DNA from: a virus | IMG/VR virus record: IMGVR_UViG_3300046779_002349 | Coordinates: 64,001-128,000 of that record | DNA length: 64,000 nt | Reading direction: 5' to 3' (one strand) | In this document: one piece after another, positions 1 through 64,000 of the stretch | How positions within the stretch are numbered: position 1 is the first letter of the stretch | Layout of the letters: every line of letters begins with the position of its first letter | Position numbers and translations under genes: made by a program | Notes under the pieces: model-generated | Told to the model about the DNA's origin: nothing | The model's database searches: none | The model's input: the letters and a program-made list of their open reading frames with translations, nothing else

Positions 1-1426
1 GTGTAGCAGACCCTACCCCAGACGCATCTTCACCAAGAGCTTTTGTAATGTCTCGGTCAGATAGGTTCGTTGTATCGGAAATATTGAATCTTGTTTTAAA
101 GTCAGAAAGAAGTCTTTGTTGTTTAACTGGGTCTAGTTCTGTCCGCATCTGCTCCGCTAGTTTGATAGCTGCAGCTTTTGCTTCTGGGCCCTTCATTGAT
201 GCTTCATAAGCAATCCTTCTTTGCTCCACGAGGTTCTGTTCGTTGTGGGCTCCTGCAATATCAGAGGCGACCGTATTTGCAACCTCTGCATTAGACTGAG
301 TTCCTCCGCTGTCTCTATTCAGCCTTTGTTGATATATAATTCTGGCAGTTACGTCTTGCCCTGTTGTTGCCGCTGCGCTATCCGATCCATAAATCTGAGC
401 CAAGGCTGCTACTGTGTGTTGGTTTCTAGCTGCAAATCCACCTAGGTCGGATGCGAAACCAGCTGCTCGAGCGTTTCTTGTGAATCTATTGACATCTGCC
501 GAAGCTTTATTAAGCGCACCCTCCAATCTCATGTCTACGCCTGTAATTCCCTGTAGTGCGTCTAGTTTTAATTCTTTTGCCAGGTCTCCATAAATGTTCT
601 GGAGTTTTACAACTATCTTGTTACCTTTTTTAATTTCTTCTGCCTGCTTTTTCATCTCTCGCTCATCCAAGACAAAGCTAGAATTTGTTTTAAGCGCTGT
701 GTCTAGCATTCCTTTAACATCCCCTGAGGTAGAAGAGTTGCTTACTAGGGAGGATAAAGCGGCACGTAGCTTGGTTTCATCATTACCAACACTCAGCATG
801 ATATCTCTCACCTGCTTAACTCCAGCAATATTACCATCACTTTCTAGGTCTTTAATTACTCGATTTGTTCTATCAAACAATGTATTGTTTTGAAAAGAGC
901 CTATTCGCCTATTAGCGAACATACCGGTACGAGCCAGCTGCTGTTGTATTCCGCCTATAGTAGTTACGTCGAGTCCTTGCGTAAACTCAGTATTACCAGT
1001 TCCGTTCGCATTGGTCATGCGTTTATCTATTTCTCGGAACATTTGCTGGGCTATTATGTTCGCTGCTGGACCTGGACCATAGAGGGATTGCGTCGATCTA
1101 CCGAATGACTGCACCCCGAATCCGCCAAACTGCGCCGAGTTAACTAGACCAGCCATAAGGTCAACGTGACTTCCGTTTCCGAACATATTGTTCATGTAAC
1201 TAGCCCCTTGACGGTATACTAGGCCTTGTTTGGTATTAAATAGCCTTTGAGCCACCTCCAATGGTGTTCCTCCGTTTGCTGCTCTCTCAGCCAGTCTAGC
1301 TGCAGCCAGAGTCCGTCTATTATTCATAGCGGACCACTCGAGCATCTGCTGCATAGTCGATGTGTGACCACTTGCCATTATGCGCTCGTAGTCTGATGGG
1401 AAATATGCTCCTGATCCGTCAATCAT
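1..1426 (-). CDS. probable tape measure protein, 5' part (runs off window start; absent from ORF track)
   Basis: Manual translation from ATG at 1426 (MIDGSGAYFPSDYERIMASG...) is open to position 1. It is Ala/Gly/Gln-rich, has an ATGA overlap with the upstream gene and lies directly after the chaperone pair. Confidence 0.7.
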   Translation of the reverse strand, partial: MIDGSGAYFPSDYERIMASGHTSTMQQMLEWSAMNNRRTLAAARLAERAANGGTPLEVAQRLFNTKQGLVYRQGASYMNNMFGNGSHVDLMAGLVNSAQFGGFGVQSFGRSTQSLYGPGPAANIIAQQMFREIDKRMTNANGTGNTEFTQGLDVTTIGGIQQQLARTGMFANRRIGSFQNNTLFDRTNRVIKDLESDGNIAGVKQVRDIMLSVGNDETKLRAALSSLVSNSSTSGDVKGMLDTALKTNSSFVLDEREMKKQAEEIKKGNKIVVKLQNIYGDLAKELKLDALQGITGVDMRLEGALNKASADVNRFTRNARAAGFASDLGGFAARNQHTVAALAQIYGSDSAAATTGQDVTARIIYQQRLNRDSGGTQSNAEVANTVASDIAGAHNEQNLVEQRRIAYEASMKGPEAKAAAIKLAEQMRTELDPVKQQRLLSDFKTRFNISDTTNLSDRDITKALGEDASGVGSAT

Positions 1427-1860
1427 TTTTTATTTTTATTATTTCGGTATTCTTCGATTATCGCATGAACTTGATCCAGAGTAAAGCTGGTAGATTCCGA
1501 AAGCATACCTTTTTTAGAAAGTAGCTGCACAGCCTTAGCCATTTTTTCTCTAGAGTTTTCTGTTCTTCTTTGCTGGGTGGGCCCAAACTGGAATGAGAAT
1601 ACGCCTTCGATTCTGGACGATATTTCGTAAATAGAATCTAGTAACTCTTTTTTGACTTTTTCTGTTTTAGAGCAAGAGAAATATGTCTGTAAGTTACTAA
1701 GGTTTACTAAACTCATTTCCTTAGCAAACTCTAAAGCAGCTGCTTTAATAAACAGCTCTTCTCTTAGTCTGGACTTTATCCCGTTAGGGTAATCGGGTTT
1801 AATAAAATCTGGATTCCGCAGGTAAGCCAGAATCATTAATTGATACCTGCGGATTCCCAA
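1423..1860 (-). CDS. tail assembly chaperone, -1 frameshift extension (gpT-like)
   Basis: Begins with TTG immediately after the slippery heptamer A AAT TTT, in the -1 frame of the upstream ORF; precedes the tape measure gene. Confidence 0.65.
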   Translation of the reverse strand: MGIRRYQLMILAYLRNPDFIKPDYPNGIKSRLREELFIKAAALEFAKEMSLVNLSNLQTYFSCSKTEKVKKELLDSIYEISSRIEGVFSFQFGPTQQRRTENSREKMAKAVQLLSKKGMLSESTSFTLDQVHAIIEEYRNNKNKK

Positions 1861-2564
1861 AAATTTTCATTATTGAGATTGTCTAGACAAATTTTGCTTT
1901 TGTACTCGTGAATTCTAATTCCCATAACAATAGCTCCCCATACGTGTACGGGAATATTAGAAAGTACTTTATCTACATGAGCATTCAACTTCTCGTAATT
2001 ATAGGCAAAGTCTTTCGTATGGTCTGGATCAAAATCTGTATCTTTACTACCATACGACTTAACCTGACAAGCTGCCATGTACATCTGTAGTCTAAATACC
2101 ATACTATCCAACCCAAGTACTCTCTTTTCCTGTTCGTCTTTATTTAGAGCATCAAAAATAAGTTTGTCCGTAAACATAGTTCTTGATTTAACCTCGATAG
2201 GAAGTTTTCCGCCTAGTACGTAAGAAATAGTCGTAAACTTAGTGTCGTTTAAAACAGATTTGATAAACAAGTCCTTCTCGTAATTAGACACCTCTACTTT
2301 ACCGATGTCCGCAACTAGTGCGGTAAACATGTCCTGATAGGGTTTATGTTTAAAGTTGTCTTGCACAGGAATTTCTGGAACATCTACTTTACGGTATTCT
2401 GGTTCCTGTTCTAAACTTCCTTCCAACTCCTCTTTCTCTTCAGGTGTAAGTTCTACTGATTGTTCCACCTTTTCAAGTAATGACTTTTCTTGTTCCTGCG
2501 GTTCTTCAATTGTTTGCAGAAACTCTAAAACTTCTTGCGTGTCTTTATTATCTTCTTCGCTCAT
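1836..2564 (-). CDS. tail assembly chaperone (gpG-like)
   Basis: Acidic N-terminus; ends ...NENFWESAGIN over the slippery site. Start moved to MSEED (2564), downstream of TTGCTA-16-TACAAT. Confidence 0.6.
   Translation of the reverse strand: MSEEDNKDTQEVLEFLQTIEEPQEQEKSLLEKVEQSVELTPEEKEELEGSLEQEPEYRKVDVPEIPVQDNFKHKPYQDMFTALVADIGKVEVSNYEKDLFIKSVLNDTKFTTISYVLGGKLPIEVKSRTMFTDKLIFDALNKDEQEKRVLGLDSMVFRLQMYMAACQVKSYGSKDTDFDPDHTKDFAYNYEKLNAHVDKVLSNIPVHVWGAIVMGIRIHEYKSKICLDNLNNENFWESAGIN
1860..1866 (-). promoter_or_regulatory. programmed -1 frameshift slippery site A_AAU_UUU
   Basis: X_XXY_YYZ heptamer in frame at the end of 1836..2564; the -1 frame is exactly ORF 1423..1860. Confidence 0.7.
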
Positions 2565-2618
2565 ATTTACTGTGTATTGTAGGTAGAAATTAAATAATAG
2601 CAATATAAATATATTAAA

Positions 2619-5018
2619 TTATTTACTAACTTTGCGGGATATGGTCCGTGTCTTAATTTGTGGTTGATCCCATTCTTTAGACGGTTTTGTAGAAGGTTTA
2701 TTTAGATCTTCTCCTGCCGCAAAATCAGAATAGTTTTCTTCTTTTACTTCTAGTGTGGGCCATGGGAGTGATTCACTGTCTGTACGCTCTGCGGCTTTTA
2801 AGAAATCTTTACTGATCTCCCACGACTCATAAGCACTAAACTGTTCAGCATGAGTTTCTATGAAGTCTTGGGCAAATGGAATGAATAACGCTTCTTTTTT
2901 AGAGTTAGCTGGTAGTATCAGTCCGTGCTCTTGAAACTTCCAGAACTCTGCAAAGAAAGGAATAACTGTCTCGTCATATTTCTTCTCTAGAGTTTCCTTC
3001 TTCTCTACTAGGTCTGTAGATTTTTCGATTTCTATTTCTCTTGTTTCTTCCGGTTTGATTAATCGAATATGGTTATACGTTCCTGGTACTGAGTGACCTC
3101 TAGAGGTTCTGTGCCTTGTAGCTACTCTAGGTCCGAAAATTGCTCCCTTGCATCTAAGCGATTTCATTAAGAAGCACTTAACGCTGATAATCAATTCTCG
3201 TTTAGAAATCACTAGTTTGTTAATAATATTGATCTTTCTAGCATCGATAAACATACTCTTCGATTTAGTAACTACTTTATCCATAGCACTAAGGAATACT
3301 GATTTTCTTTTACTGTTAAGAACAACCTCGTTTTCCGCATTAATCATTACCGCCCCTTTCTTAGAGTCTACGAGTAAGTCTCCCTCTTCCTGAGTAAGTA
3401 CAGTTTCATTGTTAGAGTTAATTAATACAGAATTGTGAGGGGAGTCCAAAACGATTCCATAGCTTGCTGTGTCTCCATCTTCCGCATCTTTTCTAGAGTC
3501 AGATTTGAGCCATAGTTTTCCTTTTTCGCATAGAAAGCTTAATAGGGATCTCGACTTCATCACGATGCCTCCCTCGGAAGAGGCTACTTCCATATTCTTT
3601 TTAGATCTAATAAAGAAGTGTCTCCCTGCTACAAAAGTAATGTCTCTAGCCGCTTCCATTCTTATATCTTTAACAGAGGAAATCTCTACAATACCTCTAC
3701 CATGGTACACAGTTCCTCCCTCGTTATCCATGCTGAGAACAGACCCGTCTCTAAATATTCTAATGGTGGAGTAACCTTCCAGAAAAACAGAAGGGCCGTT
3801 CATTGTTTGGATGTCCCGTTCCTTATTATGCATGTCGGGCGGAGCTAGTTCGGATTCTTTGGGAACTTTAAATGTTTTGTCATTGTTTTCTCCAGCCATC
3901 TGATGAAAACGAAGTAAACTAGCGTGATTGCTGAGGTATCTGGCGTAGGATCTCAAACTGTAAGCACAATGATGCAGATCTGTAATCTTGTAGTCCCATT
4001 TTTTAAGGGCCTCGCTGTTCACCATTTCGTCAAACTGTTTACTAAGAAAACCTTCTGCATCTGTCTTATCTTTAATACGTTGAGGTACTACAATACGTAC
4101 AACCCGCTCTAAAGCAATTTCAGATACTGTTCTTAGAAGTATGTCTCCAGAGTTTCCTACGTGAATCTGAGCCTTTCCAGAAGCCAGTGCTGTAAGGTTG
4201 GATAAAGGATCCGCAACAAACATATTTATGAAATTACCTAGAAACCCAATATAGGCTCTAAACCTATGTCCGAAAGAAACAATAGGGTCGTTGTTTTCCA
4301 AGGCATCAAAATTTACATGGTGGCTTGCATTAGGAACTTTATCCTGCATGGGAGAGGTCAGGTTTAAAAGTTCATGGACGTAACTACCAAAAGTAACTTC
4401 CATATTTGGTCTACCATCATCAAAAATTCGTATATCTCCAAGCGGTGTTACACTATGATACTGCTCTGCAATAATGCGGATCATGTCATGCAGAAGGTGA
4501 GCTTCAATTTTTGCTCTATCTCCAGCTCTTACAGAAATAAGGTTTGTCAGGAATGCGATACCTACATTGAAAGCGTTTTCAATTTCAAACTCTCCTTCCA
4601 ACAGAGATGCAGATCCTTCTAAACCTCTATACATCTCTTGCTCAAAGTATTTCTCTCTGCTAAATTCTCCATCTCTAGTAATGGATAGAGCGTGATCTTC
4701 ATCCGCCTCTGGGTTATCTACAACTCCAATAATGAAAGATGGGTTTCCTACCAAGACCAAAACTCGAGTTCCTTCTGAGGGAAGTGATTTTACCCTATAC
4801 CCAAGAATGGGGGATGTAAACGATTTGGTTAGCCAGATGCACCCAAAAAGAGTATCGGCGGGAGAATATGTGGTAACAGTGCAAGTTCCGCTTTCCGCAT
4901 CGACAAAAGATATTTCTCCTAGGAGTAGTTGACCTATACTTGCCTGTGCTCTGTTCCCTGTATTCGTACTACCTAAAGCCGCGCCATGCTCTTTCGGATC
5001 GTAATTATTTCTGTTCAT
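2619..5018 (-). CDS. baseplate hub/spike protein (gp5/gpV/VgrG-like)
   Basis: N-terminal OB-fold-like segment (GEISFVD..GTCTV..WL..LPSEGTRVLVL) and a beta-helix-like repeat region (SVKDIRMEAARDITFVAGRH); located in the tail module. Confidence 0.6.
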   Translation of the reverse strand: MNRNNYDPKEHGAALGSTNTGNRAQASIGQLLLGEISFVDAESGTCTVTTYSPADTLFGCIWLTKSFTSPILGYRVKSLPSEGTRVLVLVGNPSFIIGVVDNPEADEDHALSITRDGEFSREKYFEQEMYRGLEGSASLLEGEFEIENAFNVGIAFLTNLISVRAGDRAKIEAHLLHDMIRIIAEQYHSVTPLGDIRIFDDGRPNMEVTFGSYVHELLNLTSPMQDKVPNASHHVNFDALENNDPIVSFGHRFRAYIGFLGNFINMFVADPLSNLTALASGKAQIHVGNSGDILLRTVSEIALERVVRIVVPQRIKDKTDAEGFLSKQFDEMVNSEALKKWDYKITDLHHCAYSLRSYARYLSNHASLLRFHQMAGENNDKTFKVPKESELAPPDMHNKERDIQTMNGPSVFLEGYSTIRIFRDGSVLSMDNEGGTVYHGRGIVEISSVKDIRMEAARDITFVAGRHFFIRSKKNMEVASSEGGIVMKSRSLLSFLCEKGKLWLKSDSRKDAEDGDTASYGIVLDSPHNSVLINSNNETVLTQEEGDLLVDSKKGAVMINAENEVVLNSKRKSVFLSAMDKVVTKSKSMFIDARKINIINKLVISKRELIISVKCFLMKSLRCKGAIFGPRVATRHRTSRGHSVPGTYNHIRLIKPEETREIEIEKSTDLVEKKETLEKKYDETVIPFFAEFWKFQEHGLILPANSKKEALFIPFAQDFIETHAEQFSAYESWEISKDFLKAAERTDSESLPWPTLEVKEENYSDFAAGEDLNKPSTKPSKEWDQPQIKTRTISRKVSK

Positions 5019-5053
5019 GCGCCTATATTACATTTATTTTTCATTAAAACAAG

Positions 5054-5086
5054 AAAAACCTGAGGTAAATTTCTTTACCTCAGGTT
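5054..5086 (-). terminator. intrinsic terminator after tail tube gene
   Basis: Inverted repeat aacctgaggtaaa/tttacctcaggtt followed by a U-tract on the minus strand. Confidence 0.8.
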
Positions 5087-5112
5087 AACACACACATCAC
5101 ACAAACAAAGTA

Positions 5113-5553
5113 TTACGAGAAATCAGACACTTTAATATTCATGGTCTCGGTAATGAAGGTTTGACCAGCTTGAATGGTGAATCCAACACCTTGAATAATA
5201 CCTCCCGTGAATGTCGCAGAAACGCCACCACAAGAGCAACCATCCGAACCATTAGCGTTGATAGCTACAGATTGAATGAAACCGCAAGCGTCTCCATTTA
5301 CATCTTCAAAAAGTTTTCCACACGTTGCGTATCTACCAATATTAATACTGCCAGTAGAGGGACCCACACCGAAGTATACGCTTGGTTCTCCAACAACATA
5401 GAGATCTTGAATATTCTGTGAAAGTTCTCCTTGAATGCTGTTGGCAAGTCCACTTCCTACACCATTAGCACCGCCAATGGTGAGTTTAACGTAGTCGGGA
5501 GATGCGAACTGTTGTGTCGATTTTGCTTGTCTATTTTTTCCGAAGAAACTCAT
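5113..5553 (-). CDS. tail tube protein
   Basis: 146 aa, beta-rich, directly downstream of the sheath-like gene. Confidence 0.65.
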   Translation of the reverse strand: MSFFGKNRQAKSTQQFASPDYVKLTIGGANGVGSGLANSIQGELSQNIQDLYVVGEPSVYFGVGPSTGSINIGRYATCGKLFEDVNGDACGFIQSVAINANGSDGCSCGGVSATFTGGIIQGVGFTIQAGQTFITETMNIKVSDFS

Positions 5554-5580
5554 ATTTTTATTATTGTTAGTTTGATTTTA

Positions 5581-8499
5581 TTATGCTGCGGTTACTACTT
5601 CCGATACTGCTTCGAGTTCTACTTCGATAACATTCATTGGAAGAGGAATTGCTACCGTTACTTTAACAATCACTCTGTCTCTAAAGGTGGGGTGATTGAT
5701 AACGGTTACTTTGCCTGGGGATTTATCAGCATCGTAGAAATTGATGATTTGAGGACCTACGTCGATGTCAGACAGCGTGGTAGTTCTAGCATTGTCCAAA
5801 ATCAAGAATACTTCGTGATTAAGAATTGCTAGCGTAGTAGGAGTTACATTTCTGCGTCCCACAAACTTGTCCAGAGCATCTTTAATCTGCAAGGAGAGAT
5901 TGTCTACATTTACACCAACAGAGTCTTCGTAGTACAGTCTACCGCTGTCTACATCAGTTGTCAGCTGATGTCTCACTACGACTTGCGATCCTTCATTATC
6001 CTGCATGACGATCATTACACCGTTAGCAGCTGCCTTATTCAGCAGGTTTCTGGTGTAGCGAGAGTACATAGCTGGAGTCTCCGTAACACTTGTGACTTGT
6101 ACTTTAGTAAGACCAAGTTGAGGTTTCAATGCTGCCCGACGTGCTGCGATCTCAGCTCCAATAAATTTGACTGGTAGTGTAAATTCATTTCCGTCCACAT
6201 CCACACTCACAGGAGAATCACTCCAAATAAGGACACCTCTTCTGTTTCTAACCGACTTAGCCAGTTCGGAAACATACTCCACTTGGTTTTCTGGAGCATT
6301 TTTCTTAAAGATGGTGGCGTCAACAGCGGGGGAGATTTCTAGGTTTGGAGCGGACTCGGTGGTGATCAGTAGCTCATAGTCTGAGATGACTTGTTGCACC
6401 ACAAAATCAGTTCCAAAAATTCTAACGACATCACCAGGGAAAACGTCTTTAGAAACCAATTGTGCATCCTCTGTGAAAGATACTAGTCTGTTTGCGCCAT
6501 CGTAGTCTGTAATAGTTGCTTTAAGCGGGGTTCCGTCCAAGTATGTCGAGATTGCCACAAACTCACTAGGAACGTCTACACCGAAGTAAACTCGTCTAAA
6601 GTTCTTTACGGTTTTGGCGGACATTGCTTCTGCATGGTCCACAGCTGCGGAGAAGGCTGCGTGGTCATCACTCACAACTCCCAAAGCGTAGGTTTGGTCG
6701 GTAGACTCAATTTTCTCTAGCGATTTTGCAATATCTTCAGCACTATCGCTAGCGGTACGCAGGGCGAAAAAGATTTGACTTGGAGATGCTTTCCAAGCAA
6801 GATAGGTTGCGAAGGCCAGATCATTCTCTGGAACAATAGGTCCGAAAGCTTTAACGTCGTCCAGGTTACGCACAGTTACTTTGTTTTCCGTGGCAAGTGG
6901 AGTCTTGGCGGCTTTCCAGTTGGAGTAAATAGTTCCTACACCATCCACAAGGGGGACGAATTCATTACCTACGTTCCTACCGGAAACTTTCCACAACAGA
7001 CTAGGATTATAGGAAACTGACGTTTTGGATACGTCCAGTGCGAAACCGTCTCCGTCTGGTTGATTACCTTTTACGGAACCGTTAGCAGAACCACGTAGTT
7101 TAATGTTCGTCAACGCACCACCATGAGTTACAGGTCCATCTAAAATAAGGGCGGTAAACTCAGTAGTCGACGTTTTTGCTGCAACGGCATTGATGAAGTA
7201 AATGTCGTTTTTACGAAGGCCTTTTTGTGGAAGATCCTTGATGTCGACATAGTCCAACTCGACCTCAACTCCATTGGAGATTGCGATTTCCACGTTAGTT
7301 GCTGTGTAAGGAATCGTGCGAGTAAAAGCGGTGAATGATCCTCTAGCATCATAAACTTGCACGATAGCAGAATCTCCTGCTTGGTAGCTACCTTGGATGA
7401 CTTTTACATAATAAGTATTATCTACGCTACCAGTAAACAGAGATGTTCCCGACGTGATCATGCTTCCGGATTCGACTGGAGCGTAATCAACATAGTAACG
7501 GAATCCTATACTGTCACCAACTTGAGGTGTTTGGTCGGGGTATAGATTTGCCTCAAATGCGGAGAAACCAGTCAGCGAAACAATATTCGCAAAGTTGAAG
7601 GTGGTCAAGGAGTTTGCCACGCTGAAGCTAACCAGGGAGTTAATAACCCCATTGCTGGAGGTTACTCTTGCGGTACCTGTGTTGGTGCTGGTGTTAAAGC
7701 TGACTACAGAAATATTGATGCTAAGACCAGCGTAAGTGACGCCATCCACAGTAAAGCTATGTCCGAGCATGTTCACTCTACGATTCGGGCTGTTAGCTCC
7801 AGAAGCCCAGGACGAGGGTTGTGCACCAACAGCAGTGAAACTACCAGTAGCTGTAATCTCGTTAGGCTCAAATTCCACTCCAGCGGGAACCCCAACTTGT
7901 ACAGAAGTAGTTTTAGCTACTGGGTTCGAGCTAGCTGCAGCAAAAAGCGTATCGTCTTTTTCCGTATTGGAGCCGAGCGTAGAGGCTACTGGTTTTCCTA
8001 CAAAACCCGTTACTTTTCTACGGATGGGAGTTCCACCAGTAGCGGTATTGTAGCAAAGCACAGTGTCGCCAATGCTGACTGGGCGTCCTTCTAGCGCGCT
8101 CCACAGAACTCCATCGCCAGCAACTCTCAAATTTTTGCTAGTTACAGCAATGTTGTTTCTGGTTCCTTTAGTCGCATCAATTCCGTTATCTTCGTCAAAA
8201 TCACTAGGATCCACCAATTCGAACTCCGCATCCTTAACGAGTACATCGAGACTCGATTCATCTAGTTTATGAACTAGGCCGAGAGAGTCGACTTCTACGA
8301 GATTACCGTCTCGTGTAAAAGAGAGTTCAAAAGTGTCGCCTTCAGTGGAAAAAACTTTTTCACTAAAATCGCCAGTGAAACCTGGAGACTCGTATTGAGT
8401 GCCGACAATGCAAGCTGCTTGTCTTGGCGTAGTAGGATCTAGCTCAACCGCTAATTTTTGGTCGATGTTTAGTTGTGGTTCAGTATAATTTAAGATCAT
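5581..8499 (-). CDS. tail sheath protein
   Basis: 972 aa with a sheath-like C-terminus (NKAAANGVMIV..VVRHQLTTD..EDSVGVNVD..VAIPLPMNVIEV); followed by a tube-sized gene. Confidence 0.75.
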   Translation of the reverse strand: MILNYTEPQLNIDQKLAVELDPTTPRQAACIVGTQYESPGFTGDFSEKVFSTEGDTFELSFTRDGNLVEVDSLGLVHKLDESSLDVLVKDAEFELVDPSDFDEDNGIDATKGTRNNIAVTSKNLRVAGDGVLWSALEGRPVSIGDTVLCYNTATGGTPIRRKVTGFVGKPVASTLGSNTEKDDTLFAAASSNPVAKTTSVQVGVPAGVEFEPNEITATGSFTAVGAQPSSWASGANSPNRRVNMLGHSFTVDGVTYAGLSINISVVSFNTSTNTGTARVTSSNGVINSLVSFSVANSLTTFNFANIVSLTGFSAFEANLYPDQTPQVGDSIGFRYYVDYAPVESGSMITSGTSLFTGSVDNTYYVKVIQGSYQAGDSAIVQVYDARGSFTAFTRTIPYTATNVEIAISNGVEVELDYVDIKDLPQKGLRKNDIYFINAVAAKTSTTEFTALILDGPVTHGGALTNIKLRGSANGSVKGNQPDGDGFALDVSKTSVSYNPSLLWKVSGRNVGNEFVPLVDGVGTIYSNWKAAKTPLATENKVTVRNLDDVKAFGPIVPENDLAFATYLAWKASPSQIFFALRTASDSAEDIAKSLEKIESTDQTYALGVVSDDHAAFSAAVDHAEAMSAKTVKNFRRVYFGVDVPSEFVAISTYLDGTPLKATITDYDGANRLVSFTEDAQLVSKDVFPGDVVRIFGTDFVVQQVISDYELLITTESAPNLEISPAVDATIFKKNAPENQVEYVSELAKSVRNRRGVLIWSDSPVSVDVDGNEFTLPVKFIGAEIAARRAALKPQLGLTKVQVTSVTETPAMYSRYTRNLLNKAAANGVMIVMQDNEGSQVVVRHQLTTDVDSGRLYYEDSVGVNVDNLSLQIKDALDKFVGRRNVTPTTLAILNHEVFLILDNARTTTLSDIDVGPQIINFYDADKSPGKVTVINHPTFRDRVIVKVTVAIPLPMNVIEVELEAVSEVVTAA

Positions 8500-8503
8500 G
8501 TCT

Positions 8504-9127
8504 TTAGTTTATTGAAATGTTTGATTCGATAACTTTGATACGATGGGTCTCTAAGTTTGCGCTAACGTAATAATTATAGCTAATATTAAAAATAATATCC
8601 AGATTAAAATTCTCCGCTGCATTAATTTTTTCTTTTTTAGGAGCACCCATACTTACTGGTTGGAAATGAACTAGACCAAGCATTTTTCTAACTTCATTTG
8701 CAATTGCGGTCAGAAACTCAAATGAAGACGTTGTGGCTACTAGGGTCTGTCCAGGAGTTTCAAATAAATGGTTAAAAATAATAGTAGTAGAACAATTCCA
8801 CGAATAAGTTATCTCATTCCCATCATCCGACTCAGCATTGATGTCCCCTAAATGTGTTTTATTGAATTGCACCTCCCCTAAAGTAATTTTAATTTTAGGC
8901 GCAGATTTACTAGTGGTTGGATTATCTTCCAGTGTAGTAGTAACTAGATTTTGTTTCCCTATGCAGGCTAAGTAGGGTTCATACTTTCCATGGTTACTAC
9001 TAGTTTCCCAGTGAGCAGCCAATAACAACTGAAAGAATTTTAAAATCTCTACATTATCAAGCACGGTAGGACAAAAATCCCTTATGTAGCATAATAGTTT
9101 CTTAGTATTTTCGTCTGAGTCTGTCAT
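8504..9127 (-). CDS. putative tail terminator/completion protein
   Basis: Size and position just upstream of the sheath gene; no diagnostic motif. Confidence 0.45.
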   Translation of the reverse strand: MTDSDENTKKLLCYIRDFCPTVLDNVEILKFFQLLLAAHWETSSNHGKYEPYLACIGKQNLVTTTLEDNPTTSKSAPKIKITLGEVQFNKTHLGDINAESDDGNEITYSWNCSTTIIFNHLFETPGQTLVATTSSFEFLTAIANEVRKMLGLVHFQPVSMGAPKKEKINAAENFNLDIIFNISYNYYVSANLETHRIKVIESNISIN

Positions 9128-9993
9128 AGTGCGGTGTTTACTGTTATTGACTTGTCAGGATCCAGATTTAACATAGGTAGAGGTATGCTATACCTAGAGT
9201 CATCTTTTGGTAGTTCCTCGGCAGCTACATCATAGGCTACTGGAAGATACCCTTTAAAGTAATAAGGAGTTATATTATTGGTGATCAGAAGTCTGGTATC
9301 TGTATTAGGAAGTACAATCATATTTCCTATTTCTGGTTTAGGAAATCCGAGTAGTCTTAACTGATATGCTTGGGTAAGTTTATTATTGGTAGAATTATCT
9401 GAATACTCTACAGACACTGGGCCTATGCTGACTATTTCCGCCCAAGTTTGGAATATTGTCGAAAACTCTTTTTCAAAGATCCCCCGCCCTTGATACATGT
9501 CTGGGGAATCTTTATCTCCCGATTTACAGGCAGATCCTAGTTTTGCTTGTAGTATACCGTCTACATCTCCGTTAAGCTGGCCTTCTATAGTTGGTATACA
9601 GTGCAAAATTCTTACTCCATTTCTAGAACGCATTCTTAGATACTCATTCTTTCTCATGTATCGCAATACTCCATACTCCGTTTTATTAAGCCCTTCGCTA
9701 TACATTCCTATAATTGGGGAGTCATAGTACTCACCATCTTTAAACAAGGTTAGCCTATAGAAATATTGTCTTTGTAAATTCTTGTCAGTTAAACCATTGT
9801 CTATGTAGAAGTTTTGATTGATTACAGGATTGTCTTCATTAAGTAATACCCAAGCATCAGAAACTTCTACACCGTCTGGGGATCGGTATACGTACACTTC
9901 ACCATCAGTGTAGTCAGGCAATAAAGTCCAGTTGACTAATGATTGCTCAAAGCCATATGCTGGTTGTACTTTAATGTCTGTAAAAACGTTCAT
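9124..9993 (-). CDS. putative neck/head-closure protein
   Basis: Position between adaptor and tail terminator; FN3-like N-terminal region (VNWT..VYRSPDG..FYID..YFYRL). Confidence 0.45.
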   Translation of the reverse strand: MNVFTDIKVQPAYGFEQSLVNWTLLPDYTDGEVYVYRSPDGVEVSDAWVLLNEDNPVINQNFYIDNGLTDKNLQRQYFYRLTLFKDGEYYDSPIIGMYSEGLNKTEYGVLRYMRKNEYLRMRSRNGVRILHCIPTIEGQLNGDVDGILQAKLGSACKSGDKDSPDMYQGRGIFEKEFSTIFQTWAEIVSIGPVSVEYSDNSTNNKLTQAYQLRLLGFPKPEIGNMIVLPNTDTRLLITNNITPYYFKGYLPVAYDVAAEELPKDDSRYSIPLPMLNLDPDKSITVNTAL

Positions 9994-10739
9994 TTAGGAG
10001 GTAATGTTGGAGGAGCTGGATTTTTTACTGAGTTAGCAAATTCCTGTTCTTTCTTAACGTCAGATTCTGCCTCCGCCATAAGGTCTCTATTCTTTCCTAA
10101 ACCGAACCAAGTTTTTGTCTGGAACATAGGAGGTTTTCCTTGGTTATTTAGTGCGGCTTGAGTCAGCTGGTAAGCTTGAGCGGGGGAGGTATTTCCTTGC
10201 TGAATTTGTCGAGCCGTTTGATATTTATTACCGTCCCAGCCTGTAAGGTTTCTGTACCCATGCATTCCTAATTCCGCTGCACCGCCGATCGTGCCCCCTA
10301 TAAGTGCTCCAGGAATAGCGCCGACAGCAGCTCCTATACCAGCTCCAGCTAATGTTAGGCTTCCTGCTTGTACAGTATCCCCTAATCTATTTAGTCCTCC
10401 AGATGTTCCTAAATAATTAGCAGCCCCTCTAAGTCCTTGCCCACTAAACGCTGTGTTGTGGTAGTCTTTCGCCATATCCGATCCAGAGCTATAAACTCCG
10501 TAACCAGCGCCTAGAGCTGCTACTCCTGGTAATACTCTACCGAAAACACGTCCTGCTGTTGATGTAACTGGAGCGATCATTTGCCGCATGTTATTAGGAG
10601 TTGAGTAATACCCAGTAACTCCAGCTATAGCAGTATCTCCAAGACCCCAACTTTGATCTGTATATGCTGGAGGTTGGTATTGTTGGTACGCTACCTTGTA
10701 AAGATTATGTGCTGTCTTAATTAGTTGGTGTTTTTGCAT
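9990..10739 (-). CDS. Gly/Ala-rich putative virion protein with hydrophobic helices
   Basis: N-terminal LIKTA/YKVA motifs; glycine-zipper AGAGIGAAVGAIPGALIGG. Confidence 0.5.
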   Translation of the reverse strand: MQKHQLIKTAHNLYKVAYQQYQPPAYTDQSWGLGDTAIAGVTGYYSTPNNMRQMIAPVTSTAGRVFGRVLPGVAALGAGYGVYSSGSDMAKDYHNTAFSGQGLRGAANYLGTSGGLNRLGDTVQAGSLTLAGAGIGAAVGAIPGALIGGTIGGAAELGMHGYRNLTGWDGNKYQTARQIQQGNTSPAQAYQLTQAALNNQGKPPMFQTKTWFGLGKNRDLMAEAESDVKKEQEFANSVKNPAPPTLPPK

Positions 10740-11155
10740 TATCCAATTTGTCCAAATCCGTTCATTACGTTAAGCGTAATCTTCCTTTGTCTAGCCTCCA
10801 TGTTAAATTCATTTTTTAGCTCCTGCTGTAGAGTGCTAATATACTGAATCTCTTTCTTGGCTGGACTTACTTGTACATTACCAGCAGCATAGTCAATGTC
10901 ATTACGCATGAGTTTAGCTTTTCTAGACAGTAGTAATTGTGCCGCTGTACCATATAGAAACAAATTTGTATCTGTGGGTAAATAATCTGGATCTACAGAT
11001 TCTACCCCTATAGGTGGTATCGCGTTATAGTCGCGAGCAGCACGAATCATAGCATCGACAATTTCGGCATCAGAAAATGTAAGATCAATAGAGATCTCGT
11101 TATCCTCTGGACCTCTGTCTAATAAGAAAAGTCTTATATCCTCAATGGTCAGCAT
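10739..11155 (-). CDS. putative head-tail adaptor
   Basis: 138 aa; IRLFLLD..FSDAEI..A pattern resembling gp6/gp15-type adaptors; downstream of the capsid gene. Confidence 0.55.
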   Translation of the reverse strand: MLTIEDIRLFLLDRGPEDNEISIDLTFSDAEIVDAMIRAARDYNAIPPIGVESVDPDYLPTDTNLFLYGTAAQLLLSRKAKLMRNDIDYAAGNVQVSPAKKEIQYISTLQQELKNEFNMEARQRKITLNVMNGFGQIG

Positions 11156-11160
11156 AATAA

Positions 11161-11964
11161 TTACTGCTTGTTCTCTTTAATTCTTTTTTCGATATCCGCG
11201 ATCCGTTGTGCTTCTTGCTCTCTTAAGGCTCTTTGTTCCTCTAGTTTTTTAGCTTGTTCCTGCAGAGTTTTCACTGGTTTGTTCTGCCAGGCTTGTGCAA
11301 CAGGTCCGATGATTGGGGTTTCATCCACCAAATCGGCAATAGCGTCTATACCTCCAGGATTGGTAATTCTTCTGTTGGCATCGTCATACTTACCTTGAGC
11401 CTCAGCTATCGCCCTATCGATCCTTCTTCTATTGGCTACAGCGCTACGCATAGCTCTTTGATCTGCGGCGTATTGCTGTGCGTCTTTAGGTACGGACACT
11501 GGGGCTACTGGGGATTGTTGCGGTTGAGGATTAAATGGGTCAGCTACTCTTGGTGCGTTCTCAGGAGTTCCCCATTGCGTATAAGATGGTGAACCAGCTA
11601 CGCTGCCTGTAGCAGGAGCTCCTTGCGAAGGGTCGTAAGTATTCGTGTAATCGGAAACGTATTTGTTTACGTCATTTAATTTATTGTTTAAGGCATTAAA
11701 ACCCGCATAAGCTCCGTATCCAGCGGCCCCAGTTCCGGCTAAACCCCAAAAAGCTTTAGTTTTAGCCAGGGTTTTTAATCCACGACCAGCGGAGCTAGTG
11801 CCTCCCCGCAACTTGCTTCCCAGCAACCTAGCTCCAGTGCCTGCCCATTGCCTAAAAGTTGGTATTGGTGCCGCTTGCTTTATTAGTAGCTCGTGGGCTT
11901 GTCTTGGAGACATGCCTACAGCTGCTGTAATCTCCGCAAATCCTTCTAAAAATTTCTTATCCAT
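11161..11964 (-). CDS. Gly/Ala-rich putative virion protein
   Basis: Start reassigned to MDKKF (11964) because the track start overlaps a promoter; LLIKQAA motif, hydrophobic helix and C-terminal coiled coil. Confidence 0.5.
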   Translation of the reverse strand: MDKKFLEGFAEITAAVGMSPRQAHELLIKQAAPIPTFRQWAGTGARLLGSKLRGGTSSAGRGLKTLAKTKAFWGLAGTGAAGYGAYAGFNALNNKLNDVNKYVSDYTNTYDPSQGAPATGSVAGSPSYTQWGTPENAPRVADPFNPQPQQSPVAPVSVPKDAQQYAADQRAMRSAVANRRRIDRAIAEAQGKYDDANRRITNPGGIDAIADLVDETPIIGPVAQAWQNKPVKTLQEQAKKLEEQRALREQEAQRIADIEKRIKENKQ

Positions 11965-11980
11965 AGCTTTAATTTTCCCA

Positions 11981-12009
11981 AGTGTAGCAGATATTTGAAA
12001 TCCATGCAA
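11981..12009 (-). promoter_or_regulatory. sigma70-like promoter
   Basis: TTGCAT-N17-TACACT immediately after a terminator. Confidence 0.55.
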
Positions 12010-12010
12010 T

Positions 12011-12042
12011 AAAAAACCCTAGAGGATTTCTCCTCTAGGGTT
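12011..12042 (-). terminator. intrinsic terminator after capsid gene
   Basis: aaccctagagga/tcctctagggtt hairpin plus T6. Confidence 0.85.
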
Positions 12043-12061
12043 GGGATAGTTTAATAACTAA

Positions 12062-13084
12062 TTAAGCGGGGACTGCTTCAACGTCCACAGTAACTTTGTT
12101 GACTGCGGCGAGGTTAGCAATCGAAACACCGATGATCTCTTCTGCGTACGAGCGAAGAATGTCTTTGTCGCGTTTCGAGTACAGAGTAGGCTCCTTGAGG
12201 TAGTAACCAACTCCGAGGAACTCAGGCTCGGCGAACTGATAGATTTCACCGTCAGCGATAAGACCATTCTTGATGGTGCGCAAGTGAGGAATACCCCACT
12301 GCGAATCCGAGAGAGCCGAAGGACCCTCTTTGCGGACTGCTTCTGCACCAGGACCGCCCCACGAATCGTGGTCAGCGATACCATACTCCGAGAACGTGCG
12401 GCGGTTCATCAACCAGATACCGTTGTTCAAAGAACGGTTCTCGAGGTGAGAGCGCAGATAGCGGGTGTGGTGAGCTCTATCGTGCAGCACGACAGGGCCT
12501 CCAGGGTCTGGCATGTCGGCTCCGCCTAGCGTGTAGTCGAAGTTTTGCTGATAACCAGCTTGGCCTACGTTCGTTGGTCCAGCGCTACCAACGATAGAGT
12601 CGGTGAGCCCAATGTACTTCTCGTCTTCGACAGTCTCCATGTCTTTAAGAGCGTTATCTACAGTGAACTTGGTCAAGTCAATCGACTTGCTCAAGCGCAG
12701 TTCGTGCACGTTCTTAACAAATTCTGGAGTGGCGATTTTGAAAAAGCCAGTCGCGAAACGGTGACCGCGATAGTAATGCGAGGTCGAGGTTGCGTTGAAA
12801 GGAACGCAAACAGCACCAGGTTGATCGGGCTCGATGTCGTCGATAACCAAGAGGTCTTCGTCGTTCGTGTCCAAGTTGCTGGTATTCTGCAGTTTAGCGT
12901 CAGGCACAGGCAGCAAAGGCTGGATTCTGCGCATGAAACCCGACTCCTTCAGGCGGCGACGGATGATACCCGTACCGATAGCCGAAGCCTTTTTGCTGAA
13001 CTCGCCGTCGTCACCAGAGGTGGCTGCGTCGAGCAGTTGTTGTGTCCAATCCGCACTTTCTTCAATCATGTCAATTTTACTCAT
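12062..13084 (-). CDS. major capsid protein
   Basis: 340 aa; last gene of the protease-scaffold-decoration block; visibly higher GC and biased codons; strong terminator; FSKKAS motif near the N-terminus. Confidence 0.7.
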   Translation of the reverse strand: MSKIDMIEESADWTQQLLDAATSGDDGEFSKKASAIGTGIIRRRLKESGFMRRIQPLLPVPDAKLQNTSNLDTNDEDLLVIDDIEPDQPGAVCVPFNATSTSHYYRGHRFATGFFKIATPEFVKNVHELRLSKSIDLTKFTVDNALKDMETVEDEKYIGLTDSIVGSAGPTNVGQAGYQQNFDYTLGGADMPDPGGPVVLHDRAHHTRYLRSHLENRSLNNGIWLMNRRTFSEYGIADHDSWGGPGAEAVRKEGPSALSDSQWGIPHLRTIKNGLIADGEIYQFAEPEFLGVGYYLKEPTLYSKRDKDILRSYAEEIIGVSIANLAAVNKVTVDVEAVPA

Positions 13085-13106
13085 ATTTTAAATTAAGTGG
13101 TTTGGG

Positions 13107-13649
13107 TTATGCGGTTAGTCCGCCAGACTGGGTCTCAAATGTGATTACGTTCGAATTTGCGGGAGTAGTCTCACTATTCTCATAGAACGTAGCACGGTTC
13201 GAGGATGGGTTAAGCTGCTTAGGAGCGTTGTTTCTGGTAACTCTACCCAAGATTGGCTGACCTGCGGGAGCGCCTGTAACAGGACGCACATTGCCAGTCA
13301 AGCCGTCAAAAGTAAGAAGAGTATCCGCAGTATATGTTCCTGCCGAAAAGTAGCCCGTTTGAATTTCATAGTCACCGGAGATAGAGATCCCAGTTAAACC
13401 ATTAGCTGCAACGACATCTGCCTCGGTAGAGTCCTGGAATGCGATGTAGGGAGCTCTTGCGGAAGTGCATCCGCGAACCCACTCATAAGTTGCGGCAGTC
13501 GGATTCCACACACGGGAAATCACCATACCGGAACGAATGTCTTCACCAGCCTTGACAGGATGAACCTGATGTAGCGTCGAAGTGCTGACCAGGTCCCAAC
13601 CCCGAAGGATTTGAACGCGTGGTTTTGCTCGATTTGTTCTAATAATCAT
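13107..13649 (-). CDS. putative capsid decoration/cement protein
   Basis: 180 aa, beta-rich (IRSGMVIS..YTADTLLT..G), immediately upstream of the capsid gene. Confidence 0.5.
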   Translation of the reverse strand: MIIRTNRAKPRVQILRGWDLVSTSTLHQVHPVKAGEDIRSGMVISRVWNPTAATYEWVRGCTSARAPYIAFQDSTEADVVAANGLTGISISGDYEIQTGYFSAGTYTADTLLTFDGLTGNVRPVTGAPAGQPILGRVTRNNAPKQLNPSSNRATFYENSETTPANSNVITFETQSGGLTA

Positions 13650-13679
13650 AGTTTATTTATTGTTTTGTTATTCGAATAC

Positions 13680-14102
13680 TCATTCGAAATTTTTATCAAT
13701 GAGAGCGATCCAAGGATTTGGCTCTACATTAGTCGAAGCTTGTTTTGTAACACCTTCGGAAAAAGATGAACCTTCGGAAAAGTTTTGCGTCAAAGCAGAA
13801 GCCAGTTTCTCCAATAGTACCGGAATTTCTTTGGGGTTATCCATGAGAGTCTGGTAAGCATGAACAGCTGTGCCTTGAGATAAGAAACCCGCTTGCTCAA
13901 GAGAAGTAGTAGCTGAGAGCATAGCGGCATCAAACTGAGCGGATGCTTTCTTCTCCAAGCTATTTGCTTGCACTTGAGTTTGCAGGTTTTTAATTTCAGA
14001 CTTCAACGCATCAATCTCTTCCATCAAAGATGCTTCTTTGATAATGGCTTCCTCTAGCTGCTCAGCTAAGTTAAGTGAGATTTCTGCGAAGTGATTAGTC
14101 AT
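13680..14102 (-). CDS. putative scaffold/core protein
   Basis: Coiled coil; four KxAS motifs (IKEAS, KKAS, EKLAS, TKQAS). Confidence 0.45.
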   Translation of the reverse strand: MTNHFAEISLNLAEQLEEAIIKEASLMEEIDALKSEIKNLQTQVQANSLEKKASAQFDAAMLSATTSLEQAGFLSQGTAVHAYQTLMDNPKEIPVLLEKLASALTQNFSEGSSFSEGVTKQASTNVEPNPWIALIDKNFE

Positions 14103-15121
14103 TATTTGTTAAGATAGTTCAGAATTTGATTTACGCGATTTGCGGAAGCTTCTTTTGGCATTTCTTCTGCTGGGATTTCTTCGCCGCCAGCAGGTGCTTC
14201 TCCACCAGCAGGCGCTTCCCCGCCCTGATCGGACAGGAGGGCTTCGGCAATCATCATTGCGTCTTCTTCCGAAATCTCGCCAGAAGCAACTGCTTGTTCC
14301 AGCAGCATCAAAATTTGCTCAATCGTTGGTTCACCATCGGCTCCTTCAAGAGCTGGCTCTCCACCTGCTTCTTCAGCAGCGGCCATTTCAGCAGCGTCTT
14401 CAACAGACTGATCGTAAGCGGCTTTCAGCAATTCACTGCCGAGTTGCTCGCGGTTCTGAATGTGCTGGGCGGCAGTTTTAAGCAAACGGTCAGCTTCCTC
14501 TTTAGACGAGGCGGATTTTACGATTTCAGCAATAGCGACTTCTGCTTGATATTGTTGTTCTGCAGCAGCGTGTGCGAGTTTCTCCATATAGACGGCTTCT
14601 GCTACTTGGTTTTCGTACTCGTCGCTAGCCTGCTTGAGAAGAGAGATAGCAGCTTCTTGTCCTGCTTTTTTACGGAGGACAGGGAGCACAGCGTCGATAC
14701 CTTCCTGAGTTTCAAAAATAGCCGAAGCCAATTTCATCAAAGCGTCGGGACCCATGTGCAATTGTTCAGTAGCTGCAGGGGCAACTTCAGCAGCGGGGGT
14801 GTCTACAGATTTGGCTTTTTTGCTAAGATTCTTAAGTTTGCTAATAGCCGCATCTACGCCGCTAGCAGCTTTAACTTGTTTATCTTCTGCATTACCATCT
14901 TTAGCAGTAGGGGCATTTTCTTCGCTCTTTGCTGGTTTGGTGGGAATGCCTGCCACTGCCTGAGGTGCTGGAGCGTTTTTCACATTGTTGACAGGATGAT
15001 CAGTTACATCTTTGCCAGGTGTTACTTTTCCTTTTTCAGTAGGGTCAGCTGGGGATAGGTCAGCTGCTTTCTTTTGAAAACCAGCCACTCTCTGCTTGAG
15101 GTCGTTTAGTTTGATTGCCAT
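14102..15121 (-). CDS. putative prohead scaffolding protein
   Basis: Ala/Glu-rich helical protein between protease and capsid genes with about 11 K-x-A motifs. Confidence 0.55.
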   Translation of the reverse strand: MAIKLNDLKQRVAGFQKKAADLSPADPTEKGKVTPGKDVTDHPVNNVKNAPAPQAVAGIPTKPAKSEENAPTAKDGNAEDKQVKAASGVDAAISKLKNLSKKAKSVDTPAAEVAPAATEQLHMGPDALMKLASAIFETQEGIDAVLPVLRKKAGQEAAISLLKQASDEYENQVAEAVYMEKLAHAAAEQQYQAEVAIAEIVKSASSKEEADRLLKTAAQHIQNREQLGSELLKAAYDQSVEDAAEMAAAEEAGGEPALEGADGEPTIEQILMLLEQAVASGEISEEDAMMIAEALLSDQGGEAPAGGEAPAGGEEIPAEEMPKEASANRVNQILNYLNK

Positions 15122-15138
15122 AATATTTACAGTTTTAA

Positions 15139-15167
15139 ATTGTATAAAATTTATTGTTGTTCGTCAA
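15139..15167 (-). promoter_or_regulatory. sigma70-like promoter for scaffold-capsid operon
   Basis: TTGACG-N17-TACAAT upstream of 15121. Confidence 0.65.
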
Positions 15168-15175
15168 TTTTTTTT

Positions 15176-16639
15176 TCAGGAAAACCGATTTAGAGCAACA
15201 GCATACGCCAAATCCGTATTTACTTCATTATTATCGCATAAATTACTTCCTTTGGCAATATTAAACATTGCATTTAATTGATATGCTAGATAAGTAGTTG
15301 CGTACTTATTTAACTTCTCTGACTTCGGCTCTGAAAACTCTCTATTTTTTGTACTACCTGCTTTGATAATAGTTACTACTACTCTCTTCTTAACGGGCTC
15401 TACTTTGCAGGAAAACTTTTCTGAAAGTTTTTCCATGACTTGATCAATTGCATCAGTACTACATGGGTCGGCGATTTCGCAAAGAGAATCACCTGGATCA
15501 AACATACTAATCAATTCTTCCAGTTCGTCGTTGCTACCTTGTTTTTGTAAGGTGGTGTAACCAAACGCAAGTTGTTCTTTTCCGCGAGCAACTTCCGAAT
15601 CCGCCTGGAGTTCCGGTATTGATTTTTCTGTGACATAACTTAGGAAAGAATAATAAGGAAGAATAGAAGCTGACTTTTTAAGTTTATAGAACAGTGTACC
15701 AGGATTGAGTTTGCTAATTTTAACAATCTCTTCTGGGGTTGCTTCATAACCTACTACGTTAGGCAATACGTTATTAATGTAATCTACTTCTGGACTAGAC
15801 GTATTAGTACTAGCACACTTATTAAAGTAACCTTCATGGGAAACCAACTTATTTAGCACGCCTTGATACTTAGTAGGAAACTCATTTATAGAAACTCCTT
15901 CGTATTCGGCCCAAGCTACACCTGGAATGATAATATTTGTAGAAGCTGCTTTTTTCAATTCGTCATCTCCAAATTTGTATTCAAGATAATGTGCAATACG
16001 GTCAGCAGGTCTTTTAACTCGAGAGATGTCAAAGAAGTTAGGTTCTCTGTTATAGGCGAAAGCATACTTTTCAAACTCAGGCATATACTTGCCCATATTG
16101 TTTTTCAAGTGATCACAATACTGGCTGAGATTCTTCGCTTTATTTCCGCAGATAGAACATTCGTCATTAGGTAATTTGCAGGACATAGAGAAGCTGAGTT
16201 CTGAACCTTGCTTGGCTAGTTCGTACTCTTCTTCTGCTTTTCTTTTATTACCCCAAACAAGAAGCTCTACTCTATCTGTCTTAGGGTGGTATGCACTAGC
16301 TTTAACCAAACCAATACCTTCGGTTTCTTGACAACGGTTTCTATGTTCTCTAAAGAAGCAACCGTTTTTTACGAATGTTGGATGGAACTTTTCTAATGAA
16401 TCGCTAGGGAACGCATCTCCATTTCTGTTGGGTAGATATGTAGGGTGTCCGCCCATAGCAATAAGATGGATCATAAAGTGATCATCGTCTGGAGTGTGCT
16501 GTGCTATAAGCTCTTTTGAGAAAGCTTCACTGGCGGAAGATTTTACCAACTGATTTGGATTAATAAACTGACTCATATAGCCAGCCGCTTGTCTCAAATC
16601 ATAGGCATCGTCTTGATATATAATTTTACTCAGGGACAT
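15176..16639 (-). CDS. prohead maturation protease
   Basis: NRNGDAF, FREH (candidate His), SFSMSC (candidate Ser), CSICG..CDH Zn-ribbon insert and FFDISRV.RPAD; upstream of scaffold and capsid. Confidence 0.65.
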   Translation of the reverse strand: MSLSKIIYQDDAYDLRQAAGYMSQFINPNQLVKSSASEAFSKELIAQHTPDDDHFMIHLIAMGGHPTYLPNRNGDAFPSDSLEKFHPTFVKNGCFFREHRNRCQETEGIGLVKASAYHPKTDRVELLVWGNKRKAEEEYELAKQGSELSFSMSCKLPNDECSICGNKAKNLSQYCDHLKNNMGKYMPEFEKYAFAYNREPNFFDISRVKRPADRIAHYLEYKFGDDELKKAASTNIIIPGVAWAEYEGVSINEFPTKYQGVLNKLVSHEGYFNKCASTNTSSPEVDYINNVLPNVVGYEATPEEIVKISKLNPGTLFYKLKKSASILPYYSFLSYVTEKSIPELQADSEVARGKEQLAFGYTTLQKQGSNDELEELISMFDPGDSLCEIADPCSTDAIDQVMEKLSEKFSCKVEPVKKRVVVTIIKAGSTKNREFSEPKSEKLNKYATTYLAYQLNAMFNIAKGSNLCDNNEVNTDLAYAVALNRFS

Positions 16640-17528
16640 CGACTGATGGGTTACTGGTTAGCATGGACATGGCTGCTTGAGCCATTTCTGGTGAAAGTAG
16701 GGCTGCGGCTAATGCGGCTGGTTTTGCTACTCTAGATATTCCTGTTCGACCAATTACTCGACCGCCGTGTACTCTCAAAGATTGTTTAAGTTTATCGAAC
16801 TTACTTCCACTAAAGTCTCCGGCTTCGATACCACCTCTTTGAAGCCTGCCTTTAAACCCTTCTCTTGCTGCAGAAAATACACTGTTTTCTAAATTTATTT
16901 TATCAGACTTTAATTCATTGAGTCTTGTCATCAGAGCAGCTTTTTCTGCAGCTAACATCTTTCCACTCTTTAACTTGTTTTGAATTGTATCTATTTCTGT
17001 AGCAATAGCAGAAAGTCCTGGAACCTTAGGCATATTCATTCTTGTGTGAATATCCAAAAATTCGTCAAGTTTATTTCCTCCTCCTTGCATACCCGCAATC
17101 TGGTCTCTAGTAAACTGCGTAGGGTTATTGCCAGGGTCAAAATTAAATAAAGACTTTAATTCTTTGTTGTCGGAACTTCTACCATGTCCGTAAAGACCAG
17201 CGGCAGCGGCAGCTCCTGCACCTACTCTGAGTGTGTTAGGATTGCCTACGAAAGAGGTTATTTTTTCTTCTGTAGCTACATCCTCTGCTGGCAGGGCAGT
17301 CTGAAAATTTTCTAGTGAGGAGTTAATTGCTTTATGCGCTCCTGCGGCTACAGCTCCTCCTCCCAGCACTATAGCTAATTTCTTAGCTAAATCCGATATT
17401 CGACTTTTCCTTGGGTCCCTTTTAAGTTGGGATACCGCCATTCCTGTAGCTAGCGCTCCAGCTCCTCCTGACAGTAGGTAAGGAGTTAGCTCGTTCATGT
17501 CTACTGCTAATTTTTCAAGTTGATTCAT
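16626..17528 (-). CDS. putative virion protein with hydrophobic helices
   Basis: Starts MNQLEKLA; several Gly/Ala-rich hydrophobic segments. Confidence 0.45.
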   Translation of the reverse strand: MNQLEKLAVDMNELTPYLLSGGAGALATGMAVSQLKRDPRKSRISDLAKKLAIVLGGGAVAAGAHKAINSSLENFQTALPAEDVATEEKITSFVGNPNTLRVGAGAAAAAGLYGHGRSSDNKELKSLFNFDPGNNPTQFTRDQIAGMQGGGNKLDEFLDIHTRMNMPKVPGLSAIATEIDTIQNKLKSGKMLAAEKAALMTRLNELKSDKINLENSVFSAAREGFKGRLQRGGIEAGDFSGSKFDKLKQSLRVHGGRVIGRTGISRVAKPAALAAALLSPEMAQAAMSMLTSNPSVDVPE

Positions 17529-17537
17529 AAATAAATA

Positions 17538-19214
17538 TTAACTATCGTAAATAGATTTTTGATTTGCCATTACGTCTTTGACTGTTTGGGCTCTATCCTT
17601 TTCGATGCCTGCCATTTGTCCATAACTATGAGGAGTAATTCCCTCATACTGCAGTGCCTCTCTGAGAGCAAATTTTGCAACATTCTTATCCTGCATCATC
17701 TTCGGATTAATTTGAGCCAGGGAATTATAAATACTCACTACGGTTCTCGGAGAATGGGCTGCAATAATTGGATCTTGCATAAGCTCGTGAATCGTGGCGG
17801 CTGTTGCTATGGAAGTCACTGTTTTGTCTACTGATGCATTAACGTATCCTCTGTCCCCCTTAGATGGTAGGGTTAGTAGCTTCTTAGCTCTATTCTCGTA
17901 AGTATCATCAATGAAAGACTTTAGCTGACTAGCAAGATCCTTGCTAGTTGCTCCCGCCGCGCTCTGCACTGGTTTAGATGCATTTTGAGCTCTTTGGTTT
18001 TCCATTAAATATGCCACTATCGATGCTGGGCTACCGGAAGGTAATTGTGTTGATTCCGTGTAATCCTCTACTGAAGCTGCTGGTTCCTCTGGAGACTCCG
18101 TAGGTGGTTCCTCGGAGGGACTTCCTGGTTCTTCGCTAGGTGTTTCTACAGGTGCTTCTGTAGTTGCTTCTGTATAATCTTCTGCAGGTGCTTCTGTATA
18201 CTCTTCTGCAGGTGCTTCTGCAGGTGCTTCTGTAGGTTCTGTGGGTGGCTCCTCTGCGGGGGGTGTTAAGCGTGTGTTTGTTTTTTCTTCCTTAGGAGAA
18301 TCTTTTTCTGCATCAACATTTTCGGAGTCTGGTTCCTTTTTCTTTTCTTTTTTAGATTTAGAGGACATCCCTGCCCACTGATTTAGTTGTGCGAGTTCAT
18401 CGTCGGTAATGTTTTTCCCACCAAGTCCAGCAATTCCAGAAGCTGCTCTCTTTTCGATTTCTTTGAGTTCTACTAAAATGTCTATCTTTTCTTGTATGTC
18501 TTCTACTTTGTCTAGAAAACCAGTTCTATCCATTACCACTTTAGAGCTAGCCAACTTTTCAAATTCTACAGTAGGATTGAAGCCGAAATAATTTACCGCT
18601 TTTCTGCAGAGGAACTCGATAGCATCTTTGTTTTGATTTTCCGATGCAAGTGAATCTGCGGCTAGCTTAGTGAAGAAAGCATTAGGTTCAATATTTTTCA
18701 AATAGAGTTGTTTATTAATATCATTCGCTTGCTTCATTAAGTCCTGTGTGAGCTCATGAATAATAGTAGGAACTTCTGAGATAAAGTTTAATTGATCCTG
18801 TTTAGCAGCATCTTTTACGTTTCTATGAATTGCATAAGCTAACTCGTGTTCTTGTGGGGCTGCTGCCGATTTTTCTAAAGTTTCTACATTGAAAAAATTT
18901 GGAAGATAACCTCCATTTTTTACATTACTTGATGCGGATTTTTCGATGGTCTTCTTAATGGGTGTGCTGTGATCGACATACTCGGCCATCAACTCATTGA
19001 TGTCTAGAAGAGTGTAGGAATCTCCACGGTTTGCGCTTTTTTCAAGATGCGACAAAGTTTTTGCGCTGTTGTACACTTGGCCTAGTCTCTCCAATTCGGC
19101 GGGAGAAAGGTTGTTTTCACTCGCGTATTTAATCAATGTCCCTTTAGGATCTTGGGACTCATTGATAGAAGGAGCAAGCCTCTCAATTAATTTTATAGCT
19201 GTAAAGTGTTCCAT
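17538..19214 (-). CDS. putative head core/structural protein
   Basis: At least 8 K-x-A motifs, a Pro/Glu-rich linker, located in the head module. Confidence 0.5.
   Translation of the reverse strand: MEHFTAIKLIERLAPSINESQDPKGTLIKYASENNLSPAELERLGQVYNSAKTLSHLEKSANRGDSYTLLDINELMAEYVDHSTPIKKTIEKSASSNVKNGGYLPNFFNVETLEKSAAAPQEHELAYAIHRNVKDAAKQDQLNFISEVPTIIHELTQDLMKQANDINKQLYLKNIEPNAFFTKLAADSLASENQNKDAIEFLCRKAVNYFGFNPTVEFEKLASSKVVMDRTGFLDKVEDIQEKIDILVELKEIEKRAASGIAGLGGKNITDDELAQLNQWAGMSSKSKKEKKKEPDSENVDAEKDSPKEEKTNTRLTPPAEEPPTEPTEAPAEAPAEEYTEAPAEDYTEATTEAPVETPSEEPGSPSEEPPTESPEEPAASVEDYTESTQLPSGSPASIVAYLMENQRAQNASKPVQSAAGATSKDLASQLKSFIDDTYENRAKKLLTLPSKGDRGYVNASVDKTVTSIATAATIHELMQDPIIAAHSPRTVVSIYNSLAQINPKMMQDKNVAKFALREALQYEGITPHSYGQMAGIEKDRAQTVKDVMANQKSIYDS
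18053..18262 (-). repeat. coding Pro/Glu/Ala/Thr tandem repeats
   Basis: Repeated caggtgcttctg units encoding EAPAE / E(E/D)YTE / EEPP. Confidence 0.8.
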
Positions 19215-19275
19215 ACTATTGGCCTAATTATACTTTATAACAAGTTAAACGAAAAGGATTTTCTGACTAATAGAT

Positions 19276-19334
19276 AAAAAAAAAGATTTAATTAAACCAC
19301 CTCAATACCGTGTTATGGGTATCGAGGTGGTTTA
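19276..19334 (-). terminator. terminator-like hairpin
   Basis: taaaccacctcaatacc/ggtatcgaggtggttta stem with a nearby T9 tract on the minus strand. Confidence 0.65.
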
Positions 19335-19340
19335 TTACGA

Positions 19341-19871
19341 TTATCCGTGTAGAGGTAAGTTTATAAAGAAATTATATTCTGGAAACTTTTTGCAGAGACG
19401 GTGGATTAGTCCGTTTACGCGAATTGCTTGATTTCTTGTATAATTTTTCTTTAGTCTTACTGGTTTCTTTTCTTCTCCAGGTTTACGGAAAAATACTACT
19501 ACATAGCGCGGTTCGATTTTACTACACTTTTTGATTTTTCCTTTCTCCATGTACAGTTCTATATTATAAGCTACCTTGTCTTTTAATCCTTTTAACTCTA
19601 TTACGTCGGAGTGCGTAACTAGAGTTTTTATCGTTTCAAAACATGACATAGGGTAGTAACCCGTTATTAGGTCTACGTCCTTAGGTTCAAAGAATTCAAA
19701 TACTGCTTGGTTCTGTAAAAAATATACTTGTCCGTCAGGAGCTACTTTAAAACTACAGTCTTCTCCATAAATCCCGTAGACAACTTGAAACATACTACCA
19801 AATTCTTCTGGATCGAAATTGTCCAGTTTGAATCGTTTTTCATCTTTCTTTACGAATGTTATGTGTGTCAT
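19341..19871 (-). CDS. hypothetical protein
   Basis: 176-aa ORF with ATGA overlap to thyX. Confidence 0.6.
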   Translation of the reverse strand: MTHITFVKKDEKRFKLDNFDPEEFGSMFQVVYGIYGEDCSFKVAPDGQVYFLQNQAVFEFFEPKDVDLITGYYPMSCFETIKTLVTHSDVIELKGLKDKVAYNIELYMEKGKIKKCSKIEPRYVVVFFRKPGEEKKPVRLKKNYTRNQAIRVNGLIHRLCKKFPEYNFFINLPLHG

Positions 19872-20665
19872 CCTAGTACGACGTTATTTTTGATCTCTGT
19901 TCTAAATTGTTTCCAGCCAACAAAGTTTGAATCCCGCTCATATGGGTCATCCAGCGGAGTAGCTTGATGTTCTGTAGGACTTGCATGTACGGGTTGCTCG
20001 ATGATAAGTTTTTGAAAAATCCTTTTTAATTTCTCTTCGCTATCGTCCAGTGCTCTAAATGAAACTTGAGCGCACAAAGATGCTGATGCCTCTCTATCAT
20101 ATGCGGATTTACTATCTACATAAGGTAGGTGCCACTCTCCTTTTTTGAGTAGTTGAGGAACAGAATCTTTAATGCATGCTTTCATTTTTTTAGCAATTAC
20201 CTGCAACTCTGGTTGAGCATCTTTATGATCTCTCAGCGCAAAAAAGTTATTTAATTCGGTTGTGGTGATTAATACTTTAATACGAGTAAATGGCTCTACT
20301 AAACGATTCGCATTTTGTTTGTGCAGTCCGATTTTATTTAACAGGATTGCAGATACGCCACAGATTCTAGCAGTGGTGTACCAGACAAATTTAGCAAGCA
20401 TGAGTCGTAAGCCTGTGAGCTCTTCTTTTGCGGACATTCCTTTTTTATTCTTTCCCCAGAAAACAAATCCAACAGGATTTTTAATGGCTTCCCAGGCAAG
20501 TTTTAAAACAGGAATTGCTCTAGAGGAACTTGCGTTTCTCGTAAATGCTCTGTGCGTCATAATTTCTGCATGAGCAAACCTTTGATAAACACATTCGAAT
20601 GTATAAATGTTTTTACCTTTTTCTGATACTGAGTGTTTGATTAATTTGATGTCGATGTCTTCCAT
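19868..20665 (-). CDS. thyX: FAD-dependent thymidylate synthase
   Basis: THRAFTRNASSSRAIP, HKQNANRLVEPF, NFFALRDHKDAQPE, CAQVSF and HASPTEH motifs. Confidence 0.9.
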   Translation of the reverse strand: MEDIDIKLIKHSVSEKGKNIYTFECVYQRFAHAEIMTHRAFTRNASSSRAIPVLKLAWEAIKNPVGFVFWGKNKKGMSAKEELTGLRLMLAKFVWYTTARICGVSAILLNKIGLHKQNANRLVEPFTRIKVLITTTELNNFFALRDHKDAQPELQVIAKKMKACIKDSVPQLLKKGEWHLPYVDSKSAYDREASASLCAQVSFRALDDSEEKLKRIFQKLIIEQPVHASPTEHQATPLDDPYERDSNFVGWKQFRTEIKNNVVLG

Positions 20666-20672
20666 TATTTAA

Positions 20673-20924
20673 TTATTTGGTTTTATGTTGTGTTCTGTAG
20701 TTGGCCCTAAAGCTTTCTAAATATATCATATTTGTGTATATAAAAAAGGTCCTATCCATTGGATTAAATAGACTAGAAGCTTGGCTTACTGGATTTAAAC
20801 CCATTACTCCAAATTTCAAATTTTGTAGTCTCCCTGGGTGACGGGTGCTTACATATAAGTAAGTACTAAACTGTTCGTTCAGTTTAATCGTCAGTGTGTT
20901 TGATGGTAGTATTGATGTGGTCAT
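20673..20924 (-). CDS. hypothetical small protein
   Basis: Packed co-oriented ORF. Confidence 0.45.
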   Translation of the reverse strand: MTTSILPSNTLTIKLNEQFSTYLYVSTRHPGRLQNLKFGVMGLNPVSQASSLFNPMDRTFFIYTNMIYLESFRANYRTQHKTK

Positions 20925-21153
20925 GTATTATATTATCCAATCCTTGATAATCCGTAAGCAATTCTATAGAGGATAAAAACGAATTTGTCGATGGATAAAA
21001 TTTGTCGAATGCGGTAAACACTAATGGACTTTGAAATATTAAAGCTTTCGGTCTAGGGAATGTATTTCTAGATGGTCTTCTTACGAATAAAATACCGTTG
21101 AAGGTTTTAAATAAACCATCAAGTATGTGGCTAAAGTTTATATCATTTCGCAT
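20884..21153 (-). CDS. hypothetical small protein
   Basis: Packed co-oriented ORF. Confidence 0.5.
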   Translation of the reverse strand: MRNDINFSHILDGLFKTFNGILFVRRPSRNTFPRPKALIFQSPLVFTAFDKFYPSTNSFLSSIELLTDYQGLDNIIHDHINTTIKHTDD

Positions 21154-21347
21154 AAGTATTCTTCTATACGGTTGTTAACTGCTTGAAACGTTCTGTGCGT
21201 ATTTTCAAATGGCGTTATCACCCATGCTAATTCTACAAAGTGTACAAACAGTAAATCCGGAGGTACATTGGTGTAAGCCTCGATAATACCAACGCATTCT
21301 TCGTATTGTCTTAAAAATTCTGGTATGGTTAAAGGATCCTCTTCCAT
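21138..21347 (-). CDS. hypothetical small protein
   Basis: Packed co-oriented ORF. Confidence 0.5.
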   Translation of the reverse strand: MEEDPLTIPEFLRQYEECVGIIEAYTNVPPDLLFVHFVELAWVITPFENTHRTFQAVNNRIEEYLCEMI

Positions 21348-21358
21348 AACATAAGATT

Positions 21359-21589
21359 TTATTCAAAATTAAAATTTGTATTACAATACAAAGTAATTGT
21401 ATCTTCTATGGTTGCGTGGGTTCTTTGCAGCTTTTTCTCTTTTAGATAATCCAAGCAAATTGCCATACGGGTCACAAAGCCAAATGTATCGTCTAGAGTT
21501 CGCATTATTTTGAGTCTAATTCCTAAATGGCGCTCCGTGTTAAAGGCATATATAGCCATAGGATCTGCGAAAGTATTTTTCTTTACCAT
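21359..21589 (-). CDS. small protein, paralog of 21886..22119
   Basis: Shared MV.KNT start and EDTITLYCN..FNF end. Confidence 0.65.
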   Translation of the reverse strand: MVKKNTFADPMAIYAFNTERHLGIRLKIMRTLDDTFGFVTRMAICLDYLKEKKLQRTHATIEDTITLYCNTNFNFE

Positions 21590-21591
21590 TG

Positions 21592-21843
21592 TTATAAGTT
21601 TAAATTACTGCCTAAATAATCACAAATTACTTTTTCTACTGCTATCTGTGTTTCGCTCAGGTAGACACATGGGAATAAGGCAAAGAGCTTATCAGAATTC
21701 GAAAATCCAATCTTGATGTCTATTGCGCTTTTTATACCTACGCTTCCACATATATTTAACCGAAATATCGATGTTGCGTCGTCTACTATAGGAAACCTAA
21801 TTACAGTTACAATATCTTCTGCACTTTTATTATCCTTGTCCAT
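21592..21843 (-). CDS. small protein, paralog of 22113..22370
   Basis: Shared DNKSAED start and FPC...S.T..AVE.VICDYL.SNLNL end. Confidence 0.65.
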   Translation of the reverse strand: MDKDNKSAEDIVTVIRFPIVDDATSIFRLNICGSVGIKSAIDIKIGFSNSDKLFALFPCVYLSETQIAVEKVICDYLGSNLNL

Positions 21844-21885
21844 ATACTCGTAAGGTTAAAGGGTCTTTTATCAGGGCATAACATT

Positions 21886-22119
21886 TTATTTAAAGTTAAA
21901 TTTTTCATTACAGTACAAAGTAATTGTATCTTCTACTGCCCACCTGGTCCTCACCGTTCTACTGTCTTTTAGAACGACTAAGCAGCGGGAGTACCGACAC
22001 TTAAAACCAGCTTTCTTATTTAACTGGTATATGACGTGTTCTCTAATTTTTAAATTATCCTCCAAATTAGATGGAGGAAGCATGTAAGTAATATTTTCGG
22101 AAGTATTTTTCGTTACCAT
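21886..22119 (-). CDS. small protein, paralog of 21359..21589
   Basis: Shared termini with 21359..21589. Confidence 0.65.
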   Translation of the reverse strand: MVTKNTSENITYMLPPSNLEDNLKIREHVIYQLNKKAGFKCRYSRCLVVLKDSRTVRTRWAVEDTITLYCNEKFNFK

Positions 22120-22370
22120 TGTTGTAAGTTTAAATTACTGTCTAAATAATCACAAATTACGTTTTCTACTGCTCCGTGTGTTTTACTCATAAAAGTACAC
22201 GGGAATACATCCAGACGCCGCAAATAGCAATACATACTAATACCTAAGCCGTCCTGTGTGTGCCGCTGTAAATCTGAAGAGCTCTGTATGGGGGCGTTGC
22301 AAATATACTCTATTGCAGAAAAATTACTAATTGTTGGTTTATCTTCTGCACTTTTATTATCCTCGCTCAT
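22113..22370 (-). CDS. small protein, paralog of 21592..21843
   Basis: Shared termini with 21592..21843. Confidence 0.65.
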   Translation of the reverse strand: MSEDNKSAEDKPTISNFSAIEYICNAPIQSSSDLQRHTQDGLGISMYCYLRRLDVFPCTFMSKTHGAVENVICDYLDSNLNLQQW

Positions 22371-22573
22371 CTCAGCGATACTTTAGTTTCCCTTCCCATA
22401 AGGCGAGCCATTCTTTTTCCGAAGGCTAGGAATGTAGCCAATAGGAATACAAATCGGATAATGTACCAAGGTATAAACAAAATTGCTCTATATAAAATTA
22501 TATACCATGGGAAGAATTCAGCGTATTTTCTGTTTTTAGAATATGCTGGCCAGTGAATGATTTCTCTCAACAT
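22367..22573 (-). CDS. small membrane protein
   Basis: Hydrophobic core containing PWYII twice. Confidence 0.55.
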   Translation of the reverse strand: MLREIIHWPAYSKNRKYAEFFPWYIILYRAILFIPWYIIRFVFLLATFLAFGKRMARLMGRETKVSLR

Positions 22574-22581
22574 AAGTTTTA

Positions 22582-22998
22582 TTATTTAACGAATTCGCAG
22601 TAGTGTAGATCTGGAGCGCCGTATGCTCTATTATATTTCTCGTAGCACCATGCGACATCATCGGATTCTGAGTAGGTTGCATATTTTACATTTTCTGCCC
22701 ACCAACGTTTTCCTCTGTAAACCGCTTTAGTATATCCTTCCGGAATTTCGGGTAAAGGTATCCCAATAGGAAAACCTTCATAGCTGCTATCTTTATTCGG
22801 GTTTACCCCATCCATATAAAATGTAGTTACCTTTGGTTTTGATGCAGATATAATAGCTAGGCATTTCGCAACCTCAAAAACATGATTCGGTTGTTTTTTG
22901 CATAACCGCTCAGCCTCAGTTAAAGCAGAATCGAAAGTAGTATGTTTGTGCTGCGGAGCGTATCCTGATCTGTTGATTACGTAATAATATGGTTCCAT
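22582..22998 (-). CDS. hypothetical protein
   Basis: 138-aa ORF; H.TFDSALTEAERL segment typical of small phage proteins. Confidence 0.6.
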   Translation of the reverse strand: MEPYYYVINRSGYAPQHKHTTFDSALTEAERLCKKQPNHVFEVAKCLAIISASKPKVTTFYMDGVNPNKDSSYEGFPIGIPLPEIPEGYTKAVYRGKRWWAENVKYATYSESDDVAWCYEKYNRAYGAPDLHYCEFVK

Positions 22999-23021
22999 AC
23001 TGTGTTTGTTGGTTATTTTGT

Positions 23022-23186
23022 TTATTGGTCTATAAAATTAAAAACTAATAGTACTGTCGTCACAAGGGCTAGACTACATGGAAATAAAATTCCGTCAAGC
23101 GGTCCGTAGTGAACTTGTCTATAAATCTCTCCGACAAGGTATCCGAGTAAAATTCCTAGGGTAGTTAGTTGTACTTTGTTTTTCAT
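23022..23186 (-). CDS. 54-aa two-helix membrane protein (not in track)
   Basis: Manual translation MKNKVQLTTLGILLGYLVGEIY...VLLVFNFIDQ*, with ATGA overlap. Confidence 0.55.
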   Translation of the reverse strand: MKNKVQLTTLGILLGYLVGEIYRQVHYGPLDGILFPCSLALVTTVLLVFNFIDQ

Positions 23187-23521
23187 ACGAAATAAATTGT
23201 AATATGTCCCTGATCATTCGTTGCCCGTAAGAATTCGAAACCCTCAGATTCTAGTTTGTCTTTAAGTTTCTTAAATTTTTCAAATTTGCTATATGTATCT
23301 TCGCTTGGGGCGGAGAGACTACTTTCATACTTATTACGGTATACCCAGCGGTGTACTTCTCTGTATGCTTTTCCAAAGACGGGGTATACCCATGTAATTG
23401 AAGACTCTCCCTTTAGAGCTGCTGCTTTGCATTGCTCTACAATCTCGTTATACAGCCTGTCGGTATCGTACAAGATGTTCTGTAACTCTTCTGCTTTTTT
23501 GATTGGTTTTTCGTTTTGCAT
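23183..23521 (-). CDS. hypothetical protein
   Basis: Packed co-oriented ORF. Confidence 0.6.
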   Translation of the reverse strand: MQNEKPIKKAEELQNILYDTDRLYNEIVEQCKAAALKGESSITWVYPVFGKAYREVHRWVYRNKYESSLSAPSEDTYSKFEKFKKLKDKLESEGFEFLRATNDQGHITIYFV

Positions 23522-23523
23522 AT

Positions 23524-23742
23524 TTATTTATTATGTAATGGACATTCTGGGCAAGGAATCAAAAATCCAAGTCCTTCTTTATCCCGCTCCAATGGTAAAT
23601 TTTTTCCGAAGAAACAGTGGTCCTCTGTTCCGAATCTTGTTTGATACAGGAAGATACAATAGTTCTTATTTCTTACGTCTACAGCGCAAGTCGGTTTGTT
23701 ATCTGGTGTGTAATAAGTTTCTACTTCTAGTGTCTTTTTCAT
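23524..23742 (-). CDS. small Cys-rich protein
   Basis: PTC..C.F..C..PCPECPLH; start MKKTL forms an ATGA overlap with denV. Confidence 0.55.
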   Translation of the reverse strand: MKKTLEVETYYTPDNKPTCAVDVRNKNYCIFLYQTRFGTEDHCFFGKNLPLERDKEGLGFLIPCPECPLHNK

Positions 23743-24209
23743 TGTGTTATGAATGGTGGTGTTTCTCTTCTGCTCCAATAGTGTAAGTGCCTTTTCGCTA
23801 CATTATAATACGATCTGTAGGATTGTATTGGGCACTCAGTTTTAAACTCATCAGGCATTGTTAGAGTGAATGGAGTAATTCCGCTTTCCTCAAAAGATAG
23901 CCTATGCTTATTTTCATTAATAAATGGTAGTAATAGAGAAGAAGCGTGAACATTATCGCTACGATAAGTAAACTCTTCTCCTAACTTTGTTGCATACTCG
24001 ATAACCCACTCTAGGTTATCTAAGCTTTTTCTTGCCCATATCGCACTCGGATGATTCTGATGGGTTTTTCGATACGGAGCCTCTATACCTTGTAAATGAA
24101 AAGCCGTACAAAGTAATTGTACGGCTTCCATCAGCATTTTCCCTACATGCCTGTCTACATGGTATCTTGCGTTTGTTGACAAATCGTTGTCTAAGTAGAA
24201 TAAGTTCAA
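23739..24209 (-). CDS. denV: pyrimidine-dimer DNA glycosylase / endonuclease V-like
   Basis: MNLFYLD..A.YHVDRHVGKM..EAVQLL..TH.NHPSAIW..N..W and SYRSYY..K motifs. Confidence 0.8.
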   Translation of the reverse strand: MNLFYLDNDLSTNARYHVDRHVGKMLMEAVQLLCTAFHLQGIEAPYRKTHQNHPSAIWARKSLDNLEWVIEYATKLGEEFTYRSDNVHASSLLLPFINENKHRLSFEESGITPFTLTMPDEFKTECPIQSYRSYYNVAKRHLHYWSRRETPPFITQ

Positions 24210-24715
24210 AGTGTTCTTACAATAATTTGGATTGGTGATTTATTGAATGCTAGTTTGATTAATTTACGAATTACGCTCCAGCTGCCTCGCGCTAGTCCAG
24301 AACCAATCTTTGGCATTTGGATTACCTCTACATTGTCTCTCTCAGCTTTCATTCGTAGAGCCTTGAGACATGTAAACAGGCTATTGTAAATTAATGGTTG
24401 TGGGTTTGCTTCACTGGCTACTCCATCCATAGCAAACATGTTGCATATGGTAATGTTGGGTTCCACATCGACAAATTGTACTGTACCTTGCTTTAGTACG
24501 TCCCTATCAATTTTTTTACACAGAATTCTGTACATCGCCTCTGGTTGTTTCCACTTCTTAGAAATGGCTACAACAATACCAGCTCCCCAAAGTCCTTTAT
24601 TGTTTACTACGTGAGCAATAATGGTTTTCTTCGTAGGATCTGTGTGTAGAGCGTTTCCTTTTTCCTGTACGAAATTTACTTCTAGCTCTTTATTTTTTTG
24701 ATTGTTGCTTTCCAT
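24206..24715 (-). CDS. macrodomain protein (ADP-ribose binding/hydrolase, Poa1p/TARG1-like)
   Basis: IIAHVVNNKGLWGAGIV..I.KKW and MPKIGSGLARGSW motifs. Confidence 0.85.
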   Translation of the reverse strand: MESNNQKNKELEVNFVQEKGNALHTDPTKKTIIAHVVNNKGLWGAGIVVAISKKWKQPEAMYRILCKKIDRDVLKQGTVQFVDVEPNITICNMFAMDGVASEANPQPLIYNSLFTCLKALRMKAERDNVEVIQMPKIGSGLARGSWSVIRKLIKLAFNKSPIQIIVRTL

Positions 24716-24811
24716 ACCTTATTTATTTTTTTCAAGAAACACATAAAATAAAGCATGGTGCAAAGCAAGGTCAAAAAACCTATGTATAAAAAATAATCTA
24801 AGCTTTCTTTC

Positions 24812-25009
24812 CTAGGAGGTAGCATTGGGAGAGTTTTTGATTTGAGGGATCAGGACGCCTCGTTTATCAGCTGGCACGGATTGCATGAACTCATTGAATT
24901 CATTTACCCATTTGAGCACAGCATCTAATTTAGCGTTACCGTCCAAGTCTTGTGTAACATTTTTTGGCGGAATCATAACAATGTCCACTTCAATTGATTG
25001 TATGTTCAT
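24812..25009 (-). CDS. hypothetical protein
   Basis: ATGA overlap, co-oriented. Confidence 0.5.
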   Translation of the reverse strand: MNIQSIEVDIVMIPPKNVTQDLDGNAKLDAVLKWVNEFNEFMQSVPADKRGVLIPQIKNSPNATS

Positions 25010-25218
25010 TTATCAAATTTTTTGTGTTTAATGTAATAAATTGTGATGTTTTCTTTCTTGGTGTCTGATTCAGTAAACCAAGCCATTTCTAAAGCATTTC
25101 CTTCTTTATTAATTTTCTCGAAAGTTTCTCTAAATAGCGTATCGTCATTAGCAGGAATTACCGTACCCCAACAGGACACAGATTTCCCATTAATAAGTTT
25201 TCTTGTTTTAAACGTCAT
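25006..25218 (-). CDS. hypothetical protein
   Basis: ATGA overlap, co-oriented. Confidence 0.5.
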   Translation of the reverse strand: MTFKTRKLINGKSVSCWGTVIPANDDTLFRETFEKINKEGNALEMAWFTESDTKKENITIYYIKHKKFDK

Positions 25219-26138
25219 ATATCGATGATTTCTTTTTGTTGTTTTTTAGTGATTCTTTCCGCTGCATCTTTTCTTGATGTCTCCACAAATGTGTTTGTCA
25301 GAAGCTCCGATATAGAAGCCATTGGGATGTCCTGGTTATTAGTTTGCCCACCTTGTTTGGTAGCTGCCATAACAGAACGTGCGTGATAAATAGCGTTGGT
25401 GTTTTTAGTCTGATTGTAAAATCCAATCTTTGTAAGTAAATGTCCTTGAGTCATAAGAACACTTTCTAGTCTCCCAGATGCTACTGCAGCTGGCACTTCT
25501 GGTAGCTGATGTCCAGGTAGACCACTAAGGAATAGAACCTCATCTCCAGAATGGTTGTATCCGAATCTTTTGAGAATTGTGCTAACGTCTTCCCGTTTTG
25601 CATAACCATCGTAAAACTCTACCATTCTTGTCTCAGGATAGATGAGGTTCTTAATGTAAGAATAATCTTTTTTCCTGTCCAATACATTGAAGAATAGTTT
25701 CTCGTACGCAGATATTGTACGTTCACTAATTCCCATCACTGTTGCAATTTTATCTGTGTCAGCAAAATCTTTACATACTAATAGAGCTTCAATCACATTT
25801 CGAATATCTTTCATCTCTGGACTTGCCAGGGATATTGCTTCGATAATATGTTTGTCTTTGTACTTTTGATTAACACAGTATAGATAAGCTTTGAATATCC
25901 AGTTGTCCTCTTCCGTCAAGGCAACTGGAATATCTTTATTAGCTGCTGCAAATATAGCCGCTGTGTGCCAACCGAATGCTGGATTTTTATAAGCGTGTAT
26001 AAAAGATCCTAGCATTGGGTCGACTGGAAACCACAATCTTTTTGCATCTCCGAGCAAGACCGCAGGAGGGCTTAGTTTCTTATTACTAAACTCTTCTGGA
26101 ATATGCTCTGCAATTTGATTGATCTTATCAGCGGTCAT
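25215..26138 (-). CDS. hypothetical protein with possible helix-turn-helix
   Basis: 307 aa; DKIATVMGISERTISAYEKLFF resembles an HTH. Confidence 0.5.
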   Translation of the reverse strand: MTADKINQIAEHIPEEFSNKKLSPPAVLLGDAKRLWFPVDPMLGSFIHAYKNPAFGWHTAAIFAAANKDIPVALTEEDNWIFKAYLYCVNQKYKDKHIIEAISLASPEMKDIRNVIEALLVCKDFADTDKIATVMGISERTISAYEKLFFNVLDRKKDYSYIKNLIYPETRMVEFYDGYAKREDVSTILKRFGYNHSGDEVLFLSGLPGHQLPEVPAAVASGRLESVLMTQGHLLTKIGFYNQTKNTNAIYHARSVMAATKQGGQTNNQDIPMASISELLTNTFVETSRKDAAERITKKQQKEIIDI

Positions 26139-26176
26139 TTAGCTGATATTAACTAAAAAAAATGTTTTTAACAAGC

Positions 26177-26383
26177 TTATTTAATTGTAGAGGCGATATC
26201 GAGAAATGCTTTTTTCATTCTCTTCATACCTGAATTAATTTTCTTTTTTACTTCGGGATACTCCAGCTCGAGAGCCTCTATAGATGTAGCTGCGTTGATC
26301 ATTGCTTGGTTGAGTTTGGCCCAGTTACGATCAATTATTTTCATTGTCAATTTCTTACTCACTTTCTTATGCTTAATAGCCAT
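26177..26383 (-). CDS. small basic protein (probably leaderless)
   Basis: Start MAIKHKK lies 6 nt after the TATAAT of the 30-bp motif. Confidence 0.55.
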   Translation of the reverse strand: MAIKHKKVSKKLTMKIIDRNWAKLNQAMINAATSIEALELEYPEVKKKINSGMKRMKKAFLDIASTIK

Positions 26384-26389
26384 GACATT

Positions 26390-26419
26390 ATTATATAACA
26401 CAAGCGGAGCTATTTTTGC
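26390..26419 (-). promoter_or_regulatory. phage promoter motif copy 1
   Basis: GCAAAAATAG-ctcc-GCTTGTGTTATATAAT, conserved at three loci. Confidence 0.75.
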
Positions 26420-26721
26420 TTTGTTTTAAATAGCGCACTAGCATCCTTCTCCAGGATAGATAAAAAATGTTTTGTATCTGGATGCTTCAAGTGCATCCTC
26501 ATCAGTTGTTCTGGAGACGGAGGTGGATTTATTTCCATCAATTGCGCTTTCCTTTTAGCTTCTCTAGCCTTTGCACCAGCTCTGCCCATTCTAGACAACT
26601 CTTCTTTGTTATTGGAGAAGATTGCTTTGATCAATTCTTGTGACTTCCCTTTAAATGGATCGAACTTAGGAGCTGCTGATTTAATTAACATCCTTGGTAT
26701 TAAAACAAAAATAGGTTTCAT
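26410..26721 (-). CDS. leader-tagged putative head cargo protein
   Basis: MKPIFVLIPRMLIKSA leader. Confidence 0.55.
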   Translation of the reverse strand: MKPIFVLIPRMLIKSAAPKFDPFKGKSQELIKAIFSNNKEELSRMGRAGAKAREAKRKAQLMEINPPPSPEQLMRMHLKHPDTKHFLSILEKDASALFKTKQK

Positions 26722-27803
26722 TTTAAGTAATTTTTTATTTTGTCCAAAAAGCTTATCTCTTCGGAATTCGACTGCGGTTTCTCTGGGGATATAAGAGGTT
26801 TATTTTTTTCTTTCAAGTAGGCATTAAGTTCTAAGCCGCCATAAGTGAGCCCTCCTAATCCTGCTGAGGTTAAAGGTATATCCCGTTTTGCTAACAGGTT
26901 TCTATTTTTATCTGCCTCTTTTAACGCGCCTACAGCTTGTTCTAGTTCAGTTCTGTATTGTGGACTTCCGATTACTGATTTAACTCCGCGTAAATTACCT
27001 TCTCTGTCTAATAAATTGTTTCTAAAACCCCTCATGGTATCAGGGTCTGCTTTTATTTCTCCGTAATTTAATGCTTTTAAATAACTCGATAGCAAATCTA
27101 TGTCTGATCCTTCTACTTTTGTTAACGGTCCTATATTCGCCGAATTTGTCATATATGCAAATTGCTTAGTAGGGCCTTCTGTAACGAGCTGTATACCTCT
27201 ACTACTAGAGGTTGGGTCTGCAAAATAGATACCTCCTTTAAAATCTTTTTCTCTCAGTACTTTATTATCGGGGCTGTAATGTCTAAACGGATCTCCGGTC
27301 TGATAATTTGTATAATTGCTTCTGTCAAATTGTGCTGCTCGCTCTGCATCTGTAAGTTTATCTTTCAAATTACTAAACAAAGAAACATTTCCTAAATCTT
27401 CTTTAGCTCCTAAATTCTTATGAATTAGATTTGAGTACAAGTTTTTATTTTTAACGAACTTATTACCAGCGGGAAGCAAGCTAACTAACTTGTCAAAGAA
27501 AGACGCTGCTTTTTTAAACTTTTTCAAAGGAGGTCCCATGCCTGGTCCTTCTACTTCTGATTTACCTGGAGGTTTTCCATCATAACGAGTTCTTACCCAT
27601 TTTCCAGATTCCATTAATCTTTTTTCGGAATCGCTGGGAGTTCTCACTGCTACGAGTTTATCACCACCTCTCTTTTTTTTAGCTCTAGCTTCTTCTTCGG
27701 AGCGTGCAGCAATACCTGTGTTTCTACCTTCGAAGTAATACAGTTTGTATTCCTCGCTGGCTTGTTTAATAAGGATAGTTGGAATTATTGAGTGTAGGTT
27801 CAT
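26718..27803 (-). CDS. leader-tagged putative head cargo protein (two modules)
   Basis: MNLHSIIPTILIKQAS leader; internal KKAAS; C-terminal hydrophobic segment. Confidence 0.55.
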   Translation of the reverse strand: MNLHSIIPTILIKQASEEYKLYYFEGRNTGIAARSEEEARAKKKRGGDKLVAVRTPSDSEKRLMESGKWVRTRYDGKPPGKSEVEGPGMGPPLKKFKKAASFFDKLVSLLPAGNKFVKNKNLYSNLIHKNLGAKEDLGNVSLFSNLKDKLTDAERAAQFDRSNYTNYQTGDPFRHYSPDNKVLREKDFKGGIYFADPTSSSRGIQLVTEGPTKQFAYMTNSANIGPLTKVEGSDIDLLSSYLKALNYGEIKADPDTMRGFRNNLLDREGNLRGVKSVIGSPQYRTELEQAVGALKEADKNRNLLAKRDIPLTSAGLGGLTYGGLELNAYLKEKNKPLISPEKPQSNSEEISFLDKIKNYLK

Positions 27804-28781
27804 TTAATAGTTTTGCTTATTATTGTTAAACCACCTTTCTGCTGACCTAAGACCTTTTTCTGTTAAAAAAGTATTAGGTAGTTTAGATGCCCCTGCATTA
27901 TGTAAGGCATCAGAAAGTTCATCTCCAGGTCGGTGTCTCCATAAGAATAATGGGTTAGCAGGTATAACTTTTCTCGTTAAAATTTTATCGGAGTCTGTCG
28001 GATGTAGCAAATACTGTGCGTCAGCACCATGTCCGCTCTCAGCTATTTTTGCGTTTAATTTTGGGCGAACTAATGCTACAGCCGGAATGTCTCCATATCC
28101 ATACGCTCCTCCTGCATACCTCGCTGTTACTGCATCATCAAACAAGCCTCTTATTTGGTTGTTAGTAGGACTAGTCCATAAACTTCCATTACCTCCATCC
28201 GAAGCAATACTGCCGTATCCTTTTCCTTCTAGTACACGTTTCATTTTATACAAACTTCCAAAACTTTGAAGGTTGTTTTCGTCTAAAGCATCTACGGCTC
28301 TCCTTTTTTGTAAAGATTGTCCTACTACAGAAGCTCCTCCATATTTATGCTGTTTTATAAACTTTAGTTGATTTTTTACATCTTGTGGTGAATCAGCAAG
28401 ATGTAATAATTTCTTAATAAGTTTTGTTCTGTTTCCATAGTCAGCGTGTACCCCATTTCTAGGACCCTGAATCCCTCCATAATTTTTTACATTATTGCTA
28501 ATCGCTTTGATAACTTCGGGAGTCCTCAATTGGGGGTATACCCTAGCTGCATGTATGGCCCTGAGAGTTTTGTCCATACCAAAAGTAGGTACTTGCGGTA
28601 TAACGCCGCCTACAGTGGTATCGACAGCAGCCCTAGATTTAGTTATACCTTCCAGCATTTTTAAAGCGTTAATCGGTTTTAAATGTGGAAGCATTTTTTC
28701 CCATTTTCTGGACGCAACCTTAACCAACCCAACACTGGCTTGTTTAATAAACTGCTTAGGAGCTAAAAAAAATAATTTCAT
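27804..28781 (-). CDS. leader-tagged putative head cargo protein
   Basis: MKLFFLAPKQFIKQAS..VKVAS leader; basic composition. Confidence 0.55.
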   Translation of the reverse strand: MKLFFLAPKQFIKQASVGLVKVASRKWEKMLPHLKPINALKMLEGITKSRAAVDTTVGGVIPQVPTFGMDKTLRAIHAARVYPQLRTPEVIKAISNNVKNYGGIQGPRNGVHADYGNRTKLIKKLLHLADSPQDVKNQLKFIKQHKYGGASVVGQSLQKRRAVDALDENNLQSFGSLYKMKRVLEGKGYGSIASDGGNGSLWTSPTNNQIRGLFDDAVTARYAGGAYGYGDIPAVALVRPKLNAKIAESGHGADAQYLLHPTDSDKILTRKVIPANPLFLWRHRPGDELSDALHNAGASKLPNTFLTEKGLRSAERWFNNNKQNY

Positions 28782-30199
28782 TTCAAAGGCATTACGTAAT
28801 TTGAACTAAGATGTTCTAAGGCAGATAAAGTAGCTCTAATATTATCTTCCATATGAGGTTGTTTTGCAATCAAATCTTCGGCTCTTTGTCTAATAGGATC
28901 CAAGCCTTTTATTTTTACAGCACCTGTAGCTTCACGGATAGCTTTCGCCTTATTCCCTGTTCCTTTAGTTGCGTGAAACTGAGTTCGGAGTTCGTCCAGA
29001 GCCGTAGTAGACCCAAGTATACGATTTTTTATTTCCTTTCCTCCCAATTTCTCTGACATCCGTAGCGGTAAATAAATGTTGCGATTGTACTTAGTTAAAT
29101 CTTTACTTCTCAAAGGTATTTGTACTACGTGACCTAGCTCATGCCTGCCCGAGAGAGAATTAGCCGGAGCATAGATTTCATTAAGATCCTTTCTTGCTCT
29201 TGCTTTATCTGTGAACCCGAGCTTTGGATCTTTCCATGATTGTTTACCAATCCATTTTCTGTATAACCAATTATCTAGGCTAGCAAAGAAAGAGCTTTTT
29301 TGAGGAGCTTTTCTCTTCGGTATGACCCTGCGTCCTTCTCTAATTTGTGCTAGGCTTGCGTCTCCAATTAATAACTTTTTTAACGGATTTATAGCATTGG
29401 TATCTACATTCCTAATACCTGCCAGCAAAGTGTCGTCAGAATTATACACTTCGCTTGCTGGACTGTTTCTCGCACTGTTTATTCTGGCATCTAATGTTTT
29501 CTGAATTTGCCTCAGTTCTCCTAATTGTTTTCCATACTCGTCATTAGCTCGTAATCCTTTATTTAGATTTCCGTGCATGGGTAGTTTAGCGGATTGTTCT
29601 GCTGTTCCTCTTAATATGCCGCCTCTTAATAGCTTAGTAAATTTATTAGCAGATTTCTTAATGAGCTTGCGTTCTCCATTGATAAGATTAAAGCGTTTAT
29701 CTGGTGTGGCTAACTTACCTTTAGAATTAGTTATAAAGCCACTCAGAGGAGACTTTAATGGCTTAGTTATAGTCACATACTTCCTATCCTCTTTAACGCC
29801 TTCTACGGGGCTTTTAGAGGCTTTTAGATCTTCTTCAGTACCATTGATGGTTGAGGATTTTGTGAAGTATTTTGGGAGTATGAAAGCAGACTTTTTTTCC
29901 ATACTCTTCTCAATTGCGTACTCTTGTTTGTAAGCATCTTCAGGAGAATCATGAGTACCTAATTTTCTTTTGCCATCTTTAGTCCACAAAATCCATTTAC
30001 CTGACTTTGGATCTTTTTCGATACGTGCTGATTTTTTAAGCTCGTCTCTAACCGTGGTATTACCTTTTTTGTGTTTCGGCGAGTAAGGGCAATTTGTGCA
30101 GCCAGAACCACAACAGGGTCTTTTCATAAGATCCTCTGCCGTTGGTTCTGATTTAGCTTGTTTTACAATTTCTTGTAGTTTAGCTAGGGAAAACTTCAT
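28778..30199 (-). CDS. modular putative polyprotein (Cys-cluster module plus HExxH module)
   Basis: RPCCGSGCTNCPY (DUF5522-like), KLGTHDS..A..QE.AI module and RHELGH; modules separated by KQA/KKSA. Confidence 0.6.
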   Translation of the reverse strand: MKFSLAKLQEIVKQAKSEPTAEDLMKRPCCGSGCTNCPYSPKHKKGNTTVRDELKKSARIEKDPKSGKWILWTKDGKRKLGTHDSPEDAYKQEYAIEKSMEKKSAFILPKYFTKSSTINGTEEDLKASKSPVEGVKEDRKYVTITKPLKSPLSGFITNSKGKLATPDKRFNLINGERKLIKKSANKFTKLLRGGILRGTAEQSAKLPMHGNLNKGLRANDEYGKQLGELRQIQKTLDARINSARNSPASEVYNSDDTLLAGIRNVDTNAINPLKKLLIGDASLAQIREGRRVIPKRKAPQKSSFFASLDNWLYRKWIGKQSWKDPKLGFTDKARARKDLNEIYAPANSLSGRHELGHVVQIPLRSKDLTKYNRNIYLPLRMSEKLGGKEIKNRILGSTTALDELRTQFHATKGTGNKAKAIREATGAVKIKGLDPIRQRAEDLIAKQPHMEDNIRATLSALEHLSSNYVMPLK

Positions 30200-30205
30200 T
30201 TGGAT

Positions 30206-30234
30206 ATTATAGCTAAAAAAAGAAATGTAATCAA
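30206..30234 (-). promoter_or_regulatory. sigma70-like promoter, leaderless geometry
   Basis: TTGATT-N17-TATAAT-N6-ATG. Confidence 0.7.
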
Positions 30235-30256
30235 TTGTTTACTTGCTTAAGCTATT

Positions 30257-32773
30257 TTATCTTTTTAGGGTCTCCATCAATTTACTAATACCGTCACTTA
30301 CTTTCGTGTCATTTATTTTATTCGCAGTAGGAAACAAACTAGAAAGTGATGCTGCTGACAACCCTAGTCCGGCGAGACCCTTGACCCCGCCTACTAAATT
30401 TTTAAGTCTTTTTTGACGGGAAAGTACAGGTAACAGAGCTTTTGTCATATTTGCCTTGGCATAATTATTAGCATGAAGCTGCCCTGCTCCTCTACGTAAT
30501 GCGGCAGAATAGTCGTCTTTATTAAGGCGTTCTAAGATATTAACTAATTGTCTTGGGGAGTTAATGGCTTTTACTCCTTGCTGGCGTAAGGCAAACTCTC
30601 TGTTGCCGCTATTCCACTCATCTAGCTTTACCATTTTGTGCTCGTCTAAAAATTCAGGATCTATATCTACTCCAAGGCGTTTAAGTCTGTCGAATATTCT
30701 TTTTTCTTTATCTTTTAATCTACTCCAATTAGTTTGAACACCCAGTACTGACTTGGAGCTTAGTGCTTCTAATGCCCCAGAAGTTCCTGTGGAAATATCG
30801 TGAAAGTCCGCTATATCAGGTAGCCCTATGTAAAGATCCTGAGGTAATTTTTCGAATAATAGTAGATTTTTATCTTTTTTAAGAGACCTAGAGATAGGAT
30901 TATTTTCATGATTTTTACCTAACATTCCTGCTATCTGGTATTTATCCGTTAACCCAGCTCTTCTTAATTCTCTTCGTAACTCCCTTATTCTGGAGCCCAC
31001 GTAATCGCCCCGACCAGACCCTGTTACAAAAATTAATTTTTTGTCTCCTAAATTTCTTAACAGTTGTTTCTGGTGATCGTTTAGATTTGGATTACGAAGA
31101 GCCTCATTAATTACATCCGTTTTAGTTTTTGTTTGAGAATCCTGCAAAATAGAAGTAGCTTTTTCTGTCAGTGTTGGCATTCCTCTATTGGACACATTTA
31201 TTCTATTAAATTGTCTATTAAAGTCTTGTTCCTTTCCGCCTTGTTTTAAGTTTCGCAGTAGGATATCTTCCGGTCCCCAGGTTATGAAGTTATCTTTAAT
31301 CCCTACTTTTTGGGCTAAACGTCTCAAAGGACCATCTATGTTTAATTTATATCCAAAATGCGGAGAACCTACCGTACCCACGTCTGTCATGTAACCTACA
31401 AAACCGCCAGGTGCCACTCTTGCCCGAGAATCTCTTCTCAATTGTCCTGGAGAATCTCCTTTGTCCCAATCCCATGGGCTAGTGGGGCCCATTCCTGCGT
31501 CAGCGAAAACATCGAATTTTTTTCTATATGATCGTTTGTCGTAATTATTAGAAGAATCTCTATATGCATCAACTATGTCAATATCTGCAAACTGTGGATT
31601 TTCTTTTTTAATGTCGATTAAGACATCTCGCATCGCTTGCCCTGGGTTTTTATGTCCATCGCCATGTCTTGCCAATTCGGACCAAGATACTCCGACTCTA
31701 AGTGGTCTGACTAAATCGTTTACCCCAGACCCTAAGCTCATTGCTCCGGCAGCTACTCCGGCAACTGCTGGTAATTCCTCTGTTACATTTGATTTTTTCT
31801 CTAATGTATCTTTTATTTCTTTTCCTCCAAATAACAAGCCCATTCCTGCAGAAGTATTCCTTGCAAAGGTTGTTGCTTTATTTAAATTAGGTATAATTAC
31901 GTCCGCTGCGTTTTCGTAATTCTGCGCATTTCCTCCACCAGAAGTTAATGGGCTAGAACCAGCGTATTTATTTCGCAAATCTCTAAAGTATTTACGCGCA
32001 TTAAGTGCATCCTCCTTCATACCGCGTCTTTGGAGATCCGTTAAGGCTTGTGCTATTTTGTCAGAAGGGTACTCTTTAATTATCTTCTCTGCTTCAGGAG
32101 AAACGTGCTTGTACAGATCTCCGTATAGGTTATACTTGTACAAGTCTTCTCTATCGGCAGTTTTAAACTTTCTATAATGATCTAATGTGTATTTAGCCGG
32201 AGGTTCTACATGTGCATCATCCCATGTTTTTTGCCATTTTTTATTATTGTTAGGGTCTATTCTAAATCTTAACTTTTCCAAGAATCCTACAGGTTCATTT
32301 CTTTTTTCTCTTCCTGCGATATCAAAAGCCTTATCGAGTTTAGTTCTGTATCTATTTTTAAGCAGACTACCTTTCACATACTTATCCAATGTAGTTACTG
32401 GGTTAAATTTATTCTCTTTTAAGGCCTCAAATAAAACGTTTCCATGGAGCCCCCTATAAGGGATTTCCATACCAAGAACTTTTGTTTTAATTAAATCTTG
32501 CCCTCCATCTGCATAAGCTTTAGCTGCGGCTATTCCTTGGGATAATGGAGTTTTTTGTGAAAAAGCTTTTGTTTTAACTGCTTGGTTAAACGCTCTAGTT
32601 TTTTCATGAAGTTTACTTAAATCTAGTTTCGCTTTATGACTAATTCCCGCCAAAGCACCAGAGGCCAAAAGTCCTATTAAATTTGTATAATTTTTGTCTT
32701 TATTCCCTGTTCTGACGTCATTGGACTTTTTTTCAAAGTAAAACCCAGGTAGTATGTAACTTAACTTACGCAT
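30257..32773 (-). CDS. leader-tagged two-module protein with C-terminal GT-B glycosyltransferase (MurG/MGDG-synthase-like)
   Basis: HGDGH, LIFVTGSGRG, GMLGKN and D..I.STG...LEAL motifs; EKKSN before both modules; flanking hydrophobic helices. Confidence 0.55.
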   Translation of the reverse strand: MRKLSYILPGFYFEKKSNDVRTGNKDKNYTNLIGLLASGALAGISHKAKLDLSKLHEKTRAFNQAVKTKAFSQKTPLSQGIAAAKAYADGGQDLIKTKVLGMEIPYRGLHGNVLFEALKENKFNPVTTLDKYVKGSLLKNRYRTKLDKAFDIAGREKRNEPVGFLEKLRFRIDPNNNKKWQKTWDDAHVEPPAKYTLDHYRKFKTADREDLYKYNLYGDLYKHVSPEAEKIIKEYPSDKIAQALTDLQRRGMKEDALNARKYFRDLRNKYAGSSPLTSGGGNAQNYENAADVIIPNLNKATTFARNTSAGMGLLFGGKEIKDTLEKKSNVTEELPAVAGVAAGAMSLGSGVNDLVRPLRVGVSWSELARHGDGHKNPGQAMRDVLIDIKKENPQFADIDIVDAYRDSSNNYDKRSYRKKFDVFADAGMGPTSPWDWDKGDSPGQLRRDSRARVAPGGFVGYMTDVGTVGSPHFGYKLNIDGPLRRLAQKVGIKDNFITWGPEDILLRNLKQGGKEQDFNRQFNRINVSNRGMPTLTEKATSILQDSQTKTKTDVINEALRNPNLNDHQKQLLRNLGDKKLIFVTGSGRGDYVGSRIRELRRELRRAGLTDKYQIAGMLGKNHENNPISRSLKKDKNLLLFEKLPQDLYIGLPDIADFHDISTGTSGALEALSSKSVLGVQTNWSRLKDKEKRIFDRLKRLGVDIDPEFLDEHKMVKLDEWNSGNREFALRQQGVKAINSPRQLVNILERLNKDDYSAALRRGAGQLHANNYAKANMTKALLPVLSRQKRLKNLVGGVKGLAGLGLSAASLSSLFPTANKINDTKVSDGISKLMETLKR

Positions 32774-32786
32774 AAACTAATAGCTC

Positions 32787-32815
32787 ATTATATCAATCCT
32801 AATAAATTAATGCAA
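32787..32815 (-). promoter_or_regulatory. sigma70-like promoter
   Basis: TTGCAT-N17-TATAAT, 13 nt before ATG. Confidence 0.65.
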
Positions 32816-32831
32816 TTGATTAATTTAACCC

Positions 32832-33557
32832 TTACAAATTAAGCATGTCTTTTAACTGCTTTGGTGTGTTAGCTACTTCTGAATTATTAAACCCGCCTTT
32901 ATGCTCTTTCCACTTGTACTCCAACGCTGGTGTTGCTGCTGCAGCCAAGTAAGTAGGAACTCCTATAAATGCTTTCAATGCAGACAACCTGGATCTGCCT
33001 AAGTTTCTAAGCATTTTATAACCTCTTGTCGAAGCGTCTAATTCACTACCCAATACTGTACCAAATCCTAATGTGCCTAGAATCGCTGAATTTGCTGAGT
33101 GTTCTTTATTATTCAGCATAGGAACACCAGTAGACCCTATAAGCCCAGCTAACATGCCTGCCCTATGTGCTTTTGTAATCATCGGGTATTTTCTCATACC
33201 CTCTTTATGTCCTAGTTCATGGGCTAATACTGGAGCTGATTTATCTTTAGGATTAATATTTATTTTCTGCGTATCCGGATAGAAAGCCGAAGCCGTACTT
33301 CTTTCGGAGATAAACTTCTTATCTGTGTTCTTTAAAGTCTCGTATCTAGTCGGATCTTTTTTATAATCTCTGCGGAGTAGTGGGCGCATTACCCCGCTGT
33401 GATAGCCCATGTTTAAGGCTGTTAAGGCCGCATTTGGTCCGAACAGAATTTCTGGTATCCCGTAATCGTTCTCGCCAGGTTTTGCCTTATCAAAATAATC
33501 TAGAACTCCTGATTGTTTGATCAGTACTGTAGGAACTAAACAACCAATAGTTTTCAT
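32832..33557 (-). CDS. leader-tagged membrane zinc metallopeptidase (zincin, YugP-like)
   Basis: VLAHELGH, hydrophobic hairpin, ELDASTRG and PTYLAAA. Confidence 0.7.
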   Translation of the reverse strand: MKTIGCLVPTVLIKQSGVLDYFDKAKPGENDYGIPEILFGPNAALTALNMGYHSGVMRPLLRRDYKKDPTRYETLKNTDKKFISERSTASAFYPDTQKININPKDKSAPVLAHELGHKEGMRKYPMITKAHRAGMLAGLIGSTGVPMLNNKEHSANSAILGTLGFGTVLGSELDASTRGYKMLRNLGRSRLSALKAFIGVPTYLAAAATPALEYKWKEHKGGFNNSEVANTPKQLKDMLNL

Positions 33558-33560
33558 TTA

Positions 33561-34193
33561 TTACTGAAGTTTATTTTGATTCTGCATTTGGTCTGCAATT
33601 TGCATCTGCTTTTCAATCAGATCAGCAACTGTGCTAGGAGCTAAACCTTTATTGTTTCTAAGATAATCCGTAACTATATCTGCTGCAAATCTCTGCTTAT
33701 CTTTAGTAAGTTCAGGAGTAGTGGTGTCGGAACTCCAACCAAGAGGAACTTGAGAAATTTTATCTTGAATCATTTCTCTATCCCCTGCTTTAGGAGATAG
33801 GGAGTAAATAACTTTGTCTCCCACTTTCATTTCTTTACCAGCGGTTTGCTGCGTAATTTTATCCATCGTTTCGTTGGTCAATCTGTTTCTTCTCATTGAG
33901 CCACCAGCATAACCAGCAGCTCCTCCTACTCCTGCACCAATCAAAGCGGCCATCAAAGCTCTTTTAATTTTGGATGTACGAGGTCTAGGAGAGTCGTTTA
34001 GAGAGTCGAATAAAGAAGTACCCAAATACGCACCACCCCCTGCTGCAAGTGCGCCTAGAGCTGCTCCTGCAAGCCCTGTCTGATTAGGGTTGTTTGGTTT
34101 AAAATCTTTTAGTGGAGTATCCATTACAGGGTCTACACTTGTATCGAAAGACTGCTTGATTAAATAAGTTGGAATTACGTTATGTACTTTCAT
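33561..34193 (-). CDS. leader-tagged protein with glycine-zipper helices
   Basis: MKVHNVIPTYLIKQS leader; GLAGAALGALAAGGG and ALIGAGVGGAAG. Confidence 0.55.
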   Translation of the reverse strand: MKVHNVIPTYLIKQSFDTSVDPVMDTPLKDFKPNNPNQTGLAGAALGALAAGGGAYLGTSLFDSLNDSPRPRTSKIKRALMAALIGAGVGGAAGYAGGSMRRNRLTNETMDKITQQTAGKEMKVGDKVIYSLSPKAGDREMIQDKISQVPLGWSSDTTTPELTKDKQRFAADIVTDYLRNNKGLAPSTVADLIEKQMQIADQMQNQNKLQ

Positions 34194-34215
34194 TAAATAA
34201 ATATGCTAATTATTA

Positions 34216-36465
34216 TCAGGGGGTTGCTACGGTACCTTTAACTTTCTCGTTCTTCTTAATCAAATCAAGCACAAGGTCACCCATGGATTTAAACTGAGAT
34301 TTCAATTTATTTTCCAGGATAGGCATGTCATCGGAGCCATAAAGTTTTTCAAAGTCTGCTGGTTTCCAATAGAGCAGGAAAAGAATTCTACCAAAATGGT
34401 CCAATCCTTTTTCTAGGCTAGGCAGGTAGTTTTCAATGAGTGCAGCAGAGTCATAGGTAGTAACAAGAGATCCTACCAGACCATGTTCAAATAGATTCGA
34501 TACTCTGCTTGTACCTGCCATTTGAGCAAGTTCTTCTGGAGATTTATCAAGAATGTCCTGATCTCTAAAACCTTTCTTCTCTGCCTCTTCCGAAAGCATT
34601 CCGTTTTGCACACCTTGGTTCAGATTCATACCATAACCCATATTGAGTACAGGTCTATTCAGTACAGTTCTTTCTGACTCGGCTACATGTGTTTGTTCTG
34701 GATCTGTTACTACGGCTAGAGAGCTATCGTAGTCTTTTTGGAAGTTTGGTCTGTCCGAGAAATATACAGCCGCTTTCTTCTCAAATCCAATATTGGGAAT
34801 AAGATAGAAATCTTTGCTGGAGCGGTTAGAAGCCAGTTTGATCATTCTCTCCGCATCGGTGAAAGAGATATTATAGAAACCAGCTATCTTGGTTTGACCC
34901 ATTAACATGTCGCCTTGAGAAGTGAACAAAGGTTTTTCATTCTCGTATACCTTGCACTCCTCAATCATGTCATCGACTTTGAGCGTAACTTTCTTAACTC
35001 CGCGCTTTTTCAAGTATTTCCACAAGTCTTCCATTTTTACATAATCACAATCAGGACACTCAAATGATTTATAATCCGATTCGTAATCTCTTTTAGTTTC
35101 CGTAAGAGGAAGAAAGATCGTATATTTACTAAAAATAGCTCTAGAGTTATCGCTCACATAATCTGGGCAATCATCTTCTTCGAGATCTTTGTTGATAGCT
35201 ACAGTAAAGTTCTGACCACCTTTGCTGGACTTGGCTTTATAGATATATACGTTATCTTTTTCTTTTACTTTTTCTACTACAGAGAATGGGCAACCAAATA
35301 CTTTTGTGGATGTATTAAACGGCACCACATACCCGCTAGTAGGTGGTAGATCTTTTCCTTCAATGGTGTCTTTGAGTAGTGAATTAAGATACTCTCCTGA
35401 GGTTTCTTTTTCTTTATCTACGCAAGCAACTAGGTTTCCACCACGGCAGTAATCAAGTTTTTTATACGTCTTGTTATAGCACATATCCACACCTGGAGGG
35501 CAGGTCGGAGTTCTGTAGCTAGTAGACCACGGCTCTACTCCGAAGGCTTCTTTTTGCGAGTAACCAAGAATAACATCCACTTCTTCACCAGTGTCAGTAA
35601 GTACTGTATGTTCTCCGGCTTCACTTGCCTCAGAAAAAGCTTCATTAACTTCGTCCATAACGTAGTTGAGCTCGTCTTCTTTGCGCATGTCCCAGAGCTG
35701 GTAGCCTTTTTGCGTGTACTCTTTGAGGTCTTCTTTTGCGAACTTAGTGAAGTCGATATCAAATACGATTTCAATATCTGGATTATTAGTTGGATTAGCT
35801 CTCTTTTCAATTTCTTCGGGGAATAGGGTTTCTTCGTCAATACTAGCAACAGCTTCGGCAAACTCAAAAGATTTTTCAATTGCTCCTGCGATCTTGGACA
35901 TCACAAATTCCGCATCTTTTTGTACAAGTGATTTAAGTCCAGAATCTACTGGAGTAATCGTAGTTTCGATACTATCAAAAGCTTCTTCCCAGGCTGCTTT
36001 CAAGTTGTCGTCAGCAGAAGCTCTTTTAAAAAGATTCTGTGGACTTGCAATAGTGCTTAGACGAGGGTTTTGAATCATTTGATCTGCTTTATCTCGACTC
36101 ATTGCTTCGCCTTCTTTAAGCTCAGTTTTATTAATCAAATGCTCTACCCAAGCTGGATCCAGGGGACGCATCATCTTGAGTTTATGCTCGTACATCATCT
36201 CCGTACCTTTGATGACTCCATTTGCGAAAATAACAGGAACAGAAACAAGGTTTTTCCCAATACGGAAAGCGTACATACCCGCCATTTTGGAGTTATCGTC
36301 ATTGGAGTAAACTACCTCAAATCCAATACGATAAGGATCTTCCATAAGTCTTCCTGCTCTAGCTGCCACTGCATTATAGGAAAGGTCGATAAATGCTTTC
36401 TCTAGATCAGCAGAAGTGTTTGCGGATTTTTTCAGTTGTTCGAAATCTTTAATCCAGTTGTACAT
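34216..36465 (-). CDS. large putative head structural protein
   Basis: Acidic, with about 8 K-x-A motifs; start at the second Met because the first ATG overlaps the -10 box. Confidence 0.5.
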   Translation of the reverse strand: MYNWIKDFEQLKKSANTSADLEKAFIDLSYNAVAARAGRLMEDPYRIGFEVVYSNDDNSKMAGMYAFRIGKNLVSVPVIFANGVIKGTEMMYEHKLKMMRPLDPAWVEHLINKTELKEGEAMSRDKADQMIQNPRLSTIASPQNLFKRASADDNLKAAWEEAFDSIETTITPVDSGLKSLVQKDAEFVMSKIAGAIEKSFEFAEAVASIDEETLFPEEIEKRANPTNNPDIEIVFDIDFTKFAKEDLKEYTQKGYQLWDMRKEDELNYVMDEVNEAFSEASEAGEHTVLTDTGEEVDVILGYSQKEAFGVEPWSTSYRTPTCPPGVDMCYNKTYKKLDYCRGGNLVACVDKEKETSGEYLNSLLKDTIEGKDLPPTSGYVVPFNTSTKVFGCPFSVVEKVKEKDNVYIYKAKSSKGGQNFTVAINKDLEEDDCPDYVSDNSRAIFSKYTIFLPLTETKRDYESDYKSFECPDCDYVKMEDLWKYLKKRGVKKVTLKVDDMIEECKVYENEKPLFTSQGDMLMGQTKIAGFYNISFTDAERMIKLASNRSSKDFYLIPNIGFEKKAAVYFSDRPNFQKDYDSSLAVVTDPEQTHVAESERTVLNRPVLNMGYGMNLNQGVQNGMLSEEAEKKGFRDQDILDKSPEELAQMAGTSRVSNLFEHGLVGSLVTTYDSAALIENYLPSLEKGLDHFGRILFLLYWKPADFEKLYGSDDMPILENKLKSQFKSMGDLVLDLIKKNEKVKGTVATP

Positions 36466-36475
36466 AATTTTATAC

Positions 36476-36504
36476 ATTATACATGAATCAATAGAGAAAA
36501 TCTA
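36476..36504 (-). promoter_or_regulatory. sigma70-like promoter
   Basis: TAGATT-N17-TATAAT directly after a terminator. Confidence 0.55.
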
Positions 36505-36507
36505 GAT

Positions 36508-36544
36508 AAAAAAAAGGAGAGCAGAATTTATCTACCCTCCCTTT
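36508..36544 (-). terminator. intrinsic terminator after rlpA
   Basis: Hairpin with G:U pairs plus T8 on the minus strand. Confidence 0.7.
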
Positions 36545-36547
36545 ATT

Positions 36548-37105
36548 TCATACTTTTGATAACTTCACCAGCATGATGGTGTTTAAACTCGAAGAAACTA
36601 GTATTGCTGCAAGTAACGCAATAGCCCAATTGAAAGGTTTTTTCTCTGGTGGGAGAATTTTAATCTCTTCATTTGGATTACGCATAGGCTTAGCTAAAAT
36701 AGCCACTTCTTTTTTAGGTTCTGGTTTCTTAGCAATAACTGGTGCGCTACTAACTCTCGTAACAGAAACTCTTTTTAGCCCCTGGTTCCAAGTAAGTCCA
36801 ATTTGCTTTGCTGCGGCTGGAGTAAGATCAATAATACGTCCTTTGATAAACGGACCTCTATCCGTGATCTTTACTACAACTGACTTTCCTGTTTTTAGGC
36901 AGGAGACTTTAACTTTACTTCCTAGAGGTAGTGTTTTATGCGCTGCGGTTAGAGCGTTATCATTAAGTCTAGAACCAGAAGCTGTTCTTGTACCTCCGTT
37001 AGTCTTTACAGAATAAATTGAGGCAACTCCAATCTCACCTGCGGCTAATTTATTTAGGCCTAAGGTAATTAGAAAAGCGATGATAAGTACGATTAGTTGT
37101 CTCAT
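36548..37105 (-). CDS. rlpA: RlpA-like lytic transglycosylase (DPBB) with N- and C-terminal hydrophobic helices
   Basis: [48 protein letters not shown]. Confidence 0.9.
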
Positions 37106-37293
37106 TTTTTGTTTGGGTTAGGAATTTCCATAAAATAAACATAATGGGTGTTTAACCCATCTTTCACTTCTAAAGCTCTTACTACTCTTCCGTCTTTCAA
37201 CTTATAGTAGAATTTTTCGGTGTAAATAGGTTCTGTTTGTTGTACACAGCTTACGCAGGTGATTGCTAGTAGTAGGGTGATGTATTTTTTCAT
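37102..37293 (-). CDS. small putative lipoprotein
   Basis: [16 protein letters not shown], lipobox-like signal. Confidence 0.5.
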
Positions 37294-37299
37294 TTTTGT

Positions 37300-37515
37300 T
37301 TATATGGTTATTTTAACTTTTGTGTGATTAACTTTCTTTGGTCTTTCATCTATGAGGGCCCCATTTGAATTTTCGTAGTAGATTACCTTACCATTAGCAT
37401 TGTATTCTGCTTTGCTCCAGTAACCACCTGCTTCTTCGTAGTAGGTTACATTGTCGTTAGCATCCTTAATAACATAAGGAAATTCTGTGATACCATTTTG
37501 CTGTGCTAGAGTCAT
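37300..37515 (-). CDS. MTLAQQ-family repeat protein (short)
   Basis: Constant ends and 21-aa G...YxE...GxWxKxEY units. Confidence 0.8.
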   Translation of the reverse strand: MTLAQQNGITEFPYVIKDANDNVTYYEEAGGYWSKAEYNANGKVIYYENSNGALIDERPKKVNHTKVKITI

Positions 37516-37790
37516 ATAGTTAATTGAACTTTTGTGTGATTAACTTTCTTTGGTCTTTTATCTATGATATCGCCAAATGAATCTTCGAAGTAGATTAAGT
37601 TTTCTTTTTCATCGTATTCTCTTTTGCGCCAGTAACCAAGTGAATTTTTGCAGTAGGTTTCATTACCTCTAGAATTGTATTCTGACTTGTACCAGTAACC
37701 GTCTGCATTCTCGAAGTAAATAATTCTTCCTTTTTCATCCTTAATAATATAAGGAAATTCTGTGATACCATTTTGCTGGGCTAGTGTCAT
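37512..37790 (-). CDS. MTLAQQ-family repeat protein
   Basis: Constant ends and 21-aa units. Confidence 0.8.
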   Translation of the reverse strand: MTLAQQNGITEFPYIIKDEKGRIIYFENADGYWYKSEYNSRGNETYCKNSLGYWRKREYDEKENLIYFEDSFGDIIDKRPKKVNHTKVQLTI

Positions 37791-38065
37791 ATAATTATTT
37801 TAACTTTTAGATGATTAACTTTCTTTGGTCTATTGTCTCGGATATACCCAGATGAATCTTCGAAGTAGATTACATTGTCGTTATAATCATATTCTCTTTT
37901 GCGCCAGTAACCATATGCATTTTCGCAGTATGTTTCCTTACCGCTAGCATCATATTCTACCTTGTACCAGAAACCATCTGCATTTTCGTAGTAAATACTT
38001 CTTCCTTTTTGATCTCGAATAATATAAGGAAATTCTGTGATACCATTTTGCTGTGCTAGAGTCAT
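37787..38065 (-). CDS. MTLAQQ-family repeat protein
   Basis: Constant ends and 21-aa units. Confidence 0.8.
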   Translation of the reverse strand: MTLAQQNGITEFPYIIRDQKGRSIYYENADGFWYKVEYDASGKETYCENAYGYWRKREYDYNDNVIYFEDSSGYIRDNRPKKVNHLKVKIII

Positions 38066-38340
38066 ATAGTTAATTGAACTTTTGTGTGATTAACTTTCTT
38101 TGGTCTTTTATCTATGATATCGCCAAATGAATCTTTATAGTAAATTAACTTTCCTTTTTCGTCATGTTCTCTTTCACTCCAGTAACCAGTTGAATCTTCA
38201 CAATAAGTTACATTGCTGTTGGCGTCATATTCGCTTTTGACCCAGGAACCACTTGGATTTTCTAAGTAAATAATTCTTCCTTTTTGATCTCGAATAATAT
38301 AAGGAAATTCTGTTATATTATTTTGTTGCGCTAGTGTCAT
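38062..38340 (-). CDS. MTLAQQ-family repeat protein
   Basis: Constant ends and 21-aa units. Confidence 0.8.
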   Translation of the reverse strand: MTLAQQNNITEFPYIIRDQKGRIIYLENPSGSWVKSEYDANSNVTYCEDSTGYWSEREHDEKGKLIYYKDSFGDIIDKRPKKVNHTKVQLTI

Positions 38341-38615
38341 ATAGTTATTTTAACTTGTAAATGATTAACTTTCTTTGGTCTTTTGTCTACGATGGTCCCA
38401 TCGTAATCTTCGTAGTAGATTAAGGTTCCTCGTGCATCATATTCTGCTTTGCGCCAAAAACCAGTTGACTCTTCGTAGTATGTTTTCTTACCATTAGAAT
38501 CATATTCTGATTTGAACCAGGAACCACTTGAATCTTCGTAGTAAATACTTCTTCCTTTTTGATCTCGAATAATATAAGGAAATTCTGTAATTCCGTTTTG
38601 CTGGGCTAGTGTCAT
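38337..38615 (-). CDS. MTLAQQ-family repeat protein
   Basis: Constant ends and 21-aa units. Confidence 0.8.
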   Translation of the reverse strand: MTLAQQNGITEFPYIIRDQKGRSIYYEDSSGSWFKSEYDSNGKKTYYEESTGFWRKAEYDARGTLIYYEDYDGTIVDKRPKKVNHLQVKITI

Positions 38616-38827
38616 ATAGTTATTTTAACTTTTGTGCGATTAACTTTCTTTGGTCTTTTATCTATGAGGGTCCCATTTGAATTTTCGTAGTAGATTGCCT
38701 TGCCAGTAGCATTGTATTCTGCTTTGCTCCAGAAACCATATGCATTTTCGTAGTAGGTTTCCTTACCTCTTTCATCCTTAATAATATAAGGAAACTCTGT
38801 AATTCCATTTTGTTGAGCTAGTGTCAT
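38612..38827 (-). CDS. MTLAQQ-family repeat protein (short)
   Basis: Start reassigned to MTLAQQ by paralogy. Confidence 0.8.
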   Translation of the reverse strand: MTLAQQNGITEFPYIIKDERGKETYYENAYGFWSKAEYNATGKAIYYENSNGTLIDKRPKKVNRTKVKITI

Positions 38828-38831
38828 ATGT

Positions 38832-39068
38832 TTAACAGTAAACTTCAACAATAGTGTATTGCTTATTAGTCGTGAGGAGTAATTCTTTAATTGTGTTCAA
38901 AGCTTCGTCTTTAGAATACATTAACGTTCCGGCTGGCCCATCTGGAACAACTAACGTTCCTGCTGGCGCAGCTGGAACGTCGAAAATATCTACCCCTCCA
39001 TGCCAGCGGTAATGAATTTCCATAATTTTATAATATATGTGAATGTTGTCGCTTAGTTTTTTGCTCAT
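38832..39068 (-). CDS. hypothetical protein
   Basis: Co-oriented; internal PAGTL duplication. Confidence 0.5.
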   Translation of the reverse strand: MSKKLSDNIHIYYKIMEIHYRWHGGVDIFDVPAAPAGTLVVPDGPAGTLMYSKDEALNTIKELLLTTNKQYTIVEVYC

Positions 39069-39451
39069 AAAGTAATTGTTGTTTTTGTGATGCTTAAGTG
39101 TTTAGAATCTCTTATATGTAGAAAGAAATATTCATCTATCTGATGTGTGCTTATATCTTCGAATGTTGATGGAATATTAATCATACACCCATTTAGCGTA
39201 AGCTCTTTATTGCCAACCAGTGATGTATTTTCCAAGTCTTCACGCATTAGATAAACGTAGAACAATAAGTTTTTGTATTGGTATATTTTACAGCCGCCTA
39301 ATTTATAGGCAAAAGATTTTAATTTTTTTTTATGCTGAGGTAAAACAGCTACAGCTATTTTGTCTGTTACTGTTATCCAATAACTTAATGTTTTGTCATT
39401 TACTGCCTCTGCGGCAATATTAATTATTTTCTGCCTTAATGTGTCACTCAT
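39065..39451 (-). CDS. TLR.KIINI family paralog 1
   Basis: Shared TLRxKIINI start and KTTITL end. Confidence 0.65.
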   Translation of the reverse strand: MSDTLRQKIINIAAEAVNDKTLSYWITVTDKIAVAVLPQHKKKLKSFAYKLGGCKIYQYKNLLFYVYLMREDLENTSLVGNKELTLNGCMINIPSTFEDISTHQIDEYFFLHIRDSKHLSITKTTITL

Positions 39452-39822
39452 AATGTAATTGTTGTTTTCTGTAGATTTACAGTTTTTGCGTCTCCTAGTT
39501 TTATAAATCTGTAAAATCCAATTCTGTGGGTTTCCAGATGGTTAAACCTATAAGGGATGGCGACTAGTAATCCTCTAGGGTCTGCTATCGTAGGTTCATC
39601 CAATATATGCCCCACGAGAGTAGTATAGACAAATTGATCTGAGCTTTCGTAGGCTGGACTGTTTATTGCCTTAGAAAACCGGATTAATAAATCTGTATCT
39701 TTTGGAAAAGCAACTAAAGCAATGTCAACCTTATTGCCTATAAACTTTATCAGATCTGGGTCTGGGCTTACTTCTTTTAAAATATTGATTACTTTTTCTC
39801 TTAGAGTTATTAATGCGTTCAT
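39448..39822 (-). CDS. TLR.KIINI family paralog 2
   Basis: Shared A.PRG.L, TH.I and KLGD.K.VNLQK.TITL. Confidence 0.65.
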   Translation of the reverse strand: MNALITLREKVINILKEVSPDPDLIKFIGNKVDIALVAFPKDTDLLIRFSKAINSPAYESSDQFVYTTLVGHILDEPTIADPRGLLVAIPYRFNHLETHRIGFYRFIKLGDAKTVNLQKTTITL

Positions 39823-40193
39823 AAAGTAATTGTTATTTTCTGTAGATTTACAGGTTTAAAGTCTCCGAGTTTTACAAAATAGTACCCATTTATTTCGTGG
39901 GTGTGTGCTATCCAATGCGGAGTATTTAAAAGAAACCCACGAGGGTTTGCTGTTGTTTCCTTATCCCGCAATGCTTTTGAAAGAGTAACGTAGGGAAAAT
40001 TGGTTTTTGTCGCTCCTACTATATTTAAGCTTATTGCAAAATCAATTAATTTATCTTTGTCTGCAAGAAAAGCAGCCAACGCAAGGTTTGCACTTGTGTT
40101 AATAACATAATCCTCTAGAGCTTCGTCTGGGTTTACCTCTCTTATGATATTAAGTATTTTTTCTCCTAGAGTTCGTGGTTTGTACGTGTCCAT
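39819..40193 (-). CDS. TLR.KIINI family paralog 3
   Basis: Shared A.PRG.L, TH.I and KLGD.K.VNLQK.TITL. Confidence 0.65.
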   Translation of the reverse strand: MDTYKPRTLGEKILNIIREVNPDEALEDYVINTSANLALAAFLADKDKLIDFAISLNIVGATKTNFPYVTLSKALRDKETTANPRGFLLNTPHWIAHTHEINGYYFVKLGDFKPVNLQKITITL

Positions 40194-41822
40194 AGTTTAT
40201 TCGGTTCGATAAATTTTGTAATGGCTCTGTCCTGTAGATGTATTATAGGTAGAACATCTACCGATCTGCGTATTGGCATATAAACATGATCTACCAATGT
40301 TACTACTCTGTATTTGATTAATATGTTGTCCAGAAATGCGTCTTCTAAATTCGACAGCTTTTTTAAGCAGGAAATAGATATAGTGTTTCTAATTCCCCTA
40401 GAGATTGACTCAGTGTACTTTGCGATGGGGCAACAATTGATTGTTGGCATAAATGTAATTTTCTAATAGTGTTTCTACTTCGGATAGTGATTGACTAAGT
40501 GCGATTTGTGATGGGGCAATAATTGGTTCGAATAGCATATTACTCCAAAGGATCTCTGACAGTCTGAGTTGCAACCCTCGTGAAATATGTGTTCTCATTA
40601 GCTCCATGTGCTCGATGTGTATTCCTAATTGCATGTTATATATAATTTTAGTTGAATACTTTTGTGCAGGAATGATGTTCCACTAAATCCTCTAAATGAG
40701 AGAGAGTAGTGTCCAACCGGACTAATGATGTACTCATTATACCTTTGTATGTGCGTAGTGCTATAGTTTCGTGTAATGGGTCCTTCAAGTTTGCAACTAG
40801 TGTATTGTTTATAAAACTAGTTATGCGTATCCCCATTGGTGTGTCTGGGTAATTTATAAATATTGAGTTCATTGTCTATGTAGTCTTCTAAAATACCACT
40901 ACACTCCCGTAAAGAAGTACCTACTCTACCGAACTTATCGTCTATATTGTGGGCTTGTTCTAAACTAATCTTGCCGTAAGAACGGAACGTTAACTCCATG
41001 CTCAATTCGTTCATGATGGAACTAATGATATTTTTCTTGTGCAGAGTAGAAACATCATTAACTCTCCTGCGAATTCCTTTCTGTAATTTTTTCATTTATG
41101 TTGTGTAGCTCAAGTTCGTAACGGAAAACGAATAAGGAGTTGAATATTTTGTCCTGTAAGTTTCGCCTAAGTTGAATAAACAACTCGTAATCCCATTCGT
41201 CATCCACATTCAACGCAGAGTAAACAGAATTTCTTATAGCGGAAATATTAGGCGCTTGTGCTACTACATTATCTATGTATTTATGGCTCATCTCTTTGTG
41301 AAGTATGGTAAAGAATTTCTTCATTTATGGTTGGTAGGTCCCCGTCGCGAAAGAAAATAAACATGGTTATTTTGCACAGGCTAAGAGATCTACTCAACAT
41401 AGTGCCAGGCCTACGTGCGATTTCGGTTGATTCTTTTGTATATTTATTTTTTTTTACTATTTCTTCATCGCATAATGTGTTCAGCACAGTTAGGCGGGTA
41501 TTAAGAAGGAACATATCCACCGAAACTGTAAGTTTGTAATTTTTGTTACTCAATTGTGTAACAGGTATATCTTTCTGACTCATCTCTTTGTGAAGTATGG
41601 TGTAAAGAATAGACTGTCTGCTAACGTGTCTAGTACCCAATCTAATGATGTTCTCAAATCTGTTTTTAACTCAAACATTAACTGCTCTGCTCGAAGTGTA
41701 TCTCTATGTTTATAGTGAAATAAGAAATTTGTTTCTTGTGCAATAGGGGAAACTATTTTTACGCTCATCTTTACTGCGTATCTCCCTAAGTAGTCTGATA
41801 TATTATCTACTGGGTTACTCAT
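40166..41822 (-). other. run of seven 74-100 aa hypothetical genes (40166..40450, 40410..40634, 40648..40872, 40817..41095, 41058..41291, 41281..41583, 41580..41822)
   Basis: Densely packed minus-strand ORFs; repeated junction CCATACTTCACAAAGAGATGAG at about 41287 and 41579 defines two of the starts. Confidence 0.55.
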
Positions 41823-41995
41823 TTATTTATTTCGTTAATAACTCTTCTTTCTGATTGCCGTATGTGAAAATCAATTATGCGTATAGAAAATTCCAACTTC
41901 TCCATTGCAAAAAATATATAAAAACCAATGTTTGGTTTTTGCTGTCTTATCTCTTTTCCTATTTGTTCGATTGTTTTAGGTATTATAATGGGCAT
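41819..41995 (-). pseudogene. internally deleted, frameshifted copy of the KTIEQI gene
   Basis: KTIEQIGKEI start and DFHIRQSERRVINEIN end are present but in different frames. Confidence 0.7.
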
Positions 41996-42225
41996 TGGTT
42001 TATTTCGTTAATAACTCTTCTTTCTGATTGTCGTATGTGAAAATCAAATATACTTAGCGATAAAGTTAACTGAAGTGTTGCTAGAGATAACCTAATATCA
42101 ATATATGGTCCTTCTGAGATAAATCGCCATCTCATATCTTCTATTTTTTTATTATACGTATCATGATGCAACTGTTCTATCTCTTTTCCTATTTGTTCGA
42201 TTGTTTTAGGTATCATAATGGGCAT
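41983..42225 (-). CDS. KTIEQI family paralog
   Basis: Shares KTIEQI..QLH.DTY.NK and ERRVINEINQCPL with its neighbour. Confidence 0.65.
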   Translation of the reverse strand: MPIMIPKTIEQIGKEIEQLHHDTYNKKIEDMRWRFISEGPYIDIRLSLATLQLTLSLSIFDFHIRQSERRVINEINQCPL

Positions 42226-42443
42226 TGATTTATTTCGTTAATAACTCTCCTTTCTAGCTTGCGGACATAGAAATCGGCTATGTTTAAGGAAGTATTTAAC
42301 TTTCGCGTTAGCATCCACAAACGACGATCAATTACGCTTGTTTCTGCTGTAAACTCCCACTCTAAACAGTCTAATTTGTTGTAATAAGTATCATAATGAA
42401 GTTGGCGAGTTTCTATTGATATTTGTTCGATTGTTTTAGTCAT
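42213..42443 (-). CDS. KTIEQI family paralog
   Basis: Shares KTIEQI..QLH.DTY.NK and ERRVINEINQCPL with its neighbour. Confidence 0.65.
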   Translation of the reverse strand: MTKTIEQISIETRQLHYDTYYNKLDCLEWEFTAETSVIDRRLWMLTRKLNTSLNIADFYVRKLERRVINEINQCPL

Positions 42444-42666
42444 AATCTGATAAAACTAAATTTAAGTTCTCCATCACATCATAGCAGGTCTGCTCTAATG
42501 TCAAAACTATTGCATCCGTCGTTTCTACGCATCGAGATCGAGGAAAATTACCTACGACAAAGGGTACGGAAGTACCAGTCTGTAGGGTTCGTGCTTGATG
42601 AAAAATACTACCCCTTAAGTCTCTCGCAATAGTTGACACTTCGTTATTTAATGCGTAAACCGCCAT
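42436..42666 (-). CDS. hypothetical small protein
   Basis: Packed co-oriented ORF. Confidence 0.5.
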   Translation of the reverse strand: MAVYALNNEVSTIARDLRGSIFHQARTLQTGTSVPFVVGNFPRSRCVETTDAIVLTLEQTCYDVMENLNLVLSDYD

Positions 42667-42706
42667 GACTAATACATACTGAGGTGTATATTACTTGTTT
42701 ATGTTG

Positions 42707-42943
42707 TCAGTGCTCATCTTCTTTTCCTGGAAAGTCTATTTCATATAATAGATCATCAATGTGTTCTGATGTCTCTAGTGTGTGAACTGTTAGCCTCCAG
42801 TAAGCGGTCCAAGATAACCCTCTAGTTTTGGTGTGTATAGTTTTACTTACACGGCTATATATTGGGTTTATCAGGATTCGTTTTATCTTCATGTCTATAA
42901 TATCTATACTCCTAGGTAGCGTGAATCTAGTGCTATATGTCAT
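42707..42943 (-). CDS. hypothetical small protein
   Basis: Packed co-oriented ORF. Confidence 0.5.
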   Translation of the reverse strand: MTYSTRFTLPRSIDIIDMKIKRILINPIYSRVSKTIHTKTRGLSWTAYWRLTVHTLETSEHIDDLLYEIDFPGKEDEH

Positions 42944-43145
42944 TGATTATTTTTCTGAATTGTTTTTCTATGATTCTATAGACACCAGATTCAATACTCC
43001 TCACTAAAGGGTCGGCTACTATATTTTTAACTTGTAAAAATAATTTCACTTTTTCTGAGATTGCTATGTCGGCTAAATCGCAGCAGAAATCGGCGAGGGG
43101 CTTTTCTACATCATATAGCGCCAGTGCTATAGTTTGTTTATTCAT
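42933..43145 (-). CDS. NKQTI family paralog
   Basis: Shares NKQTI, PL.DFCC.L.DI and SGVYRIIEKQFRKIINDI with 43540..43785. Confidence 0.65.
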   Translation of the reverse strand: MNKQTIALALYDVEKPLADFCCDLADIAISEKVKLFLQVKNIVADPLVRSIESGVYRIIEKQFRKIINDI

Positions 43146-43616
43146 GTGTAATCCATTGATCTATTAATAATTCTTCGTGGATAGATTTATCGCGTTTGAT
43201 CTTTTGAGTACGTCCGCAGCATCAGCAGAAGAAAATGCCCACTTGATAATCTCTTCCGGAGTTATTAGCCCATCTCGAAGATCTTGGATCCACATGTCTT
43301 TTGTAAGTCCTTTAATGGCTCTACCTATCACAAGCTTCTCCACGATTAGTGGATGCCTGGTGGGGAGGTCTTTTCCTTGAGATTCGTTAGCAACAAGCCA
43401 CTCTAGAGCTGAGCATCCATTAACACAAAGCTCTTTTCTTTCGGCTGGAAGGGGTCTAACTTCTCTCCTACCAAGTTCGAGTAAACACTTAAACAAAGGC
43501 AATGCTTTGCGCTTTGATTTTGTGCTTATTTTAAAATCATTAATTTGTTTTCCTGCACTCGATGTCATTGATTATTTTTCTGAATTGTTTTTCTATGATT
43601 CTATAGACACCAGATT
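42937..43616. repeat. 55-bp exact direct repeat (42937..42991 and 43562..43616)
   Basis: atgtcattgattatttttctgaattgtttttctatgattctatagacaccagatt occurs twice. Confidence 0.9.
43164..43568 (-). CDS. hypothetical protein located between duplicated segments
   Basis: 134-aa ORF whose start lies within the 55-bp repeat. Confidence 0.55.
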   Translation of the reverse strand: MTSSAGKQINDFKISTKSKRKALPLFKCLLELGRREVRPLPAERKELCVNGCSALEWLVANESQGKDLPTRHPLIVEKLVIGRAIKGLTKDMWIQDLRDGLITPEEIIKWAFSSADAADVLKRSNAINLSTKNY

Positions 43617-43785
43617 GAATACTCACCACTAAAGGTCTAACTAATATAGATCTAATTTGTTCATATGCGTTAAAGTTTTCTTCGATTACTATATCTGTTA
43701 ACTCACAACAGAAATCACTTAAAGGAAATTCTGCCTTGTTTAAACTGCATTCTATAGTTTGTTTATTATTATGTAATACATTCAT
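43540..43785 (-). CDS. NKQTI family paralog
   Basis: Paralog of 42933..43145. Confidence 0.65.
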   Translation of the reverse strand: MNVLHNNKQTIECSLNKAEFPLSDFCCELTDIVIEENFNAYEQIRSILVRPLVVSIQSGVYRIIEKQFRKIINDIECRKTN

Positions 43786-44029
43786 CTAGTAATAGTTCTT
43801 CGTGGATGTCGAGTGCTTTGTCCAGAAATATGGACTCAATTCGTAATAAGCTTTTTGTAGTCGGTAATTTAATTTTAAAAAATACATCAGAAATCTGTGG
43901 ATTTTTTCTGTTGTAATGCCTGATATATGAGATCAAAATGTTTTGGGCGTTTCCTACATTTTTTACGCTCTGGTCGATTACTCCGCCAAACAAATCGTCA
44001 TAGGCTAATGGGTATATTGTTTGTTGCAT
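43769..44029 (-). CDS. hypothetical small protein
   Basis: Packed co-oriented ORF. Confidence 0.5.
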   Translation of the reverse strand: MQQTIYPLAYDDLFGGVIDQSVKNVGNAQNILISYIRHYNRKNPQISDVFFKIKLPTTKSLLRIESIFLDKALDIHEELLLDECIT

Positions 44030-44277
44030 TATTTGTTGTATTTGTATTTGTTAAAATCTATAGCTTCCGTAATAGCATCGGTAATATGCCTTTGAGTTAC
44101 GTCCGCTCTTAACTCTATTTCGTTATAACAAAAAGTATCTAGCTCTCCGTGGATATGGGATCCTATAGCGTGTAACAAATCGTATTGCATTAGCCCATAC
44201 ACCGGATTATGAAACCAAGTTATATGTGCGGCTAACTCGCGTTCTTCTTCAAGGTTTTTAATATTATGGTTGATCAT
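44029..44277 (-). CDS. MIxNN family paralog
   Basis: Close copy of 44264..44518 (ELAAH.TWFH..VYGL..YDL). Confidence 0.65.
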   Translation of the reverse strand: MINHNIKNLEEERELAAHITWFHNPVYGLMQYDLLHAIGSHIHGELDTFCYNEIELRADVTQRHITDAITEAIDFNKYKYNK

Positions 44278-44518
44278 CGTTGTATTTGTTAAAAGCTAAG
44301 GCTTTCTCTATAGTGTCATTAACACTGCTCTGAGTTATGTCGGCCCGTAGCTCTAGTTCATTTAAACAAAAAGTAGCTAGCTCTCCTTGGATATGAGGCT
44401 GCATACAACTAAACAAATCGTATTCTTGTAGCCCATACACTTGCCCATGAAACCAAGTTACATGGGCGGCTAACTCGCTGTCTTCTTCATAGTTTTTAAT
44501 ATTATGGTTGATCATCAT
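44264..44518 (-). CDS. MIxNN family paralog
   Basis: Start reassigned to MMINHN by paralogy. Confidence 0.65.
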   Translation of the reverse strand: MMINHNIKNYEEDSELAAHVTWFHGQVYGLQEYDLFSCMQPHIQGELATFCLNELELRADITQSSVNDTIEKALAFNKYNDDQP

Positions 44519-44762
44519 GTACGAAGTTGGTGAATTCACAGTACTGGTTGACACACTGTACTATCTGATTGTGCGTAGTAGTAGCCCTAAATTGGAATCG
44601 GTTAAACATAAAATTTGATGTGTGATAACCATAGCTAGCATTAACAAAGTCATCTAGGTCTATTAAAAAAACATAAAAATTCCAAAAAAAACAACAAGGT
44701 GTTTTTTCAAACATATCTTCATCTTCAGTATATGTAATATTGTTATTGTCTATCCTTATCAT
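44502..44762 (-). CDS. MIxNN family paralog
   Basis: IDNNNI start; shared DDQP* end. Confidence 0.6.
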   Translation of the reverse strand: MIRIDNNNITYTEDEDMFEKTPCCFFWNFYVFLIDLDDFVNASYGYHTSNFMFNRFQFRATTTHNQIVQCVNQYCEFTNFVHDDQP

Positions 44763-44991
44763 TTCCTAGTTTAAAGTTATTTGTTAACATAGTGTAAACA
44801 CAATCCACCGAAACAATTGCAGGGTAGTAAATTGTATCTGTTGGGCGCATTACGCACGATATTACGATGGACTGCACATGGAAATGTAAAGTCTCATCTA
44901 AATTATCAATTACCGTAAAAAAAGCAGGAACTTTTTTAGCTAAAGCAAAATCATCTAGTGGTTGTAATTCGTTATTGGCTATCATTGTCAA
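44743..44991 (-). CDS. MIxNN family paralog
   Basis: MTMI.NN..D.F.LA..VP.FF and NFKLGN. Confidence 0.65.
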   Translation of the reverse strand: MTMIANNELQPLDDFALAKKVPAFFTVIDNLDETLHFHVQSIVISCVMRPTDTIYYPAIVSVDCVYTMLTNNFKLGNDKDRQ

Positions 44992-45227
44992 TTTCCTAGT
45001 TTAAAATTAGGTGTTAACATGTCTAAAATGGCTGAGCGTGTATTAGATCCGCTAAGGTGTAGTCCATAGGAATGCCAGCTTTCACGGCTGTATGCTTTAT
45101 GTGCTCGCCATATATACCGCGGCAAATCATCCTTTAAATCAGATATGGTTTTGAAGTAGTTAGGTACTGCCGCTGCCAACCTAAACTCATCTATTATCTC
45201 CATCGAGTTATTGGTTATCATGGTCAA
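44988..45227 (-). CDS. MIxNN family paralog
   Basis: MTMITNNS..DEFRLAA and NFKLGN. Confidence 0.65.
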   Translation of the reverse strand: MTMITNNSMEIIDEFRLAAAVPNYFKTISDLKDDLPRYIWRAHKAYSRESWHSYGLHLSGSNTRSAILDMLTPNFKLGN

Positions 45228-45454
45228 TTTCCTAGTGTAAGATCATTTTTTAAAATTTCTATAACTGAGGTAGGGGTTCTGCGGCATGCTATCTCTAAAT
45301 TAGATACAAAACCACGTGCACGTATATTATGCCGCTGTATGTCTATCTGAGCACATAGCGCGCTCTCATGATCCCTTATTTCCCTAAACCAACTAGGAAT
45401 CGATGCTGCCAACCTAAACTCATCTACTATTTTTATTGAGTTATTAGATATCAT
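45224..45454 (-). CDS. MIxNN family paralog
   Basis: MISNNSI..DEFRLAA.IP and LGN end. Confidence 0.65.
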   Translation of the reverse strand: MISNNSIKIVDEFRLAASIPSWFREIRDHESALCAQIDIQRHNIRARGFVSNLEIACRRTPTSVIEILKNDLTLGN

Positions 45455-45455
45455 T

Positions 45456-45686
45456 TTATTCTACAAGTTTAAAGTTTTCGTTTAGCATGTATATAATAGC
45501 GACGTGGGTTTCATCAGCTCGAGTGTCAGTTTTATCATAAACGAAAAATGTCTTAGCTCCTGACGCCTCAGTTTGTATTTGCACACTAATGGCATCAATT
45601 AGCTCAACTAGACTGTAGAAAAAACTAGGTATAGTTTTCCCTTTTACGATTTCATATGCTTCTATTGTGTTGTTGTTTACTATCAT
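45456..45686 (-). CDS. MIxNN family paralog
   Basis: MIVNNN..IPSFF..NFKL; the track start overlaps a terminator. Confidence 0.6.
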   Translation of the reverse strand: MIVNNNTIEAYEIVKGKTIPSFFYSLVELIDAISVQIQTEASGAKTFFVYDKTDTRADETHVAIIYMLNENFKLVE

Positions 45687-45705
45687 TGTTTTGAAAATTT
45701 TTGAT

Positions 45706-45740
45706 AAAAAAAATGAAGACAAAGTTAATTGTCTTCATTT
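45706..45740 (-). terminator. terminator after tRNA
   Basis: aaatgaagacaa/ttgtcttcattt hairpin plus T-tract. Confidence 0.75.
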
Positions 45741-45747
45741 GTTAAAG

Positions 45748-45830
45748 TGGTCTAGGGGGGACTCGAACCCCCATGCCTTTTGGGCAACGGATTTTAAGTC
45801 CGCAATGTCTGCCTATTCCATCACTAGACC
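45748..45830 (-). tRNA. trnL: tRNA-Leu (anticodon UAA)
   Basis: GGTCTAG/CTAGACC acceptor stem, D-arm TGGAATAGGCAGACA, anticodon arm GCGGA-CTTAAAA-TCCGT, long variable arm, GGTTCGAGTCC T-arm; full CCA not encoded. Confidence 0.95.
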
Positions 45831-45845
45831 TCAACAGGATACATT

Positions 45846-45875
45846 ATTATATAACACAACTAGCACTATTTTTGC
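45846..45875 (-). promoter_or_regulatory. phage promoter motif copy 2
   Basis: GCAAAAATAG-tgct-AGTTGTGTTATATAAT, 15 nt upstream of the tRNA. Confidence 0.75.
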
Positions 45876-46078
45876 TAATCCTCATTGTCATTTTCTTCTG
45901 CATTTTCTTCTGCTAGGGTGTGTAGTATAAGGGAACTGCACTTCTCCATGAACTCATCGTGATCGTATCTATAGTAAATTCTATAATCGTCAATCTCTGG
46001 GTCAGAAAGAATTATGACGTAATTTCTTTTTTCTTTATCCAAAGCCTCTACGAGATCTTGCGCAAAGTCTAAAGTCAT
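45875..46078 (-). CDS. small acidic protein
   Basis: Co-oriented ORF. Confidence 0.5.
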   Translation of the reverse strand: MTLDFAQDLVEALDKEKRNYVIILSDPEIDDYRIYYRYDHDEFMEKCSSLILHTLAEENAEENDNED

Positions 46079-46085
46079 ATTATGT

Positions 46086-46613
46086 TTATTTTATGTGTTT
46101 AAAAAGAATATTTGCGGAAGCATACGCATCTGCCCCTGGATGATGATAAGGAAGTTCTGATTCATTTCTAGGTACAGGAATCAATGGATCTTCTCCTGCG
46201 CTAAACATAATAGAGGAAATGTCCAATAATGGATATGGTCCTTCCCAATGTCTACTTGGGTCGTCGGCAATACAAGCAGATAAAAAATTGCTTTCTACTG
46301 GCCACGGAGTCTCAGCCGCGACCATCAAATTATCATATTCTTTTTTGGCTTGTGTGTAGTATTTCCAAAATGCATTTCGAATATCCTTAGGTGTGTTATA
46401 CAGAGCAGGCATTAAAGGTACATTATCGTTTACCCAAGCTCTGTCTTCCGGAGTAGCGTACAGCCCTTCTATTGGACACACAAAAAGAAATGTATCTAAC
46501 CGTTCTCTTTTGCGATTAAAAACAGCGCCACCTACTGCAAATCCTTCTCCGTGTAATCCCATAGACTCTACGTCGAAAACCAAGTAATGCTTTGTTTGAT
46601 CTTTATTAGCCAT
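46086..46613 (-). CDS. DEDDh-type 3'-5' exonuclease
   Basis: VFDVESMG (ExoI), W...NV.P, LDISS and HHPGADA (ExoIII). Confidence 0.75.
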   Translation of the reverse strand: MANKDQTKHYLVFDVESMGLHGEGFAVGGAVFNRKRERLDTFLFVCPIEGLYATPEDRAWVNDNVPLMPALYNTPKDIRNAFWKYYTQAKKEYDNLMVAAETPWPVESNFLSACIADDPSRHWEGPYPLLDISSIMFSAGEDPLIPVPRNESELPYHHPGADAYASANILFKHIK

Positions 46614-46655
46614 GGGATTAATGTATTGAGTATTTACTAATTTGCAACTATTTTT

Positions 46656-46871
46656 TTAGCTCAACCGTTTCGTTATTGTTTCTACCGTATCTTTACTACG
46701 TAGAGAGCCTGTGAAGGTGTAGGGGAACTTTAGTTCTAGGCGAAGCTCTAGCAACATAATATCCAAGGAATCTAATCCAAGGGAGCCTAGACTTTTGTTT
46801 AAATCTAGATCTTTTGGCTGTATCCCCAGAATGTCGCATATCTGGCAAATAATAATAGTTTTTGTGTTCAT
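46656..46871 (-). CDS. acyl carrier protein-like
   Basis: IC.ILGI...L..LGLDSLD.M.LE..LE.KF; phosphopantetheine-attachment Ser motif; ATGA overlap start. Confidence 0.75.
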   Translation of the reverse strand: MNTKTIIICQICDILGIQPKDLDLNKSLGSLGLDSLDIMLLELRLELKFPYTFTGSLRSKDTVETITKRLS

Positions 46872-47341
46872 CTTTTTCTGCGTAGAGTCCACATAGCAAA
46901 ACCTAAACCAATAAGGAGTGTCTGGGAAGGTTCTGGAATAGCTACGGATTTAGGAACCCATACATTATCCTTATAGACAACTCCTCCTACTTGCACAGTA
47001 GCTTTTCCTACTACTGGGGTGGAAACAGTTTCAAAAATAAATGTAATTGGTCTTGAGCTATTGGATGTGGGATTCAACGTCCAAGAAATTGACTCATCCT
47101 CAATGGTTACTGGATAAACAACTGGTACTCTCACAAAGTCTATAACCACTGGACCATCGAAGAAAATATCAATATCCTCTAGATTGCCTACGTTGATGTT
47201 TCTAGGAGTGATCTGGTAGGAGTAACGAAATGTGCCAGGAACTACCTCGGATACGCTAGAATTGATGTACTGGTTAAATGTAGTTGTAACTGCTGAAAAA
47301 GCAGTTGTTACTGTAAAGAGTAGAATAGCTAAAGTTTTCAT
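46868..47341 (-). CDS. PEP-CTERM surface protein
   Basis: Signal peptide MKTLAILLFTVTTAFSA; C-terminus IPEPSQTLLIGLGFAMWTLRRKR. Confidence 0.85.
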   Translation of the reverse strand: MKTLAILLFTVTTAFSAVTTTFNQYINSSVSEVVPGTFRYSYQITPRNINVGNLEDIDIFFDGPVVIDFVRVPVVYPVTIEDESISWTLNPTSNSSRPITFIFETVSTPVVGKATVQVGGVVYKDNVWVPKSVAIPEPSQTLLIGLGFAMWTLRRKR

Positions 47342-47350
47342 GTGAGTCTG

Positions 47351-47379
47351 ATTATAAACCATGTACTCGATTTTAGCAA
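47351..47379 (-). promoter_or_regulatory. sigma70-like promoter
   Basis: TTGCTA-N17-TATAAT-N9-ATG. Confidence 0.65.
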
Positions 47380-47392
47380 CCCTGCATTAGAT

Positions 47393-47425
47393 AAAAAAAA
47401 AGCCAAGGTGTTACCCTTGGCTTTT
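47393..47425 (-). terminator. intrinsic terminator
   Basis: aaagccaagg/ccttggcttt hairpin plus T9. Confidence 0.85.
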
Positions 47426-47431
47426 CTGGTT

Positions 47432-47821
47432 TTAATACCTGATCGATCCTAGCCTGTCGTAGCATTTTTTATTACGGAGTTTAGCATCGATTAGAACTAT
47501 TTTCTTTCTACGTTTACCATACCAACGTTTTTCTCCATCTTCATCCAAGAATCGATTTGGGAACTCCCATTCTTCTTCTTTGACTCGCTGGGTTATAATT
47601 TTATTAAGTCGTTGTTGTACCCTAGCAGGAATTTTCAAAGATTTATTTCTCTCTTTCCATTCTGATTCGACGCGCCAACGAATGTGTTCTTCACAGAGTT
47701 TTACTAATTCTCCCTCATTGATTTCAATATCCATCCAATCTTCAACAAAGCCATTCCACATTTTGATATCTGGATTGCCTTTAATCTTTTGTAGTTTTTT
47801 GATTAGATCATTTTTTCTCAT
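47432..47821 (-). CDS. hypothetical protein
   Basis: 129-aa ORF (KGNPDI..WNGFV.DW). Confidence 0.6.
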   Translation of the reverse strand: MRKNDLIKKLQKIKGNPDIKMWNGFVEDWMDIEINEGELVKLCEEHIRWRVESEWKERNKSLKIPARVQQRLNKIITQRVKEEEWEFPNRFLDEDGEKRWYGKRRKKIVLIDAKLRNKKCYDRLGSIRY

Positions 47822-47836
47822 TCTGATTGGTCTCTT

Positions 47837-48028
47837 TCATAGGTTAGTAAACAGTCTAATAATACCTCCAATCAGCATAATTGTTGCGAGGCACGAGGCA
47901 ATAAATACGGCAATGCCTATCATGGCAGTTTTTAATCCGAAACCTAAAATCAGCACAGCCAACAATATAGCTACTGCTGGGAGCGTCATCAAAATTCCGA
48001 TTAATATGTCTTTTGTTTGATTTGTCAT
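47837..48028 (-). CDS. two-helix membrane protein
   Basis: Paralog of the C-terminal half of 48036..48422 (LPAVA.LL.VLILGFGLK). Confidence 0.6.
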   Translation of the reverse strand: MTNQTKDILIGILMTLPAVAILLAVLILGFGLKTAMIGIAVFIASCLATIMLIGGIIRLFTNL

Positions 48029-48035
48029 AATTTGT

Positions 48036-48422
48036 TTATTTTGATTTGTTATCTTCCCTACCCAGTAGGAGTGTCATTCCATAACCAAATGAAATTATTG
48101 CAGCACAAGCGGTAACCACGGCTGCAAACGCTAGTACAGTAGCTTTTAATCCGAAACCTAAGATCAGCACAGTTAATAATAGTGCTACTGCTGGAAGAAG
48201 CATCAAAACTCCTAGTAATTTTTTTTGTGTTTTTGTCATAATTTGTTTAGTTTGTTTTTTTAGTTCAATAACCTCATCTGTTAATTGAATCACAGCTTCC
48301 ATGGATTCTTTATATAGAGACTGCTGCAACTTATATAAATCTCTTCTAAAAGCTAAATCTTCTTTTGTTGTTTGAAGCTCTTTTTTGAGGAGTTCAATCT
48401 CTTCTAGTAGTTTATCACTCAT
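48036..48422 (-). CDS. coiled-coil plus membrane protein (possible fusion)
   Basis: Internal MTKTQ start mirrors the start of the neighbouring paralog. Confidence 0.55.
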   Translation of the reverse strand: MSDKLLEEIELLKKELQTTKEDLAFRRDLYKLQQSLYKESMEAVIQLTDEVIELKKQTKQIMTKTQKKLLGVLMLLPAVALLLTVLILGFGLKATVLAFAAVVTACAAIISFGYGMTLLLGREDNKSK

Positions 48423-50484
48423 ACTTCTTTAGTAATTGTTCTGCTTCTTCTAAAGCCTTTCTTGTATTTTCTACTACAGGACATTCTTTATCATCCGCAT
48501 GATACTCATTTTTGCTATGGTGTAACTCATTGCAGGAGAGATTTCTTGGAAATACTTTGATTAGTTTTCTCAATGCAGTTTCCATCTCTCCTAATTGAGC
48601 TGAAGCGGTTTTTAATTTTTCGTTTTGTTTATTAACTTTGTCGAGCTCGCAAAAAGGACATTCTTGTGGGGACCACCCATCTGTAATTGTTTCAGAATCG
48701 CAAGCACCACAGATCGCATGATATTTACCCATTTGTGGTTCCTTTCACTTCTGCTAAAGCTTTATCCGCAATCTCTGCACATGCCTGTTGGCTGTGGTGT
48801 CTTTTAGAAATTTCGATTAGTGCATCTTCTAAAATACTAAAATTCTTTTTAGTGTCTAAAAGTTCGTGTTTGAGTTTGTTTAACTGCGCGTCCTTTGCTG
48901 TTACTGGGCATGTGTGAAAATACATTGAAGGATATTGAGTCCCACAGTTATTACAGGTGATGAGGTCTGGTTTTGATGGGTCGTGTATATATAGCATTGG
49001 TTTATTTAATCGATTTTTATTTTTAGTTTCTTTGCTTGATCTTTTAACTCCTGCATTTGTTTTTGAATCGCATAGACTTGATAAGCCGCTAAATCTTTTT
49101 CATATTTTACCATCCTTGCTTTGTACTCTTTCAGCAGTTTACGATAATCTCTAGCGTGCTCTTTGTACACACGGATATCGTGAGCATAATCTGCTTGCTC
49201 TAGTGCAATTTGATTTTTGTGTTTATATTTTTTCTTTACGATATAAACAACGCCACCCCAAAAAACAATTTCTTCGTTGGAGTACTTTTCTTTAATTTGT
49301 TGCAGTTTTACTATAATACTTTCCACTGTGGTTTTTTTCTCCTGCTCTGCCCTGTAAACCGCTTTGTAACTTACTGTGTACTCCAAAGGTTTAGTGCGTG
49401 GTTTACTTGGTGGATAAGGTTTAATTGGTTTTATAGGCTTGTCCATTTTGTTTTATATTAATTTTGTTAAGGCATTTTGGGCAATAAGCTGATTTCATAT
49501 CTGGTGTGTATTTGGTCCTTCTGTGATTGAAAGACCATCGAGCTTTATCGGGAATCCAAAACTTGATGTTTTTACACCCACACACGAAACCTCTTTCATT
49601 ACGGTTTTCGCATGTGGGTGTAAGGAATTGTTGGCTCATTAATCTACAGGGATTGTTTTATTAGCCGTATCCCGAATATCGATGAGAATTGCAGCTAATT
49701 TCTCAGTAGACTTACTTTCTCCAGGAGTATAGTGATAGAGGTAGCTACTCGCTTTAGAGTAAATCTCTTGTAACTTAGTCGCATACAAATCCCTCTGGTC
49801 TTTAATTGATTTTATTTTCAAATCAATGAGGATATCTACTTCTGGTTGATATTCAGTCATACCGACACCACCAACCGTTTTACTCAGCATAGCAAAAGAG
49901 GCTGCACGTTCCTCACTTACGGTTCTGTGAGCTCTCTGCCATTTTTCTACTTCGCTTGGTAATGTAGTTCCTTTATGCTGCATAAGAGCTTTCCTTGCTT
50001 TGTCTAGCTCGGATTTAAGTTCCTCTATCTGAGAGACTAGCTGTTTAGCAGCATCAACAACGTCAGGGGTTTCTGCAGTGTCTAATTCTTTAACTTTTTT
50101 CAGAGTTTCATCAATTTCTTCCATAATAATAATCTTTGGTTCGTGGTACTTAACTAGTTCTCTTGCTTTAAGGATTGCCGTAATTAGTAAATCCTTCTGC
50201 TTGGTAAGTGTCTCGTTTTCTTTATATTCAGCAGAATACTCCTGAGCAAGTTGTTTTACTAACTCGGGTAGATTTTCTTCTGTGTGATTGGGAACGTAAC
50301 TGCAAGGAATCTGATAAAGAGTATCTTTCAATATCTTTCTAAGGCGAGTTAGTTCCTGTTCTCGCTCGACTACAGAAATATTAGGATGCGACTCATGCAA
50401 TTTTTTTATCTCTTCTGGAAAGAGTCTATGAAAAGAATCTTCCCCGTCTTTGGAAATATTTACAGCTTCAATTTGTGTACTCAT
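48415..50484 (-). other. five hypothetical genes (48415..48732, 48725..48997, 49006..49446, 49421..49639, 49639..50484), Zn-ribbon and coiled-coil types
   Basis: CxxC pairs (CGAC/CPFC, CNNC, CPKC) and heptad patterns; packed co-oriented ORFs. Confidence 0.55.
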
Positions 50485-50492
50485 GTTATAGC

Positions 50493-50861
50493 TTATTTGT
50501 TAAATATTACGTAGGTTATACATAGCGTAGATATATGAATAAATTGGTCAAAACCAATTACCGTGAAGAACGCATGAATTTTATTTTTTTGGTATAGGGT
50601 GCTTGTCAAACGACTGGTACCATAATCAGTAATAAAATGTGCAATAGCGTTTACAACAGTCCATGCAATTCCCAATACTATATTCTCGTAAAAATTAAAT
50701 GCGGAAAACACAAACAATCCGAGGAAATAAATAAAAACATGGTAAGCTAAAGCTAAATTAGATTTGCTTTTGTTATTAGCCATATTACGTGTTTGTAAGA
50801 CAAAGTCAAACAACCAATGAATAAACAGTAGTGTAATTAATTTAGTTAGGTCAATAGTCAT
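50493..50861 (-). CDS. DUF3307-family membrane protein
   Basis: HWLFDFVLQ, H..IY, HFITD and DQFIH motifs. Confidence 0.8.
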   Translation of the reverse strand: MTIDLTKLITLLFIHWLFDFVLQTRNMANNKSKSNLALAYHVFIYFLGLFVFSAFNFYENIVLGIAWTVVNAIAHFITDYGTSRLTSTLYQKNKIHAFFTVIGFDQFIHISTLCITYVIFNK

Positions 50862-50865
50862 AATT

Positions 50866-51003
50866 TTATTTTAGGGTTAACTTCTTCATCCCAGCGTCTG
50901 TGAAAAGAAGACTGGTATCCTCGTTGTCTTCAATTAGCTGATCTATTACTTCAGCTAGTTGATCTAATCTGTGCTCGTTGTAGTTGAAATGTCCTCCACT
51001 CAT
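50866..51003 (-). CDS. 45-aa ORF (not in track), possibly truncated
   Basis: Manual translation MSGGHFNYNEHRLDQLAEVIDQLIEDN... Confidence 0.4.
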   Translation of the reverse strand: MSGGHFNYNEHRLDQLAEVIDQLIEDNEDTSLLFTDAGMKKLTLK

Positions 51004-51012
51004 AACGCGTTA

Positions 51013-51426
51013 TTAAAAATTACGAACGCCATAGATTCTTACTTCGCGTTCGTGTAGCTTATAGGTTTCCAGTTTTCTTTTAATTGATCGTGTGTAATAA
51101 TTTCCGTCATTACCTTCATATTCCTCCTCTTCCCCAGTTTCCTCAGTGTCGAAGATTCTCTCAACAGGATAAAAGGAACCTAATCCGTATTTGACTGTTT
51201 TATTAAATTCTTTTTCGAATTTGTAATCAACATGTGTTCCATTGTAAAATGCCACTTTATTTTCATCTCGGAACATACGACGATCTTTGATGTCGTAATT
51301 TCTTGAAGAGGTATAATTATTGTTATACTTCTGACGAATTTGAATTAACTGGTCGTCTCCTGATAGGATGTTGCAAAACTCGTCCCATGTAATTTCTTTT
51401 TCGATTATCTTATGTGGTTCGCTCAT
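51013..51426 (-). CDS. hypothetical protein
   Basis: 137-aa ORF. Confidence 0.6.
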   Translation of the reverse strand: MSEPHKIIEKEITWDEFCNILSGDDQLIQIRQKYNNNYTSSRNYDIKDRRMFRDENKVAFYNGTHVDYKFEKEFNKTVKYGLGSFYPVERIFDTEETGEEEEYEGNDGNYYTRSIKRKLETYKLHEREVRIYGVRNF

Positions 51427-51602
51427 GATCTATTAGCAAATATGTTTGATACAATAATAGATACGCCTAAAGCAATACAATACCATACTGCTTGTGAATA
51501 AGATAAATTTTCACTAAGCAGTACGGTAATTAAAATTGCAAAAGGAGTCGTAAGTATAATAAACGTAGGTAAAATCTTAATTAATAATCTCAGAATGGTC
51601 AT
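51423..51602 (-). CDS. 59-aa membrane protein (not in track)
   Basis: Manual translation MTILRLLIKILPTFIILTTPFAILITVLL...; ATGA overlap. Confidence 0.55.
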   Translation of the reverse strand: MTILRLLIKILPTFIILTTPFAILITVLLSENLSYSQAVWYCIALGVSIIVSNIFANRS

Positions 51603-51604
51603 AG

Positions 51605-52870
51605 TTACTTGCTCCCAAGTAAGTTATACCCTCCTGTCTTTTGTGCCAAGTCAAAATTTCTGTCTACGAAATCAATGACTTCTTTAGGATCTATGTCTCT
51701 TGGAAAGATGATATTCGGGCCGTGATTATCCAACATGACCGCCTTCAAGTTTCCAAATTGTTTCAATCCGTCACTAGTCTGTTGCCCACATTGATGTGAA
51801 CCACATTCTACCTCTCTCTGAGATTTGATGGGTATTTCATCTGGGTGATTATCCTTTAGAGGTGAATGAAAGTGGAGTACACAATCATATCCAGTATGAT
51901 CTCTAAAGATTATTCTCTGGCTTTGACCGCCCACACTAGGCTTTGCTCCATAAGCTAAAACAGTATCCGCAGAATCGCTTCTTACATATACTAACCCAAC
52001 CTCAGCTAAATTGTTGAAATTGGATTTTCTAATAGATGTAAGGAATTCAGTATCGGAAAGCTTTACAGCAAAATGACCTACTGTGGAATCTCCAAAGGGT
52101 TTATAAGCATCGTGTTTAATACAATGCTCAACGGCTGTTCTTAATGAATCAGGAACTCGTTCGTCGCTCCAAGGAACTGGACTACCTTCTACAACGGTGG
52201 AGCGAGTAAAGGTTAGTTGAGAACGGTAGAAAACCATATCAACTAAACCTCTCAGTACTTCATCCCTGTCGTTTGTTTCGTGATACGCAGCTTCTTCTGG
52301 TGTAACAATCATGTTCCACCGAGTTTTCGTATCATTCACTAAGACTAGGTTGCATGAGCTTTTCTTGCAAAGATACAGTCCTTTTTCATACATCTCTTGT
52401 TTAGAAGCTCCACATGTAGTTTTAAAAGCTACAAGAGTAATGTCCTTTCTCTCTTTACGGAATACATCAACTACTTTTTCCTTATTGGGAACAAGCTGTG
52501 CATCATATGTATTCGCTGAGTTTAGTCTTCCTGAGTACTTTGGATTCTCACCTTCCCTTAGTTCAGGAGCGTTTACTACCATATTAAAATCACATACTGC
52601 AGGACACCAAATAACAATTTTTGTCATAGGGTCGGCTACAATATTTTCTGCTAATTTTTTGAGGTCTGTAGGACTTTGTAAATGATGTGCTCCTCCAGCC
52701 ATGGACGTAAGGTGTAACTCTACATCCATTTTATCGAACCGCTCTTTACAGAACTGTTCTAGTTTTCTGGCTGTTGTACCAAAAGCAGGAGCACAAAGAC
52801 CAAGATGGCAGCTGCTATGGGCTACAGTTCCACCACCTACAATATGTATTTTTTTGTTATGATTGTTCAT
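51605..52870 (-). CDS. CoaB-like domain fused to class II aldolase/adducin-like domain
   Basis: IVGGGT, G.TA..L, PAVCDF, LVAFK and LVLVND (CoaB-like); GHFAVK, FLTS, KPS, VLHFH and NHG (aldolase II-like). Confidence 0.65.
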   Translation of the reverse strand: MNNHNKKIHIVGGGTVAHSSCHLGLCAPAFGTTARKLEQFCKERFDKMDVELHLTSMAGGAHHLQSPTDLKKLAENIVADPMTKIVIWCPAVCDFNMVVNAPELREGENPKYSGRLNSANTYDAQLVPNKEKVVDVFRKERKDITLVAFKTTCGASKQEMYEKGLYLCKKSSCNLVLVNDTKTRWNMIVTPEEAAYHETNDRDEVLRGLVDMVFYRSQLTFTRSTVVEGSPVPWSDERVPDSLRTAVEHCIKHDAYKPFGDSTVGHFAVKLSDTEFLTSIRKSNFNNLAEVGLVYVRSDSADTVLAYGAKPSVGGQSQRIIFRDHTGYDCVLHFHSPLKDNHPDEIPIKSQREVECGSHQCGQQTSDGLKQFGNLKAVMLDNHGPNIIFPRDIDPKEVIDFVDRNFDLAQKTGGYNLLGSK

Positions 52871-52887
52871 GATATTACAGTATAGTT

Positions 52888-54577
52888 TTACTTCTCTTGA
52901 ATTGTATAGCGTTCAGTGAATGCCGTCATGGGAACATCGGCAGTTTCTTTTTTGCCATCCCATTTAAATCGAACTCTCATAGTATTTGCGCTAAGGTTCA
53001 ACTGAATAACCTCGGCTTCTACAAGAAAAAATTTAGTGTAGGAATCCATATTGGTTGCTTTTCCACTGGAATCATATTCAGGAATCCAGTCAGGATCACG
53101 TAACCGTAAGTTTACTTTAACTATTGGAAATTGCATATTGTTAAAAAATACCAGTGGGTAGTCCACCATTCATTTTATTTAATGTATGTTTTTCCTCAAT
53201 AACAACAATTCTACGCTGTTCTTTTTCTTTGAGTTTATCAATATTATCCGCACGTTCTAAAGCTTTTTGTGCGGCTCGTCTCAATTGCTCTGCCGTAGCA
53301 AAACCAGCACTCATGCCAATATGCACTTCTTCGTTAGCTTCAAACTCGTCAACCACCTTGCCGTCACTACGCACAAGTTGAGTGTGAGGGTAAGGTGATG
53401 GTCTTTCCCGAAGCGCATAAAAATAGCCTTCGGCAAATTGCTTGTTTAAATTCTTTTTAAATGTAACCCAAGGCTCTTTATACTCGGGATAATAAGATCT
53501 GATGCTGTATGTGTATTTGTTCATGTTATTCCTCTAAGATTCCAAGTTCAACAGTGTCACTAAGGTCATATAAAACTCGTAGCATTTTATCTGGTTTATA
53601 CCATTCCACACCCTTATCAAACCGCATTCTATAATTTTCGTTTTTCATAATATCAGCGGGATGAGGGATTCGTTCTGCCAAGTCGTCGTGTTTTAGATAG
53701 CCAATAATTTTAACTTTTGGTTGATTGGAAACGATAACAGCATCTCTGATTTTCTCAATTGCTGTAGCTCGTGTCCAATCTTTTGCTGGATCTTCTTTCA
53801 AGATTTCCAGCGCTCTATAATAGGCATCATCGTAGGAGGGAACATGCCCAGATAAAATGAAATCAATTATGTCTTTTACTTCGTTAATTTTTAAAGTTTT
53901 CATTTTATATTTGTACTTCTGGGCATTCTTTCATCCCATTCGATTTGGATCTTGATTCTGTCTACATAATTGGACAGTCTAAATGCCATTACCGATCTAC
54001 GTCTTTCTGCTGCTGTTTCTGGTGGAATGCCTACCGCAGTCAATAGTTCTATCATAGATTTTTTTGTAAGGGCTTCTAGCCCTACTTGATGATTCGCGGG
54101 TTCATACGTTTGGATATGGCTCTCTTCATTCATGATTGAAGTGTAATGTAGTTTTTAATCACTTAAATAAAGAGCTAGCGTAAAAAATGCGGAGGCTATA
54201 AATCCTACGACACAGACTCCAGTTAAACTACCCAGTGTTACAATAACTACTGCATCCATAAAGGTAGTTGGGATTTCTATACCATAATTAACGCATCCTC
54301 CAGCCATTCCAAGCAAGGAAAGTATAGCGAAAATACCACTAACCATAATCAATTTTTTTATATGTTTGTTCATTGTTTTATTTAAGTATCATTGTCTTTG
54401 TCTGATTATGTCCGCTAATGTGTCAGGCATATAAACATCACATGGGTAGAAATCAGCACTATTAACTGGCGGGGTTGTAATTATAGTCATTAAAATTTTT
54501 AATAACTCTTCTTTACTTAGACTATTTAAATATTCTTCGGTTACGCCGCTATACGAGTCTTTTAAGGATTTACTCAT
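52888..54577 (-). other. six hypothetical genes (52888..53169, 53141..53524, 53526..53903, 53900..54133, 54155..54373 membrane, 54389..54577)
   Basis: Packed co-oriented ORFs with no recognised motif. Confidence 0.55.
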
Positions 54578-54954
54578 GCTTTTAATAATTCAGGATTTTC
54601 CATAATATTTCCGATGACTTCTCCATTAGCGCAAAGGCGAAAATGTTCTATTCTAGGGTGATGATATTTGTTGTAATAAGGACATACTGCCACCCATTGA
54701 AACGACTCAAATCTAATCTCAAATCTTAAATCATTCTGCCTCAAAATATCACCTTCAAAGATCATTTTTCCATTCTTGTCGGGCAGCCCAGTACACATTT
54801 CTATAACGAAACGGTCAGCTCCGCATACCTTTACAATATCTAAATTCAACTTGCTTACCATAACACCATCTTGTTTTTCCAGATGGTGCACACACGGTGT
54901 GTTATAAGTTTTCAACTCGCTATCCCAAACTCTAAATTTTAGATCTCTATTCAT
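54574..54954 (-). CDS. YopX family protein
   Basis: KFRVWD..TGL.DKNGK.IFEGDIL..EVIGNIMENPELL. Confidence 0.9.
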   Translation of the reverse strand: MNRDLKFRVWDSELKTYNTPCVHHLEKQDGVMVSKLNLDIVKVCGADRFVIEMCTGLPDKNGKMIFEGDILRQNDLRFEIRFESFQWVAVCPYYNKYHHPRIEHFRLCANGEVIGNIMENPELLKA

Positions 54955-55328
54955 ATATACAGACTAGTGTTTTCCATCATGTTTCCAGCAACCTCGTATT
55001 GATCAAACCAATCCCCAGTGTTGCCGCCATTTTCTTTCGTGATTCTCCACATACCTTTATCTGTGTCCATATAGACCGCCCAATAGAGTGGACCGAAGCC
55101 AATATCATATTTGAGGATATCACCTTCAAATATTTTCTTTCCGTTTTTGTCATATAATCCCGTCCATTGCTCAAATACGCAATCAGACGCTTCTATATTT
55201 GGGTTGCTTGCCAGACTATTCAAAACACCTACATAGCGTAATCCTGTCGCTTCTGAATTATTATACTGTTTCAGATATGCTCCGATACTTTTGATCCATA
55301 CTCGAAATTCTTTTTTCATAGTTGTCAT
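54951..55328 (-). CDS. YopX family protein
   Basis: EFRVW..QWTGLYDKNGKKIFEGDIL..EVAGN.MEN. Confidence 0.9.
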   Translation of the reverse strand: MTTMKKEFRVWIKSIGAYLKQYNNSEATGLRYVGVLNSLASNPNIEASDCVFEQWTGLYDKNGKKIFEGDILKYDIGFGPLYWAVYMDTDKGMWRITKENGGNTGDWFDQYEVAGNMMENTSLYI

Positions 55329-55774
55329 ATTTCAGGGTTTTCCATAATGTTTCCGATAATTTTAGCGTAGGTCCAATATTCTTTTCTCGTTGGAGTGTCG
55401 CTAAACCCATAAAGATCGTATGGACAATCGTCAGGATAATCCTTCTCAGTCCCTTTTGATAGGTTGAACGCCCCCTCCCAAAAAACAACTTCTCCGACTG
55501 ACTTGATCTTTTTATTGAAATGCCACGGACACTCTAAAATATCGCCTTCAAATATTTTCTTTCCATTCTTGTCAAGAAGCCCAGTCCACAATTGAATAGT
55601 AAACTCAGAGTCATCTTTGTGTTTATGAAAATGTTTTCCGTCATTTGTGACATATTCGCATAGCTTACCAGTAAAAATATCAATACTATAGTCGCTCCAC
55701 AAATGAGTGCTTGTCACCTCGTTGTGCAACCAACTTCTTGTTCTGTGACACCATACTCTAAATTCTTTTTTCAT
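55325..55774 (-). CDS. YopX family protein
   Basis: EFRVW..TGLLDKNGKKIFEGDIL..IIGNIMENPE. Confidence 0.9.
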   Translation of the reverse strand: MKKEFRVWCHRTRSWLHNEVTSTHLWSDYSIDIFTGKLCEYVTNDGKHFHKHKDDSEFTIQLWTGLLDKNGKKIFEGDILECPWHFNKKIKSVGEVVFWEGAFNLSKGTEKDYPDDCPYDLYGFSDTPTRKEYWTYAKIIGNIMENPEI

Positions 55775-56160
55775 TGTTGCTCGTTTGTTAGTAACTCAGG
55801 ATTTTCCATAATGTTTCCGATGACTTCAATATCTTCTCCGCTCCAAACACCTCTGATGTCGTTCTTGCTTATCCAAGTTAAGAAGTTTCCGTCATCAAAA
55901 ATAACTTTTCCTACGAAGTTTTCATTTTCGTAGTCATCACTATAGGCTCTGACAATATCTCCTTCAAAGATCTTCTGTCCATACTTGTCCGCTGCACCAG
56001 TCGAGCATTGAACAACTAGAGCATCGTCTGCAATACTAAATATACTTAACCCGCCAAGGTCTGTTGATTTTACGAGGGAATATAAATAAATCAAGTCTGA
56101 AGGCTCGCTACTTAAAAATCGTCCTCGTGATTTGTCCCAAACTCTAAATTCTTTTTTCAT
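55771..56160 (-). CDS. YopX family protein
   Basis: EFRVWD..STG..DK.G.KIFEGDIV..EVIGNIMENPELL. Confidence 0.9.
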   Translation of the reverse strand: MKKEFRVWDKSRGRFLSSEPSDLIYLYSLVKSTDLGGLSIFSIADDALVVQCSTGAADKYGQKIFEGDIVRAYSDDYENENFVGKVIFDDGNFLTWISKNDIRGVWSGEDIEVIGNIMENPELLTNEQQ

Positions 56161-56161
56161 A

Positions 56162-56320
56162 TTATTTTTTTCCTTTTACGTATGAGAGAATAAGTCCAAT
56201 TCCATATGCTGTTGCTATGGTGAGTAAAGCTACCTCCATAGAAGTAAGTACTGCAAGTACCTTTCCTAATAGTACAATTCCGAAAAGTAATTTTGCGTCG
56301 TTATAAAGTTCGTCTTTCAT
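56162..56320 (-). CDS. 52-aa membrane protein (not in track)
   Basis: Manual translation MKDELYNDAKLLFGIVLLGKVLAVL...; ATGA overlap. Confidence 0.5.
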   Translation of the reverse strand: MKDELYNDAKLLFGIVLLGKVLAVLTSMEVALLTIATAYGIGLILSYVKGKK

Positions 56321-56565
56321 TTTGTTTTGTCTGTAAATCGTATAACTTGTAATGCATATTCTGCGGCATCATGTCGGGAAGCAAATCCGCATACAGGACC
56401 ATCTAACCCCATAGACACACTTGGCACGCATGCCCATTTATTTTGTGACAGTTTAAATATTTGCGCGATTAGAAAATTATCTAAGTAAAAACAATGTCTA
56501 TTTCCATTTACTTTAAATTTCCAATCTCTAATTTCGCCTTTATATTCTGAAAAATATTTTCCCAT
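56317..56565 (-). CDS. hypothetical protein
   Basis: 82-aa ORF. Confidence 0.55.
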   Translation of the reverse strand: MGKYFSEYKGEIRDWKFKVNGNRHCFYLDNFLIAQIFKLSQNKWACVPSVSMGLDGPVCGFASRHDAAEYALQVIRFTDKTK

Positions 56566-56614
56566 ACCTATTTACTCTATATTTTAATGTCGGTCCGCAT
56601 TTTTATTTGATTGT

Positions 56615-57019
56615 TTATTTTGATTTATCGTACAATTTTCTAGATGCGTCAATCCATCTTTGTCTATACTTAGCGCTATCTTTACCAAACATGCTGCCTT
56701 GATCTGTGCATCTACCCCATTTATTTTTTAGGATAAACGAACAGTAATAAGCCTCTTCTCCGATAGCTTCTGCGTCTAGTCTGATTTGTTCCATCTCCTG
56801 TGCAAACTCACGAATAATATCTTTCCATTTGATATGACATTCGAATCCGTAGCGTAGATTACACAGGTCTTTTAACCCATTTGGGTACAGCTCTTTATCG
56901 AGTTTTTCTGGAGAGAAGTATTCTAATACCTCAGGACTGAGCTCTAGGAATATTTTTGGAAACTCCTGAGCTAAATCCATCCATTCTTCATCTATGTTGT
57001 TTATATGAAATTCTATCAT
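56615..57019 (-). CDS. hypothetical protein
   Basis: GFEC...W..II..K.KWG; start moved to MIEFH to avoid overlap. Confidence 0.55.
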   Translation of the reverse strand: MIEFHINNIDEEWMDLAQEFPKIFLELSPEVLEYFSPEKLDKELYPNGLKDLCNLRYGFECHIKWKDIIREFAQEMEQIRLDAEAIGEEAYYCSFILKNKWGRCTDQGSMFGKDSAKYRQRWIDASRKLYDKSK

Positions 57020-57033
57020 ATGTAATAATTGGT

Positions 57034-57312
57034 TTATAACGTTAATTGAATAACCTCGTGATTCAATTTTCTTTTTCTTTCGCCAATAATAAATCCAGTA
57101 CAATCTTCGTAGTAAACTAGGTTATCATCCGAGTCGAATTCTCTTCTGTACCAAGTCCCCTTTGAGTCTTCGTAGGATACTATGTTGTCTAGCGTGCCAT
57201 ATCTTTTCTTGGTCCAGAATTGATCGTGATTTTCCCAGTAAACTTCTCTGCCTTTTTCATCATTAATAACATAAGGAAATTCTGTAATTCCATTTTGCTG
57301 TGCTAGTGTCAT
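57034..57312 (-). CDS. MTLAQQ-family repeat protein, dispersed seventh copy
   Basis: MTLAQQNGITEFPYVI.D start, same 92-aa length, ends LNHEVIQLTL. Confidence 0.8.
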   Translation of the reverse strand: MTLAQQNGITEFPYVINDEKGREVYWENHDQFWTKKRYGTLDNIVSYEDSKGTWYRREFDSDDNLVYYEDCTGFIIGERKRKLNHEVIQLTL

Positions 57313-57322
57313 GACAGTATTT

Positions 57323-57598
57323 TTAAAATGCTCGTAGGCTGATACCATCGAGAGGGGTTTTAACAAAACTAAATTCATGCCCATTTCGCATTAACTGGTT
57401 AATCATCTGTAATGCTAGGCTTTTAAACTCTGCGCTCGGGATAGAGTATATGGTCAGGTTGTCCCCAAAAGAAATCCCATACGCATCGAAATCATGAACT
57501 CCGTCTCTATTTTCTCCTCCGAATGTAATTGTTGTAGTAGAATTAGCATTCCAATGAAAGGTGTGGGCCTCTTCTTCTTTATCGTAATAGTATTCCAT
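57323..57598 (-). CDS. hypothetical protein
   Basis: 91-aa ORF. Confidence 0.55.
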   Translation of the reverse strand: MEYYYDKEEEAHTFHWNANSTTTITFGGENRDGVHDFDAYGISFGDNLTIYSIPSAEFKSLALQMINQLMRNGHEFSFVKTPLDGISLRAF

Positions 57599-57615
57599 AT
57601 TATTGGGTAATGTAT

Positions 57616-57858
57616 TTATTTGTTTATAGAGTCCATCAAGTTTTCCATCTCTTTCTTAAAATCAAATAAAACCTCAATGACTTCTAAATCATCTTTAGCC
57701 CACCAACTTACATTGTTAGCAATAACGTTTTTGAGTTTAATATGTTTCTCCGCTACATCTAATACTTCCATCTCTAGGATCGTGTTATACCTCGATATAG
57801 GTTTGGGTGTAGCAAGAAACCTAGTTCCTACTAAGAATTTGTGAATATTTTTTTTCAT
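57616..57858 (-). CDS. hypothetical protein
   Basis: 80-aa ORF. Confidence 0.55.
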   Translation of the reverse strand: MKKNIHKFLVGTRFLATPKPISRYNTILEMEVLDVAEKHIKLKNVIANNVSWWAKDDLEVIEVLFDFKKEMENLMDSINK

Positions 57859-57866
57859 TTGTGTGT

Positions 57867-58388
57867 TTACTTGATACCGAAGTACTGTTTCGCTTGATCA
57901 AGCGTCACGAAAACGTTTCCGTACTTAGGGTACGTAACGTCGACACATGTATTTAAATATCTTTTATCCACGCTTTTAAAACCAAAAATATTTTTCTTTT
58001 TAATCGTGTGTAAGTGTACGTGACCGTGGATATTTGGTTTTCCTCTTAGCTCGTCAGGATGGATCGGAGCATGGGATAGCCACATACCTTTGTATTTAAT
58101 AATACCGTGGATCTCAGCAAACACATCTGCCTGAAGTTTCGTTGGGACATAGTCGTCGTGGTTTCCTTTGATAAGGATTTTTTTACCTGGTAGATTGCCA
58201 ATACGCAACAATGCTTCTTCACTGAAAGCACAATCTCCCATTACATAAACAATACCTCTTTTATGGATTGTAGTTTTCCAGCACTCTTCGATTAACTGTG
58301 TATTATGTTCTGTTGAGGTTACAAATGGTCTGAACTTTGCGATGTTTTTACAATCCAGATGCGGGTCCCCGATAAAGAATACGCTCAT
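57867..58388 (-). CDS. calcineurin-like metallophosphoesterase
   Basis: DPH, GD, GNHD, SH and HGHVH motifs. Confidence 0.9.
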   Translation of the reverse strand: MSVFFIGDPHLDCKNIAKFRPFVTSTEHNTQLIEECWKTTIHKRGIVYVMGDCAFSEEALLRIGNLPGKKILIKGNHDDYVPTKLQADVFAEIHGIIKYKGMWLSHAPIHPDELRGKPNIHGHVHLHTIKKKNIFGFKSVDKRYLNTCVDVTYPKYGNVFVTLDQAKQYFGIK

Positions 58389-58663
58389 TTTATTTTTAGT
58401 TTAAGTAGTTCTACTTGATAGTAATCTAGGGTGATACGATGCTCTCCGTCTTCAAACTCATGGAAATAGAATTCTCCTGTTCTTGGGTTCTCTAAAAAAG
58501 AGTTGCTGAACTTCCAAGGATTTCCGGTTGCTTTATTGATTCCGTTGTTCCACAAAGCTTTAGCTTTTTGCAGCTCGTAGAACCTAAGTGCCACGAATAG
58601 AATACATACAATTACTAGTGGTATAAGGAATACAATGCCTATGATTTTCAATGTCAGTGCCAT
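58385..58663 (-). CDS. membrane-anchored hypothetical protein
   Basis: N-terminal hydrophobic helix; start moved to MALTLK. Confidence 0.5.
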   Translation of the reverse strand: MALTLKIIGIVFLIPLVIVCILFVALRFYELQKAKALWNNGINKATGNPWKFSNSFLENPRTGEFYFHEFEDGEHRITLDYYQVELLKLKIK

Positions 58664-58863
58664 ACAAGGATATTTGTCTTGTGAAGTGTAATTAATGTGG
58701 CTAAGATAAAACCTATTGCTTGCCAAGCCCAGAAGCTTTTGTGGTTTAAAGATGGGCTATCATAGTGTTTGTCTAAACACTCAACGTAAATTGCCAGGCT
58801 AACTAAAAAGCATAAAATGTACACAGCGATAAAAGGTATGTAGTGTGAGACTTGTATTTCCAT
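58654..58863 (-). CDS. small membrane protein
   Basis: Two hydrophobic helices. Confidence 0.5.
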   Translation of the reverse strand: MEIQVSHYIPFIAVYILCFLVSLAIYVECLDKHYDSPSLNHKSFWAWQAIGFILATLITLHKTNILVWH

Positions 58864-58915
58864 AAGGTCTGGGAAGAGTTTGTTTTATTTTTTAGGATAT
58901 GTCAATTTTTGGTTT

Positions 58916-58961
58916 AAAAAAAAAATATAAAGAGAGGGAGATTTTACTCTCCCTCTCTTTA
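58916..58961 (-). terminator. intrinsic terminator
   Basis: taaagagagggag/ctccctctcttta hairpin plus T10. Confidence 0.85.
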
Positions 58962-58967
58962 ATTACT

Positions 58968-60050
58968 TTAAGCGATCTCTGTGATGATGAGATCCCTTCC
59001 ACGGAATCTCTCCTTAAGTGCAGTGACTAAGCTTTGTCCTGCTTCTGGAGACACGCCCTCAAAGTGGAGTACTCCCGTTGTTTGGTTCACCATGGACAAG
59101 TATGGCGCGGACGAAAGATTAGGGAACAGGCAAGCCATGTCATAAACCTCATACTGAGATTTATGCCACCACTCATACTGCGGACCCTGGTAGTTTTTGT
59201 AGCTATCTACAAGAGTCCCTTTTTCTTTGAACCTTTCAATACCTACCTTGCGGACGAATTCCGCTTTTACATCGGCGTTAGTAATGTTCGTGTACTTATC
59301 TAGATCAAGCTGCTCTTCTGGGGTCATGACAAGCCACTCAGGTACTGTTACTCCGTTGAGAGCAAAGATTCGGATATTTCCTCTCCCCGCATACTCAAAA
59401 GCTGGACCGTTCTCGCAATGAGGAAGCCCCATGTGCGCACCGTTTGGTCCTTCCCCTGGCTCACCCAACTTCATTACGGTCGGCTTCTGAGATACAATGG
59501 TATACTCAGGCAATGGGTAAACACAACCGAGTTCTGCAGTAGCAGCCCACTTGTTGTACTTCTCCATCATGTCCTCTGGGATTACCACCTTCAGGTAATT
59601 GAAGGCGTAGTCGTAGAACGCAAATGAGCTGGCATAAAATGACCCACACTGCCATGGAAGTCGGGTGTTCGGAATTTTAAGTCGGTCGGGATTTCCATTA
59701 AATACCTTGTCCAAGCCTTCTTCAATTGCCGCTTGATCAATAGGGTAGTTGTAATGGGTGATTAGATGGCAGGCAATCCAGGCTTCTACTGGATTGTCAA
59801 CGATCAGTGTTGGTGTATTCGGATCGAGCTCGATAACCTCTCTAAACCCCTTCACAATCTCTTTGGTTCGAGCTGGGTCGAGTCTATCATTGTTACATCC
59901 AATTGCTGTCCATTTTGCAATATAGACATCTGCCATTTTAATTTGCTCTTCTGTGAGCTCGTCTGGTTTTACTTGTTCTGCTACTTGTTTAATTTGATTA
60001 ATAGCCTCACTTTGCGGCTCTTGCATGTTGCTTGTGATTTCGTTTTCCAT
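58968..60050 (-). CDS. DUF6745-like protein
   Basis: AFYDY, G..YP....IVS.KP, LPHCENGPA.EY, ALNGV.VP.W and NA.V....V.K.G.ER. Confidence 0.7.
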   Translation of the reverse strand: MENEITSNMQEPQSEAINQIKQVAEQVKPDELTEEQIKMADVYIAKWTAIGCNNDRLDPARTKEIVKGFREVIELDPNTPTLIVDNPVEAWIACHLITHYNYPIDQAAIEEGLDKVFNGNPDRLKIPNTRLPWQCGSFYASSFAFYDYAFNYLKVVIPEDMMEKYNKWAATAELGCVYPLPEYTIVSQKPTVMKLGEPGEGPNGAHMGLPHCENGPAFEYAGRGNIRIFALNGVTVPEWLVMTPEEQLDLDKYTNITNADVKAEFVRKVGIERFKEKGTLVDSYKNYQGPQYEWWHKSQYEVYDMACLFPNLSSAPYLSMVNQTTGVLHFEGVSPEAGQSLVTALKERFRGRDLIITEIA

Positions 60051-60065
60051 ACGGTTAGTTAAATA

Positions 60066-60127
60066 GGCATGATTGCCATACGCTTGTGCGTTTCGGATTA
60101 TATGCCGGTAATCCTCATCAGTGGCAA
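60066..60127 (-). ncRNA. type I hammerhead ribozyme
   Basis: UUGCCA CUGAUGA GGAUUA(ccggcaua)UAAUCC GAAA CGC(acaa)GCG UA UGGCAA: full catalytic core and three perfect stems; loop-II GGCAU pairs with downstream AUGCC. Confidence 0.92.
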
Positions 60128-60136
60128 GTTATAAAT

Positions 60137-60170
60137 AAAAAGAAAGAGCCACTTTTACGTGGCTCTTTCT
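60137..60170 (-). terminator. intrinsic terminator
   Basis: agaaagagccac/gtggctctttct hairpin plus T-tract. Confidence 0.8.
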
Positions 60171-60176
60171 GTGACT

Positions 60177-60362
60177 TTATTTTAGGCACCAACCGATGAT
60201 TGCGCCTAAAATTAGTGCGACTAGAACATATATTGCTATGTTCCAAATGAACACAACCAAACCCCATACAGCCCCGCCAATGAAGGCGAATGCCGAAATG
60301 AGGGTATAAATAGTAATGATCGTAAGGAAGCCGATTAGTACGTGCTTAATAAATTTTACCAT
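60177..60362 (-). CDS. small membrane protein (probably leaderless)
   Basis: Start MVKFIK lies 6 nt after the motif TATAAT; very hydrophobic. Confidence 0.55.
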   Translation of the reverse strand: MVKFIKHVLIGFLTIITIYTLISAFAFIGGAVWGLVVFIWNIAIYVLVALILGAIIGWCLK

Positions 60363-60368
60363 AACAAT

Positions 60369-60398
60369 ATTATATAACACAAGCACCCCTATTTTTGC
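60369..60398 (-). promoter_or_regulatory. phage promoter motif copy 3
   Basis: GCAAAAATAG-gggt-GCTTGTGTTATATAAT. Confidence 0.75.
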
Positions 60399-60420
60399 CG
60401 TTATTTTTTATGTATAAAAT

Positions 60421-60455
60421 AAAAAAAAAGAAGCCGAAATTAATCGACTTCTTTT
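60421..60455 (-). terminator. intrinsic terminator
   Basis: aaaagaagccga/tcgacttctttt hairpin (one G:U pair) plus T9. Confidence 0.75.
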
Positions 60456-60476
60456 AGTGTTGAATTTATTAAACTG

Positions 60477-61223
60477 TTAACCTTTATACCCTGCTTGCAA
60501 TTGCTGCATCTTCTGCTTGTCTACACGACTCTTAGGATCGAAAGCGGAGCCGTGTTGCTTACGGAAGATTGCGTTAAAATCAGGTGCTGGTTTAGCTGGG
60601 GTTGCTGGTCTGCTGGCAGGCATGGTTGGTGCTTTTCCTGCTGGGGCTGGAGCAGGAGGGCCTACTTGTGCAGGAGGTTGTGGGCTTACTGGAGTAGCTT
60701 TAGGGATTGTGGGGTTAGCTCCGTAATCTTTTCTTACTTTGTCCGCAAAAGCTCGCTGGTTAGTTTTAGCCTGCATAGCTCTCGTATAGGCGGGAGACGC
60801 TTGTTCGGCTGCATTATTTTGTGCATCCATGCGGTTATCGGCGGCGGAGCCTGGCAGTAAAGAACCTAAATAATTAGTAGCCTTGGAGTACGAGTTTGCT
60901 CCACTTTCTAGAGCGTTGTTATACATTTGACCAATGTTATTAAAAATACCACCTACACCAGAAGTTTCTGCATTATATGGGGTTTCAGCGTAACCTGGGG
61001 TCGTACCTGTAATGGGTCCGTGTTGTGCTTCGTACTGTGGTCTTTTACCTGCGGTTGAAATGCGATTAATATACCGCTGGCTTGGTTGAGCTGCTTGTTC
61101 TAGTATGTTGTCTAGATTTTGATCTCCTGTACCTCCTGGAATTTCTGCAGGGGCTGGTACGGATAGTGCCTGTTTTACGATTTCGCTAATTGTGGCGGAT
61201 TTGATTATATTTAGATGTTTCAT
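60477..61223 (-). CDS. Pro/Ala/Gln-rich putative virion protein
   Basis: N-terminal IIKSA..IVKQA; C-terminal F.K.HGS.FDPKS.VD module. Confidence 0.5.
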   Translation of the reverse strand: MKHLNIIKSATISEIVKQALSVPAPAEIPGGTGDQNLDNILEQAAQPSQRYINRISTAGKRPQYEAQHGPITGTTPGYAETPYNAETSGVGGIFNNIGQMYNNALESGANSYSKATNYLGSLLPGSAADNRMDAQNNAAEQASPAYTRAMQAKTNQRAFADKVRKDYGANPTIPKATPVSPQPPAQVGPPAPAPAGKAPTMPASRPATPAKPAPDFNAIFRKQHGSAFDPKSRVDKQKMQQLQAGYKG

Positions 61224-61238
61224 ATTTAAAGTTAACTA

Positions 61239-61267
61239 ATTATACTATTTTTTGTTTTTGTTATCAA
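61239..61267 (-). promoter_or_regulatory. sigma70-like promoter
   Basis: TTGATA-N17-TATAAT. Confidence 0.65.
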
Positions 61268-61279
61268 ATTCTTAATTTA

Positions 61280-61723
61280 TCAATAATATTTTTTATTACC
61301 CATACCATCCATCCCGTAATACTGCAGCCCTTGCCCTGGAGAGTCCCACCATTCTTTTAGAGCCATTGCATTAGAAGGACCTATTGCAGAGATGGCGTAG
61401 CGTTGCCAAGAGGGTAGGTTTTCCCATTCTTGCCCAACTCTATTTTGAGCTAAATTGTAAGCATCGGCATATGCTTTCTGAGCTATATGGTCTTCTACTT
61501 CAGATTTAGATCCTACGTATGCTAATGCAGGCATAGCAGCTGTACCCGCTAGTCCGATACCGTATCTAGCCGTGCCAGGAAGTTTGTTCCATTGTTTAGT
61601 TACTGGCGCTGTAGCTTTGCCCCAAGCGTTACCAATAGCCGAAGTAATAGCCGACAAACCTTTAGCTTTATTTGCCTGCTTCGTCATGGAATAACTAATT
61701 AATATAGAGGAAGATTTTTGCAT
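61280..61723 (-). CDS. putative virion protein
   Basis: MTKQA motif and a hydrophobic helix. Confidence 0.5.
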   Translation of the reverse strand: MQKSSSILISYSMTKQANKAKGLSAITSAIGNAWGKATAPVTKQWNKLPGTARYGIGLAGTAAMPALAYVGSKSEVEDHIAQKAYADAYNLAQNRVGQEWENLPSWQRYAISAIGPSNAMALKEWWDSPGQGLQYYGMDGMGNKKYY

Positions 61724-62442
61724 TACAGTTGAAAGTTATTAACCCCTTTTTGTACTTCGTTGCGAATCACACCATCCAGCGCGTCAGGACTACCCAATAG
61801 CAGGCTACCATAATCAATGCCTTTTCCTGGTTTTGTATAGGAAGGATCAACTGCTTTTGAAATCATGTTAGGATTTCTAGCCAGCTTTAGCCTGTCTTTA
61901 AAGGATAGGGAATCGAATCCTTGCATCATATCTTGTGCAGATTGCATACCCCCTTGCTGTGCGGCTTGGTTAGCAATTTCCTTTGCATTTGTGTAACCGT
62001 GTAATTGGCCAGCTCTAGAAAATGGATCGACGTTTACTCCCAATAAACCAAGCCCCGTGTGAGCTCCCATCGACCCCCACATACCTGTAGTTTGATTAGG
62101 CGAAAAGGCCATCATCCTAGGGGTATCGTACGCAAGTGTGAGGGCTTTTCTACCAAGCTTAACTGCCGTTTGCTTTCCTGGCGTAAGTCCTTGTACGTAA
62201 TTGTCGAATTCGTTGTTTAGTCTTGTATGCCTACCTTGATATTTGGACAGGGCTTTTTGCGCACTGTCTACTCTCCATTGCATTCCTGGATCGTTACCGT
62301 ATTTCCCAATCATTTTTTGTGCATGAGAAATATTACCTTCCGCTAAACCAGCTCTAGCTCCAGAATGCAAAGCTCTGAACAATTGCTTTACTGGGGCAAA
62401 GTTAAATGCTGCTGATTTTTCTATGAAGGAATATGGGTCCAT
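61723..62442 (-). CDS. putative virion protein
   Basis: FIEKSAA at the N-terminus; Gly/Gln-rich. Confidence 0.5.
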   Translation of the reverse strand: MDPYSFIEKSAAFNFAPVKQLFRALHSGARAGLAEGNISHAQKMIGKYGNDPGMQWRVDSAQKALSKYQGRHTRLNNEFDNYVQGLTPGKQTAVKLGRKALTLAYDTPRMMAFSPNQTTGMWGSMGAHTGLGLLGVNVDPFSRAGQLHGYTNAKEIANQAAQQGGMQSAQDMMQGFDSLSFKDRLKLARNPNMISKAVDPSYTKPGKGIDYGSLLLGSPDALDGVIRNEVQKGVNNFQL

Positions 62443-63110
62443 TAGAATGGATTGTTTCCGAGAATGCGATCGATTATACCTTGGTTGTTGTAGCGTTGTT
62501 GAGCTTCTTGCATGGCTCGCATGTAGCCTTCGTAAGTACCCATTACCTGGCCGCTTTCTCTACCTCTTGATTCGCCCAGCCCAGATCCAAGAAGGTATCC
62601 GCCAGTTCCTGTTCCTAGGCCAACTGCGGCTGTTCCTACTCCAGGTCGATCAAATAATCTTGCTAGGCGATCCGCGAATCCTTGATCTGCGACTTCATCT
62701 ACTGCTCCACCGTAAGCTACTGGATAGTTATTAGCTACTTGGGTTGTTGCGTTATTTGTTCCCTTAGGAGTAACATTTCTCATACCTGGTCCAGTTGTCG
62801 TTGCATCGACAGGAATAGGGTTTGGTGGAGTAGATAGCCCAGCATTATAATCAATAGCCTTTGGGCCTTGGGCTGCTTGAGCTGCGGTATTTGGGGTTAC
62901 TGGAGGAATTTCTCCACCCCTCCTTCTTAGTTCTCTGAGTGACTTTGCCGCAAGCCCTCTCTGTGCGTGATTTTTAGGCAGCGTTTTAACAGCATCTAAC
63001 GCTGTTCGTAAATTGCCTATTGTTGCGGTATCAGTTTTTCCTCCTAATGAAGCAATACCCCTAATCAGTCGCGCATTAAATGCAGCTTTAATCAACTCAC
63101 TTTTATTCAT
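62442..63110 (-). CDS. putative virion protein
   Basis: LIKAA at the N-terminus; Gly-rich hydrophobic helix. Confidence 0.5.
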   Translation of the reverse strand: MNKSELIKAAFNARLIRGIASLGGKTDTATIGNLRTALDAVKTLPKNHAQRGLAAKSLRELRRRGGEIPPVTPNTAAQAAQGPKAIDYNAGLSTPPNPIPVDATTTGPGMRNVTPKGTNNATTQVANNYPVAYGGAVDEVADQGFADRLARLFDRPGVGTAAVGLGTGTGGYLLGSGLGESRGRESGQVMGTYEGYMRAMQEAQQRYNNQGIIDRILGNNPF

Positions 63111-63119
63111 ATGTCCTAA

Positions 63120-63148
63120 ATTATAACTAAAAATAAACCCACAGTAAA
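63120..63148 (-). promoter_or_regulatory. sigma70-like promoter
   Basis: TTTACT-N17-TATAAT directly after a terminator. Confidence 0.55.
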
Positions 63149-63149
63149 T

Positions 63150-63185
63150 AAAAAAAAGAAACCACCTGTGAAAGATGGTTTCTTT
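63150..63185 (-). terminator. intrinsic terminator
   Basis: aaagaaacca/tggtttcttt hairpin plus T8. Confidence 0.8.
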
Positions 63186-63191
63186 AAAAAT

Positions 63192-64000
63192 TTAAATTCT
63201 TCTTCTATATACACCTAAACCGAAAATAGTCATCAGGCATAACCCTAAAGTCATATTCGGCTCTGGTACCCCTAGCGAAGGAGTTGTTGGAACTGGAGTA
63301 AATTCTAGCACAAAAATAGTATCATTGAAGTCTTTGTCTCCGCCTCCCCAAATGTCCTCGAATCCTATCACTAGGTAATTAGAGTTTCCATTTTTAAAGA
63401 AAACAGAGTGAAATAGTCCATCTCCATTTAGGCTATGATCTGTAGAAAAGAATCTTCTACCTCCGTTAGCTCCGTCCGCAATTAAAAAGAAATCTAGTTT
63501 TTGATTAAACGGGAATAACCCAATATCGACAAAATCTCCAGATACCAGAGGTCTTTTATCATTCCTGAGTAAATTCTTGTCTCCGCTTGCGTTAGTTTCT
63601 CCAGAGAAATCTGGGAAAATAAGTTTAGCGGTTGGATCTGTTGGTGCCCCTACTTTTGTAGAGAATCCAATAGAGTTTCTAAAACCAGCGTTCTCTCCTA
63701 CGAAATAAGCACGTACTGTTGCGTCGTCACTTAATGTCAGTAGGCTAGGATTGGTGTTCAGATTAGCCCAATCGTTGAATTTAAAGGTTTGAAATAAATT
63801 TCTATTCTGAATACCGATTAGGCTAGGAAGAATATCTGATTGAAACTTCTGTGCTTGCGGATCAGATCCAGCCAGCATGACAGGAGAAACAATATCTAGA
63901 TTGTATGGTCTTGCGGGGGATTGGTACCCACTTTGTGTTTGTGCGTTACTAAAGCCGATAAGCGTGAGTAACGTTACGATAATAGAGATGTAATTGTGTT
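63192..64000 (-). CDS. DUF4114-like domain PEP-CTERM protein (start beyond window end)
   Basis: Frame is open to the window edge with signal peptide ..HNYISIIVTLLTLIGFSNA|Q; FFLIADG..IGFEDIWGGGDKDFND; C-terminus VPEP-TM-RRR. Confidence 0.85.
   Translation of the reverse strand, partial: HNYISIIVTLLTLIGFSNAQTQSGYQSPARPYNLDIVSPVMLAGSDPQAQKFQSDILPSLIGIQNRNLFQTFKFNDWANLNTNPSLLTLSDDATVRAYFVGENAGFRNSIGFSTKVGAPTDPTAKLIFPDFSGETNASGDKNLLRNDKRPLVSGDFVDIGLFPFNQKLDFFLIADGANGGRRFFSTDHSLNGDGLFHSVFFKNGNSNYLVIGFEDIWGGGDKDFNDTIFVLEFTPVPTTPSLGVPEPNMTLGLCLMTIFGLGVYRRRI

Follow-up and report, generated by a model that had tools for sequence, protein, structure and literature searches.

A leader-tagged chain of modules with K-x-A joints in an uncultured 150-kb phage: a probable head-cargo polyprotein

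The polyprotein gene and its neighbours

The window, a 64,000-nucleotide stretch (positions 64,001 to 128,000 of IMG/VR record IMGVR_UViG_3300046779_002349) from an uncultured 150-kb phage, carries a 473-aa ORF, for which the proposed order of parts is leader, DUF5522-like Cys module, KW (DUF2188-like) module, second leader, conserved disordered basic peptide, and HExxH module (Table 1). The gene lies in a same-strand row between a gp218-like 753-aa gene and the block of protease, scaffold and major capsid protein (MCP) genes; no portal was identified there.

Table 1. Polyprotein gene, its parts, its neighbours and the head genes, in window coordinates
Feature	Position	Strand	Description
Polyprotein ORF	28778-30199	-	473 aa; four unrelated modules and two leaders
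Leader 1	30155..30199	-	aa 1-15, MKFSLAKLQEIVKQA; predicted cut after K13-Q-A15
Cys module	30026..30154	-	aa 16-58; CCGSGCTNCPY; DUF5522-like; end K56-S-A58
KW module	29885..30025	-	aa 59-105, GKWILWTKDGKRKLGTHDS...EYAIEKS; end K103-S-A105
Internal leader	29852..29884	-	aa 106-116, FILPKYFTKSS; end K114-S-S116
Module 3	29648..29851	-	aa 117-184; basic; end K182-S-A184
C-terminal HExxH module	28781..29647	-	aa 185-473; HELGH 353-357 (window 29129-29143)
Three downstream leader-bearing genes	26410..28781	-	103, 361, 325 aa; putative cargo
Four upstream motif-headed genes	30257..36477	-	838, 241, 210, 753 aa; first three with Pro-type leader
Head-maturation protease, proposed cutter	15176..16639	-	487 aa; phrog_18299, E 1e-7
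Scaffold-like protein, acidic and Ala-rich	14102..15121	-	339 aa; 5-7 motif copies
MCP	12062..13084	-	340 aa; FSKKA at aa 29-33

K-x-A sites occur in the 473-aa protein as IVKQA (residues 11-15), LKKSA (54-58), MEKKSA (100-105), FTKSS (112-116) and LIKKSA (179-184); a sequence-only reading of this DNA had described modules parted by KQA/KKSA sites, and all five were found where it had placed them. The joint motif is written Phi-x-K-x-[A/S] and was counted, overlaps included, as [LIVMFY]-x-K-[QKS]-[AS]: the protein had 7 matches versus 0.56 expected, a number reached by 0/5000 shuffles, and the whole 150-kb genome had 61 versus 26.8 ± 5.0 expected. In 13 proteins of the genome the motif lies at residues 5-21, with 2.2 expected.

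As for the modules, a helix is predicted by the model at residues 5-16 of leader 1, which has LVKKA instead in P0007-P0011 and P0015. The Cys module scored 19 bits against DUF5522 (PF17653), under the Pfam gathering threshold of 25 bits, and the related module of P0012 scored 38 bits; the window's own Cys module had about 20 matches, including stand-alone proteins of 51-98 aa that share CCGxGCxxCPY. The KW module, with three strands and a helix predicted, is the sole small module that is well modelled (pLDDT about 70-79); it occurs in about 80 representative clusters, at any position of proteins 55-2174 aa long, with K-x-[AS] ahead of it in 69/80 copies and behind it in 59/80. Against DUF2188 (PF09954, threshold 22 bits) the target KW module gave no match, and its best relatives reached 21.5 and 20.3 bits. 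The internal leader, which the sequence-only reading had recognized as FILPKYFTKS, fits the Pro-type leader of six neighbouring genes and corresponds to the leader with which P0004 and P0005 begin (MLIPFIVPNYFIKSS). Module 3 is predicted to be disordered (pLDDT 25-42), and one of its peptides, ITKP.K.P..GF...K...PD.RFN, is strongly conserved; the columns that are invariant or nearly so among 11/11 homologues fall within this module, which also occurs in P0034 and, behind an internal leader of their own, in P0007-P0011.

The C-terminal module is common to P0002-P0005 and P0032 only, and 5/5 orthologues retain its HExxH as well as a Glu further on (L-x-E-L-R). Pfam and PDB sequence-profile searches with this module gave no match (chance matches only in the PDB); the structure leads that it gave in the Atlas were zincins without exception, a DdrB-like cluster among them, at TM 0.24-0.36 and with a model that is poor around the motif. 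Homology to it was undetectable for the HELGH of the 241-aa neighbour and for the HEEGH body of P0006. For a DUF5522-like Cys4 element and a conserved HExxH, neither of which reached a family threshold, the earlier labels (metal-cluster module, HELGH module) are plausible.

The sequence-only reading had set its modules against a single compact fold; the AF2 model of the whole protein (pLDDT 50.5, pTM 0.29) is indeed not one compact fold, its low confidence being no proof of module independence because the alignment held 11 sequences only. Foldseek with this model returned nothing at E ≤ 0.001, the model being too poor for that to count as evidence of a new fold. A tblastn search of the 473-aa protein against 50,697 phage records found no match, and viral contig scans with this protein or A1 as query confirmed nothing. 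Shine-Dalgarno sequences are absent from all genes of the phage, which makes the check for an internal start at Met100 uninformative.

Regarding the neighbouring genes, the Pro-type leader pattern had 8 matches in the genome versus 0.55 expected, all within window 26410-36477: it stands at residues 6-7 of six consecutive genes, and two further copies are internal. A Sec or lipoprotein signal peptide was rejected as an identity for these leaders because the long hydrophobic core is missing. The 103-aa gene has its counterpart in the module that ends P0008 (E 2e-12), and the 753-aa protein has weak collinearity with gp218 of Salmonella phage Arash, itself encoded upstream of the Arash head genes. 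More K-x-A-headed genes lie at window 60477-63110; Pfam and PHROGs searches on eight neighbours were almost empty.

Module shuffling among relatives

Searching each module separately, as the sequence-only reading had proposed, gave stand-alone or reshuffled homologues for every one, with breakpoints always at Phi-x-K-x-[A/S]; the domain boundaries that it had drawn at the motif are borne out in this way. At least nine distinct architectures were found among relatives. P0002 is a full-length orthologue with 67% identity, P0003 is an orthologue without the Cys module (missing also in P0004 and P0005), and P0004 starts at the internal leader; an additional module of about 150 aa is placed between K-S-S joints in P0005, P0006 and L008. 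P0007-P0011 keep the leader, Cys and KW modules, have other bodies, and end in the equivalent of the window's separate 103-aa gene; in P0013 the KW module precedes a different body. In P0032 the HExxH module is fused to a homologue of the next window gene, the 325-aa gene, which corresponds to its aa 981-1278. The InPase domain PF18823, absent from the 473-aa polyprotein, is present in 20/35 KW-bearing relatives, and others carry GNAT, GH108, LysM or RNAP pieces.

This comparison shows the polyprotein to be, at the level of sequence, an in-frame fusion of once separate genes. A sequencing frameshift or read-through artefact was rejected as the source of the ORF, because independent orthologues keep the same frame.

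The fusion could also have left nothing but scars: the leader alone, or nothing at all, would be removed, and the internal motifs would be fusion relics or recombination microhomologies within one multi-domain chain. The internal leader is plainly the remnant of an earlier gene start, and junction motifs could persist merely as recombination sites; nevertheless, this reading is unlikely, since the five boundary sites keep their position in every orthologue that holds the boundary concerned and remain complete in orthologues at 47-67% identity, whereas the sixth match, IGKQS at 317-321, which is not at a boundary, is lost in orthologues and is probably a chance match. Distant polyproteins likewise bracket the Cys and KW modules by K-x-A on both sides, and the stand-alone, cellular-type DUF5522 proteins lack it.

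The head protease and K-x-A in the head genes

The candidate enzyme for cutting at the joints is the head protease, which by tblastn matched annotated prohead proteases. Its AF2 model (pLDDT 86) gave a VIA Z of 10.7 to the VZV protease (1vzv) and of 10.4 to T4 gp21 (5jbl), the latter with an rmsd of 3.2 Å over 130 residues; the best 27 structural matches are all capsid proteases, and unrelated folds had Z ≤ 5.7. On this model, the phage encodes a head protease of the assemblin/T4 gp21 fold. PDB phmmer with the protease found nothing, and BLASTP against HK97 gp4 revealed no similarity. More than 500 homologues were found, mostly in uncultured 100-220-kb phages and also in Arash. His99 and Ser151 of the protease are invariant; just past the catalytic domain, 119 homologues have K230 (117/119), A232 (117/119) and S233 (104/119), and [IV]-K-[SQ]-A-A-S recurs at their N-terminus, so that K-x-A stands on both flanks of the catalytic domain.

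The same pattern marks other head proteins. The MCP is 26% identical to gp226, the MCP of Arash, with homology beginning exactly at K-K-A / K-E-A, and in 42/42 distinct MCP relatives K-x-[AS] lies at the boundary between the variable peptide and the N-arm (propeptide boundary). The scaffold-like protein has 5 strict matches versus 0.31 expected, and its Arash counterpart, gp223, has 8 motif copies; the head genes of this cultured phage show the same K-x-A pattern. Across 80 IMG/VR head loci the motif was counted 1555 times versus 546 expected, with enrichment in every locus. The head module of phage G has a homologous protease and no enrichment of the motif; the K-x-A rule is therefore not family-wide. 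The Arash virion study covered several head proteins at 100% and did not address processing (PMC10585845); neither that paper nor the phage G multi-omics paper holds cleavage data.

The joints might instead be cut by a zincin-like metallopeptidase of the cargo itself, either the C-terminal HExxH module or the 241-aa HELGH neighbour. The invariant HExxH and downstream Glu and the Atlas leads (all TM < 0.5) point that way, as does the MPTase self-processing proposed for polyvalent proteins in the available part of Iyer et al. 2017 (PMC5512222). Such self-cutting is nonetheless rather improbable: the MCP boundary, scaffold and protease flanks marked in 80 loci are what a prohead protease classically cuts, an HExxH module is missing from many polyproteins bracketed by K-x-A (P0007-P0011, P0015), and zincin membership of the module itself is unproven, with no family match.

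There is still less to be said for the motif not being a cut site at all, so that it would serve in binding or helix capping or form the N-terminal edge of small domains, with Lys/Ala-rich coiled coils accounting for its enrichment in head proteins. Scaffold-like proteins are indeed Ala-, Lys- and Glu-rich helices, and K-[SQ]-A-V-V-K adjoins, and may simply belong to, the first strand of the KW domain; on the other hand, composition-preserving shuffles give 2-3-fold less motif, and the motif is fixed exactly at the start of MCP homology and at the end of the protease domain. To our knowledge, the leaders here are unlike the L27 extension, which speaks against trimming by a host protease. Such trimming, for which leaders ending in small residues and the action of Prp on capsid and scaffold proteins of S. 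aureus phage 80alpha (mentioned in PMC8569155) could be adduced, is very improbable in a phage that has its own protease with conserved motif-bearing flanks.

Proposed processing and comparison with known systems

The reading favoured here, with reasonable confidence, is that the polyprotein is a leader-tagged chain of head cargo, cut at K-x-A by the prohead protease. Since K-x-A, found at every joint, is a mark of both the capsid protein and the head protease in this phage group, separation of the modules probably takes place within the capsid. As for the earlier proposal of fused cargo genes released during head maturation, its fusion part stands by comparison, and the release of separate proteins is strongly suggested by the same K-x-A, which throughout the clade recurs at the MCP propeptide boundary, within the scaffold-like protein and on both flanks of the protease domain.

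In the proposed sequence of events, short N-terminal leaders would direct the proteins to the assembling prohead, like the T4 capsid-targeting sequence, and the assemblin/gp21-fold protease would then cut the polyprotein at K-x-A, removing the leaders and giving up to four products of about 43, 47, 68 and 289 residues. By analogy with herpesvirus assemblin, cleavage most probably follows Ala/Ser, which puts Lys at P3 and Ala at P1; Ala likewise occupies P1 in the PrV assemblin sites YLQA-T and VQA-S (PMC4498786). A bond after Lys is less likely, with the HK97 gp5 site K103/S104, Lys at P1, as its analogue (PMC10275583). We infer packaging and injection of the products, which would remain associated with the DNA and might pass into the host cell at infection. 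Since processing would restore the same mature products, fusion or fission of neighbouring cargo genes would cost little, and this low cost would explain the mosaic architectures.

More tentatively, the assemblin-fold protease of the clade may use an undescribed K-x-A rule, a punctuation making boundaries of cargo genes nearly neutral so that genes fuse, split and swap freely; the KW/DUF2188-like and DUF5522-like mini-modules might then be free packaged peptides of ~45 residues, or units by which polyproteins dock on the protease. If the cuts do take place, this would be a third substrate rule (Lys P3, Ala P1) for the capsid-protease fold of phages and herpesviruses, sequence would suffice to read off the sets of mature virion proteins for hundreds of large uncultured phages, and proteolysis would be seen to let phages build and reshuffle arsenals of injected proteins at no cost. 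The cultured relative Arash makes the rule testable at once.

Among known systems, T4 is close: its IPI-III and Alt, as here, are unrelated proteins that share a short tag at the N-terminus, with the rule of the protease at the end of the tag (PMC9026906, PMC3012670); here six consecutive genes have such a tag in common. T4 gp21 has the fold of the window protease, and the T4 products are cargo packed with DNA, as proposed here from sequence. The T4 rule is L/I-x-Glu, whereas the tags here end in K-[QKS]-[AS], with K-x-A read from the MCP and protease sites; unlike the T4 tag, the leader is a Pro-containing hydrophobic peptide, and, in contrast to T4, one gene strings together several cargos, which are shuffled from phage to phage.

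Polyvalent proteins (Iyer, Burroughs, Anand, de Souza and Aravind 2017, PMC5512222) are, in the available part of that article, multi-domain, mosaic and virion-associated, with HExxH frequent. Here too, unrelated domains share one chain that is mosaic among relatives and encoded among virion/late genes, virion association being presumed, and the InPase domain of the KW-bearing relatives is a polyvalent-protein domain. That part of the article describes neither a conserved joint motif nor a shared leader for polyvalent proteins; both are present here, where, unlike in the proteins it covers, the K-x-A joint matches the own sites of the head protease and the leader recurs on neighbouring single genes.

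In phiKZ/SPN3US, gp175/gp245 processes numerous head and ejection proteins at a short motif; it cuts repeatedly within propeptides and also cleaves its own C-terminus. That motif is A-x-E, and the parts removed are treated as propeptides, not as independent shuffled modules like those here (PMC10052503). Herpesvirus assemblin (R/M sites) and HK97 have proteases of the same fold class and are precedents for both readings of K-x-A, but their substrates are confined to scaffold or delta domains and include no cargo polyproteins (PMC4498786, PMC10275583). The principle of a leader with protease-jointed cargo chains is already known from T4 and polyvalent proteins and appears here as a variant; what is new is the proposed cleavage rule, together with two widespread mini-modules that it brackets.

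Motifs, leaders and modules of the 473-aa protein

The 473-aa ORF is real and carries K-x-A motifs where the sequence-only reading had placed them, around a leader, a Cys module, a KW module, an internal leader, a third module and a HExxH module; it is probably a leader-tagged polyprotein of head cargo, with K-x-A as the cutting site of the prohead protease. The pattern [LIVMFY]-x-K-[QKS]-[AS] occurs in it seven times (0.56 expected; seven reached in 0 of 5000 shuffles); its five boundary sites are kept in orthologues, and the sixth match, at residues 317-321, is not. The whole proteome has 61 matches (26.8 ± 5.0 expected), and in 13 proteins the pattern lies at residues 5-21 (2.2 expected). 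As for the Pro-type leader, a short hydrophobic N-terminal peptide with Pro that ends in a K-x-A-like motif, its longer pattern matches eight times genome-wide (0.55 expected), always within 26410-36477: at residues 6-7 in six consecutive genes, once in the polyprotein (residue 107) and once in the 753-aa gene (residue 559).

Features of the window and of two pieces of the same genome outside it
Feature	Position	Strand	Remarks
Major capsid protein (MCP), 340 aa	12062-13084	-	26% identity, distant relative of the MCPs of Arash (cultured Salmonella phage) and three Vibrio phages
Scaffold-like protein	14102-15121		
Head-maturation protease, 487 aa	15176-16639	-	head-maturation-protease PHROG match
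558-aa protein	17538-19214		
103-aa gene	26410-26721		
Next gene	27804-28781		
Polyprotein, 473 aa	28778-30199	-	
Polyprotein aa 117-184	29648-29851	-	ITKP.K.P..GF...K...PD.RFN
838-aa neighbour	30257-32773	-	
753-aa gene, gp218-like	34216-36477	-	
DPBB/RlpA-like lytic transglycosylase	36548-37105	-	PF03330, E 2e-22; just upstream of the cargo row
Six tandem paralogous genes	37300-38851	-	71-92 aa
Seventh ORF	57034-57384	-	19 kb from the six-gene array
Four successive Gly/Ala-rich proteins	60477-63110	-	248, 147, 239, 222 aa
410-aa protein	L001:432-1664 (genome 432-1664)	-	4-5 motif copies, looser pattern
353-aa protein	L003:6712-7773 (genome 46712-47773)	-	5-6 motif copies, looser pattern

The motif-rich 410-aa and 353-aa proteins lie elsewhere in the genome; therefore, the system reaches beyond the window. 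The 753-aa protein has an internal Pro-type leader, LIPNIGFEKKA, at aa 559-569 and an N-terminal LKKSA, and it may be a fusion of two products. The four Gly/Ala-rich proteins each have a very short start peptide ending in K-x-A (IIKSA/IVKQA, MTKQA, IEKSA, LIKAA), and look like a second leader-tagged group, distant from the head genes. The orthologue of the 838-aa protein in a metagenome locus (L008:49-2562) begins MATELEKLLG, with no N-terminal Pro-type leader, so the same cargo can gain or lose its leader.

That the modules were once independent genes, later fused, is borne out by comparison: homologues are rearranged, with the break at the motif in every rearranged relative compared. The homologue P0002 retains the whole architecture (67% identity), P0003 has a different leader and lacks the Cys module, and P0004 consists of the last two modules only, its true N-terminus, MLIPFIVPNYFIKSS, being the internal leader of the polyprotein. 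P0013, from the same contig as P0004, joins leader, KW module and internal leader to an unrelated body of ~640 residues; in P0005, P0006 and locus L008, two K-S-S joints enclose an additional module of ~150 residues. Leader, Cys and KW modules are common to P0007-P0011, P0015 and locus L007, where other bodies follow and the C-terminal module is homologous to the separate 103-aa gene (E 2e-12). In P0032 (1656 aa), aa 823-950 are homologous to the HExxH module and aa 981-1278 to the next gene (46% identity, E 1e-74), and the two are fused in the window's gene order. This giant polyvalent metagenome protein also has a ligase-like N-terminus (KADG motif, by eye) and an InPase-like part, and its C-terminal module is a DUF5522-like Cys module. 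The joints may also be uncut relics, though this is rather unlikely.

The whole-protein model was poor (pLDDT 50.5, pTM 0.29, 11 sequences), which is weak evidence in keeping with independent modules; confidence was confined to the KW module, with its three strands and one helix, and to the C-terminal helices. Residues 105-183 were modelled as disordered, yet the family's most conserved columns lie there; aa 117-184, also predicted to be disordered, form the most conserved stretch over all 11 homologues and may act as a short linear motif in binding. Self-processing by the HExxH module, an idea put forward for polyvalent proteins by Iyer et al. 2017 (PMC5512222), is unlikely. In the C-terminal module, HExxH and a later Glu are kept in 5/5 orthologues; the module had no match in Pfam or PDB, and its zincin structural leads all had TM <0.5.

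The head protease and its candidate sites

The 487-aa ORF matches proteins annotated as prohead proteases in Arash-like phages, in phages of Pseudomonas, Rhodococcus, Gordonia and mycobacteria, and in phage G. The AlphaFold model of residues 40-270 (pLDDT 86.3, 43-sequence alignment) resembles VZV protease (Z 10.7) and T4 gp21 (Z 10.4, rmsd 3.2 Å over 130 residues); the top 27 rows of the structure search were all herpesvirus or T4 capsid proteases, with unrelated folds from Z 5.7. One His and one Ser are invariant in the family. Among 119 homologues, the catalytic domain is directly followed by K230 (117/119), A/S231 (112/119), A232 (117/119) and S233 (104/119), and [IV]-K-[SQ]-A-A-S recurs at the N-terminus; prohead proteases trim themselves at such flanks, as in SPN3US gp245 (PMC10052503).

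Several independent lines agree, indirectly, that K-x-A would be a protease site. The homology between the MCP and that of Arash, an orphan Salmonella myovirus, starts exactly at K-K-A / K-E-A, and the N-terminal peptides before that point, 24-28 residues long, are unrelated. In 80 IMG/VR loci, fetched using the protease, K-x-[AS] stands at this boundary in 42/42 distinct MCP N-termini, and its middle residue varies. These loci hold 1555 copies of the motif (546 expected), which is enriched 1.6-4.7-fold in 80/80. The scaffold-like protein has five strict copies (0.31 expected) and the 558-aa protein four; Arash head genes have the same pattern, with LVKEA at MCP 25-29, eight copies in scaffold-like gp223 and four in protease gp222. 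The rule is confined to a sub-clade, because phage G has a homologous protease and the K-x-A pattern was not seen there. A non-proteolytic role of the motif is quite improbable, and cutting by a host protease highly so.

Regarding the scissile bond, a cut after Ala (Lys at P3, Ala at P1) is favoured, since the K-x-A spacing is constant and the next residue variable; the assemblin sites YLQA-T and VQA-S have Ala at P1 (PMC4498786). The cut may instead fall after Lys, as in HK97 at K103/S104 (PMC10275583); the HK97 delta domain contains LTKS, EKKS, LIKS and FNKS.

Phage setting and relation to known systems

The window spans positions 64001-128000 of one contig of 150,179 bp from a very divergent tailed phage, whose related contigs are metagenome-derived. 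The minus strand carries almost every gene; the 753-aa gene shows weak collinearity with Arash gp218, and no portal gene was recognised. The regions upstream of all 13 gene starts inspected (e.g., 30200-30229) were A/T-rich and had no Shine-Dalgarno (SD) sequence, a hint of a Bacteroidota-like host, one that can dispense with SD pairing. The transglycosylase has an apparent N-terminal signal peptide (by eye) and no K-x-A leader; the six tandem paralogues each begin MTLAQQNGITEFPY, a start also found within the seventh ORF.

Both mini-modules are widespread. With phmmer run exhaustively against 1.84 billion representatives, 104 proteins came up: ~80 matched the KW module only (aa 53-105), at any position in proteins of 55-2174 residues, and ~20 the Cys module only, including stand-alone DUF5522-like proteins of 51-98 residues. 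Of 80 KW copies, 69 have K-x-[AS] immediately before them (consensus L-E-K-S/Q-A-V-V-K) and 59 have it after them; the motif also flanks both sides of Cys modules within polyproteins and not stand-alone ones. The 64 longer proteins hold 174 motifs (62 expected), one or two per protein being due to ascertainment. PF18823 InPase occurs in 20/35 of these proteins, and others have GNAT, GH108, LysM, a P22-type portal or a domain of RNA polymerase; they fall among the polyvalent proteins described by Iyer et al. 2017.

In the preferred reading, which draws on the motif statistics, module shuffling, protease fold and clade-wide motif placement observed, the leaders would target cargo to the head, the prohead protease would cleave at K-x-A, and the products would be packaged and delivered; the K-x-A rule can be tested immediately in cultured Arash. 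The polyprotein would thus work like the T4 internal proteins, by a targeting tag and gp21, and it belongs with the polyvalent proteins; it differs from both in its predicted cleavage rule, its Pro-type leader, a defined joint motif that corresponds to the protease's own sites, and two bracketed mini-modules.

Follow-up and report, generated by a model that had tools for sequence, protein, structure and literature searches.

Pseudoknots were found in all three types of hammerhead ribozyme by Perreault et al. (2011), and they are needed for fast cleavage (PMC3088659). Phage intergenic hammerheads with such pseudoknots have been described since 2011 (PMC3088659). The rule for accepting a hammerhead in that work was that three helices surround the core and that no mispair is located next to the core (Perreault et al., 2011; PMC3088659). 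Hammerheads also flank genes in prophages, and cutting of long or polycistronic phage transcripts has been proposed, not proven (PMC3088659, PMC6765202). What hammerheads do in bacteria and phages is not yet settled (PMC6765202).

The type I hammerheads from phages, prophages, and metagenomes described by Perreault et al. (2011) are similar to the locus presented here. They share its core, the open stem I, and the pseudoknot pairing of loop II with the continuation of the stem I strand; they are intergenic between phage genes, and the same role in mRNA processing was proposed for them (PMC3088659). In contrast to that set, the present locus follows a terminator and is separated from the upstream stop codon by a 49-nt gap, its stem III has 4 bp and an ACAA loop, and its loop II has 8 nt. 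The glmS ribozyme resembles the locus in being a self-cleaving RNA in a bacterial-type mRNA leader, with a 5'-OH product that decides the fate of the mRNA (PMC6765202). It differs in having an unrelated fold and in being metabolite-dependent, whereas no ligand is indicated for the locus.

The locus is one more hammerhead of a phage ribozyme kind known since 2011. With it, a freshwater phage that is uncultured and very divergent gains a well-supported hammerhead, and it led to a large set of phage type I pseudoknot hammerheads that are not called by current Rfam models. The main value is in the class-level regularities and in this gap in Rfam coverage; the locus alone does not settle the role of hammerheads.

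Source phage and genome context

The genome analyzed is the IMG/VR virus record IMGVR_UViG_3300046779_002349 (150,179 bp; CheckV completeness ~77%). The locus is located in a stretch of 64,000 nucleotides (positions 64,001 to 128,000 of the record), referred to as the window, and coordinates are those of the window unless a genome position or a contig is given. The source phage is an uncultured and very divergent freshwater virus with a genome of ~150-195 kb. No match to it was found among deposited phages, either by DNA or by protein.

Within the 150 kb analyzed, the hammerhead is the sole small ribozyme; an Rfam scan of the remaining sequence gave no further self-cleaving RNA of this size class. 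Outside the window, Rfam called a group I catalytic intron with 89.2 bits (E = 2.5e-21) at L180:448-674 on the minus strand, approximately genome positions 20348-20574. The phage thus carries two kinds of catalytic RNA. Two tRNAs were observed in the same genome at L181:3741-3894. A link to RNA repair was looked for with the Pfam models of RtcB and TROVE, neither of which had a match in the 150-kb genome. The Pfam model of T4 RNA ligase 1 had no match in this genome, nor in any control genome, so that its negative result is not informative.

Architecture of the hammerhead locus

When read on the minus strand, positions 60127-60066 were found to contain all defining elements of a hammerhead together with a pseudoknot. 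From 60130 to 60066 the RNA reads AAC-UUGCCA-CUGAUGA-GGAUUA-CCGGCAUA-UAAUCC-GAA-ACGC-ACAA-GCGU-A/UGGCAA-UC-AUGCC, with the slash marking the predicted cut. The 5' strand of stem I (UUGCCA, 60122-60127) was recognized from the sequence, by the descriptor scan, and by the covariance model. It is followed by the catalytic core C3-A9 (CUGAUGA, 60115-60121), in which N7 is U here and C in a sister phage. Stem II (60095-60114), seen in the sequence and by the descriptor scan, pairs GGAUUA (60114-60109) with UAAUCC (60100-60095) and has G10.1-C11.1 as its closing pair. Its 8-nt loop, CCGGCAUA (60108-60101), carries the pseudoknot bases GGCAU at 60106-60102. The core bases G12, A13, and A14 (60092-60094) precede stem III (60080-60091), where ACGC (60091-60088) pairs with GCGU (60083-60080) around the loop ACAA. 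An initial annotation of the locus had given stem III as CGC/GCG. These three inner pairs are right, but the stem has 4 bp once A15.1-U16.1 is counted. The 3' strand of stem I (UGGCAA, 60073-60078; sequence and descriptor scan) is followed by the linker UC and then, 2 nt past stem I, by the pseudoknot partner AUGCC in the 3' tail (60066-60070).

The lengths of stems I, II, and III are 6, 6, and 4 bp, respectively, with no mispair next to the core. U1.1-A2.1 in stem I, G10.1-C11.1 in stem II, and A15.1-U16.1 in stem III (A at 60091, U at 60080) are all paired. All invariant core bases are present (11/11), and position 17 is an A, which is a non-G nucleotide as required. The topology is that of type I, with stem I open and stems II and III closed by loops. 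GGCAU of loop II and AUGCC of the 3' tail are complementary over 5 bp. The pseudoknot predicted from this complementarity, which is also indicated by covariation at the class level, has a duplex energy of -7.5 kcal/mol and is among the strongest in the class described below.

According to hammerhead numbering, the predicted cleavage site is located after A17 (60079) and before U1.1 (60078). The cut would leave a leader of 28 nt (60051-60078) on the downstream mRNA, the ATG of which is located at 60050. The leader contains no Shine-Dalgarno motif. The leaders are rich in A, but this was rejected as a distinctive trait, ribosome-binding regions being A-rich in general.

On re-reading the minus strand, all hammerhead coordinates of the initial annotation proved correct, and the bond it had predicted to be cut, between 60079 and 60078, and the resulting 28-nt leader agree with the sequence. 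Its view of the locus, namely a complete hammerhead of type I in which loop II forms a pseudoknot with the 3' tail, is in agreement with the motif statistics, the sister-phage conservation, and the covariance model presented below. It is very likely that the complete type I hammerhead at the locus is real.

Motif statistics and conservation in a sister phage

We scanned the whole 150,179-bp genome with a descriptor covering all three hammerhead topologies, and the single match was the locus at 60127-60066. Among 200 genomes simulated by a second-order Markov model there were 0.17 loose matches per genome, while none of the 200 contained a match as strict as 6/6/4 bp.

One close relative of the 360-aa protein encoded downstream of the ribozyme (91% identity) was found, on four metagenome contigs syntenic with the window. 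The upstream sequence was identical across all four sister contigs, and the distinct orthologous ribozyme sequences are two only, one from the window and one from the sister phage. The sister phage keeps 60 of the 62 bases of the ribozyme and its pseudoknot. One of its two changes is a U to C at N7, the only free core position, which gives CUGACGA; the other is a C to U at an unpaired position of loop II. The surrounding 2.2 kb is 82.9% identical, against which 60/62 has a binomial P of ~9e-4 and ties the maximum for any 62-nt segment, whereas compared to the neighboring non-coding DNA alone, which is also well kept (93% identity in IGR1 and 94% in the terminator), the excess conservation is marginal (P = 0.057).

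Covariation, which the initial annotation had named as a check, was found to be strong in the class of relatives, both for stems I and II and for the pseudoknot. At the locus, on the other hand, there are only two distinct orthologous sequences, which differ at N7 and at the unpaired loop base. Covariation is therefore established at the level of the class, not of the locus.

Flanking genes and terminator

The small gene upstream of the ribozyme (60177-60386, minus strand) encodes a hydrophobic membrane protein of ~61-69 aa with two helices and is conserved in the sister phage. It is bracketed by strong terminators at 60455-60426 and 60170-60141 on the minus strand, and the layout of the region (60177-60455) resembles a moron-like cassette inserted before the ribozyme. 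The terminator that ends the small gene was identified by a terminator scan as an intrinsic hairpin with a 12-bp stem and a 6-nt loop (60141-60170, minus strand) followed by UUUUAUUUAU, with the U-tract at 60131-60140. The hammerhead had been annotated as following shortly after a terminator, and we found 13 nt between the terminator stem and stem I. The terminator is kept in the sister phage, where a C-G pair at the top of the stem is changed to U-G. The 49-nt gap from the stop codon of the small gene to stem I holds this terminator and is unusual for the class.

The downstream gene (58968-60050, minus strand) encodes a protein of 360 aa, which had been annotated as DUF6745-like. Protein searches connect it to DUF6745 via its homologs only. 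The protein itself did not match any Pfam family even at E<=10, while homologs at 50-55% identity carry PF20530 weakly; two of these, at 52-55% identity, had bit scores of 32.8 and 26.1, the cutoff being 27. The AlphaFold model of the protein is confident (pLDDT 86, pTM 0.73). No match for the model was found in the PDB, with a best E of 0.7 in Foldseek and a best Z of 4.8 in a wide VIA-align search. A protein search revealed no relatives in viral contigs. Hundreds of homologs at ~50% identity were observed in metagenomes, and the sole named source among these is a Lyngbya MAG.

Proposed processing of read-through RNA

We assign a probability of about 0.82 to the reading that the locus is a genuine, catalytically competent hammerhead whose cut of read-through RNA uncouples the downstream cistrons. 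Only read-through RNA would contain the ribozyme, because a strong terminator precedes it. Transcripts reading through the terminator at 60170-60141 would fold into a three-helix junction, in which stems I and II would be held parallel by the 5-bp pseudoknot pairing of loop II with the 3' tail. The RNA would then be cut by its own activity after A17, at the 60079/60078 bond, which would leave a 2',3'-cyclic phosphate end on the upstream fragment. The downstream block, with the DUF6745-related gene first, would be released as an independent mRNA that has a 5'-OH and a fixed leader of 28 nt. Whether the cut mRNA would be stabilized or destabilized would depend on the host RNases.

By uncoupling the downstream cistrons from the upstream RNA, the ribozyme would be a natural counterpart of synthetic ribozyme insulators. 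In insulators of the RiboJ type, which were engineered from a plant satellite RNA ribozyme, a hammerhead-type ribozyme located tens of nucleotides before the start codon trims variable upstream RNA and gives a defined leader. The placement before the start codon is similar at the locus, which differs from these insulators in being natural and in having the pseudoknot as a predicted tertiary contact. The analysis shows the motif, its conservation, and its place in a covarying phage class; cleavage, transcription through the site, and an effect on mRNA stability or translation are what we infer. Among the sequencing runs on record, none listed as RNA was found to contain the locus. The most likely function of the ribozyme would be the cutting of read-through or polycistronic phage RNA. 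The initial annotation had also proposed that read-through RNA is processed, which agrees with the location between cistrons throughout the class.

Promoter-like motif within the ribozyme

The initial annotation also pointed to TTGCCA-N19-TATAAT overlapping the ribozyme. This candidate motif (60097-60127, minus strand) is present as written, but its spacer of 19 nt is outside the range of 16-18 nt and the promoter scan does not call it. If it were a promoter, a real ribozyme could serve to destroy read-through RNA as a fail-safe behind the terminator, while the embedded promoter would supply the productive mRNA. Transcripts starting near 60090 would be without the catalytic core and remain uncut, and the 5'-OH product of read-through RNA would be degraded, as with glmS and RNase J1. 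We find this unlikely. The fate of the glmS 5'-OH product is in agreement with it (PMC6765202), and so is the motif itself, which has a perfect TATAAT and a -35 hexamer with five of six matches in stems whose sequence is not dictated by the ribozyme. Moreover, four other intergenic TTGNNN-N16/17-TATAAT sites just upstream of genes suggest that promoters of the sigma-70 type are used by the phage, and at least 10 downstream genes are without another obvious promoter after the two terminators. These other sites, however, have spacers of 16-17 nt and are located 6-15 nt from the start codon, compared to the non-canonical 19-nt spacer and the 46 nt from TATAAT to start codon at the ribozyme. The rest of the class argues in the same direction, since no embedded promoter is found there and the ribozyme mostly follows directly on the stop codon of the upstream gene, with no terminator in between.

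TTGNNN-N16/17-TATAAT sites were observed at window positions 61267-61239, 32815-32787, and 30234-30206 on the minus strand and at genome position 47814. They end 6-15 nt before the ORF starts (61223, 32773, and 30199). On the gene strand, five of eight such motifs are intergenic, while the intergenic share of the strand is only 13%. Should these sites be promoters, transcription from them would give mRNAs that are leaderless or have very short leaders.

Terminator, hammerhead, and embedded promoter could also act as one compact module through which the same gene block is expressed as two kinds of mRNA, differing in fate and in the stage of infection at which they are made, although we regard this as quite improbable. 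One species would be the cut mRNA with a 5'-OH and the 28-nt leader; the other would be an uncut 5'-triphosphate mRNA from ~60090 with the stem III hairpin. In such a module, a swap of pairing partners between GGCA and UGCC might tune the ratio of the two species.

Folding energy and alternative pairing

GGCA and UGCC are each present twice in 60127-60066 on the minus strand, in stem I and in the pseudoknot. For this reason the minimum free energy structure given by ViennaRNA (-15.3 kcal/mol) is a partner-swapped, inactive fold, which is level with the two-dimensional hammerhead fold without the pseudoknot (-15.0 kcal/mol). In the swapped fold the 5' UGCC pairs with GGCA of loop II, and the 3' GGCA pairs with UGCC of the tail. 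This near equality would be expected of a conformational switch, in which a factor or co-transcriptional kinetics sets the cleaved fraction. Such a switch is highly unlikely, as the active fold is favored once the pseudoknot duplex, at about -5 kcal/mol, is added, and no ligand or factor is indicated. Furthermore, the swap hairpin in the 3' product is not a feature of the class, with a mean of 1.78 paired bases compared to 1.66-1.71 in two controls.

Coverage by Rfam hammerhead models

The initial annotation had proposed a check against the Rfam hammerhead models, and no family reached its threshold at the site. In gathering mode, Rfam called only a tRNA in the window and no hammerhead family. 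The site was not scored by RF00163 (Hammerhead_1), RF02276 (Hammerhead_II), or RF00008 (Hammerhead_3), the first two of which were scanned directly, even though these families represent the same ribozyme class and the same catalytic core. The only Rfam alignment was obtained in permissive mode with RF03152 (RAGATH-1-hammerhead), at 16.5 bits (E = 2.7), the gathering score being 56.3. RAGATH-1 consists of a 5' hairpin, an AU-rich linker, and a type I hammerhead; the locus is built similarly, its terminator hairpin being followed by a U/A-rich spacer and then by the hammerhead. The lengths of stem II and stem III differ, and the locus is not a member of that family.

Thirteen clear relatives of the same design (L008, L012, L013, L014, L017, L019, L020, L021, L028, L030, L041, L047, and L055) were equally uncalled, with 0/13 reported by the Rfam hammerhead families at gathering score. 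The lack of a call at the locus is therefore due to what the models cover and not to the RNA. The curated Rfam models appear to under-represent this subclass of phage type I hammerheads with a pseudoknot.

A class of phage type I hammerheads

To collect relatives we used a pattern in which the core and stem III were fixed and stems I and II and the tail were free. The search of IMG/VR gave 49 matches, ~42 of which are complete hammerheads of type I that share the design of the locus. In these viral members the open stem I has 5-7 bp, stem II has 5-7 bp, and loop II pairs with the tail 1-3 nt past stem I. The metagenome search gave at least 81 matches; among the 81 listed, 53 have both stems, and these represent 24 lineages. 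Patterns specific for the pseudoknot had no match in viral or metagenome contigs, and likewise none was found for the exact stem II pattern.

Covariation was assessed in 22 distinct viral sequences, with the window excluded. Stem cells were paired in 94.9% of cases, compared to 31-37% when the partner columns were slid. Cells with a double change numbered 96, compared to 26 in shuffles, and 0 of 500 shuffles were as high. Compensatory changes were found in 11 of the 12 pairs of stems I and II, and an alignment of 38 distinct sequences based on a covariance model gave similar covariation numbers. The pseudoknot was also found to covary: in the viral set the mean duplex energy was -5.3 kcal/mol with a sequence's own tail and -3.5 kcal/mol with swapped tails (0/2000 permutations as low), and among the metagenome matches listed it was -4.9 and -3.3 kcal/mol, respectively (0/1000 as low).

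We built a covariance model, R1, from the 22 viral sequences without the window. R1 scores the site with 44.7 bits (E = 4.7e-11); because the pattern used to pick its seeds was taken from the core and stem III of the window itself, ~20 nt match by construction, whereas the match in stems I and II and in the spacing is not by construction. The site is the sole match of R1 in the window and in the whole genome, and the locus belongs to this covarying phage class. A chance look-alike or an inactive relic in a block kept for, e.g., terminator or promoter function agrees with the missing call by the curated Rfam models and with the conservation of the flanking non-coding DNA, but it is very improbable given the 0/200 simulated genomes with an equally strict motif, a core intact at every base, sister-phage substitutions placed exactly on N7 and an unpaired loop base, a pseudoknot among the strongest in the class, and the R1 score.

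The class follows a tight positional rule: stem I begins where the upstream gene stops, and ~30 nt separate the cut from the start codon that follows. The distance from the cut to the start codon has a class median of 31-32 nt and is 28 nt at the locus. The cut is located 20-50 nt before a start codon in 18/23 viral lineages and, among the metagenome matches listed, in 19/23 lineages, compared to 27% of random positions. Stem I starts at a median of 1-2.5 nt past the upstream stop codon, and the gap is at most 5 nt in 17/22 viral lineages and, among the metagenome matches listed, in 13/20 lineages. The locus shares the significant R1 score and the cut 20-50 nt before a start codon with the class; it deviates in the gap, which is 49 nt and has the terminator within. 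This positional regularity supports the proposed, unproven cutting of polycistronic RNA into defined mRNAs of single genes or blocks.

A protective 5'-terminal hairpin gained by the cleaved mRNA was considered as a further class feature and rejected, since 352 of 1000 permutations were as high.

Many phage contigs carry several small ribozymes, in contrast to the single one in the 150 kb analyzed here. Several contigs were observed to have two hammerheads, ~270 nt to 1.1 kb apart, flanking small genes. Second hammerheads that were missed by the pattern and found with R1 are located at L008:2243-2317, L032:4827-4901, L050:2484-2556, and L055:988-1060, where they flank single small genes. On the IMG/VR contig L013 a Pistol ribozyme (7407-7472, minus strand; 42.1 bits, above the gathering score) is located ~1 kb upstream of the hammerhead at 6371-6413, in line with the known tendency of small ribozymes to occur together. 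Where the gap past the upstream ORF is long (class members L018, L019, L067, and L106), stem I is mostly preceded immediately by a GC-rich hairpin, which in many cases lacks a U-tract. This hairpin may protect the 3' end of the upstream fragment.
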